Shown here piece by piece: positions 1 through 64,000 of a stretch of 64,000 nucleotides of DNA. Made by a program: the position numbers and the translations under genes. The notes under the pieces are model-generated. The model saw nothing but the letters and a program-made list of their open reading frames with translations. It was not told the origin of the DNA and searched no databases. This DNA is from Bugula neritina (Eukaryota > Animalia > Bryozoa), in NCBI GenBank assembly GCA_964035545.1, contig OZ037768.1, positions 19,141,700 to 19,205,699 on the forward strand. Direction: 5' to 3'. The first letter of the stretch is position 1; every line of letters starts with the position of its first letter.

Positions 1-529
1 CTCGAAGTTGGTCCCCGTCTTTTAAAACACTTTGCACTATTCTTTATCACTATGTCACCATGCGTCCATATAAGATGGATTACACCAAAACTGCACATTC
101 CTATTGCTGTGGTTGCATTATCTTCACACTGTCCCCATGCATCACAATGAAAACCAATACGCATAATGGAAAGCATGAGGATGTAGTATATGGCATGGCT
201 GTTGAATCATTAAGCTTGCAACAGTCTGAAATTTCTATTTTTGAATTGGCATAATTATTTTACAGCACCATATGTTAATATAATCTATTTGTGTACTCTT
301 GAAATAGATTATTTTTAAACAGTTCCTTTGTTTTTTTCGCCTGACAGATGGATGTAATATTTAAAATACTTGAAGGCCACTTTTGTATCTATGCAATATA
401 TGCTAACAGTGGGTTAATGCCCTCATAAATCACACTAGTCAGTAATACACACTTTTTCCTTCTAATACATTTACAGTTGTATAAACTAGCTGTATGGGTG
501 AAAATAGCACGGTCTACTTCTCTTTGCAG

Positions 530-3500
530 CTGTCTAAGGTGCCAGTCACAAAGCTCTGACTTTTCCTATCAAATGTCCAGTATAATTGCTGATAGGCTCA
601 GAATTCCATGGGTTGGAGGGTCGGGCGCCATACAGGTTAGAGCTATTGCCACTTATAAGAGTGTGGAAGGCGATTGCATAGCCTTAAGATCTGGGATTTT
701 ATTTTTACTTATGCTGAGTATAATACCATGCATGCCAATATATAATACAGCAAGGGCGTAGCTCACTTCATTTAAGGCAGTTTGAAGATGTGTCTAATTA
801 ATTACTTAGATATATGTAGACTGTAGCATGTTTACTTGTAAACACTGCATAGAAAATTCCTTGCACATGGTTTGAAATAGTTGCAGCTATTATATGCTGT
901 AGCTGAGTGGCTCATTTCCTTTCTACTTCAGTTCATGGTTTGAGCGAGAGAGTAGTTTTTAATTTTGCTTGTGTTGTCGGTTTTTGTATGCAAGTATTTC
1001 TATTTATTTGCATGTGAAAATTTCTTAAGGGTAACCTAACTTTTCAACCTTCTTGTAGAAAGTTACTGTTCCTGCCTAGCCATGTGACCACAATAGCTCT
1101 TGAGTCATTTTTGAACAACTGTTGTTAATACAACATGGCTAGTGATTAGTGTGTTACATGATGCAATACCAATAGGAGTTGTGCTCTTTTAGCTCCAGCT
1201 GGATGTTTTCTCTCCTATACTTATAATACCGACACTGTTGGTTATATCTATAACTCATCACTACGTGGCGTGGACCGTCTCCATTCTCACTCCGCTCTGT
1301 CTCCTCCTCTACTACAGATCCTGGAGGAACAACCCCCAGCGCACCAGAACTAGGTTCTTTTTCTCCTGGGGTCTTGGTATGTGCAGACAATTGTTATACA
1401 CAATATATTCTAGTAGAATGAAGTCTTATGCACTAATAGAAATAAATGACATCTACAAATAGCTTGTTGATTTTCTGATTCAGCATAGTTTTTACTTATT
1501 TTGTATTGATGATGGTTATTATTATTTTTAAAAACAGCTCATGTCATTTGATAATAAGAAATTGATTAGCCGGTGTAGTAACCAAACACATACTAAGTTC
1601 AATCGTATTAATGAAAATTTATAGTCGCCATCCCCGAGACAACCCCAAATAGAAAGATTTTTTTTAGTCAGACTTTTTCTTTACTGTGACAAAGGAGTAA
1701 TTACGACTGATTTTTCTTTCTCACACCACCATTGGCCTTTACTGGGATTTCATTACTTTGCATAATGTAAATGTATGCTGGGTGAATTTGTGGTTGCAGT
1801 TTGCATGAACTTATGGTTTTGATTTCATTCGATGTATGTAACTGTTTCCAAACACCAAATGCAAATTCCATTGAAGCTGGAGACACAGTACTTTACTGGG
1901 ATTTGAACCACTGAACTCATGTTTACTAAGCCCGTGCTCTAACCCCTAGACACTATGGTAGATATCAACAAGTATTTGTACTTTTGTTGTAGTGAGCGTG
2001 TTCGCCATGGCCTACGTCTTCTTTGGTACTGCTATATTCTACAGAGAGACTTATCTATTCGAGGGAATGGTAGAACTCGGACTATTTTTTATCATGTTAT
2101 ATACTCTCTACCTCACAAAGCAGGACCCTGGCTCTATACGGCAGGACCACATTCAGGACTCCTTTATGAGGACTTTTACCGTGCCTAAAGGCAAACTAAA
2201 AAATTCTACTCCACACAATACCAGTATTTGTGAGTTGAGTTTATTTTTAGTTCTCTAGCATAGGGCAGTAAACAGGTTTTCTGGCAAGTGTTAAAATAAA
2301 TGTTGATATTCTAAATGTTGAAATTTAGGTTAGACGTGGGCCTGACTATTTTAAATGCATTCATTTGCCTCGAAACAATTTGCTTGTTGAAACATTTTCA
2401 ACCCATATTATTGATGTATGAATTGATAAGCTGGTTTCTGGACTAAATCATGTCCTGTAATGCTCAGTAAGACTGAACTGTTGGTCACTTTATAAAAAAA
2501 GCTGCAAGCTTTGCAGACTTTTAAATTTACTAACAAAGTTTTGAATGACATGCATTGCATTGATTAAAAGCGTTCTCATTGACAGTTTCTAAGCCAGTTA
2601 GTACCTTATACTTGAGTTGGTAATTCATAATTTAACTTAGGGAGAGGCATAACACTTGATAATGTACCTGAAAATGATGTACAGCTAAAATAAAAAACCC
2701 TTCTTGATTGAAGAATATAAAAGTATTAGGATTTTCACATCGAAAAACAAAGCAGACTCAATCTAAATTCAACTGATGGGTGTATTGCATTAAATTTCTT
2801 AGTACAGTAATTGGGTTTATTGTTAATACTGTTACTGCAATAAGGTACAATAGTAATCAATATATTATGTGTGCTTATAGCAAGATACATTAATATAAAG
2901 TATAATTATTCAGAACCTATATCTTCAGCAGGTGTAACCAAATTGTAGTTGAGATAAAAATTATACTGTTTTAGTATAGTTGACTTTCGCAATGCTTTTT
3001 AATGCCCTTTGGCTTATTATTGGGCATCTTCAAGTTTCAAATTTTCTGGTTTGGGTCACCAAATTTTGCTCTATGCAACTGTAATGGGACGAATTTTGTT
3101 AAGTGCTATTTGTTATAATCTGACTGACAATATGGACTTATTCAAACTTCAATGGAAATGTCTCAAATTTATGTCTATCAACATGTGATTAACATCAGCT
3201 CTATTTAGTCAGGATCCAACTACTAGCTTTGCTGATATGTAGGTAACTGCAGCCTTCCCCTACAGGTAATAAAAACCTGGCACACAGCTATCTATGTAAA
3301 CTAACTGAGATATTCATCTAGATACCAATTAGCTTCTATTATTTTTCGTTTCCATAAATAACATCCTCTGTCTGATTTGTAATGTCATCTCATGAAAATA
3401 TTTTAAATGGTATTAAAACACTACATTTAAGTCTACTTTTGAAAAAAATATAATTTCTTTTAAATTTAAATTTTGAAGTCAACTTTTGAATTTATGACTT

Positions 3501-6500
3501 ATTTTGCATTTGATAAATTTTAACTTAGTACCAAGTTTCTAACCAGCATTTGTGTTACTTCTAACCAGCATTTGATACAATGTATGAGTCACCTTATATG
3601 GTGGGCTGTCTGATGGTATGTTTTTATAATCAATTAGTATAATCTCAAATAACTTGTTTATCTAATATGGTCATTGACTTGTGATTGCTTTTTACTTTCA
3701 AATGAAATGAATAATAAGCAAGCAACTATCCTAGATTGAAGCACCTTAACATGTATATTTTGTTATTTGCAGCTCGTTTGGTGAATGAAAAGCTAGACAA
3801 AGTTTCACGTCATATTAGACAATCAAGTTGGTCCCCTCAAGCCTCTACAGGAAGATTGTTAACAGAAGGCGGGGACAGTAGACATTCGCCCCTTTCTTTT
3901 CCAACTCAGGCACTTCCTTCTAAAAGCAGCATACCTAATGCACAGAAACTTAGAGGTATGTATGCTACATCAGTTTTATGTAGTATATAATTTATTTGTT
4001 TTTCTAACCTGAAATGGGTTCGCTATGAAAGTCCCTTTATACATCAATTGGGAAACTAGGTCTATAGTCTAGACTTATGGTTTATTTTACTAATGATGAG
4101 ATTATTTTCAAACAAAATTTATAAACTATGCAAGTTTTGTCATGAATATATTGTTCTGCTTACATTTCATATGCTAATATAACTATAAAAAAACTCTAAA
4201 ACCTCAAATTCCAGCTCCGAATTTCACCTGAAAGTAGTAATGATATCTTTGAGACTATGTATCATTTTATTAACACGAGAATATCATAATGAATTACACA
4301 GTCTATTCTTAAACATTTAAATAGTTAATTTGATGATCTTAATTTAAAACTATATCTTTAGATTTCTTCATGAATAGCTGAAGCTCAGAAAGATCCTGTG
4401 ACATTGTCTATATAATATTATACGAGTTTCCTTTCATATACGTTGCGGTAATGTTTCAGATGCTCACGTGAAGGCGGCAGCTAGTGGCTGTAGCCATTGC
4501 AATGTGAAGTTGCCCCCTCGTGCTAGTCACTGTAATGTTTGCTGTCAGTGCTATGCAGTCCGTGATCATCACTGCATTTGGTAAGTTATATTATGTTATT
4601 CAAGACCTACTAGTATAAAATACGCCATTATCTGTTAGTTTGGCTATGAACAGTTTTCTGTCTGTGCAGCAAATTTGAAAGTCACAATCTCAACTAACTA
4701 TGGTTTTCTGTTGCTAATTTTAAAATAAGTTGAAAGATTCAGACTCAAGCTAAACAAAATCAACCCACAGTGTTCATACACACTCTGTTAGGTTTGCCAT
4801 GCTGTGGTTATCCGCCAATGTGATGGAAGGCTTCAATTGGTCACTAGGTTACTAGGCTAACAGGCTGCTAGGTTACTAGGCTAACAGGCTGCTAGGTTAC
4901 TAGGCTAACAGGCTGCTAGGTTACTAGGCTAACAGGCTGCTAGGTTACTAGGCTAACAGGCTGCTAGGTTATTAGGGTCACATGACAAATAGTTAGGCAA
5001 GTTCCCTTTAAAGTTTCTATGATATGCAATAAAAATTATAGTATACTTTCTAGCTATGATATTTAAAAAAATATTTCTATTTGATGTTTGAGAGATAAAG
5101 GCTATTGTGGTGGTCAAATTATGTAATAGCTAATTAAAAATATATTACTGCAGTATAAATACCCTGTTAAACCCACTAGATTGTTAGCATTTGTGGAAAC
5201 TGTTTTTGAGGCATGCATTTTGGGTATGTAACTGCGAATGTCAATGTAAAGAATAAAGTTATACTAGTGTAATTAATATACACTTTTGTTAGACTGAGTT
5301 GTAAAGAAACAAATATTAACCTCTCATATGAGATGTAATATATTTATATAAAACTTTTTGATGTTATCATATACGTGGTTTGTTGATTGTTACAGGTTAG
5401 ACCAATGCATAGGATTACGCAATCACAGAGCATTCATTGTATTGATAATCATGTTCCTCATAGTCTCTATATACGGTCTCCATCTCACACTCACTACTAT
5501 ATGTACTCCTATTATGATGCTAGACTTCTTCCTTCTACCTGTCGACTGCAGATATGTCTATTCTGATTTACTGTAAGTATAAATATCCTACTCACTGTAA
5601 GTATAAGTATCCTACTTACTGTAAGTATAAATATCCTACTTACTGTAAGTATAAGTATCCTACTTACTGTAAGTATAAGTATCTCACTTACTGTAAGTAT
5701 AAGTATCCTACTTACTGTAAGTATAAGTTTCTAATTTACTGTAAGTATAAGTATCCTACTTACTGTAAGTCTAAGTATCTTTACGTATCCTATAAAAAAA
5801 CTTACATTTGTTTAAACTTTAAAGTCTCCATTCCTGTCGGAACCTTTGTTGCTAAGAGTTTTCTCGAACCCATACCTGGCACTCACTAAGTCAATACTCT
5901 AACTGCAGCTGCTACCTTCCCGTATCCTATATGCAGCTACTATAAATTTATCAACTATCCACTCTATATTCTGTGAAATTTCCTCATATACCATTGACAT
6001 TAGATTTGCTTTAAAATTTGGTGTTTTGAAGTTGTCTCCTTTATCCTTACAATGCATACCAGGTGCCAAAGTGACCTTTCAAGTAGTGTTATGCTAAGTT
6101 AATGCAAAGTTTATTATGTCTTTGTCAATTATTTGATGTATAATTAATATGCTTAATTCATTTAAAAGAGCGAATAACAGTACAAAATGAAAAGGCATTG
6201 CTGTTGAATATAATCTGGGTGTGTTTTCTCGGTGTAATCTTACATAGAGTTTAGGAGAAAACAAGCTCATATAAACTGTATATTGTATAGGGTATAGAGT
6301 AGAGCTAAAGTGACAGCAGATTGATTTACAGCTACCTTTTGCTGCTCTGCTCGCACAGTTTTATAATTCCTTTGCCAAAGTTGTAAGGCTTATATTTCTT
6401 CTTTTTAATTTAATCCACCATGGCTGTCCCTTCGTACTGCTTGATCTGTGGTCATGTTTAGGTTATTATCTAATTGATAATATTTTGTCTTTGAACGTTG

Positions 6501-7412
6501 ATAATCATTATACGTGTATTTTCGGTTTCGTGACTGTAATCATAGTACTTTGGTTGTCATACCAAGTCTGTGCCCTTGTACACTCTGACACTACACGATT
6601 CTAACTAATTACATTACATTGAGTGCAGTAATGGAGAAATTGGTTAAAACCCTGTGTACTAAATGAGAGATATAGCAAAAGGAGTTATGTTCTCTTGAGA
6701 ATTTTCATGTGTGCTTCAAAGCGAATTTGTAAATATTGTTAAAGGACTTAGTCTATTAAAATTTCTCTGTTCTTGCATCTACTATATTGAATGAACTCAT
6801 GTATCTTTAATGTCTACAGAAAATGTTCCACAGCAGCTGTATCAATGGATTTGTTGTAGTTGTCTTCCAGCACTTTGTCTCAGTGTTCAAATAAACTTGC
6901 ATATATTCTGCATGTACATTGTATATAACAAACCTTCCATTCTGAAGTATAAATTTACACCCAAATTTCCTATATGGTGCCTTAAATCTACTTTTTATAG
7001 TAATAAATAGAAGGTGTATTACTGCCTAAAGTTTCTGCATTCTGTAAAAATATTTACTTATGTTACTCAATATGTGCTTTGATTTACTAATGAACTTAGA
7101 ATGTGTATTTTATCTTGTAGGGGAGCCGTTGCCTACGTCAGCTGCTGTTACACCTGTGTTATCGTGGTGCTAGTAATAGTACTTCTCATTCAGCAAATGA
7201 TCCTTATTAGTCAGAATATAACTATACAGGAATTCAACAGGTTTATACAGACAAGAGACTCTAGCGGCTCTCAGATAGCCTGGTGGAAGTCTTTCTTTGC
7301 TGCTGGCAATCCATATGACACTGGGTTTAGGAAAAACCTTGCATTGTTCCTCAGGAGGACTCGGCATGAACCAATCAGACATAGTCGAGATTGCGAGGAA
7401 AGTTTAGAATGA
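530..7412 (+). CDS. ZDHHC23: Palmitoyltransferase ZDHHC23-like (5'-partial; 7 exons visible)
   Basis: Phase-consistent exons 530-635, 1193-1376, 1993-2229, 3773-3955, 4460-4580, 5396-5572, 7120-7412. The DHHC-CRD reads CSHCNVKLPPRASHCNVCCQCYAVRDHHCIWLDQCIGLRNHRAF. The N-terminal IADRLRIPW matches the ISDRLRIPW I recall for ZDHHC23. C-terminal NITIQE and NPYDTGFRKNL match the TTxE/PaCCT-type motifs. Several TM segments. Start codon not identified in the window. Confidence 0.9.
1690..1953 (-). mobile_element. tRNA-derived SINE copy interrupted by a 140-bp insertion
   Basis: Matches the copies at 26976, 39803 and 55085 (ggagtaattacgac...accattggcctttactgggattt...gaacc...tttactaag...ctctaacccctaga). 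The 14-mer ctttactgggattt is duplicated at 1737-1750 and 1891-1904. Confidence 0.7.
4844..4976. repeat. 24-bp minisatellite (ctaggttactaggctaacaggctg), about 5.5 copies
   Basis: Direct tandem copies in a ZDHHC23 intron. Confidence 0.95.
5569..5790 (+). repeat. 24-bp minisatellite (tactgtaagtataagtatcctact), about 9 copies, containing the 5' splice site
   Basis: gtaagt recurs at 5573, 5597, 5621, 5645, 5669, 5693, 5717, 5741 and 5765. The first is the real donor. Confidence 0.95.
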
Positions 7413-8149
7413 GTTGAAAAAAGTTTAGAAGAAACCGTTATTTATAAGCAACCTTTAAGGTGGTTGTTTCAGCTGTAAATTCTTTTTAAACCTGTACTTA
7501 ATTATCTATCTGACATAATTTTGTATTATATATCACCAAAGATATTCAGTAAATGTATAAGGTGCATTACTGCAGCATTATTTATATTAAGTGATACATG
7601 GGAACACATGAGGTCTTTGCTATGTAAACTTTTCATGTTTCTTTTACTAATGCTATTGTATAATTTTGACAGTTCTTTGTGCCAATGATCAATTTTTAAT
7701 TTTTAAACAACAACAATTTGCTTTGTTATAACATCCAGCATGCATTTTGGTGTTTCTGCAACCTATAATCTGATCTATTTCGTAAGGCGATGGCCATCCC
7801 TTATGACTCTGTAGGCTACCACAAAATAATATCTTTCATCAGTAGCATGTGCTTCCATGCAACATTCTTTAGCTCTTAGATTAAAAGAAACTGTGTAAAT
7901 CTAGCATTCAATATCTTGGTAAAGCAGACATAAAACAGTAAATAAAACTGAATTGCTACTAATTGGAGTTACACTTGTAGGAAACATTTATTGAATTGAT
8001 TAAACAATAACGTGTTCGAAAATTGATAGACTGATTCAATAATTGGTGCAAGCATTACTCAATGGCTTTAACAGTTAATCTTGGGATATTCTTTTACTTG
8101 CTCATAACTATGCAAAGCAATTCTGAAATAATTTGAAAAATACTGACGC

Positions 8150-8250
8150 TGTGGCCCCCATGCACAAGCTAAAGTTTGCAATGTAGCCCTTGACATGAAA
8201 TATTCGCCTTCAGTGGCCCTGCTCTAAAAAGGTTGGACACCCCTAAGCTA
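8150..8250. mobile_element. Probable hAT-type MITE end remnant
   Basis: Repeated gtggccc motifs ending in ggttggacacccct, resembling the CAGGGGTGTCCAA-type hAT terminus. A similar end occurs at 39293-39305. Confidence 0.4.
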
Positions 8251-8339
8251 GAATAATTTAATTATATAATATTAATATTATAAACATGTTGCATATTAGC
8301 ATATTAATTATTATTCAAACTACTGCCGAGAGTTTTTTT

Positions 8340-8483
8340 ATTGTAATTTGCAATTACAAAACGCATTGTGACGCGGAAAACGGAGTTTCTTATGGGGTAG
8401 AAGTTATCTTACCTAAACGTCATTATAGCTTGACAGTCCACTGACCTCAATGGTGAAAGGCTAGGTCAATATTATTTCAAAAT

Positions 8484-8492
<9 letters not shown>
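8340..8492 (+). promoter_or_regulatory. Putative SUV39H proximal promoter
   Basis: Short CpG-containing stretch just upstream of ATG 8484. It has an imperfect E2F-like gcggaaaa, a CHR-like ttcaaa and a YY1-like aatATGGCGGC over the start codon. Motif matches only. Confidence 0.3.
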
Positions 8493-17342
<8,850 letters not shown>

Positions 17343-18180
17343 GATAGATTTTGAATTTTACCATTTACAAAATAACATTTGATAACTAGATAGATGGTCT
17401 TCAATTTTTATAAATTTCATATTCTTTTTTGCACCAGAGATAGGCTTATGTTTATAATGTTTATATACATTTATTTTTAGCACCGCTACGCAATACCCAG
17501 TTCTATCATGGCCATTGCATAAAAAACTCACTTTTATGCTAAACTAATTTCATTTTTCTGCAAATTCAACACCTTTATTAAAAAACCGTTAGAGTAGCGG
17601 CTCTTTTTGTTTATTAGTTGTCTTTTCTATTTTATTTTATTAATGCATGGGATTTCGTAGAACTTTTTATTTTATTGTAATGAGGACATAACTTGTAGCT
17701 GTAAATAGTAAATTTTCAATAATAATACATTTTCAAAAAATACACCTTCAAATGCTTTGATCCCTTATTACTATACCTGTTGTGCAAATAAATAGGCATA
17801 CAAAATAAACTTAAAAATTATGCTGTCTTATTCTAATGCAATCTAAATAATTCATTTTATGGAATGATCAAGTCACATTCTAAATACATACATACATACA
17901 TTGTGAATGGATAATTATATATTACCAAATATAGAAAAATATATAATTGGCCTTTATCTGCACCGGAAATTTTTTCCTTTAAAATTATTTTGCACGCAAG
18001 CTTCAATTATTTTAAAACAAAGATAACAAACTTGAAAACTGGCATGTTGAGTGCTATATAATAACTAGCTGCATGATACTGGGCCCAAAATGTCCTCTCC
18101 ATGTATTATTTGATGGGGAAAATGTGTTGCAAGCAAATGATAATTTAATTTACGGAATTTGAACTTTGGAAATAACTTGT

Positions 18181-21100
18181 TCAGCTTTTACCATCTTTAG
18201 GACTGCATGAGTATGTCACACCATCTCCAGATATGCCGACTGAAACAAAGTGATACACAATTGAATTCATTATTTTTTCTAGAATGACAAGTAACAGCTT
18301 CGTAATTTTACAATCTATAGTATTTGAACTCTAACATTATAAATGGGCTATGAACTTCTATCTACCCAAGATGTAGAATTACAGCTACAAATCTTAGAAT
18401 GCTTATATATATTCTGTGTACTGGTAGAAATTTAATGCTATTCCATATTAAGAAATAATAATAAATGGTTATGGAGTAAGGTCAAGGGAGCAGTCGTGGT
18501 CTACGGGTTAGAGTGTTTGCCTAGTAAGCACAAAGTCATGGGTTCAACCTGACAAAGGCCATTGGTGATGTTAGGAAGAGCATCAAGTCATAATTGCTCC
18601 TCTGCCCCATCTGAATAAATCCTTAGCCCAATTTAACAAAAACTCCTTTCACCGGGGGGTTTCTCACAGGGATGGTGACTATAAACTTACGTGAGATAAA
18701 CTTCTGTGAATTATAAAGTAAGGTTAGATACTTGTCCTGGAAGAACTATATATCAGATGCTGATAGCTGATTTATACATGGAATTTTACCTGTACGGCTG
18801 GAAGAACTATTTTCATGCTGTTTCATTGATCCATAATTAGGGGTGGGAGGTGTGTCGTCATTTGAACTGTGTTTGCTAGAGCTGGTGATTATATCTTCAT
18901 GACTCTACCAAGCACATTGTAGCAATAAAATAATGCTGCAGAGGATAATATGTGGGTAAATCAATGTCATAGCTGAGCTTTAGGTCTTAACATTACACAT
19001 GATATTCTCTTTATAGTAAAATTAAAGCAAAATCTTTTGAAAACTTTTGTATGGCAGTTCAATCACCTGCAGGTGTAAAACTATAAAGGTTTAACAAAGG
19101 TCAGGCTATGTCTGTGAGTTCAAATATAATTAATTGTGTAAGATGAAAGCCAACAAATAAGTGCTCAAACTGTGGCAGGAGCACAAAATTATATAATTGT
19201 TTATATTGGAGTGAATCAACTCATTACAAAAGCTCCACTAATTGTACAATTATTATATCAACAGTAAAGTTATGAGAATTATAAAATTACATCTAAGAAA
19301 AAATACCTTGCTAATACTGAGGCTCATTTCACACTGTTGAACAGGTTAATGTATAGTTAGTAGGCAAGGTCTTCTATTCACATGTTAACAATTTCATAAA
19401 ATACAGTACATGACTATATACTATATATTAACTCTTCATGTAAACTCTTAATCAATGACATCCATTCAGACTCACCAAGTTGCTCCTGTGATTATCTTCA
19501 GACCGTTTGAATTTTATCTTGAACCTTCTGCATGGCAACTTATCCCTAACATGAGGTGTTGTGAATATAAATACTACACAGTTGAAAAAGCCTTGTGCAC
19601 TGTCTCCCAAACCCTGAAAATAAAAAGTAATTTAAAATTGAGCTGAAGAGAAAAAAAACAATTTTCGAAATAAATTGACTGCATCTTACTAATACAAGCA
19701 TTTACAAATTATGGCTTTGAATTACCACTGGGTGAGTATTCAATTTTAATCCTTCATGATTATTATTTATAAATTTGTTTATTTGGTCACGTTTTGGTCA
19801 CCTTGCACAGCCGTGGTCCTGCGCCTCAAAAAGCTTCATTCATATTGATAAAAAAGAAAGTCTGCTACAAAAGCTGGTATTTCAACACTTTTCAATAATC
19901 AGCCAATAGAAAATGCTGACACATATAACATGCTAACCATATTTTGGTTTTCAAGTATAAATGCTACAACGAGAGTAGGAGAATTTACGTTACTCTAATA
20001 GTCTAATATAACTAACCTGCAGTGGTGCCAAATACATAGCAATACCGCTTGCAAGGGATGACTCGTTTGGTAAATAAAGAAAAAATCTTAGAGTTCCCCA
20101 AATCCTTGCAAGGATGAATACTAGAGGTACAAATAATAACTTCTTGTTAGCGTAGTTGACTGCAGTAGAGCGTGACGTCCTGTTATGGAGAGGGGTGTGG
20201 TCAGATGTTGAGGGGCCTGCCCCACCACCTTGATGCCTTTTCATCCGACTCACCTGAAAATTTCAATATAATATAGCTGTGCCATGCTGTTGCAGTATGG
20301 TATGCTAACATATATCTACATATAAGTACACACACACACAAACTGCACACACGCACACACACACACGCACACACACACACACACACACTGCACGTATACA
20401 CATGTAAGCCAACACACACACAATTCGCATTGCATGCCGTAAATATTCACTGCAAGTTATAAAGTAACAACACTTACATATTTCACAATGTTATACATCA
20501 CTTTTCCATACATTATGCATATAAATATGTACGATGCAATTTCCCAAAGTTTCCCAGAAAGCAGCTGCCATATGACCAACTCAGTTTCTGCTCCTGATTT
20601 TGTTGTGTTACGGGCAGAGATCCAACACCACCAGATGTCCTTCTTATTCAATTCATCGTACCCATATTTGTTGGAGATTGCAGTTATTATTAGAATGACG
20701 ATTGGAACCCCCCAGCAGATGAGATGAGGGATCAACCAGAGTTTGGTGGTGAGGTAGCGGTTCTGTCTTACCACTGTCAGGTATATGTTCAATGCTATAA
20801 CTGAAGTCCAGAAGAAGCTCATCAGTGATGCCGTTGATGCTGCCGCTGCCTGTATCTTGCAAGTTGTGTTCATATTAGTACTTATAGGGGTACCATTATC
20901 AGAGTTATTAGAATACACTTCTGGCACGTGAATGAAGCCTTCAGTTGCTTTGAGCACCCTGAAAAGAATTTCACACAATTTATATAGATCATTGTCGGCC
21001 ATTATCAGCAGACAAACCTTGATTCAGTTACTTTACTAAATTTTCTATTATACAACTATAATTATATCACTAAAATACTACTTGATAAGCCTCTAAATAC

Positions 21101-22579
21101 GAAACAATCATTTTGCACAAGATAAAAGGATAAGAAAAGAGCAGTGATGTCTAGAAGCATTAGGATGAAGGCAATGAACGGCAACGAACTTTATTGAACT
21201 CTCACTCAAATTGCTTCAATCATTCCATACATCAAACACTAGTAAAGAGTTTGTGCCAAGTGCATGAATTAGATCCGAAAGTTGAATGAAACAAGCAATT
21301 GAGTTGCTTGCTGCACACAGTGCTACAACACTGCATATTTTAGCAATGTCAGTAAAAATCTTGTTCTATAGGCCTATTAACTTGTGCATAATTTGCCTTA
21401 ATATCTTTGCATTTTATATGTATTTGTTCAATTTGTAATTACAAGAGAGGCTTGTTTTATTGCAAACAAGTCATGTGCATATTTACTGCAGGCAGGTGAT
21501 TCCTGTTTAAACATCTGAGCAATATTATAATAGAGTCCATAACTCCAAGACTATATTACCGAAGAGAATGCTCTCAGGCTCTTAATATTTCTTACTAGTA
21601 ACTAGTAGCTAGTATAGCTATAAGTAACTAATAACTAGTAACTAGTAACTAGTTTAACTAGTGACTATATAGTGACTAGTGACTAGTAACTAATAAATAC
21701 TACTATATAGTCTAATATGTATTTGGCTTAACTTTGAAAATTCTGCCAATATACTGAGTTTAAATGCATCAAATTATAATAAGGCTTACTTTCATCAAGA
21801 TGCAATTCACAAATTTTCAGTTCTTTAACATAATAGAACACTTTTTTCAGTTCTCATTCATATCTTATAATGTTCAGAGGTCTCTCAAGTTGATTCATGG
21901 TCACAGTTTCAGAACTACATCTCAATAAAGCATTTTTGAAGTGTCTGAGTTTGAAAATAACTTAGGACAGGTGTGCGATTAAAGAATGATTTTTGGACTT
22001 GAAATTCTTTGAATAGCTAGTAATATTTCACTTGAATATCAGACCACCAGGTACAGCAGCTGTTTCACACTATGCATGAAAGTTGAAACATCCTTTGAAA
22101 ACATTACATTACTCTATTCTCTACAAACACAAGGCATAGTGAAAAAGGCAGGCGCAGCAATAAAGTAACCGAAAAGAGCCTAGGTGTTCTTGATGAAAAA
22201 CATTTGCAAAAGAATATATGTTTCCCGAAACTTTTATCAGCTCCCCAAAACAAAATTAGCAAGACAAATGAAGAACATAGGCTATTAAAGTTTCTTTATC
22301 ACTGCACCTAGCCATAGCTCCTTACCAGACAACTCCCAGGAAGTTACTGACTGCAACAAGCAAGTCAGAGCACGACAGATAGGCTAAGAACATGCGGCCT
22401 TTGGTCCTGAGTTCTGACATCGTAACCAGAATATACATAATAATGAGAGATCCACAAATCGACATCACGGACATGACACAGGTTAAGACAGCGTATGTAA
22501 TCCCTAGTGCCACTGGCACCTGCGGTGAAGTGTCGCTCTCTGACCCAAAATTTTCTGAAGCAAAGTCACTGATATCCAT
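18181..22579 (-). CDS. GPR157: GPR157-like G-protein-coupled receptor (cAMP-receptor-like 7TM family), about 427 aa, 6 exons
   Basis: Exons 22579-22326, 20958-20478, 20253-20017, 19613-19476, 18904-18790, 18239-18181. The last exon is less certain; read-through to a stop at 18746 is the alternative. Motifs: SICGSLII, LAYLSCSDLLVAVSNFLG, C.IQ...S..SFFWTSVIA, HLICWGVP, WWCWI, LSGKLWEIASY, NKKLLFVPLVFILARIWGTLRF, LQGLGDSAQGFFNC. Confidence 0.85.
18486..18692 (+). mobile_element. tRNA-derived SINE, near full length (about 200 bp)
   Basis: A-box-like tggtctacggg and B-box-like ggttcaacc. The body ggccattggtgatgttaggaagagcatc...taattgctcc...ctgaataa...ttctcacaggg..ggtgactata is shared with 39803-40002. 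Confidence 0.8.
20328..20422. repeat. (CA)n-rich microsatellite
   Basis: Imperfect CA run in a GPR157-like intron. Confidence 0.9.
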
Positions 22580-22976
22580 ACTGTGTAAAGATATGAAAAC
22601 GTGCAAGGGGTAGAAATCTTTCAGCACAGCAACAGAGCACCTGCAGCCACCTGCCTGTCAGTCATCTTTATGGCATGCAGTATACAAGAAAATCCTGTGC
22701 AGATGATAGGCATTCAAGCTTACTGCTGTACAATGATAGAGGAGCAGCTACTATTACTAGATAGTGTATGAAAGTTATACCAGGAAGTTGCTGAACTACT
22801 CTCTCATTTACTAACCTATTTCCAATGAGTTCACTCAATGCAACTTATTTATCTTATCATCATCTGCCAATACTTTCCGCAGCGATAGCTTTTATTTGGC
22901 ACTCAGCCAACTCAAACTTGTCATTTGACTTCATATCTGCATTCATCATATAAAACGTGCATATGATGTGTGTACT

Positions 22977-23080
<104 letters not shown>

Positions 23081-26000
23081 TTATAATATATACAATAAAT
23101 TATATACATATATATATAATCCTTGAAAAAGAAAAATTTCGAAAGCAACTGCTTTTTCGTTTTCTAAAGCCGGCATAAAACGATGAAATAACTAAAAATA
23201 TGCTTTTTATAACAGTCTCAATAACTTGAAGCTTTAACAGATTTTTTTATTACGCTGCGAGTATATTTATTAGGGGAGATAACTCCATATTACCACTGCC
23301 AGAACAATATGTCTATTTTCTGTTGTCTTTTCTATATTCTTATCAGGGGTACAGCTACAAACCTCAACTAACACTGTAACTAACACTGTACATGCATACA
23401 GCAGTCACACAGTTTACAGCTAGTGTGCACCACGTTAATAGATTGCTAGCTCTGGCGTATACATTTGCAGACCGAGTGTCAACTAGTTGAAAGTCTATTT
23501 TCAAGACTTTGTGAACTGAGTTTTTCAATATTTTAGCAAAGCAGCTGTATGTGAGTGTAGTTCAAATTTATTTTTTACATGCTTACTGCCCAATATTCTC
23601 TCTACATTATCAGGTACATATCTGGGCCTTTCTGTTCCTTTGAGGACTATATAGGAGGTATAATACCCTGTTTGAAGTTTGCTTCTTTGAAACTAGAGAT
23701 AAATGCAATAAATTAAATCACCAGCAAATTAAATAATAGCTTGTTTTAAGAAGATTGAGTAGTATCTAAACAGTTCTGAAGAATCAACTGCATGCATGTG
23801 AGCATAATTGTAATGCTGTAAATTATAATTCATTGCAACAAATTTTTCATCTTTGTATTATATAAACAATTAGAGAAGGTAAAGAATGGCAGGTCAGCAC
23901 AATTTTTTACTAGTAAACATGCACAACACCAAAATCTTCTATGCATCTATATAAGTGAAAAATTGATCGGAAAAATACTTTCAATATTGTCACCATAAGA
24001 AGTAAACAATATTTTTTACAAAAAAAGCCAACACCGGTAGTAATTTCATTCACATACCGGAATAATGTCTAAAACACAACTTTTTTTTAGAATTATTTAG
24101 TGATATTTATTTTTTTATAAATAGAAAAAAACATTAATATGCATCTTTATCTTAGAAAATTTATAGTTTCAAGTTTCAACTAAAATCAAACTGATATTTG
24201 AAGGATTTGAATTTTAATTGTTAGTTCTTTAGAGTTGTCTTTTCTATTGGCTATGCAGCTGTATCTAAAAATATTTTTATGGTGCAATAGCTATAAGGGA
24301 ATACAAGCTGCTTATTTTAGACCAATTCTTTTTATTGCTATAGCCGTACCATAATATGTCTAGTGTAGGACAGGGTTATAATATCCATACACATCACAAG
24401 CTCCAAACATGTGACTATAACAAAAATGTTCATTTTGTAACCTACATATACAACTAGATGTGAAGTTATTATTAGACCAAATTATTAAATCTACAGTAAC
24501 ATTGGCTAATTTAAATGAGGCTGATATGATTTTAGAGCAATCTTAAAAATTGAGTTAAATTTTGTAATTAAAACCTTGTTGCCATAAACTGGGTTTCAGG
24601 ACTGAAAAAGAAAGCAGCACTTTTTAAATAACAAGAAACTCCCCCCCCCCCATGAATAACATTGCATCTGGTTTGCCTTTATTTATGATAATTTTGTGCT
24701 ACATATTTTGATAGCTTCAAGCTATTGTAAGAGCAAGACACATTTAAAATTGGAATTGTCATTCCACTGTCTATGCTATAACGCAATAGACATAATGAAA
24801 TCATAGGTTGTGATATGATAACTTCAACAGCAGTACAAGCACCCACAAAGCTTCTAACACACCACAAAGCCCAAAATCTTACAACTTGTTAGACTAACTA
24901 AACTACGAAACTACAGGCTGGATGGGTTTTTCATTTAAAGACCTGAAATATTTGATCCTCTCAATAGTGTGGGTGTACTTAACCTTCAGAGCTACAGCTC
25001 AGCGTATGCATGAGTTTAAACAAATACAAGCAAAAGCTAGTTCAAATAAAACTGCTGTCACTTCCTTGCTGCCATTATTAAACTAGCATGATCTTATAAC
25101 ATTGAACACAATAACAAGTACCAGCTGGGCATATTTGAAATATTCTATATACAAAAAATATAAAATAAAAATTTTGGTGAGGTGATCAAATAAAATTTTA
25201 GCTGGTAAAGAAATATAGTATAGAAAATTTTATGTGTACGTTAAAAGAAAGATATTTTCACATTCAACATGAATTCGCTATAGTTCTTAAAAACTGTACA
25301 AAGCATGCCCTCAAATCATATAATTGTAATTTAAGCTATAGTCACTAGAACTCCTTTATTGGTGATATGCTACAAGACTTTGACATTTTTAGGAGGACGT
25401 AGCAAGCTATTAAACTACCTCACTAGAACTGTGCTGCAAAAGCTGTAAACTGGACAAGTTTAAGAAAGTGAGCATAGAGTTACATTCATAGCATAGCGTT
25501 TATTACTTTTAATGTAATTTACTGCAAAAGTATGGTACTTTAAGAAAGTTAATATACATTATCAATCTAAATAAAGTACCACTGTTGATTTAAAGATGCT
25601 ATTTCGCACTGGGCCCCACCATCACTTCCGACAGCTTTATTTTATATATACTGTTATTTGTTACTATGTTTCCTTTCTAATTGTTTGTCTGCTCTTGTAA
25701 CTTATGCTAGTTGTAAAACACTATATTATGATAAAAATAAAACACACACACGAGCACACACACACACACACGCACCTTTTGTCATTACTTTTAGCTATGT
25801 TTTAGTTTACACACAAAAGAATTAATCACCATATTGCTTCAAGGTTTTATTTATAAATTAGTTCTATGATGATGTCATTAACCTACATTTACAACCTATT
25901 TTACTCAAAAGCCATCTGCAATGTTTTTAATGGGTAACAAAAACATTTCTCTTCACTTTGACTTGCTCAAAAAGTTTCACCAAAAGGCATTATAATTATG

Positions 26001-26975
26001 GTATTATAATTAGACTTATGAGATGCAAACTTTTATATTCTATTGCCAAAACCAATAGCTTTTGCTGTACCTACTGGTAAAATTTGAAAAATAAAAATTT
26101 TAAACCACAAACCAAATAATTAGAATAAGAAAATTGTATGCATTAAAAATTAGCTACATGTAGCAGCCTTGAACAATAACTTGGGCCTTCCATTAGTCCT
26201 TCTTAACAAACCAGTGTTTGCTTGGCTTCATAGGCTACATTCAGAAAGGAAAATTATAGTTAAATAATTTTATTTTGTTTAAAGAACTAACATCAAGTTG
26301 TCAGCTTACTAGTAAAAGTACCTGGGAGGTCTCACAGGGAGTACAAGCTGAACAGTTGTGCAGCTGTACTTCACTGCTATTATTACTTTCACCATTAAGT
26401 AGCCACTTAAAGCTTTGCTATTGTTATATTTTCATTAAGCTTGTCAGGCGTTCTTCAAATTGTTCATGGCAGGCCCACTTGCTAGCACTTGCCTAGCGTT
26501 GGAGTGGCTGCAGAGTGCATTCTTATTTAGACAGCGGCATTTGGTGATAAGTGGAAACTTAAATCTGCTCGTGATCTTGCAATTTTCGTAGCACAAAAGA
26601 AATTGTAAATTAGTTTTTTTATGATTACCAAATTATAGCCATCTGTCTCACTAACTTTGTAAATACATAATTGACTCTTTGGAGTAATAGAATTACTCTA
26701 GTTTTAGCCTATTGCCCTCTCAACTAAACTAACAAAATTAGTTTTGCCGAGCATAATTTCTATTCTAGATCATTGATTTTTAATAAACTGACAGTTCTAA
26801 AAAATGTAATAATGCATTCAACTAAAGCCACACGTGAGAATCTTTTAACTGTTATAATTTTAACCACAGACTATGCTGCAGGGTAGTTGGTTGTTGCATA
26901 GTTTCAGTTTATAGTTACTATATCCATGTGAGAACCTCTGATAGAAAGCTTTTTTTGTTAAAGCAGCTAACAAAC

Positions 26976-27088
26976 AATTATGATTAGATGCTCTTCCTAG
27001 CATCACCAATGGCCTTTACTGGGGTTGGAACTCAAGACTATTGGTCTACTGAGCCAGCGCTCTAACCCCTAGACCACGACTGCTCCCT
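26976..27088 (-). mobile_element. tRNA-derived SINE, 3'-truncated copy
   Basis: Reverse complement of 18486-18600 (gatgctcttcctagcatcaccaatggccttt...ctctaacccctagaccacgactgctccc). Confidence 0.8.
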
Positions 27089-27644
27089 GTTGTTAAATTA
27101 TTTTAATTCTTTTCCAAAAGTTTTAAATCAAAAACAAAGAATTGCAAAACTAAGGCGTGAGACTATAAGTTTTAATTTGTGCTTAAATCAATTTCTTAAG
27201 TTGGACAGGGAGCAAAAAAGATACAAATAAAGTTGTGGTCAGCTCAAATTACTCAAAAAATTTAACCAAGTTTATAATATTTGGCATCAGATAAATTTAT
27301 TATATATAAATTAAAAGTTCTTTGCACAAAAGGAAAGGCTAATCTATTAATAAATAACAAATAAATCATATGTGTAAGATGTGACAACTTCAAACTGACT
27401 ATTAAAATGATAAATTATGATTCATTAAGTTACTGGTAAAATTATAAAAAACGTAATACATTTAACAATGATTAAAAAATCTTATTTGAAGAAAGCTTTT
27501 GAAAACAAAGATTTCTAAAATTGCTTTTTTATCAAGAAAATATATTCAACAATTGTGAGATTTAAAAATTTTGAGCACTTGGTCTAAGCAAATTCAATTT
27601 TACAGAACACACTGTGACATTGTAATAAGTATTAATTGACCAGA

Positions 27645-29267
27645 CTAGACTTGACTTAGACAAAGACTTTTAGTACTTGGGGTGGGGAGAGAAGGTGTCC
27701 GTCTATATGCTACGGAACTGTATTTGCTCCCCACGTTATCTATATTATTGTTACTACTTTTATTACAAGTCATTTGAAGAAAACAGCTTCTCCAGGCTGT
27801 CACCGTTTTTCCAGACCAAATCCAAAATCCAGAAGTTATCCCAACAATGTGATACATAAAATATTTGAGCATAAATATAGAGTATTCTGGTTTCCGTTTG
27901 TCCACTTTACAGGGACAAGCTACGGAGGCAGCCCACTCCTCCCGATAATGCTGTTCATAAAGATGGCAGGCTATCACTATAGTTGCTGGAACTGTGTATA
28001 TGATGGAAAACACCCCTATTTTTACCATGAGTTTTTCTAGTTTCTTAATTTTTTGCTCTCCTTGCTGTTTGATGGTATTTCTGATTCCAAAGAGACTTAC
28101 AAATCCAGCTAACAGAAATGATATGCCCAGAATTAAATATACAAACAAAGGTATGAGTACGAATACCCAAAGTTTAGTTGAGTCAGTGTTGCCAATATAG
28201 CAGATCCCTGATACAGGGTCTCCATCTACACTGGCAGTGGCTAATATAATAATACTCTTAATGGAGGGAACGATCCACGCAACTATGTGAAAATACTGAG
28301 AGTAGCTAGCTATGGCTTCTTGTCCCCATTTTAAACCAGCGGATAGAAACCATGTGAGGCTTAAAATCACCCACCAGATGCACGCTGCCATGCCAAAAAA
28401 GTAGGTCAGCAAAAATACGACTGTGCAAAGAGGCGGGCCGGTGGTGGCATAGTGAATCATTTGCTGACTGCACCCGACAGCTTGCCTTCCAAACGCTAGT
28501 CTGATTACATATCCTAGTCCTACCATGAAGTAGCAGGCAGAGAGAATAATGATGGGCCTTTCAGGGTAAACAAATCTTTCTCTGTCCAAGACAAATGTGA
28601 TAACTGTGAGGATGGTGGAGACGCAGCAGAGAATGCTCCAAGAACCAATCCAGAACATTGTAAACCTATGAGAGTCAGGTGTAAAGTAGTTGTCTTGACA
28701 TCGAATTGCACAGTTAGGCACCCCAGCTGTATGCACTTTGTTGAAGTAGGTGGAAGTCTCATTAACTCCTATTAACAGAGGATCATTGCACCTGCAGCTA
28801 CATCTTCTCATCTTGCTGACTATTTCTGCAACAAAAAGCAAAGCGTGAAAGTTTTGTACTAGTACCTTGTGGCCTGTAAACATGAGAGAAGCTATCAACT
28901 CATACACAGTAAAGTGACTATCAAGTATAGTATAACAGTCAGGCTTTGTTATGGAATAGCTGTAAAATGTAACAAATTACTCTTCCTTTTTGTGGTGTGT
29001 CAAAACTATCAACATAATTAAAACTATTAACCAACTGTCATTGAAAATGAATTAAAAATATATTTAAGCTAGTGTCACAATCCATAAAATATTATAAGTA
29101 TTTTAATCCAAGCATGTCACAGTAGGAGTGTTGGTTAAAAATAGGGATGTTTAGTAAGTGTCTATAATTTGCAAAATAAAATAACTTGTGACTGGAAAAT
29201 TGTTTAGGCAAGTGCATCCCATAGAATAAATCAACTTCAAAATAAAATCATGACCTAATTGAGAAAC

Positions 29268-29330
<63 letters not shown>

Positions 29331-32300
29331 TGGGAAAGAAAAAGAGAGATTCTAATATAGACTGATCATATTGGATTAATTGGAGTATTATTACTATTAG
29401 AATGCAAAGGAATACAATATATTGTGCGGTTTATCAAGACAAGCCCACAGCCCCCACGGAAAACTTCTAAATTCAAAACCTAAATTACAAACTGCAGATG
29501 TTTCAGGTCAGAGGTGTTTTGGTGTTGAAATTACCAAAAATTATCAAAATCTTTAGAGAATCATTTTAAACTGATTTGTGTACATCAAGTGTCAGAAAAA
29601 TTAAAATAACTGGAATATCCAATTAGAACAAACTTCAGCCTGCTGTCACAGCTGCAGCAGCAGTTCATGTTTCTACTTGAGGCCAGTTTTATTTTTCTCT
29701 GTAACTCTCTAACATTATCGTGATTTACTGTCACTTGTCAAAAATTGAGTGATTGTTAATGAGATATAAATCCTGCAATGTATACAATTATTGGTGAAAC
29801 ACAATAGTGGCATTTCATTCAAATTTGACACACACACAACAAGAATGTATATTTAGCAAACTGCCTATAGAAACTTTTCACCATACTGAAACTAATTCCA
29901 TTGTATTTATGTTGAATTATGTCATCTAAATAAGGAAAACGATAAACTTTGTAACTGTATTTCAATGCATTTGCAGTTCGAAATATAACTACAGGACAGA
30001 TATTTCTAACAAATGATATTTTGCATGTTCATTAATAATTGCAAGCAGTTAGAATAACAAATAAAATAAAATAATATGAGTTTTGATCTCTAATATAATC
30101 AAGGATTATGAAACTCATAAGAAACATTATAGTTAGTAAATTTGATTTGTAATTAAACCTCAACAGTTACATTTAATTTTAATTAACAAATACTACTAAC
30201 ACCAATAGTGCAACTACTTTATGCCTAAAATAATCCTTATTGAAACCTTTCAGGTGGTAATGGTGATAATGAACATTTTTAGCTTGAAGACATCACAGCT
30301 AGTATTTATTATACCTTTTACAAATTAACTAACCTAAAAAATTATTATTAAAAATTCTAAAATTACTTTAATATTTCTGCTCAAATTATTTTGCTGGATT
30401 CTGTAATTACGAACTAATAAGTGTACCTAGTATTCTGGTCATCTGCAGAAACTATTTGCAGAGACTATCTGCAGGATATAGCAGGACCAACTGCCATTGC
30501 TCTTTGAACTAACTTACTAATTCTTGTTTTTTTATCAAATTGCAAAGTTAGCACTTAGCTGGTGGCTTGTTCCAGCTTTATATAACAAGTGTATACCAGC
30601 AGTTCTACCAAGGTTTAGGAATACCCAGCAAATTATGTAGAAATTCTCTTTATAGTAAACTTTTTTGTACAAAATAACATGAGTCCTACAACTATCTATA
30701 ATTGTTACACAGCAATGTAATTTTCAGCTCTTTGGACTACGAGAGGCAATAAAATTGATAGTCCTAATAGTAACAATCAGTAGTTAAAGCTGATTTATTT
30801 AAAAATATTATTTTTACACTTTCACTTTAAAATAAAATTAAAGGATAGATGGTTTTAACCTAAGGTAGGCCGCTAAAGTATGCCCTCACCCACATAGAGT
30901 GCTGTTTTTATGAGCAAAGAGATACAGCAGATTTGAGTTACACTTATACCAGATTATGAGATTATCATGTACAGTGTAGTTATATTATATGCATTACATT
31001 AATCTACGATTTGATCAAGACTTAAGGTAAATGGATTAGAAAGGATTATATATCTTAAAAACGCATTTAGCCTAACTTAAGCTCAATGTTAGGGTGTAAT
31101 ATGCAGTATTATGCTTCACTTTTTTCTATTATTAGCTTGTCTACGCAAACTAATCCAGGCAGCAATCACGGCAGCTGCCTCCACTGAACCAGCTGCTGCT
31201 ACTAAACTGTCCTTTCCCCATGCGTACAGATTGAGGAATTGCATTTTCCTTTCAAAATCTTAGCTCTAACAGAAATACTAACAAGTATGTTGTGAATAAA
31301 TTGTTATTAAAATATTGAACAATGTTTAATTTACGAATTACCAACTTATGTGTCACCACCAGCTTTATGTGTCAGAGGAAACCAAGTTCAGTACTAAGTG
31401 ATGCCAAAAGCCCTTGATAAAAACAACCTGGTTAATGACTTTCAATGATTTGAGCCGCTCAGAATTTTGATAACTTTTAAGATGAAAAGCACCTTGCTAG
31501 CTGAACAAGCATTGCGCTGTTCAGTTCACACATAAGCTCGCGGTTAACTGTGCCTAATACAAGAAAAATAGAGTATATTGAAAGTCATGTAGTTGGTGTA
31601 ATTATGGTGGTAGTCTTAACATAACCATCCTGCATCTTCCAGGATCACTACCATATCAAACAGCTATTATATTCTAATAACATTAGGGGTGTAACACACC
31701 TCGTGGTAGCTAAAGTCTACAGGAGTGGGGTTACTACTCAAGTATGTTATTTAGAGATTTGCTTATCGCAATGTCAATACAAATTTGTGTTTTCTACAAA
31801 CTGCTCATTATTTTAAACAAAACAATAGGTTAGGTTTGCACTGAACAAGCAAAACATCATGATACTGTAAGATAATGCAGTTATGCTGTGTGTAGATGAG
31901 ACTGTTTACGTATGTACAAATATTATCATTTACTGTCAACTACTGTGGATATTACAAATGTGCTGGAATTTATACCAACAACAAGCTATTATAAGAAGCT
32001 TGAAGAACGTGGATTTTTATTTAACCTAAGTTCCAACACTCTAGTTGGGTGTTTAAGTGTGCACCTACATGATTAGTCTACAAAAACCAACTTCTAAGTA
32101 TACAACATATATTTCTAGAGCTAACGCCTACCCCTCAAATCCAAGGCTGTTTCTACCATGAAATTTGGCATCTTACTAGGATTGCAAAACTTGCTACATT
32201 ACACCTCCACTCATTTACTGTTTTATTCTTTGCATAGAGCACAGGCCAATAGGTTTATTATAGTCTATATAAAGTTTATAATATAAACTTTATATATTGT

Positions 32301-34258
32301 GTTATGAAATATCCTAGCACTTATGAAATTGGGTTGTATTAGTTAAAATAAACTATTTATGGTCAAATTTATAGCCCCCTTCACCTCCCACAGTGATGCT
32401 TTTTCTCATAACTTGAATAGTTGTTGGAAGTAGGTTGAAAACTTCTCCAAATTAATATTTATTAGCTAGCATAAACAGTTTGAAAGTTCAGTGACATTAA
32501 CTGTTTATTTTTAATCATCTGCTGCAAGACAAAATAAAAAAATGTTTCTTAACTGACAAAATAATTCATAAAATGGTTGCATTTCAAGGCTGTCAAACAG
32601 CTAGCAATCTGCCTTGTCACTGAGAGTGGAAGAATATTGAAGCTAATTATGTTGACAGGTGACATGTGACACAAGTGCTCTACTCAACTCTATGGAATGG
32701 CTAGAGTGAGTTAATGAGTTCTTATATCTGCTCAATTTAAATCCTATTTCTAGGTTATTAGAGCAGAATAAAATGCAAATTCTTATTTACTAATCAAGTA
32801 TAATTAATATATTTAGAAGGTCTAGTACTATTTCCAATTCCAGTTGAAGTACCGCTATTTGTGAATTAATGCGATACCCTTCACTCAGTCACACTGGTAA
32901 TTGCTAATTAGAATAATATTCTACAGTTTTATTTGAAATATCTCTCCTTTGCAAACTATGCCAGGCCTATAGAGCAATGTTTTGTTCTACCAGCTCTGCC
33001 TTGTTAGAAATATATTTCCTAACTGGCAATCTTTCACAAGAATGTTGTTATTTTTAGCAAGTTGTGGAGTAACATAATTATTCCCCATTTAGCCCAAACA
33101 TGTAGACAAGAGTAAATGTTGGAATAGATTACTTGCCAAGTGAGCATTGATGATATTGTGGTTAAGGCAGCACCAATTATCAAATTATTAATATAACATT
33201 AACTCATTGTTTGGTATATTAGCATAAATGTAGCTTTGCTGTAGGTCTGCTGCAACATTGTTTAGGATATGTAGAGGAATAGGCAAGGGAAAGATGATAG
33301 CTGTAGTCATATGTATAGATAATACAATAGTGACACTTTAAGTGTATCATGGAATGCATAGACTAATCAACATGACAGTTGATAAATATTATTATCTTAT
33401 AACTTTTGCCACTACTTATAAGGCTGTATTAGAAGAAAGCATGTGTCAATTTATACTACAAATAAATGAGCACAACTTTATCAAGTACGTTGTTGATAAC
33501 TATTATTAACCTAAAGGAAGTGCTCCACCTCTTTTACAGTAGAAAAGAACGTAAGAAAAAACCATATAATATAATATATACAAATAACGCAAAGTGCCAT
33601 AGCTAATGATGTAACAGCCTTCAAGACCCAACCTGTAAAAAGCTCACTAATTACTATGACACTTACCAGATCCTGGTTGCAAGGAAAGATACTGGTTAAC
33701 ATCTGTGCCTTCTTCTGAACCTGCTTTGGGCTTTATATTCTGTTTATTTTGAATAGATTTGACAGGTTTTGTTGGAACTGGGGGTAAGGTTGTCGTTGTT
33801 ACGGCAGATGTGTTGAAATCCATACACAGGTTTTCACTGTCTCCGTATTCTGGCAAGTTCTCACAGTTCATTTTGTCCGGCCAGGAGAAGCCATATTGTC
33901 TCATGAGAGGTGCACAGCCAGCCTTAGCTCTCTCACACACACTTCTACAGGCAGGGAGGGGCTTGTGGTAGTTCTGTATACAGATGGGGGTGTACAGACT
34001 GCACAGAAAGAACTGGAGGTCCGGGGAACACTGAATCTCTACGAGCGGCCAGAACTGATGAACCTCCAGACCAGCCTCTTCTTGATTGTCGTGGTTAAAC
34101 TGGTTTGGCATATACGTCTCATTATAACCAATTCCCTTACACATGGGAACTGTAATTTCTTGACACGTTCTCTTTTCGTATCTCGAACTAGAGTCACTCT
34201 TACTTATTCCAAATGTTAAAATTATATGACCGAACAGCCAGGATAGATTTAGCTGCAT
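27645..34258 (-). CDS. FZD5/8: Frizzled 5/8 Wnt receptor, about 590 aa, 2 coding exons
   Basis: Exon 34258-33667 has a signal peptide and CRD (CQEITVPMCKGIGYNETYMPNQFNHDNQEEAGLEVHQFWPLVEIQCSPDLQFFLCSLYTPIC). A phase-1 intron follows. Exon 28825-27645 has the 7TM region with YPERPII, GLKWGQEAI, KLEKLMVKIGVFS, KTxxxW (KTVTAW) and the C-terminal PDZ ligand LSQV, as in FZD8. Confidence 0.97.
29268..29328. repeat. (GA)n microsatellite
   Basis: Dinucleotide run in the frizzled intron. Confidence 0.95.
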
Positions 34259-34322
34259 TTTAATGGTTCGCTAGTGTTTCATTCTATCACCACCAGTGAA
34301 GGTAGACAATCGAGCGGTTAAC

Positions 34323-34438
34323 CTAAAAAACGTTTAGTGCAAATTTTCAAACACAGGTCTACATAATTCTAAGTCTTCCAGTAATAAACATACAAGTAGA
34401 TTTAGTTTTACATGACTTAGAAATGCTGAAAATGCTTA
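34323..34438 (-). other. Probable short 5'-UTR intron of frizzled
   Basis: Minus-strand donor aag|gtaagc at about 34438 and acceptor ttttttag at about 34323. Confidence 0.5.
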
Positions 34439-34974
34439 CCTTTGCTTCTAGTTGCTATATGTCACTATATTATGCCACCCAATGTATTGATATACTTTAA
34501 TATTTCACAAGCTTAGCTGTCTGATATGGAGCCTTTAGTCAACTTGACAGTGAGCTTCATTAATGGATAATAATTACTATACTGTTTATTATAACATTTA
34601 TGCTGGTGTACAGCTACAAGCCATCGACCAATGAAAAAGCAGATTACTGTCTCAAGTACTTGCGATTCTTGCCAACATAATCAACACTGTTTCTTTCACT
34701 TAACGGCAAACATGTCATGAAATAATATAAAAGAGAAACAGTTGGAGTGCTTGTCACGGAGGTTAGAGTTTGATGTAGTTTATTTATTTAACAAGTGGTG
34801 TCAGCTGACCAATGGTGTGATAATTGATCTTATACTTGAATGCGATTAGCTACAACAAGCTGCCAGTTGAGCCAGTATTGTTAATTTCATTTCAAAGCAC
34901 CCTGGACAGTCGCACATCACAATAAATAATATTATAATTATCTGAATTCCTAATTGCAATATAATATATAGCTG

Positions 34975-35245
34975 AGATTATGCAATACGCAATACACACT
35001 ATAGAATATGGAATATAGAATATATAATATAGTACATAGTACAAACAATACACACTATAGAAAATAGAATATGGGATATAGAATATAATTAATATGAAAC
35101 ATAGTATAAACAATATACACTGTAGAAAATAGAATATGGAATATAGAATATATAATATAAACCATAGTGTAAACAATACACACTGCATAAAATAGAATAT
35201 GGAATATAGAATATAGGGCATAGTTATATACAGAATACATAGAAT
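34975..35245. repeat. Degenerate tandem repeat of about 60 bp (aatagaatatggaatatagaatatataat...aacaatacacact), about 4 copies
   Basis: Visible periodicity; source of the Y/I/F-rich spurious ORFs. Confidence 0.85.
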
Positions 35246-38200
35246 GCAATGTGCACGTACGGCTATACTCGTATATGTTCTTACTATGAATATATGAGCA
35301 CCTATTTTTCGCTGAAAAGTTGAATTAAATCTAATGGGCAACACTAAAACTAATTGAAAATGATAGTTGAAAACAAAAAAATACATTTGCAGAAATGTAA
35401 TTTACTTACTATACAAAAACAAACACAGTAAATATAGAGAGAAGAAACATTTTTGCCATTCGCTGTAAGATATATTAATCTCAGATTAAAATTGACTTAA
35501 AAGCATGATCAGGAACACAGCAGAACCTCTCCTAGCATAAGTGTCATTCATAAACCAAGTGTCAGTAACAAATCAATGTCACAAAATTGATTGCAACAAC
35601 AGCTGTATTTTTTATACATAACCAAATAGCAATATAATGTGATTAATTGTAGAGAATAAAATTATAGATTATATATGTGACTTTTATAACCTAAAAATAA
35701 TTCTCATCAAGATTGAACTGCCATAACAAGTAAGTTGAAAGTAAAGTCTGAGGAACTTTTCTGGATCCATAAATCACAAAAAAGGCCATTTGAAAACTAA
35801 AATTATATGAATATAATAAGAATGTTTAGCGAAGAAAGTTGCCGAGCTTTCAAATGCTTCAAACATTTATACAAAGTACAATATTAAGATGCAAATTTAC
35901 TTTAAGAAACTCCACTTTAGAAGTTACTAAGCAATTGACTATACCCAGTTTAAAGCTACAATTTGCATAATTCAATTAGCTGCTTAATTTAGTTTTTCAT
36001 AGCCATAAACGTAAATTTTCAGCGTAAAATGGACAAGCTAGTTATTTAGGTGAATAAATTTTAATAGCTTAAGCTCTTTAACTTTACTTAATATATTTTG
36101 TTAGGGGCATGGGTTAAAATTATCGTTAGAGCATAAATTCAGTTGCTACATTCCTAATCTAGAACAGTAAGCTTTTCTCAATTCTTCTGTTACTGCACTT
36201 ACATCCAGTTAGTTGGGGCTGCAACTGAACTGCTGCTATTCTTAACAGCTTTTATGGCGCAGACGTACTAGTTCAGGTTTGAAGAAAAAATCCAAGAACT
36301 TTTTTCTATATCTTCTCATTCTCAATCATTTGCTATAACCAAATTGGAATAATACATAGTTCTATCATCTAATCTTATAATACAACCTGAGGGAGATAAC
36401 TCCTGGTGTGTAAAAACTTCCATACCACATGTTGAACCTGCCAGTGTTCTGACAATGAGGTGTAAGCTAGTTGTTGAAGTAAAAAATTTGTGTTAACATG
36501 TACAAAAGCTTTTAAATCTAACATACACAATATAAAATAAACATATAGTATTTGAAATAGCTATAGTGTGAGAATAAACATATATTACAGAGTTTGACAA
36601 AGAAAATATAAAATAAACATATGGTATGGTATGGGATATTAAAGTATTATACTTTATAGAATATTAAAGATAGTATATAGGATATTAAGACCCTAGTTAC
36701 AAATTTGCCCGCTATGCATATTTTTTTATTAATAACTAAAGAGTTCAAAACTGACATAAACGCTACAAGTTTTGAATGACCTTATTTGCAATGACGCACT
36801 TTAGTTATTTTGAAAGTAAATTTTGTACTTAAAGTATCACAAACATTTGTATAATCTGCATATGATGGTTTTTGCATTAATTTATGGAAAAATTGCATGG
36901 TAAAAATTCTTCGTTATGCATACAAAGGGCTTATGTTTATTTGTTTAGTAGCAGATCATCTTGTGGTTTAGTTACTATAAGAGGAGCAAATGCCTTACGA
37001 GGTTGAGAACTTTCATGAAAACAGATGAAAAACACAAACATAAAAACTCCACTTTGATTTTTCTTTCAACCTGCTAAAGTTATATGAAGTTGGGAAGGCG
37101 ATTAGCAAATGTTATTAATATCTTATAGCTTAATACAAATGAATAATGAACGTTTATGATTAAACGGCAGCATAGACCGTGCAGCCGTCAGATATTCAGT
37201 CATGAAGAGTCCCATAAGGGTTATTCTCTGACACGAGTATTTTAAATTATAAGAAGAAGAAACTTTGAACTCGAAACTTCAAATACACATTTTCTATGCA
37301 ATTATTTTCTAGAGGCGTGAGGCATAATAGTGGGATGGAAGACTTCTATAGCCAGTCTATCTGCTCCTAAATTAAGATGACATGTTCAAAGTGTTGAAGT
37401 CTTTGTGCTCTTTATTGCATTCAGTGAAAGAAGTGTTAGCGTCCAATGAAATCAATATACATGTTAATTATATTCCGCAATTATACAGCCTTGTTTTCCA
37501 TCAAGGTTACCGCATAAGCCTCTCTTAAACCAACCCATGCATGCTTTTATTTCTGTTCAAGGTTTTGCTTATAAACTCTTACAAAAAATATTGCTTGATA
37601 GGAAATCAAAAATATTGGGACTAAAATAGCAAAAATACACAAATTGACCTTTGCACCAGTTTTATCATGTCATATGGAGTTTTCTGACTGACACTTGTCA
37701 AGGGTTGGCAGATCATGGACTGTTGACAGAGATAACTGCAATGATAATGAGTTGTAGAGTGGCATGTGTGTGTTGGAGGACTGGTAAACTGCTATCATGG
37801 TGAGGCTTGCAGTGGAGACAGTGCAGTGTCATGTTTATACCATCATATGACTTATCTACACCGCTATATACCTCTCTCAGCTAAGTACAGGAATTTATTC
37901 AGGGCCAGGAAAAAACTACGCCATAAAACACAAATTATAGAAAAATGGATATTGTAAATTAATAAATTAATATATAAGTGGAGAAAATGAAGTTATTAGT
38001 GTTATTTGTAGCATAATTCTTGAAGCTAGGAGTTATATTTCCTGATTTCGAACTGTAGCCAAATACCATCATTTTAATTGAATAACAAGCTTTTCTTTTA
38101 GTATGCTCTACAAAACTGTGGAAAGCAAAAATGCTTCTGTCCTACATAAATAACAGTTTCCTAACACAATTATTACAGCTAATACAGCTATAGTTATGTA

Positions 38201-38979
38201 TATAACTAATATTGCTATTCAAGAATTTAAATTTGATTTCTTTACATTTGAGCTTTTGTAGTGTAGCTTACAAAAAGAATCACACACCTAACTAGAGACA
38301 GAATGCAAGATGTCTTTGGAAGAAAAGGGCACAAAATTTGGAGATTTAATTTCAGATAGACAACCCCTAGATAGCTGACCATCAATATATTATTTTATTT
38401 AGGCAACCCCCAACTAGACGGCTTCCATTTAGACGACTTTATTTAAAAACGTTAACAATTGAAAAAAATAATGATATTTGATAGTAAGTTGCATTTAATT
38501 GATACTAGGTTATGTTTCAGAGTTTAAATCAATAAATATGTATGTTTAAATATCATTCTACTGATGAAATAGTGTACATGTTTGATAGCACTTCAACAAA
38601 TTTCTCAACTAATAACTCCCGAACTAAATCGATTTTCAAGAAACATTTTTGTTGCAAGTAAAAGTTTTAAAGTTTAAAGCAATCATCATCTGCATATATA
38701 TTTGATAGTAATAGTTGGGGTTGTCTAACTGGGGGAGGAGGGGGGGGGGGTTCGTCTATTTTAAATTTGGCTGTCTAATGGGAATGACACCAATTTTGAA
38801 CCTGCCTTAGATCAAGTCTAAAAAATTCATTAGCTGAATATTTCAACAGCTAATTTTAGTATTATTATGGCATGATATCCATTTTTTCTATTATAGGAAA
38901 AGAAAAGAAAATAATCCAAAACTTGTATTTTTTTAACATTCAATGAATGGTGATTTACATTATATGTGCACTCTTCAAC

Positions 38980-39305
38980 TAGGTGTCCAATCTTTTTAAA
39001 GCGAAAAGAAATATTTCATGGGAAAAGCCACATTTTAAACTTTAGCTTGTGCTAGGGGTCACAGCATCAGTATTTTTCAAATTATTTTATTCTAAATTCT
39101 TGTGAATCATTACACAATAAAGCTCTAATAGTTAATTCAGGCTGCATGTTTTGTATCATGTGTATCAATAAGACATTTAAAAGGGGGTCTTTCACTCTAA
39201 TCCATGTATACTGTAAAAAACAATTTTAGCTTTATGCTTTTGAGCGCCATATAAATGTAGGCTGGGGGCCACATCTGGCCCCGGGGCTGCCTGTTGGACA
39301 GCCCT
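38980..39305. mobile_element. Degenerate hAT-like MITE
   Basis: Left aggtgtccaa and right ttggacagccct, with subterminal ggggccacatctggcccc. Confidence 0.4.
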
Positions 39306-39802
39306 AAAATAGGCTCTTTCAGTATAGCCTTGCTTAAAAGCTGACACTGATAATCATGCAGCTATGTATATAAAGTATGTAGTGTATACATGCATACTGG
39401 AGTACCTATGCTTGTTACATAATGTATAAATATTGCTGTACATAAGTGTGATTGGAAAGTTGAAAGCTCTCAAATCCCTTCTACTGTTCTAACCATAGTC
39501 TTTCTATCATATGCAAAGAAGATAGAAAATGCTGGTGGAGAAACAAGGGCAAACAACTATCATTTTAAAAGACTGAATTTCTATACACAAAACCACTAGG
39601 GATTTAAATAAAAGCATCAAAAGTTACATCATTATATAATATGGCATCTGAAAATAGGGCATTGGCTAAATAAGCATTGTTCAAAAGATAGCATGCGTTA
39701 ATATGTGCAATTACGTTTCCAATATTGTTGTGCCATTACATATGTTATATAGTAAGACTATATACTAAGTATAAACATTATGTAGCACATTATAATACAC
39801 CT

Positions 39803-40002
39803 ACGCAAGTAATTATAGTCACCACCCACCCCTGTGAGAAAACCCTTGAGTTTTGCTAAATTAGGCTAAGGACTTATTCAGATGAGGCACAGGAGCAATT
39901 ATGGGTGGATATGCTCTTCCTCACCTTACCAATAGCCTTTGCTGGGGCTCGAACCCATGACTTCATGCTTACTAGGCAAACACTCTAACCCCCAGACCAC
40001 GG
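39803..40002 (-). mobile_element. tRNA-derived SINE, near full length
   Basis: Reverse complement of 18486-18692, with B box ggttcgagcc. Confidence 0.85.
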
Positions 40003-43000
40003 ATTATAATAATCAGTATGATATGCTCTCAAAATAATAGTAATTTTATATTTTTAGAACCAGTGCATATTACCTTAAAATAATTTTGAATTGCTTTAAT
40101 TTAATGGTATTATTTAATTATAATATGTATTCTTGAAGTGTGACAACACACCCAGTTTAATTGAAAACTGCCCAATAGAATTTTCATATTAAGGTACATT
40201 AAAAGCAAGCAAGATAAATACACAAATTTAAAAAGCTTATTTCAACATGTGATGCATCTAAAAATGATTATTTGAAGCCTGCAACAGATACATTTGGGAG
40301 ACGCACATCAAAAATAGTAAAATTGAAGTTCTAGACTAGCAGTAATAAGCTTTTAGAAGATTCTATATCATCTCAGTCTTGTAGTTTGTGTAAATTTTAC
40401 AGGTAGAAATGTCTAGCTGTAGAACAGATGATTGTGCGCTATCTTATTCTGTTTAGAAAATATAAAACAAGTTCTCAAAGGTCGATGAATGACATTAATA
40501 AGAAAATGAGACGTGTCACAAGTAATTCGATATTGTGTGCTGCCAATGAGGCAGCATTGCTAACACAAAGCCCTATTCAGGTTTCTGAGTTCTATGTTTT
40601 ACAGAAATCACAGTTTCATTATTAAAATCGAATGTGAATTAATGATTACAGAGTTTACTTCATTTAGCTATCTCATCTGCTCTCATATGATTCTACTTAT
40701 CTTTCTGTTGAGTGTGTTTTGCTGAAAGTAACTTTATTTCATGTTGAAGCAATAGCAGCTTGGGCATCTAATTTTTCTGACATATCATGGCTTGTATACT
40801 ACAACTAAGTGCAGTACTGTTTGATTGAATCTTACCAATAATGTTTAAATTTTTCAACTATATAATATGCATTTTTAGTTTAGAATAAATGCGAAAATCA
40901 GAGATGCATGCACAGGACAGTTTGAATATTAGTTGGAACGGCCATTGTGGTTTTGTAAATACATTGCGGGAAGTCTTGGCTACTCCAAAGGTACACCAAC
41001 AACCCAACAGGACACAAGCATACGCATTTATACAATATTTTAACACCAAATCTTATGAATTTCTACATGTACTGTTGTGATATCAAGTTTCCAGCTTATA
41101 GTGAAGCCCGCCTAATATTTTAAATTTTAATCAGTATATGTAATCATTCCAAATTGGCATTGTAGGAATAATAATTATTATGGTTGTGCTTTATCAATGC
41201 AATACAAAGAACAAAGCAGCTATGCACTCAAATTGACTGCAATTAGGTACAAACTTGTCAGCAAATGGCATGTAGCTAATACGATGTCAAATCTAGTGTG
41301 TTTACCTGTCAGCTATAAAGACATGCACAGATATATTGTGATGGGAAGTGTGACTTAAAGCAATAGAAGGGGTAATATTATGGCTAATACCTGCTAATAC
41401 CACTCTAGTGATGTATACACCTCATTTATGATGTCTATATTCAAGCTTTATGAAAGGGAGATTTGATGAAAAACCACAATCTAAACACTTGGAGCACATT
41501 ATAAGCTGCCATGACACCATTTAATGAACATAACCACCCGATGCTGGCTGGCACTAATGACTTGAAATATTACAAATTCCTAGCAACAAACAGCTTGGCT
41601 GGTGTCGTGGGAGAGAGAAATGGTAGTCTAGCAGCGAATGCTACTCTGCAACTGCAGGCAAAACCTGCAAAAATTTTATTTATATTGACATTCAATTATA
41701 TTTGAGTGGAAATTTTACGATTTAAACAGTTATAGTGTGGCCTATGGATGTGCAAAGTAAAATTTGTTGTGGGTCTTATTCTAGAATATTTGAATAATAA
41801 TTTAAGAGCACTTTAAAATAATAAAAGTTGTCCTTTCCTGGAGACTGTAGTTTCAAACACCAAGACCGTTGCAAAACCAAAACCACTTTATAACAGTTTA
41901 TGAGGCACTATGAAGAATGTATACTGATTGAGCATATATATCAACCTCAACTGCAAAATTTTGCTAAAATAAATATAAAACAAACCAAGAGTGCTGTCAA
42001 CAAATTTTAGCTTTCTGTGCTTAAAAGCTTTATGCATTGAAAACTGCAGTGAATGTATGTTGTGCTGAACATAGTTGATATTTGATATTGCTAAACACTA
42101 GCAAACCAACAAATAAATTCATTACTATTATCATAGCTTTAAAATAGGCTTGTTTCTTGCTTTAGCTTAGAATCTAACCCAATTTTGTCATTGCAAAGAT
42201 AGCAGTTTGAGTTTATATGTTTCCGATTTATTTACCTTTATACTATCTCCATTTCATATAATTTACCATCTGCAACCATGACTTCTATTCTTTCGAACTA
42301 TAAGGATTATTATATCATGCAAATACTTTACGCATGAATTGCTAATAACAACTTTTCAATTTACATGCTTGTATTAACATTACACTGATAAGGGGAGAGG
42401 AAAAACTTGCTAACAGTTGTGCGTCTGAGTAAGCATTATTTCAAAGTATAAATAACAAACGAATTATAGATAAATGAATATATTATGTTGAATGAACATA
42501 TGTTGAATATTCGTATTTTTGCTATTTCTAATTAGAATATCATTATTTACATGTATTTATTGCGATATAAAAATAAGTCTATGTTGTAAAAGTTTTGAAA
42601 TTACTGTAGGCTCAAGATTAGTAACATAATATAGTAAGGAGCTGGGTGTAACAGCATGTAGTGAACAAAACAGCAATTTGAGCTTTGATTACATGAATCC
42701 AGAGTCTACAAGTAATATTAGGACATACACTAAGTATTGAATATAAAGAGATGTATAAATAAAAAAATTGTGTAACCTTTAAATAGTGAATACAGAGGTG
42801 AAAATAGCTTATAACTAGTAATATGCTTGCCCATTTATGCAGAAAAATATAAGTTTCTATTTACAACAAATATAATAAAAAATATTCCACTACTCGCACA
42901 TATTATTAACTGATATTTAAACCTGACAGGCTAAACTTGACATTTCTAGTGAAGCTGTCTGGGAAAAGATAACTCCCAAAAATAAAACCGCTTTGTGCCA

Positions 43001-43173
43001 AAAAGAAAGATATGCATAAACAAAATTTTGAACACCAATAATATTGAGGAAGCATGGATATCACATAATGCACGCAAAACTAAAAATGATAATCTAACAA
43101 AAAAATCATTCATAACTGAAGTCGTTAGGAAATAAATAGTTTGACTAAACATAAGCTGGAGCAAGCAAAAGAA

Positions 43174-46100
43174 TCACACACTAACGGATGACCTTGAACT
43201 CCACTTGCTAGGGGAGTTACTGCCCCCTGTCATATTAGCATATTCCAGCATTGTCTAAAATAGATTTAAAATGTACAAAAATATGCATTTTGCGACTCTT
43301 TGAAGTCAAGGCAAGTCCAGTAATGGTTTGCATAAAACTTCAAGTCAAACGCCAAGTCAAGTAATGATTTCAGCTGTCTTGATTCAATTTGAATTTATTT
43401 ATTATGTAATACAATTCTTCTTTAAACATTTACATACATTTAACAAAAAGCAATAGATATTTACATGTTTTTGGTAGTTCAAGTTAACATAATGACTTAG
43501 CTTCGATTTTAATTAATTTAAAGTTAATATTTATTCATAAAATATGAATAGTACAGTTTTTGTAATGCAGTTGAAAAAGTCATCTAGTTTATATAGCAGC
43601 AAATTTTGTTTAATAAATCAGAAATTCTTTTCAATTGGTGGAACAAATTTGAGATATTTTCAGTCGACTATTCAACAAATACTCATAATTTGGGTTTACC
43701 AACTTTATTTGAAAACTCAAGATTAAAATGAGCAGTTTGTGACTTTTGTTTGCCTAAACTTTATAAACTAGCAGCAAGTTCATCAAGATATTTAAGTCAC
43801 GTTAAGTCGTGGTTTTAATAAGCTAACTCGAGTTAAAAAAGTTCAAGTACTCAAGTTGACAACTGCCAATGTGACTTAAACCTACAAGATCTCTGGATTC
43901 CACTCTATTATAAAATAAATAAAATATTTATTAGTCTTTCTTTAGTTATGAAAAAAACTGTATGTTCAACAGATTAATGAATCAGTATAATCAAATTAGA
44001 GAGAGACATACATAAAAACTGCACCAGGAAAAAATAAATAAAACAAAAGTACATAAACAAAAGATGTATTGAATAGAAGTAAAAGCATTAAAGAAAAGCA
44101 TCTAAAAACACTAATGAAAATGATAATGTGGATAAACACAAATTATGCTTGAAAACTTAAAACAGTTAATTTTCTACGGGTACCATGACCTTTGGCTTAC
44201 CTTGTATATGAAGGCATAGTGAGCAGTAGTATGAACAGCTCCCGCCCTATCTTGACGCAGCTTATAAACACAGTTCATCACATCCACTGTGTAACTATCA
44301 TCGTATGTTTGCAGGCATCTTTCTATGGCCAGGAAGGTGCCTGTGCGGCCAGTACCAGTGCTACAAAATATCGATATTACAATGACTCATTGCTGCCTTT
44401 CACTTTCCACCATTAATTTGATGCCGTGCTGGCGCAGTGAGAACTTTAGTATTATTAGAAAAGGTACTACAGACAGAGTTACCAGCAATCCACAGCAAAA
44501 TACCTTATTCTGAATAGTATAAAACAAGTAGTGAACTACAGTATCTAAGCATCATGGTTTTGATTATAAAACCAGTAAAAATATACATGTCGCGTAACAA
44601 ACAATTCTATTACCTGCAATGCACGACAGTTGGGCCATGACTGATTTCCATATATGGGCGTGCATCTTTTATAAACGTCAGGAAGTTGCATACTGACGAC
44701 GGAGTTCCTTTGGAGGGGAAATCCAAATATTGAAAGTGAACAACATCGCGACACAGGTTTAGCTGAAACAAGCATATAATATAATACATATGTAATATAT
44801 GCTGCAAAATATACTATATTATGCTCATGCGGCACACATTATATTTCACATGTAATGCATATTATAAGGGATAAAGAAGAAGCTAAACATCAGTATCTGT
44901 TGAGGATGGTAAGGCTGTTGCTATGGCAGTGTTATAAAATAGTTGAGGTCTTGAAAAAACTAACTTTTGCTTAGCTCTATAAAATATTTTGAGTAGAAAT
45001 AGTAACACCTTGCTGTGATTCAAACCTGGAACTGTGCAGATGTTGAGGTTTGATACATATTTGATGATACAGTGCAATGCTCAAAAATGAGAAAAGACTT
45101 AGGATTAACTATCACTACATCGCAATGCTTCAAACGGGATGCTCATATGGATTACATCGAATGAAAAGCCACACGTTCCTATGCAAGTTGTACAAAGATG
45201 TCTTTTCTAAATAGAAGACAACTCCTCTTTAACTTTTGCCAGTTGTACACGAACTTTGTTGCTAAGTTATAATGTAAACAAACATGGCCGCCCCATGATA
45301 ATTTTATACAACTCACTCTGCCCCTCCCCTCAAAATACAAATTGTTGAATCCTTAGATGAATATTACCAACACTATTGTCACAGCTAAAATGTAGATGGC
45401 TACTCTTCTTGACTTTCACATTAGCATATAGAGTTAGAGCATTCCTAGCAAAAACAAACAAAAATGTATACAGTTGTTGAGATACAAACCTCCATATTCT
45501 TTATAACTAAGCAGCTGAATATGTACTGATCTCTAATTAGCTTCTTCTTCAGGAAGATTTCGTAGTCACCGTGAACTGAGATGGAGTCAACCCCATCTGA
45601 CTGAGGCAGGTACTGAGCACACCGGTACTACAAGAGATATTCCGTAGTGTGACTAACACTCAGTAATGTGAATAACACTCAGTAGTGTGACTAATACTCA
45701 GTAGTGTGACTAACACTCAGTAGTGTGACTACAGCACTCAGTAGTGTGACTAATACTCAGTAGTGTGACTAACACTCAGTAGTGTGACTAACACTCAGTA
45801 GTATGACTACAGCACTCAGTAGTGTGACTAATACTCAGTAGTGTGACTAACACTCAGTAGTGTGACTAACACTCAGTAGTGTGACTAACACTCAGTAGTG
45901 TGACTAACCCTCAGTAGTATGACTACAACACTCAGTAGTGTGACTAATACTCAGTAGTGTGACTAAGACTCAGTAGTGTGACTAATACTCGGTAGTGTGA
46001 CTAACAAGATATAAACAGAGTAAGAAAAAGCAATATATAGTCTTGCAGTTTTTTATATTTCCAGTGAAAAATCTCAAAAGATCCTCATTTCAAGGGTTGC

Positions 46101-49100
46101 TAAACCCAGTGCTTACTTACATGAAATATTTTATGAGCACGCAGTGATACAATTTCAACATCCCCCAGTTCTAAACTGAGTGACCTGCTGACATAAAATC
46201 GGAACTTCTGATTGGACCACACAGAAATCACCAGCTGAGTTGAGGCAATTTTATCGACTTACATCCATAACTGCCTCTCCTATAGCAGTCAGTCTACATA
46301 ATTTCTGACAGCACACTTTTTCCAATTGGTGAATTGTTGTTAAAATTATTATTCAATCATTACTTTCTTAGAGTTGTCCTCTCCTACCTGGTTGTCCTCG
46401 ACCCAGTTCATCAGCATGACAATAACTTGTGACTGATTCTCCCAGACCATAGTCCAGAAGTCAACCACGGTGTGTTGCAGTGGAGCCTGGGTGGCAATAT
46501 ATGCTTTGGGGGATCCATTGTAGCCCTTTGAAAATCATATATTCAATAACACTGAACCAATAACTAAATAAACCTCTAAAACTATGTAAAATGGTAATTT
46601 CATTAAAAAAAGATTATTCTATCTTAGAAATTGGTGACTTAGTTGTTTAAAACATGTACCTTTATATAATTAGCATTAATGTATTGGGAGTTGCCTGTTC
46701 TTGGCTTGGATGTGAGGATAACCCTTGATGACTCAACTAAAATAATTGAAAAATGAAATTTTACAAGGAATCAAAAAAATTGAGCAGATTATCTAGGTTG
46801 AAAAATATAACTGCATGTATATGTGAGTAAAGCACGAAAATTCAGTGTTAGTGTGTGTAAAACTGACTTGTAAAGAGTGATTATAAAACACTATCAGCTA
46901 GTGACTCAATTCTGTCTGTATTATATCATACTTGTAATTTATTGCTGCATATTTCAGCACTTCAGTATACACAAATGGGACAATTAAACATTCTTACCAT
47001 GTAATATTTTATGCCGATAAAACAGCTTTAAAATGATATATTTCTGAAGCTCATTCATAAATATAACCAAACTCAAAAAGCAAAGCAATGGCAGAAATAC
47101 CTACGGGGTATAACATTGGCGTATCTGTTCTTAGTCTGAGCACCTTCAGGCAAACTGCACATTTTAGGCATGTTGCTTGGAATACTTTTGAGCTCCTCTT
47201 CTAAATAGTCCATCTCTAACGACCTTGTAGAGAGCTTGCTCAAGGTCATTGTGTTAGTGTAAGAAAGCTGAAAACACACGTTAAATACCTGAAGGTACAG
47301 CTTGCAGTAGAAAACTTGGAAATAATATGTTCAAGGGTGAAAAGATATAATTTATAAGTAGGTATATGAAGTTCAAGACAAAACTCTAGGCTAGTCTGAC
47401 ATGTTTAGGTGATACCCAGTTATATATCATATTATGTTATATGAGTTACTATTTACCATACAGCACTTCTACACAGCTAAATTACCAACAGGGTTTAAGG
47501 TGGCAGACAGTTTTCATAAAACACTGATATTTGTTGCTGTAGTAGACACTGTATGTTTATGAAAGAGCTAAGAATTGTGCACGAGTGTAACAAAGTTTTG
47601 ACAAATGAGCAGCTTTGATAGAAAATAGCACTGGATACAGCTCAAGAAAACAAGGCAACTCATTTTGTAAATAAAAGCTACTTTTAAGATGTTAAATAAC
47701 AAATCCTAATTTGAAAAGACGTTGCTTTGATATTAATTTCATGTTACAGCTCGTGCACATAATAGCAATTCCCAGTTTAGACTCAACACTATGAACATAG
47801 CCAAGATCCTAAATGCATAGTTTGAAAAACAGAGTTCTGGATGCCGTGTTCTCAGGCAACACCCGTATAATTACTGAATGCCTATAGCCTAAGGCTATTA
47901 ATTATGAGCCACTCTACTTGAATACAGCTCCCTATATAAGCATATCAGGATATGACATCATCACAGTCAGCATACCTCATCAGTGGTAAATCCCGGGTTT
48001 GTTTTAAGAGTAGACCGGAAAGACCTGTTTCCATGTCGTTTAGCTGTACTGAACTCGCCAGTGGTGACAGATAGAGAACTTAGGCTATAGTTATCATCGT
48101 GATGAATACTCGGTCTCATGAACCGTCTGCGTTGCTGCGACTTGTGCCGCTTGAAGATAACCTGCAGAAAGAAAGCATCAAAGAGACTTCAAACTAAATG
48201 AAATATACAATAACTTCTTATATAACCACAGTACTAAAACCTAACTCCACTATCCACCTTCACATTGTATGTGCAAACCAAATTACAAACAAGTACAGAT
48301 TGTAGGTTATCGTTCTCTCACTTGGCTACTTAGAAACGAAATCGGGAGTTTAGTGAGCATTGACACTGCTTACAAATCTTTGACATATTATTGTAGAAAA
48401 AAAAAATTATAATTAAAAACATTTCTCAAAACATCAAGTTATATAGATCTAAGAAACTATAGGTATTTTGAAGACAGCTATACTTGTAAATTCAGTAATG
48501 TGTGGGTTTAATAGGCAGTGTTTGAAATATAATCCATATGCACCCAGATGTATCTGGTTCAACAAATTATGTACAGTATAAAGTCACAAAGTAAAAATTA
48601 ACTACCCTAGAGTATTTTAAGTAAAGCTATTATGTGAGAAATAATTGAGCGTTAAATTAATTCAAGATTCTATGGTTTTAAACAGGAATGTGTTTTGACA
48701 TCCTTAACTTAGAGTGACTGACAACTCAACAGTATTATGGGATCTCCAACTACCAATGTAACATTTAGGTGCAGTAAAAGAGAATATTTAGTAGCCTTAG
48801 TTCTTTAATTTTTTTGTTAAACTTTTGTTTGGAGCCCGGGTTGAAATTATCGAAAAAACATAACTTACTTAACTACATTTGTCATCTGGAAGTTTTTCCA
48901 ATTTATCTTTTACTGCACCTACTCCCAAATTTGCTCATAGCAAATATACAATCAGAATAGGCTAATTGAGAAATAAAACAAGGCAATAGGGAATTGAAAC
49001 TGTATAGGGAATTGCGCTAAATGTTGTCTCACAATTGAAACATGTTGGTGGAATTAACTGAAATGTAGTTACACTTTAGCAACAAAATTGGATTAGAAAG

Positions 49101-52100
49101 AAATATGAGCACAAGACGCATTTTGCTAAAATATAAAAATGAAAAATTGCTAAAGGAGATTCTGAAATTATTTAGCATGAGTATCTGCAGAAACATTTTT
49201 ATGATTCAAAATTTTATCAATTCAAATAGCTAATTAAATGTCAGATTACAAATTTTAGGTCAATGAACAGCCTTAAAAAAATATTGAATGACAATCTCCT
49301 ATCCATCCTGAGACATCTATAGGTGGTTTATAAATACATTCATCACCTACAGCTTTAAACCCACATTTCAGTTTCTGAAAACTGTTTTTAGCAATTTTCA
49401 TCTGTGACACGACAACTCTGAAATCAGACTTACCACACTGATTATGACAAGCCCGATAATGCAGACTAGCATCACAGCAGAAATAGCTCCTATTATTGGA
49501 TTATTCAGCACTTTTCCATCTTCAATGACATTAGGAGCTTGCGTCGCCTGCTCTATATCGGGTCCGTACGAAACATCCTGGATCTACACAACCAGTTACA
49601 CAATTCATGTTTATTTCTATTGAAGTTATCAACTAATGACCAACAGTGAAAACTATTGCATACCATAGCAATATTTTCTGGCAAAGAGCCATTAATAGAT
49701 ATGGGTGATGGCCAAGAGGGCTATCAGGCCAACAGGGATATGGCCCACTAGCCTATCAGGCCATAGGACTAGCAATTCATTCAACTCAAGTGTTTAATGT
49801 CTCTCCTGTTCAATAATGTCTACTTGTTTTAGACAAAATATAACACTCAAGAGATTTATAGTGTTAAAACAAGTTGTAACAGCTCTAACCGGCAACAGTT
49901 TTACAGCAAAACTGCAATTAAGAATAGTAAGCATCATATATCTCAGATTAAAACCAACAAGTTTTCACACCAACATTAAGATAGAATTAGCAATCGAACC
50001 GTCTGTATGAAAACATCCTCAGAAAGATCTTGTCGCTTTTCTTCACTTTCAATAAGCTTGAACACCCTCCTGGTGAGTGCAGGATTCACCCTGCCACTGC
50101 CATCAGCAATAGCTACCTGTAAGAAAACAGAACACCTATTACTAACATAGCATACTCTCCACATTAGCTTTACAAACTCATTTCCAGTAAGTCCTACGCA
50201 AAGAACTACCAGAAACTGGTGTTTATCTTTGTGAAAAATTGTAGCAGTGAAAGCTTACTTTAACATCGATCCTTCCACTTTCCAGAGCCTCCTTTTCATC
50301 TGCCAAGTAAAGATCTGTTTCTGCTTTAATGACGATGCTTCGTTTCCGTCTTTTACCAAGTACAGTGAGACACTCAGTTTCAAAGAGCTGCACTTCAGCT
50401 TCAATGGTCTCGATTATCAAATTTTTCAACATTCGTTTAAATTTGTTGGACATCTCGCAGAAAGTTGACCATTTCATATTTATGGATACAATAAAATATG
50501 CAGGTAGCTTAATTGCAGGTGAAGTACTGTCAGTAGAACGCCCACCTGTTACAGAGGGCTGGGTGAAAGCTGCTTCCGTTGTGGGTGCAGGAGTGGATGT
50601 AGAAGAAACCCTTGAGGGGGAGGTGGATAAATCAAGTTTTGGACCAACGCTGCTAGTGCTGACAGGTGAAGAGGGAGATGGTGTGACAGCAGTTGTACTG
50701 GAGTATGTTGAAGGAGTTGGTGCTGTTGGTGTAGTCAGTTTAGTAGTAGGTTTCTTCAAAGTTGTGGTGGGCATTGTTATGGGTGTAGTTGGCGGGGTAG
50801 AGGGTGTTGTGGTAGAAAATGTACTAGGAGTTGTTGGTGTGGTAGTAGTTGTTGGTGGTGTGGTAGGAGTTGTTGTTGGCTTGTTAGTAGAGGTTGTAGT
50901 AGTTGTTGGTGGTGTGGTAGTAGTAGTTGGTGGTGTGGTAGGAGTTGTTGTTGGCTTGTCAGTAGAGGTTGTAGTAGTTGTTGGTGATGTGGTAGTAGTT
51001 GTTGGTGGTGTGGTAGGAGTTGTTGGTGGTGTGGTAGGAGTTGTTGTTGGCTTGTCAGTAGAGGTTGTAGTAGTTGTTGGTGATGTGGTAGTAGTTGTTG
51101 GTGGTGTGGTAGGAGTTGTTGGTGGTGTGGTAGGAGTTGTTGTTGGTTTGTTAGTAGTAGTTGGTGGTGTGGTAGGAGTTGTTGTTGGTTTGTCAGTAGA
51201 GGTTGTAGTAGTTGTTGGTGGTGTGGTAGTAGTAGTTGGTGGTGTGGTAGGCGTTGTTGTTGGCTTGTTAGTAGAGGTTGTAGTAGTTGTTGGTGGTGTG
51301 GTAGTAGTAGTTGGTGGTGTGGTAGTAGTTGTTGGTGGTGTGGTAGTAGTTGTTGGTGGTGTGGTAGTAGTTGTTGGTGGTGTGGTAGGAGTTGTTGTTG
51401 GCTTGTCAGTAGAGGTTGTAGAAGGGGTTGTGGGAAACTTTTTTGGTGTTGATGTTGGTATTGTGGTTGGTGTAGTAGACACTGTTGTTTGTGTCGTTGT
51501 ATCGAAATCAGGAGGCTCCACTGGAGGTTTAGGAACATCTGAAGTCTTGCTATTAGGAGGTCTTTCTGAAGAGGGAGCTGCGGTGGATGGGGTTGATTGA
51601 GTAGGTGGCTTTTTTTTATTCTCATCATCCTCGATGCTAGGAAAGGATGATGACGTCTCGTCAGTTTCAGCTGAACTCCCAGGCTAAAATATATCATATA
51701 ATCAGGTAAGACTATAAAGAGTTGGTGTAATATTATTTAACTTACAACTCAAAACTAGAACCTTTCTCAGATAAAAAGTAATGAATAAAGTATTACACCA
51801 TAACTGAAACAGAAATAAAGAATGCTGATTTTACCTTCCAGTACACTTATATGGTTTAATAATGTGTTAATAAGGATATAAAGTGCATGTTTTCTTATCA
51901 AAGCTTGCTAACCTCTAGAGTAGATAAACCTGGTTGCTTCTTATCATCTGTTGGTAAGTAAACATCTGCCGGGCGACTACAATGTGACATAACAGACAGA
52001 CATCACCATTTTACTATTCTATACAATTATTACACTAGCTATAAATCCAACACCAAAAACAGAGGCTGCACAGCTGGCAACTAAAAACATTTAGGAGCTG

Positions 52101-55100
52101 TGGTGGAAAAACTAAGATAGCGTAAATTTTTTAAATTTCTTAATAAATTTTGGTTTGGGACGCGGGTTGAAATTCTTTTGAGAACATAACTTCTTTTGCT
52201 ACATTTTTAATCTAGAACACAGGCTTTTCTCAATTTCTCTCTTACAGCACCTACCTCCGTAAACATACACCTTCTGCATAGACAATCTAATTCAGTTTCA
52301 GCATTCAAAAGGGAGAGAGTTATGAGTTATTAACTCAAGCCTCACAACTAATAGTAATTACTGTTGTTCTTTCCTACAACCTTATATTGTAAAATCAAAA
52401 ATCAAATTTTAAGTTTAAAGTATGATTAGAAACTACGAACTAGTTGAGTTATACTCATGTTGACAAAACTGCACATAATTAGTCTCTAATTAAATATTGT
52501 CCCAGCAGTTACTTGGTAAGTCATTCCAGGAAATAGTTTCACTGCTTTCTTTTTAGATAACTGAAAATGTCTTTTTTCGAAAGTCCTTGCTGAGCAGAAA
52601 AGTATACAGAAGAAAAGCTGTTAAAAGAAAACAGTGAAAATAGAGTCTGGCGTAGCCATTCCAGTCTTATAATACCAAACATTTCCTTATAAAAGTGAGA
52701 TTCTAGTACCTGGTAACACCTGGAGTTGTCTCCTCTGTAGACTCCTTTTCATGTGTGTCGCCTATGGGGGCAGTTGTTTCTTCTTCACTGACTACAGAAC
52801 AAGTCTTTAATTACCAACAATGCACAACATTATTTCAAAATCAAAGCTCGAACTCCTTTTTACCATTGAAACACCAAACTAACCAATTCACTTGATGTTT
52901 TTAATTTTATGTGAATTACATTTACAATGGGATAACTCCAATTTTCACAAAACAAATGAAAAATCAAGAATTATATTTAAAACAAAACAAATTATCAGCT
53001 ATATTATTTAAACACATGTTATTATAAGAGGAACAAAATCATGATGAAAGAGGGGTTTGAATAGTTTAGCAGTGTGGAGTGAGCACTACAGGAAAGGAAA
53101 GTTGATCTCATTGCTCAGTCTATAGGCTGTTCAGCCTTCTATTCCATTAGATGCAATAAAGGAGAAATCTCAGCCTTAGTTTTTCAACTTTTGGTTTGAA
53201 GCATGTGTTGAAATTCTAGAGAACAAAACTTCTTTTGTTATATCGTTTATCTAGAACCCAGAGTTTTTCCAATTTCTCTGTTAGCACACCTACCAACTCC
53301 TGATCTGGAAAAGTAGTGAAACAGACCTCACACCACACTGCTAAGCTGTTTAGTGCTACAAGATGGTATGTCATTCTCTTCTCATTCTAAATTCATCACT
53401 AGAGATACCAGATGCTTTGTATAGAGAATTAAAATTTTTACCAAAGGAGGTAGGTACAGTAATGGAGAAAGGGAGAAAAGCCTGTGTTCTAGATTAGAAA
53501 TGTAGCAAAAGAAGTTAGGTTCTCACAAGAATTTCAACCCGCGCCCCAAACAAAAATTTATGAAGAAATTTAAAGAACTTGAGCTATCTCAGTTTCTCCA
53601 CTACTGCTTCTGGATGCAACATTCAGTTGACTACCAACACTTACTATGTGCAGGCTTCAGTGTAGGGATGGGCTCTAGCAAATCCTCTGACTCTACAATG
53701 TAACACAACAGCAGATAATGTGAGGCTGAATGTAAACATTACTGGAAAAATACGTTTTATAGCAATGCCCAAGTTTCTAACTATATTCTACAGCTCAAAA
53801 CAGTTGTGGCCATGACAGAGCAGCATGAAAGAAAAAGATATTTCATCAGCTAATCGCAAGATAGTGACACATACAGTTATATTACGCAACTTTTTAAACC
53901 TAAATTTTAATCTCATAAAAACAGAGCATTGGCTACAAGTTTTCAAGTCACATAACTGTAAAGTTCTATTATAGCACATTTATTATGCATAAACCTTCCT
54001 TACATAAAAACAAACAGGAGCTTGATAGCATAAATAGGCCATCAGTGATAATATAAATAGGGCAAGAGTGATAACACAACCTGCAGATACGATATCCTTA
54101 TCAGAAACAAGCATATTCATAAAATACACATGCCATCAGTTGTCACATTCAGTGAATGATGGTTACTCAACCCATAAATATGATAACTTCATTTTATTTA
54201 TTAATTTTCCATTTAACTTCCTGCAAAATTCTGACCAAAACTATTTCTGTTTGTAACAAGCCTGTAGCCATATTGATAGTAGCTAGTAATTCCACTGCTG
54301 AAGCAGCACTTTACTAGCTAAGGCAAAGCAAAGGGCAGCTTCAATATAAGTTAAAATATATACATTCTTGTAGTGGGGAATGCTGGCTGAGTTTCTAATT
54401 TAGGAGCAGTAGTGAAGAAATTGAGATAGCCTAAGTTCTTTATCTTTTTAGTAAATTTTGCTTTGGGCCACAAGAACATAACTTTTTTATGCGAGTTTCT
54501 AATCTAGAACATAGGCTTTTCTCAATTGCTCCATTACTGCACCTACCTTAAGTTTATTCATTAAGGAACTAAACACCATGCAGTGATAGAGGTGTAAGGT
54601 GCAGTGGTAAAGAAAAGCCCGTGTTCTGAATTAGAAATGTAGCATGAAAAGCCGAAGAAATTCCAACCTGCATTTCAAATTAAAATTTATTAAAAGGTTA
54701 AAGAACTTATGTTATTAAAATTTCTCCACCATAGTACCTAAATTATTTATATATTCATTTTGTTATTAAAAACTGATCAATGGAACTTGAAATGCCAAAC
54801 ATGTAAACATGTTTTCTGAAAAAAGGACCCTAAATTACTGCCTATGTTTTAAATGAGTTTTGATAAACAGTGCTAAAAATTGACAAATTGTTATAAAGCT
54901 AATTTTTAAAACCTGCTCCAAACTGATAAGAAAATATTGTGAAAAACATCTTTGGAACTGGTTAGAAACGACCACACAATTTTGTTGCCAGAATCTATTT
55001 TGTTATTTTGAGACCTGCCTTAAAAAACTTGGCAGCCCTGTGACAATTTTGCTTAAAGCAGCGAAGGACTTGTTTTCTATTGTGGCAAAGGAGCAATTAT

Positions 55101-57628
55101 GACTGAATGCCTTTTCTAACATTACCATTGGTCTTTACTGGGATTCGAACTACTGACCTCGTGTTTACTAGGCCAGGACTTTAACCACTTGACCAATTAA
55201 AGATGTCAAATTAAATCTCTCTAACTGCTAGCACAACCCCTAATATACAAGCATATAATTGATATCGTAGGTTGAAAGTTTGTTTACATGTTCAAAATGA
55301 TCATCAAAATAATATGAGCCATGCAACTAGAATCCCCTATTTTAAAACAACTAACCACATGAGTTGTTTAGCAACAGCAACAGTAACTGGTGATGCAACA
55401 ATTGAGTAATAGAATGAAACTATTTTGGGCCTACATGATGACATGCTGCTTCCTTAGCCAACTCTATAGACTTAGATAATGGAATATGTATTAGCAAACT
55501 CTATAGACTTAGATAATGGAATATGTATTAGCAAATCCTATAAACTTAGATAATACACAAGTCACCATACCCGAGCCTGGTCCTTGCACATGAATACTAC
55601 GATGGGGTACTTCGGGTCCATCAGTATAAATGAGATTTCTAAAAATAGAAAACTAATACATTAATAGTGTAGGTATTTGAAGCATACAATTCATAAAAAC
55701 CCACCTAGTTTTTACTCTTGTTTTATTTTTTGAGTTGATAACAGCTTTTTTAGTTATTTGTAAAAAGATTTCTTGCAAGATACCACTATTAAACATCCTA
55801 GATACATTCCATAAGTAATAATATATGTTAACATTTTTGGTTATTTACTGAAAGTATGGCAATAAATGTAATATACAGTCTGTAGAACCTTCATCCCACC
55901 AGCATCTTGAGAGATGGTAGGATGAGAATGTGTAGCTTTTTTATCTTTTATATAGAAACTATAGACAAACATGAGTTCACATAATAGTCTGACTTTAGGT
56001 TGGATCCAAAATGCTGCCTGAGCAGGCATGTAAGAGACTAGTTTCAGAGTCATAACGTTTATGAAACAAATCCAACAGGTGCCTTAATTCTACATTCATT
56101 TTAAAAACATCAGAATCTTAGATTTGATTACGTTGAATAACTGGTGCTCAGTTCACATATTCACAGAGGAATCTAAACTGTAAGATGCAGAACCTGTTTT
56201 CATGTGTTACCACTTCTAATATATGTATATATGTATATATATATATATGTGTAGATATTCGTAGATATGCTTATATATGTATATTGGACACGGTAGGCTA
56301 CTTGATATGTTGATGAGGCTGACATATACCTAGCAAAAAAATACCAGACTCATTGGGTGCATTTTATGAATGGGGTTTACTTTGGGAAGTTTGTAAATTT
56401 TTTTCAAGTCTGCTATGCAATAACTTTAATCCCAATTTGATTGAATTCGGTCAGTAGTTGGTGTTAAGCTGTTTCACAGTGACAACCATCAATGTGCAGA
56501 TGCAGAACAATCACTCTAATACTGAATGTTTTACACCAACACACAGTGATACAGATGTTCAAATATAAGGCTCTAGAGTCTAGCCAAATATAATCTAGTA
56601 AAACTGTACAGTAAGTATTAGCATTAGTTGATATATTTTAGTTATATAGAGGTTAAATAGCAAGTTTGTACAATAATGTATATAATTTTATAGTGTGATG
56701 ACATTACAACATATAACTGTAATAATATAACTTTTTCAACCGTGTAGCATATTATTTCCCTTGTTGAATAGACGAATTCCTAATAAACAGTTCAAGGGGT
56801 TGCTACCAAAATAATTAAGTCTAAGAATTTGTTCAAGTGTGAGTTTTAAATCAGCATAACATGCACCTTGAAACACTTTCCTGTACACCAAAAGCAAATG
56901 GAGAGAAATAAACATGGAAAGAGGTGAGAGAAATAAACATGGAAAGGGAAAAAGTAAACATGTAAAAGGGGGAGGAGTAAACATGAAAAGGGGAGGAGTA
57001 AACATGGAAAGAGGGAGGAGTAAGCATGGAAAGAAGGAGGAGTAAACATGGAAGAGGGAGGAGTAAACATGGAAGAGGGAGGAGAAAACATGTAAAGGGG
57101 AGGAGTAAACATGGAAAGAGGGAGGAGTAAACATGAAAAGGGGAGGAGTAAACATGGAAAGAGGGAGGAGTAAACATGGAAAGAGGGAGGAGTAAACATG
57201 GAAAGAGGGAGGAGTAAACATGGAAAGAGGGAGGAGTAAACATGGAAAGAGGGAGGAGTAAACACGTAAAGAGGGAGGAGAAAACATGTAAAGGGGAGGA
57301 ATAAATATGGAAAGAAGGAGGAGTAAACATGGGAAGAAGGAGGAGTAAACATGAAAAGGGGGGGAGTAAACATGTAAAGGGGGAGGAGTAAACATGAAAA
57401 GGGAGGAGTAAACATGGGAAGGAGGAGGAGTAAACATGAAAAGGGGAGATAAGTAAATAGTCAACAAACAGACCCGTTGAAAGGATTCAGCCCTTCTTCT
57501 TCATCAGTTGGAGAATTAATAGAGGAGAGCGAGGCTTCATTGATAGGGTTGAACTGCAGCAGAGGTGAGGCTGAGACACACACCAATGCTAAAGTCACTG
57601 GGTATATAATCCTACAGACCAGCATCAT
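43174..57628 (-). CDS. Receptor-type protein tyrosine phosphatase-like protein with mucin ectodomain and one degenerate PTPRR/STEP-like domain, about 1066 aa, 16 coding exons
   Basis: Phase-consistent exons 57628-57474, 55638-55571, 53692-53645, 52791-52710, 51976-51913, 51683-50259, 50116-50000, 49583-49434, 48161-47976, 47267-47105, 46736-46660, 46525-46388, 45627-45490, 44762-44614, 44360-44201, 43254-43174. Signal peptide [20 protein letters not shown]; T/P repeats; KRRKR; [26 protein letters not shown] followed by KRHK. PTP motifs [61 protein letters not shown]. The small 5' exons are less certain than the PTP exons. Confidence 0.88.
45644..46006. repeat. 19-bp minisatellite (cactcagtagtgtgactaa), about 18 copies
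   Basis: Tandem array starting about 16 nt from the acceptor at 45628. Confidence 0.95.
48766..48921. mobile_element. MITE of about 155 bp with TA-bounded TIRs (Tc1/mariner-type by inference)
   Basis: taggtgcagtaaaag (48766-48780) and cttttactgcaccta (48907-48921) form a perfect 15-bp inverted repeat. The interior is shared with five or more nearby copies. Confidence 0.85.
50790..51480 (-). repeat. Coding mucin-type tandem repeat (TTPPTTT / ST[DN][10 protein letters not shown])
   Basis: Internal to exon 51683-50259 of the receptor gene. Confidence 0.95.
52092..52253 (+). mobile_element. MITE copy (family of 48766)
   Basis: taggagctgtggtggaaaa...cgggttgaaatt...tctagaacacaggcttttctcaatttctctcttacagcaccta. 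Confidence 0.8.
53148..53292 (+). mobile_element. MITE copy (family of 48766)
   Basis: tagatgcaataaaggagaaa...gttgaaatt...ctagaaccc...aatttctctgttagcacaccta. Confidence 0.7.
53451..53611 (-). mobile_element. MITE copy, opposite orientation
   Basis: taggtacagtaatggagaaa...gcctgtgttctaga...aatttcaacccgcg...tttctccactactgcttct. Confidence 0.8.
54401..54545 (+). mobile_element. MITE copy (family of 48766)
   Basis: taggagcagtagtgaagaaa...tctagaacataggcttttctcaattgctccattactgcaccta. Confidence 0.8.
54595..54740 (-). mobile_element. MITE copy, opposite orientation
   Basis: ggtgcagtggtaaagaaaagcccgtgttct...aagaactt...tttctccaccatagtaccta. Confidence 0.7.
55085..55195 (-). mobile_element. tRNA-derived SINE, truncated copy
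   Basis: ggagcaattatgac...accattggtctttactgggattcgaac...tttactaggcc...taaccac..gacca. Confidence 0.75.
55454..55554. repeat. 37-bp tandem repeat, about 2.7 copies
   Basis: Unit aactctatagacttagataatggaatatgtattagca, ending about 16 nt from the donor at 55570. Confidence 0.9.
56905..57447. repeat. Purine-rich minisatellite of about 21-22 bp (gtaaacatggaaagagggagga), about 25 copies
   Basis: Tandem array ending about 25 nt from the donor at 57473. Confidence 0.95.
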
Positions 57629-60600
57629 AGTAACTAAAATAAAGGCATGATTATAAAGTATACATTCTACAACAATTAAAAGTAGCAAATTGCATAAACA
57701 ACACAGCACAAACAAAACAACACACCAGAGTATTAACCTACCAAAATATTTATGGTAGGTCTACATTCTACAATTTTACTTACAGTGGTTATATTCCATC
57801 AACAAATGAAATTGAATTAAGGTAGCAGTTAACAGAGTAGCTGTTACAGCTATAATATTGAAAATGACAGACCAAAGCTTGCAATGGTCATTACAGCACA
57901 AGATAACCACAGAATCAGTAGCGATGGAGTAGAAAGCTGACTGATATCAGCTAAAGCAATATTCAGCAGCATTTATATGATACAATATTAAAATATTAAT
58001 GGTATGTTTTGCGAAAAGTTAAACCCTTAATGACATTAAAGAGCTTAGGCTATCTCAATTTTTCTGCTACTGTTCCTAAACGCTCAAGAAATGCTAGCGT
58101 ATACAAAGATGGTAGAATATATTAAATAAATGCTAAGGTACACTAAAACGCAGAGCAGATCAGCATATCTGGGCTATATTATGTGGGCAGAAGAAATTAG
58201 GCTATGACTATAATATTTATCAAATGACAAAATTTAAATAATTCAAACAGTTGGACGTGTTGAGTTGCCAAGTATTCACACCCAAAACCAACTACATGTA
58301 GAAAACTAACAACAAGTTTAATAAGCAGAAGCAAAACCAAACTTTTAGTAGTATACAACAATAAGCAACTGTAACATGTTGATGTTTGACAAGTGGTGAA
58401 ACCAGCTAATATTTATAGTAAGATGGTAATATTGCAGACTAAAAGTATTATTAAGTGTATTGCTTGTCTTTAAACTTAACTTGATGATTTGAACATGGAC
58501 CCATTGAAATACTACTTTAATTCAGTGCTTGGACCAGAGTGATTAGTAGGGTCAACAGATATTTCTTAGCACTCGCTCCAAAACCACCTTCGAAATGTTC
58601 TAGTCTTTATAAACGGATTGTTAGCAGTGAAACTGTCAGCTATAGGAGCTTTAATATACAGTCCAATTTGACAAGAGAGAACAGATACAATACAACATAC
58701 ACTTACAATATAAACCTAAATGTAGAAAACATACCTGCTGGTGAATTCTCAGTCTAAACAGTGGTAATGAGATAGTTTCAAGTTGGTAAAACTTGTACTG
58801 TCACATAGTATAGTTCCTAAGTAGATATGCAGAGTGTCTTTTCAAAGATTTCTTGAAGGCAGCCTTGTAAAGTTGAATAAACAGTCGGCAGCGTGTTTCT
58901 CTAATTAATGTAAAGACACAGGCACTGTGGTTGAAATATCAATTCACCACTAGTAGTGGTTAGTCTAATCTCTGCTAGTCAATCACTGCAGTAATAGTAT
59001 CAACTGTAAAGTGTTGTATCAGCAAGACTTCTGCTCAACTTGTATCACAAACTTGTGATAGGCTATCTATTTTAGCACATAATCACTGTGCTCCTCTGAT
59101 ATCTATTATCTTAGCTTGAGACAACAAATAACATGGGAAGGGGGGTACCACAGGGCCCCTATACATATGTCCAACAGAAAGCCAGGCTAGCATTGTATGT
59201 TCCATTGAAAAATTGAGGTTTGCATCTGTAATTAATATTACAGTAGATTTTATCAAAACATTCATAACATAGTGTCTTTGCATGTTGCTAATAATCACCG
59301 AGAGGTTAGCTGTAACCTAGCAATTTTTAGATCATCAAAAAGCTCAAGACTTATGGACTCCATTCAATAATATATTAGGTAGCTTGTAGGTAAACAAAAC
59401 CATTGCCTAGAAATGTTTTAACCTTACACAATGCATTTGGGTTAAATTTTTCTCTCTTCTATATTACAAAATAATTTTTCCTAACATACACATTTATGCT
59501 AGGTAATAATAATTTAGTATTTTCCAACTTCTACAGATTTGTGAAAGTGCCAGTTATCAGAAGACTTTACAGCAATACTGAAGATACTAAGTTGCGAATT
59601 TGAATGTTATAAAGAAATGTACACTAATATTAATTACATATGCAACCTATTACTTTAAATTGAACGCACTATGCTAGCCTGGAGACTTCCAACAGAGGCA
59701 GGTTTGGGGGTTCTATGATATCCCCCTTTGAAATTGGAATTGTGTGCAAGAGAATGCATTTATAGAAAGCTGATTGTCACTGCCCACTCACTGTGAACAG
59801 TTACATGTACTTACACTGTAAGTAGGTACTTATACTTACTTACAGTATGAATAAATCATCAGACACGTTGGCAGAAATCCAAACAGATTGCCAATCAGAG
59901 AGATAAACTATTACTCTTTAATTCGAAAATAGCATAAAATCTGTGAAATACATAAATATACAAAATACAACAATTAGATACTTATGGCATTGCCAGGGGT
60001 GGAAATCATACCAGACAAAGTTATGTCTAACGATGTGATGCAAACGAGGTACATGGGGCGAGGGCCATGAAACATTCTAAGATTTATCTTCTTGTTACAT
60101 GTGAGAATTCTAAGGAATAGAAAAAGCAAAAAAGTAATAAAAACAACATTTTAAAAGGCAACACAACATTTTAAGTTAAAATTCCAACACAGGCAATATG
60201 TAGACGTACTATCAGCAATCACCTGATCAAATGCTCAATTTCATAGTGTTATATAGGATATGAAGACAATACATACTTAACGAGTTACAGATTAAAGTTG
60301 ACATATCGAGTATATAACTATACTTGAAAAGCCTTTAACCTATTAAGATCAAGAAAAATGAATACCAACCTGCATGCAATAAACAACCAAATGCTAATAA
60401 AATATAACAGTCTGTAAAGGGATAGGGTACTTTTAATTCAAAGTGACTTACTTAACACAGGCTTAGCAGATTGGTCACATGACACTGTCAGCATCAACTA
60501 AACATGCCCATCACACTACTACCAAGTGACAGCTTCTGAAAAGTGAGCATATTTAAATTTTAAAATTAATTGGAATTTGCGGAAGTGTGATGAATAACAT

Positions 60601-62353
60601 TAAAATAACAATCAGATAAAACGTTTAATCAAAACATTTCAAATTACTGCCCGTTTTGAAGTCAAACAGCTTACCATATCTCTTGTTTGACTGGACTAGA
60701 AAGATTGTATAAGGCAGAGGCACCTCAGGTGTAGCTCTACAGCCCTGACAGCTGACGCCATTGAAATATAAGGACAGGCAAAAGAATATGCTTGTCATAA
60801 AAACATTTATAAAAAACAACAGCTAAATTAATTTTATTCCTATACCAAGAACAATACAATGTACAATTTCAATACAAGTATAAAGTTATTTATTAATTCC
60901 AACACTTTTTTTGAAATTTGAAAGCAGTAAAAAAATAAAATTCTTAAAAAACTGCACTTTAAAGAAAAACAACAAAAACTAAATAGAAATACGAGACCCA
61001 CTCTCAAATTGAGTCAGCTCCCCCTATGGATTTCACCGACTCCAATGTGCCCCAAGCTAACTGTACTAACCCAACAGTTAAAGTGAAACAAACAAAACTG
61101 TCATGCAGATTCTGCTAATGACAGAATAAAATAAAATATTCCAAAATAAATAAACTTTCTTGTTAAGAAATAAACAATTCACAATAGAAACCTGACAAAA
61201 TGAACAACTAGTAACGGATAAGCATGTAGGAAGGAAACACAACTATAAATGAGTGTGTTACACCAAAATTACTTGCGGTAGTGCAACTAAACAAAAAGCA
61301 TAGAGTGACATATGAGAACAAGAGAAACAGGTATTTTCATGGTCCTGGCTTTAGTCTTGTTTACTGGTCCAGTCTCAGTTTGAACAGATACTTGAAATAG
61401 CTGGGTGATACCGCAGTGGCTGATACAAGTGCACACTGGGCCTTATCACAAGTACTCGAAGCTTAAGTGTGGTGGTAGCCAACATCCATATCACACAGTT
61501 ACATGTTTACTGTGTAATAAGATATCATGTGCAGCTTCATTATCTCAAGTCTCCCCTCCCAGCCGGCCAGGGTAATGTTACTTGTTTCTCTTTAAAATAG
61601 TGACGTGAGAGTTATCCCCCCTAGAAGACACGGCCACTGCGTTCCAGAGTTTCACAAGTTCCTCACCGACTGATACCTCCAACTCCTGCAAACATTTACC
61701 AGCTCAGGCATTTCAAAGTCTCAAAAACTTAAATATTTCCATGCAAATATTATGCTGACGAAATAAAACAAGCGACCAATAAACAAGCTTACTTCAAGAA
61801 ACTGTCTAAATTAAAAATCCCAATAAAACATTATTAAAATATCTATTCAACAGTGATACTATATACACAAACTTCAAGTGTACTAAATTCACTCTTTCTG
61901 TAACACTAACAGAGGTTTTGGAGTTTTATGCATACAAGAATAACAATGACAATTAGCTTATAGTTACAAATAAGACCAATATTCACACTCATGATTTAAG
62001 ATGCAAGGACCTAAAGTCATCAAACACAGACAAATCAAACAATTCCAACCTTTTTAGGCTAACTGAAAGTGGACTGCTCAAATTTGCGCATCAAACTATA
62101 ATTTGTATGAATGCACCTTTTGGAGAAACTAATCCAGGTAAATCGTTTTCCAACCTACAAACATTCTCCAACGAAACAAGTAGTGGCTGCATATTTACAA
62201 AAGATGCCCAACTGAACCATTCTTATACAAAGTTCAAAAACGAAATGAGCCAAACACAGTTTCTAACACATCGGCTAGATCATATTAATCTAATGTGATA
62301 TTCCTATATTATTTTAGTATATTGTTTTATTTACAACACAATGAATTACTCAC

Positions 62354-62523
62354 CTGTCCATCGCAGCTCATGCTAATTGGCTGGTTATCACACAGCATGT
62401 TGTACAGTGACTGGGTGTGAGCGAATGGTATGCTCGTACTACAACACCAGGAGTAGACTGAATAGGAAGGAAGTACGACGTTACATTATTAGAAACAGAT
62501 CAGAGTGCCAGCTGGTATTTATA
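62354..62523 (-). promoter_or_regulatory. Candidate TATA box and non-coding first exon of the receptor PTP-like gene
   Basis: Minus-strand TATAAAT at 62523-62517, a GC-richer stretch, then a consensus donor CAG|GTGAGT at 62354/62353. The first coding exon has an acceptor at 57634, so an upstream exon is expected. Confidence 0.4.
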
Positions 62524-64000
62524 GGAGTGTGTTTATAATGGTTTTATACCAAAATAACTTAACAAATATTGCTTACAAACAACCAAATATAGAATAAAGA
62601 TTCTAATAGTATACAAATGGAATATCGACTGCCCACTCCATTAGCATATCGGAGTAAAACGCTTATTCTCGCATTCCAACACTTGAATTTTATTTAGAGG
62701 CCTAACTCTGGTATACTTGATATCAGCTGAAAATATTTATGATTAATTGATTAGGTACGAACACCTGTAAAAGTCCGGCTGTACAGGGCGGAGCTTTGCA
62801 CAAACTGCTAGTGAAAACTTCGGACAGACAGCAGAATAGGCTGTTTTATATAAATTTCATGCATGTGAACACGCTGAACAAATAATCCGAATGGTTCTTG
62901 TGGTAGTGAGCTGATTTGCTGACTACTATTCAGTGAGTTCAATTTTGCATCTCAGTTTTGCATTTTTATTTCAATCAATTGCACATCATTGCGAGTAGCG
63001 AGTGAGATCTCATATTGAAATAATTTACAAAATAGGTCGACAAAGCCATCGGGAAATACAATTTGTCACTTGAGTTTCGCTTCCACTGGGCGGGCATTGT
63101 GTGTAGCAGGAAACTCCCGCAGCGTTAGGTTTCGAACGCAGCTGCTAAAGGCTGATAGCTCAAACCATAAAAACAATAATTTACAATTACTGCTTTCCAA
63201 GAACATTGTCCTGAACTAGACTAGTTGGTTTTCACTTTATATAGCAGATCAACACTTAAGTTTTAGTGTTCGTAAAAATACTGAATGATTTTGCATTGCC
63301 GCATAGAATAACTAATACCGCAGCTTTTGACATAACACTACACACAAACATCATAACACAGCAATTTGAGATAAACACTTGCAAACCAACACCGTTATCA
63401 GTAATGTAATACATTCTACGTATTCTAAACTAGCAGATTCTGTCCCCATGTAAACTCAAAAGAGTGCAGCTATTATAATGTTTTTGTCCAATTGAAGTGC
63501 TGATAACAGTTATCAGACACACGGAGATACAAACACAATCTAGAACATCAGCACAGCTAAAATATTTGAACAATTTTAAGTACACATTTGATTTTCGAAT
63601 ATGCATAAATTAAAATGAAATTTGTGTTGATATAAGAATACACATTTTAATAGCTGAACACCAGTTTTAATTGGTCTTCAGTGGATAGTTAAACATTAAT
63701 GATATAATTGATATAATATGTCATAAAATACCTCTTAATCCAGTTGACAAAGTAGACAGTGGTAAGGTTACTCTGGCCAAACGCTGAGAGCAGGTTGGAG
63801 GGAGCTAATCCATTAACTGAAGCCAAGCCATGGAAATACGCGCTGCCTTGTACCATGAATATGAGGAACAAAGCCTGACACTCCTGTAACAATATCACCA
63901 ATGATACAATTTATGTAAGGCATTGTGAAATATGCAGCAAACATTAATCAGGCACCATCTATTCTAGGCAGTATGTATATGTGTCGTGTAGTGTGTAGAT

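Follow-up and report, generated by a model that had tools for sequence, protein, structure and literature searches.

A receptor tyrosine phosphatase gene of Bugula neritina belongs to an old bilaterian family of candidate pseudophosphatases

The gene on the minus strand at positions 57628-43174 of a 64,000-nucleotide stretch of the Bugula neritina genome (the window) is, by sequence comparison and tree placement, the one orthologue that Bugula has in an ancient family of bilaterian receptor protein tyrosine phosphatases (PTPs), which stands nearest to the R7 group. We favour the reading, with a probability of roughly 0.6, that it encodes a receptor pseudophosphatase of the IA-2 or PTPRU kind, which would act as a scaffold. 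As the initial annotation proposed, its PTP domain is most likely catalytically impaired, to judge from changed residues in the WPD loop, P-loop and Q loop. Loss of the WPD aspartate, an altered P-loop and the motif QAP are, in the family alignment, old traits of the whole bilaterian clade and not an oddity of Bugula. Among receptor pseudophosphatases, a few vertebrate examples are known (IA-2, IA-2beta, PTPRU and D2 domains), and the gene points to a further lineage of them that would have been kept since the bilaterian ancestor.

The predicted gene model comprises 12 exons and 980 amino acids, and encodes in order a signal peptide, a Thr-rich stalk, a SEA/MAD-like domain, a single transmembrane helix and a single PTP domain. 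It extends upstream to 57628, five exons beyond the seven first noticed. The probable first coding exon (57470-57628, with a predicted donor position) encodes the signal peptide and the first, acidic stretch of the ectodomain; a second B. neritina assembly differs from it by 10 synonymous changes and one non-synonymous change over 53 codons. The exon at 50259-51683 encodes a Thr/Pro-rich, mucin-like stalk with tandem repeats (50821-51401), the first part of the SEA/MAD-like domain (starting at about 50504) and a furin-type RRKR site (50351-50340), and it matches the family ectodomain profile with an hhalign probability of 96% (E 4e-9). The second part of this domain lies in an in-frame AG/GT exon at 50000-50116 that aligns with orthologues. 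The exon at 49434-49583 completes the ectodomain and encodes the transmembrane helix (from 49496); the NCBI model of the second assembly (KAF6017319.1, P0151) starts here. Alignment and a motif scan of the juxtamembrane exon (47976-48161) revealed a conserved YSL-x-S element and an NPGF (NxxF-type) motif, but no kinase interaction motif (KIM). A further candidate at 52787-52710 is not counted as an exon, since most of its differences between assemblies are non-synonymous.

The PTP side of the gene comprises seven exons, all with AG acceptors and GT donors, which are read in one open frame to the stop codon TGA 43174, with no second PTP domain before it, as had been noted initially. In exon-by-exon searches, four of them score above the Pfam cut-off for Y_phosphatase (PF00102). 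The motif set first described was found in full at its minus-strand positions. The exon at 47267-47105, which has PDB matches, retains the phosphotyrosine-recognition loop KNRY (47132-47121); that at 46736-46660 runs from SRVIL to YINANYIK, matches PF00102 and has splice sites identical to those in orthologous contig L001. YIATQAP and DFWTMVWE are encoded at 46525-46388 (PF00102, E 1e-16), with QAP where QGP is expected; KAF6017319.1 skips this exon. The exon at 45627-45490, identified by its sequence and by comparison with other species, carries QYLP, with Leu at 45609-45607. The next exon (44762-44614), a PF00102 match and single-copy in the genome, contains the catalytic Cys (44618-44616) and a degenerate WPD loop that reads FPS (F 44720-44718, then P, then S 44714-44712), so that the general-acid Asp is missing. 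The CX5R motif is present, its surroundings VVHC|STGTGRTG being split by the intron 44613-44361; Thr217 (44359-44357), at Cys+2 in place of Ala, and the retained Arg (44347-44345) fall in the exon 44360-44201, another PF00102 match. In its Q loop, AVHTTAHY, two His residues (44233-44231 and 44221-44219) replace Gln262 and Gln266. Aligned to PTP1B, the loop DFPSKG amounts to D178, W179F, D181S and F182K. The Lys at the F182 position, like a Thr at the I219 position, is a pocket change that the first reading had not seen. The Asp of LDFPS, whose reach into the active site had been raised initially, lies opposite T178 and not D181 in the alignment, and Asp at 178 is common even in LAR-type D2 domains. 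The last coding exon (43254-43174) encodes a Ser-rich tail with an SKWSS motif conserved in relatives, and the stop.

In the IQ-TREE phylogeny the Bugula PTP domain falls within a clade of bilaterian single-domain receptor PTPs (support 99/93), whose monophyly is recovered with one change in 98% of the bootstrap trees and with a FastTree value of 0.986. The clade takes in arthropods (insects, crustaceans and spiders), molluscs, annelids, nemerteans, brachiopods and hemichordates, and bears the signature WPx, HCS[P/T/S]GTGRTG and QAP. Exons of the Lingula orthologue find their best identities in the Bugula genome at the 57628-43174 locus.

KNRY/F, Cys, Arg and the PTP fold are retained across the family, with W179, P180, C215, T219 and R221 invariant in all 57 members. 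The P-loop has changed from A217 to Pro, Thr or Ser (Pro in 51/57) and from I219 to Thr. A Pro at 217 takes away a backbone NH that binds phosphate. In the general-acid column 12 different residues occur, with Asp in 7/57; the seven members that keep WPD include spiders, a damselfly and a zebra mussel. Since this column is free across the family, and Ser, Ala, Val and Pro occupy it within the Bugula branch, no acid is selected there. The Q loop keeps Q266 in 56/57 and Q262 in 47/57. Conservation of these glutamines together with Cys, Arg and KNRY/F could reflect some remaining or non-canonical catalysis, or the binding of phosphate, and speaks against a pseudophosphatase, as does WPD in seven members.

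In the IQ-TREE phylogeny, the probably bryozoan branch that includes Bugula sits on a long stem (0.55) and has short tips. The only changes specific to it are W179F, F182K and Q266H, plus His, Asn or Gln at 262. His266 is found in all six of its species, and Asp178, Phe179 and Lys182 in all five from which the exon was recovered. A word search with P0151 yielded no further full-length protein of this branch, and one with the Tubulanus orthologue was dominated by two-domain receptor PTPs. The expectation that orthologues would share the unusual residues under purifying selection was borne out in part: dN lies below dS, but position 262 (Gln in L004/L057, Asn in L006) and the acid position both vary within the branch.

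The R7/KIM group, to which the domain was first likened and which also includes Drosophila PTP-ER, supplies its nearest solved single-domain relatives: among such PDB entries, the N-terminal half of the Bugula domain matches PTPRR, PTPN5/STEP and PTPN7/HePTP best, and these likewise have one PTP domain each. In the ESM Atlas, the ectodomain-transmembrane part of a family member comes closest to PTPRR_N clusters (0.83, no more than a lead), and an R7-like ctenophore protein, the only R7-like row in the tree, adjoins the clade with weak support (91/46). The R7 enzymes are active; the family differs from them in its altered P-loop, its long mucin stalk, the lack of a selected WPD Asp and the lack of a KIM, which precedes the PTP domain in 0/57 proteins by the consensus used. 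A pattern search of the Bugula genome gave no KIM above chance, and no KIM/R7 gene was found there by protein and pattern searches and inspection of 36 PTP loci, which does not prove its absence. The description of the Bugula protein as a lone repurposed R7 member is not supported, as the lost WPD Asp, the changed P-loop and QAP are shared by the whole clade, KIM-less throughout.

The R8 receptors IA-2 (PTPRN) and IA-2beta (PTPRN2) are laid out in the same way, with a disordered stalk, a basic site for cleavage, a SEA-like domain, a transmembrane helix and a single PTP domain, which is likewise impaired through changes at WPD and A217. The ectodomain module, transmembrane helix and juxtamembrane motifs are common to Bugula and the family. 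A model of the Lingula ectodomain (pLDDT 88) matches PCDH15 MAD12 with Z 9.5 and the IA-2 ectodomain with Z 5.9, and the Bugula exon matches the profile of this SEA-like domain. No Pfam model matches the module, including Receptor_IA-2 and RESP18, and Foldseek gave no match at E<0.001. A separate Bugula gene at G000:C2:1.761-1.769 Mb is IA-2-like and groups outside the clade, and position 217 is Thr or Pro in the family whereas IA-2 has Asp at Cys+2. PTPRU D1 and HD-PTP/PTPN23 resemble the Bugula domain in retaining Cys and Arg while carrying WPD and P-loop changes from which a loss of activity is expected; Bugula shares the Thr at Cys+4 with PTPRU and a non-Ala residue at Cys+2 with HD-PTP. 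Both proteins have other architectures and belong to other clades, and KNRY, intact in Bugula, is lost in PTPRU. A juxtamembrane NxxF/L motif is present in 56/57 family members (44 by a strict pattern, compared with 5 in shuffles, and 12 more as NP[T/S]F).

The family has thus kept the fold, Cys, Arg and KNRY/F while freeing the general-acid position and changing the P-loop, and the Bugula branch has added W179F, F182K and Q266H, with His, Asn or Gln at 262. On the favoured scaffold reading, an active PTP would turn over phosphotyrosine orders of magnitude faster than such a domain. D181A lowers the kcat of PTP1B by about five orders of magnitude (PMC10267100); substitution of A217, which spoils phosphate binding, suffices to inactivate HD-PTP and is implicated in IA-2 too (PMC2661844); Thr at Cys+4 occludes the Cys of PTPRU, but is not sufficient alone (PMC7320164). 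The PTP domain would then serve as a platform for protein binding, like those of IA-2, HD-PTP and PTPRU and the D2 domains of receptor PTPs. It could link cytoplasmic partners to vesicle sorting or to a cue from outside the cell (adhesion, shedding or force acting on the SEA/MAD domain), and the NxxF motif would be a putative docking site of the PTB/FERM type. The Cys that is kept may have a structural role or be sensitive to redox state.

Three other functional readings are each improbable. The first, and least so, is a natural substrate trap or phosphotyrosine reader, whose pocket would bind phosphotyrosine tightly and shield substrates from active PTPs. The initial annotation drew an analogy with PTP1B D181A/Q262A, a mutant with substrate binding at about 400 nM (PMC10267100), and it is apt insofar as both equivalents are replaced in Bugula while KNRY, Cys and Arg are retained; Lys182 and the two His residues also add positive charge near the pocket. 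However, the engineered trap needs a closed WPD loop and Q266 contacts (PMC10267100), and the analogy is only partial, the equivalents of W179, F182, A217, I219 and Q266 being all changed. Because pocket residues that engineered traps retain, namely W179, F182, A217 and Q266, differ in Bugula, this reading is less likely than a scaffold. His is moreover bulkier than the Ala of engineered traps and is not fixed at 262, and most family members carry Pro217.

Somewhat less probable still is a slow, substrate-specific genuine PTP, with low Cys-dependent turnover, or a redox switch in which Cys oxidation would change conformation. The invariance of C215 and R221 is in keeping with this, as are the slow turnover that PTP1B D181A/Q262A still shows (PMC10267100) and the redox-sensitive retained Cys of PTPRU (PMC7320164), but many inactive D2 domains also keep the Cys, so its retention is not diagnostic.

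We consider it doubtful, at the low end of these readings, that the probably bryozoan branch rebuilt a long-dead site. His266, with His262, Lys182 and Asp178, would here replace the acid/base, or the site, Phe179 included, would bind or act on phosphoinositides or other non-phosphotyrosine substrates, as in PTPRQ, where a WPE change redirects activity to phosphoinositides (PMC7320164). A long stem with short tips is the pattern of a functional shift, and the conserved residues of the branch fit it; yet the invariance of single residues in five or six species is weak evidence where conservation is high throughout the exon. Loss of the Asp long preceded the His residues, which thus were no compensation at the time of that loss; Asp178 is not the catalytic position, and HD-PTP and PTPRU were inactive on lipids when tested (PMC2661844, PMC7320164). 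If true, chemistry would have been naturally regained or altered within a family of receptor pseudophosphatases that spans the bilaterians, and this family would stand next to R7 and R8 as a third class of SEA-domain receptors with a single PTP domain.

Assembly error, mis-splicing or a decaying pseudogene is already refuted at the DNA level, since the second B. neritina assembly shows the same active-site residues, and five other species keep splice sites, frame and His266. Between the two assemblies, 2 non-synonymous and 34 synonymous changes in 299 codons (pN/pS about 0.016) argue against the neutral evolution that had been raised as a concern; against the five other species dN is 0.13-0.26, with dS near or at saturation. 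Predicted splice junctions match AG/GT positions in orthologous contigs and in NCBI gene models of the second assembly. These comparisons support a real, single-copy gene under purifying selection.

The uncharacterised receptor-type PTP CG42327 is the only known single-domain transmembrane PTP of Drosophila without a clear human orthologue, FN3-type receptors and IA-2 aside. As the clade is rich in insect and crustacean members of the same plan, CG42327 is probably, by elimination, the fly member; if so, its function would be open to immediate genetic testing. Sequence searches for the clade gave no Drosophila sequence among their matches. Literature searches on the family motif and CG42327 found no description of the family, although the clade may have been catalogued earlier, and the papers retrieved mention CG42327 only in screens. 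The family amounts to a natural allelic series at the WPD, P- and Q loops: some members have WPD, most lack it, and one branch has His/His. Such a series would put directly to the test which residues set catalysis, phosphotyrosine binding and scaffolding apart. In databases, clade members are labelled as active PTPN5/7-like enzymes or as mucins.

The receptor protein tyrosine phosphatase (PTP) gene on the minus strand (57628-43174, 12 exons) is present in a single copy in the Bugula genome, and its predicted product is 980 amino acids long. The PTP domain is carried by seven exons with AG/GT borders and a single open frame (47267-43174), and every motif quoted in the initial annotation was found there. 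Four further upstream exons (51683-47976) encode a Thr-rich stalk, an RRKR site, a folded juxtamembrane module, a transmembrane (TM) helix and a cytoplasmic linker; in the signal-peptide exon (57628-57470), two B. neritina assemblies differ at one non-synonymous and ten synonymous sites. The locus is matched by the NCBI proteins KAF6038151.1 and KAF6017319.1 from the earlier assembly (GCA_010799875.2). Introns of the gene contain two minisatellites, at 45644-46006 (19-bp unit, 19 copies) and 56909-57448 (22-bp unit, 25 copies), the latter producing long spurious low-complexity ORFs.

In PTP1B numbering, the Bugula domain retains Y46, C215 and R221. Its WPD loop reads Asp178-Phe179-Pro180-Ser181-Lys182, its P-loop contains Thr217 and Thr219, and its Q loop has His262 and His266. 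The Asp of LDFPS is unlikely to act as a shifted acid, because it occupies position 178, at which even LAR D2 domains often carry Asp.

The gene is real and conserved, the product of neither error nor decay. The catalytic-site residues are identical in the independent second assembly, which answers the concern about assembly error; the two versions differ at 2 non-synonymous and 34 synonymous sites over 299 codons. Single-exon queries in word and metagenome searches retrieved orthologous genomic contigs of five further species (L001, L002/L003, L007/L053-56, L004/L057 and L006). We infer that they are bryozoan, since those placed in the tree group with Bugula at 100/100 and the samples are of marine origin. 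Their splice sites fall in the same codons, with dN of 0.13-0.26 and dS near or at saturation; both comparisons argue for selection on the protein. Orthologues share FPS and the paired His residues in part: His266 is found in 6/6 species and D-F-P-x-K (x being Ser, Ala, Val or Pro) in all five with the WPD-loop exon, so that Phe179 is constant; four species have His at position 262, and the other two have Gln and Asn, respectively.

The wider clade was still unsettled after a family scan and word search, and a large search was then made with a Q-loop exon profile. The many single-domain PTPs it retrieved have WPx, HCS[P/T/S]GTGRTG and QAP in common, at 42-50% identity to the Bugula domain. Named members come from arthropods (insects, crustaceans, a millipede, spiders, a sea spider and Limulus), bivalves, a cuttlefish, an annelid, nemerteans, Lingula and the hemichordate Glandiceps, and their labels read uncharacterised, mucin-like or PTPN5/7-like; the best 150 included none from vertebrates or nematodes. 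In the PTP-domain phylogeny (IQ-TREE, LG+C20), the Bugula branch is nested in this clade (99/93), and Bugula's IA-2-like PTP (label checked), those whose motifs suggest HD-PTP-like, LAR and SHP2, and its other PTPs fall separately. The Lingula protein finds its top exon identities in the Bugula genome at this locus. By elimination among the fly PTPs, Drosophila CG42327 is the probable fly member. This old invertebrate clade is apparently uncharacterised; neither it nor its motif is described in the literature searched.

Among 57 full-domain members, none departs from W179, P180, C215, T219 or R221. Twelve different residues occur at position 181 (Asp in 7/57), Pro occupies position 217 in 51 members, Q262 and Q266 are retained in 47 and 56, respectively, and QAP is a clade trait (53/57). 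From these counts, the lost constraint on the general acid and the altered P-loop characterise the clade as a whole, and probably arose before the protostome-deuterostome split. WPD is present in spider, damselfly and bivalve members (P0059, P0087, P0105, P0125, P0066 and P0134), either by retention or by reversion. The TM-PTP P0295/P0122 (L050-L052), which combines WPE and QAP with an intact HCSAG P-loop, branches as sister to the entire clade (99/95) and could root the loss of activity. Further lineage-specific remodelling of the pocket marks the Bugula branch, which alone has W179F, Lys182 and His266, on a long stem (0.55) with short tips.

In PTP1B, kcat falls by about five orders of magnitude with D181A and about 100-fold with Q262A (PMC10267100). 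HD-PTP is inactivated by a residue other than Ala at Cys+2, a change also implicated in IA-2 (PMC2661844), and in PTPRU a Thr at Cys+4 contributes to occlusion of the Cys (PMC7320164). As the Bugula domain is altered at all four sites, strongly impaired catalysis is the safest inference, and the product is probably an inactive receptor PTP. PTPRU acts as a scaffold that binds substrates of its paralogue (PMC7320164), and the Bugula domain may likewise serve as a scaffold or adaptor; we favour this, at a probability of roughly 0.6, over the phosphotyrosine trap proposed initially. The case for a lone natural substrate trap is weakened. Engineered traps keep the aromatic lid (residues W179 and F182) along with A217 and Q266, yet all four are changed in Bugula, and most relatives carry a Pro within the phosphate-binding loop; trapping is thus improbable. 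A slow or redox-switch enzyme is slightly less probable still, and an active site rebuilt with His, or directed at lipids, is the least likely.

For a scaffold or adaptor, the likeliest working parallels are IA-2 and PTPRU, although the Bugula gene belongs to neither. The suggested resemblance to the R7/KIM group stands in so far as R7 domains are nearest among solved single domains; however, the kinase-interaction motif of R7 is missing from the Bugula gene and the tree link is weak. Searches of the Bugula genome turned up no KIM/R7 gene. The gene studied here is probably a receptor pseudophosphatase in a seemingly uncharacterised, old invertebrate clade, whose members form a natural allelic series.

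Clade members share a common plan: a stalk rich in S/T, a module of roughly 120 residues in which two Cys are conserved, and a TM segment. They also have a YS[L/M]xS element and a motif of the [FYW]xNxx[FL] type. The latter resembles PTB-binding motifs (PMC5821850); its Bugula version is NPGF, without the upstream aromatic. The module profile is matched by a Bugula exon at 96% probability. The predicted fold of the Lingula module is ferredoxin-like (pLDDT 88) and closest to PCDH15 MAD12 (Z 9.5, rmsd 4.4, 111 aligned), followed by cadherin-23 MAD28 (Z 7.3), the IA-2 mature ectodomain and dystroglycan (both Z 5.9).

Immediately downstream of the PTP gene lies a minus-strand Frizzled gene (27648-34270; Fz CRD and 7TM), presumably frizzled-5/8-like, which is also a neighbour on the second assembly's contig. 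The window further holds a minus-strand GPCR-like 7TM gene (~19990-22660) and, on the plus strand, chromodomain and pre-SET/SET exons (~10500-17340), which we take from their motifs to be a SUV39H-like histone methyltransferase, and DHHC palmitoyltransferase-like exons (~430-7410). Elsewhere in the assembly (G000), large tandem receptor PTP expansions occur at C1:3.96-4.23 Mb, C3:7.6-8.1 Mb, C5:0.49-2.3 Mb and C6:8.0-8.4 Mb, and an R3-like PTP (L028, C6:8425000-8431000) has a tandem pair of WPD-loop exons on the same profile positions. Other Bugula PTP domains, at L032 and L033 (C3:17.50-17.53 Mb), L017 (C1:9.42 Mb) and L025 (C2:20.61 Mb), are additional candidate pseudophosphatases, as their catalytic motifs are degenerate (a CGTGC-type P-loop together with WPE; WV or WT replacing WPD). 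Two intron-poor PTP genes with in-frame TAA/TAG on small unplaced contigs (L038, C10:262-966; L039, C201:57526-58122) are possibly contaminants (e.g. with a ciliate code) or pseudogenes.
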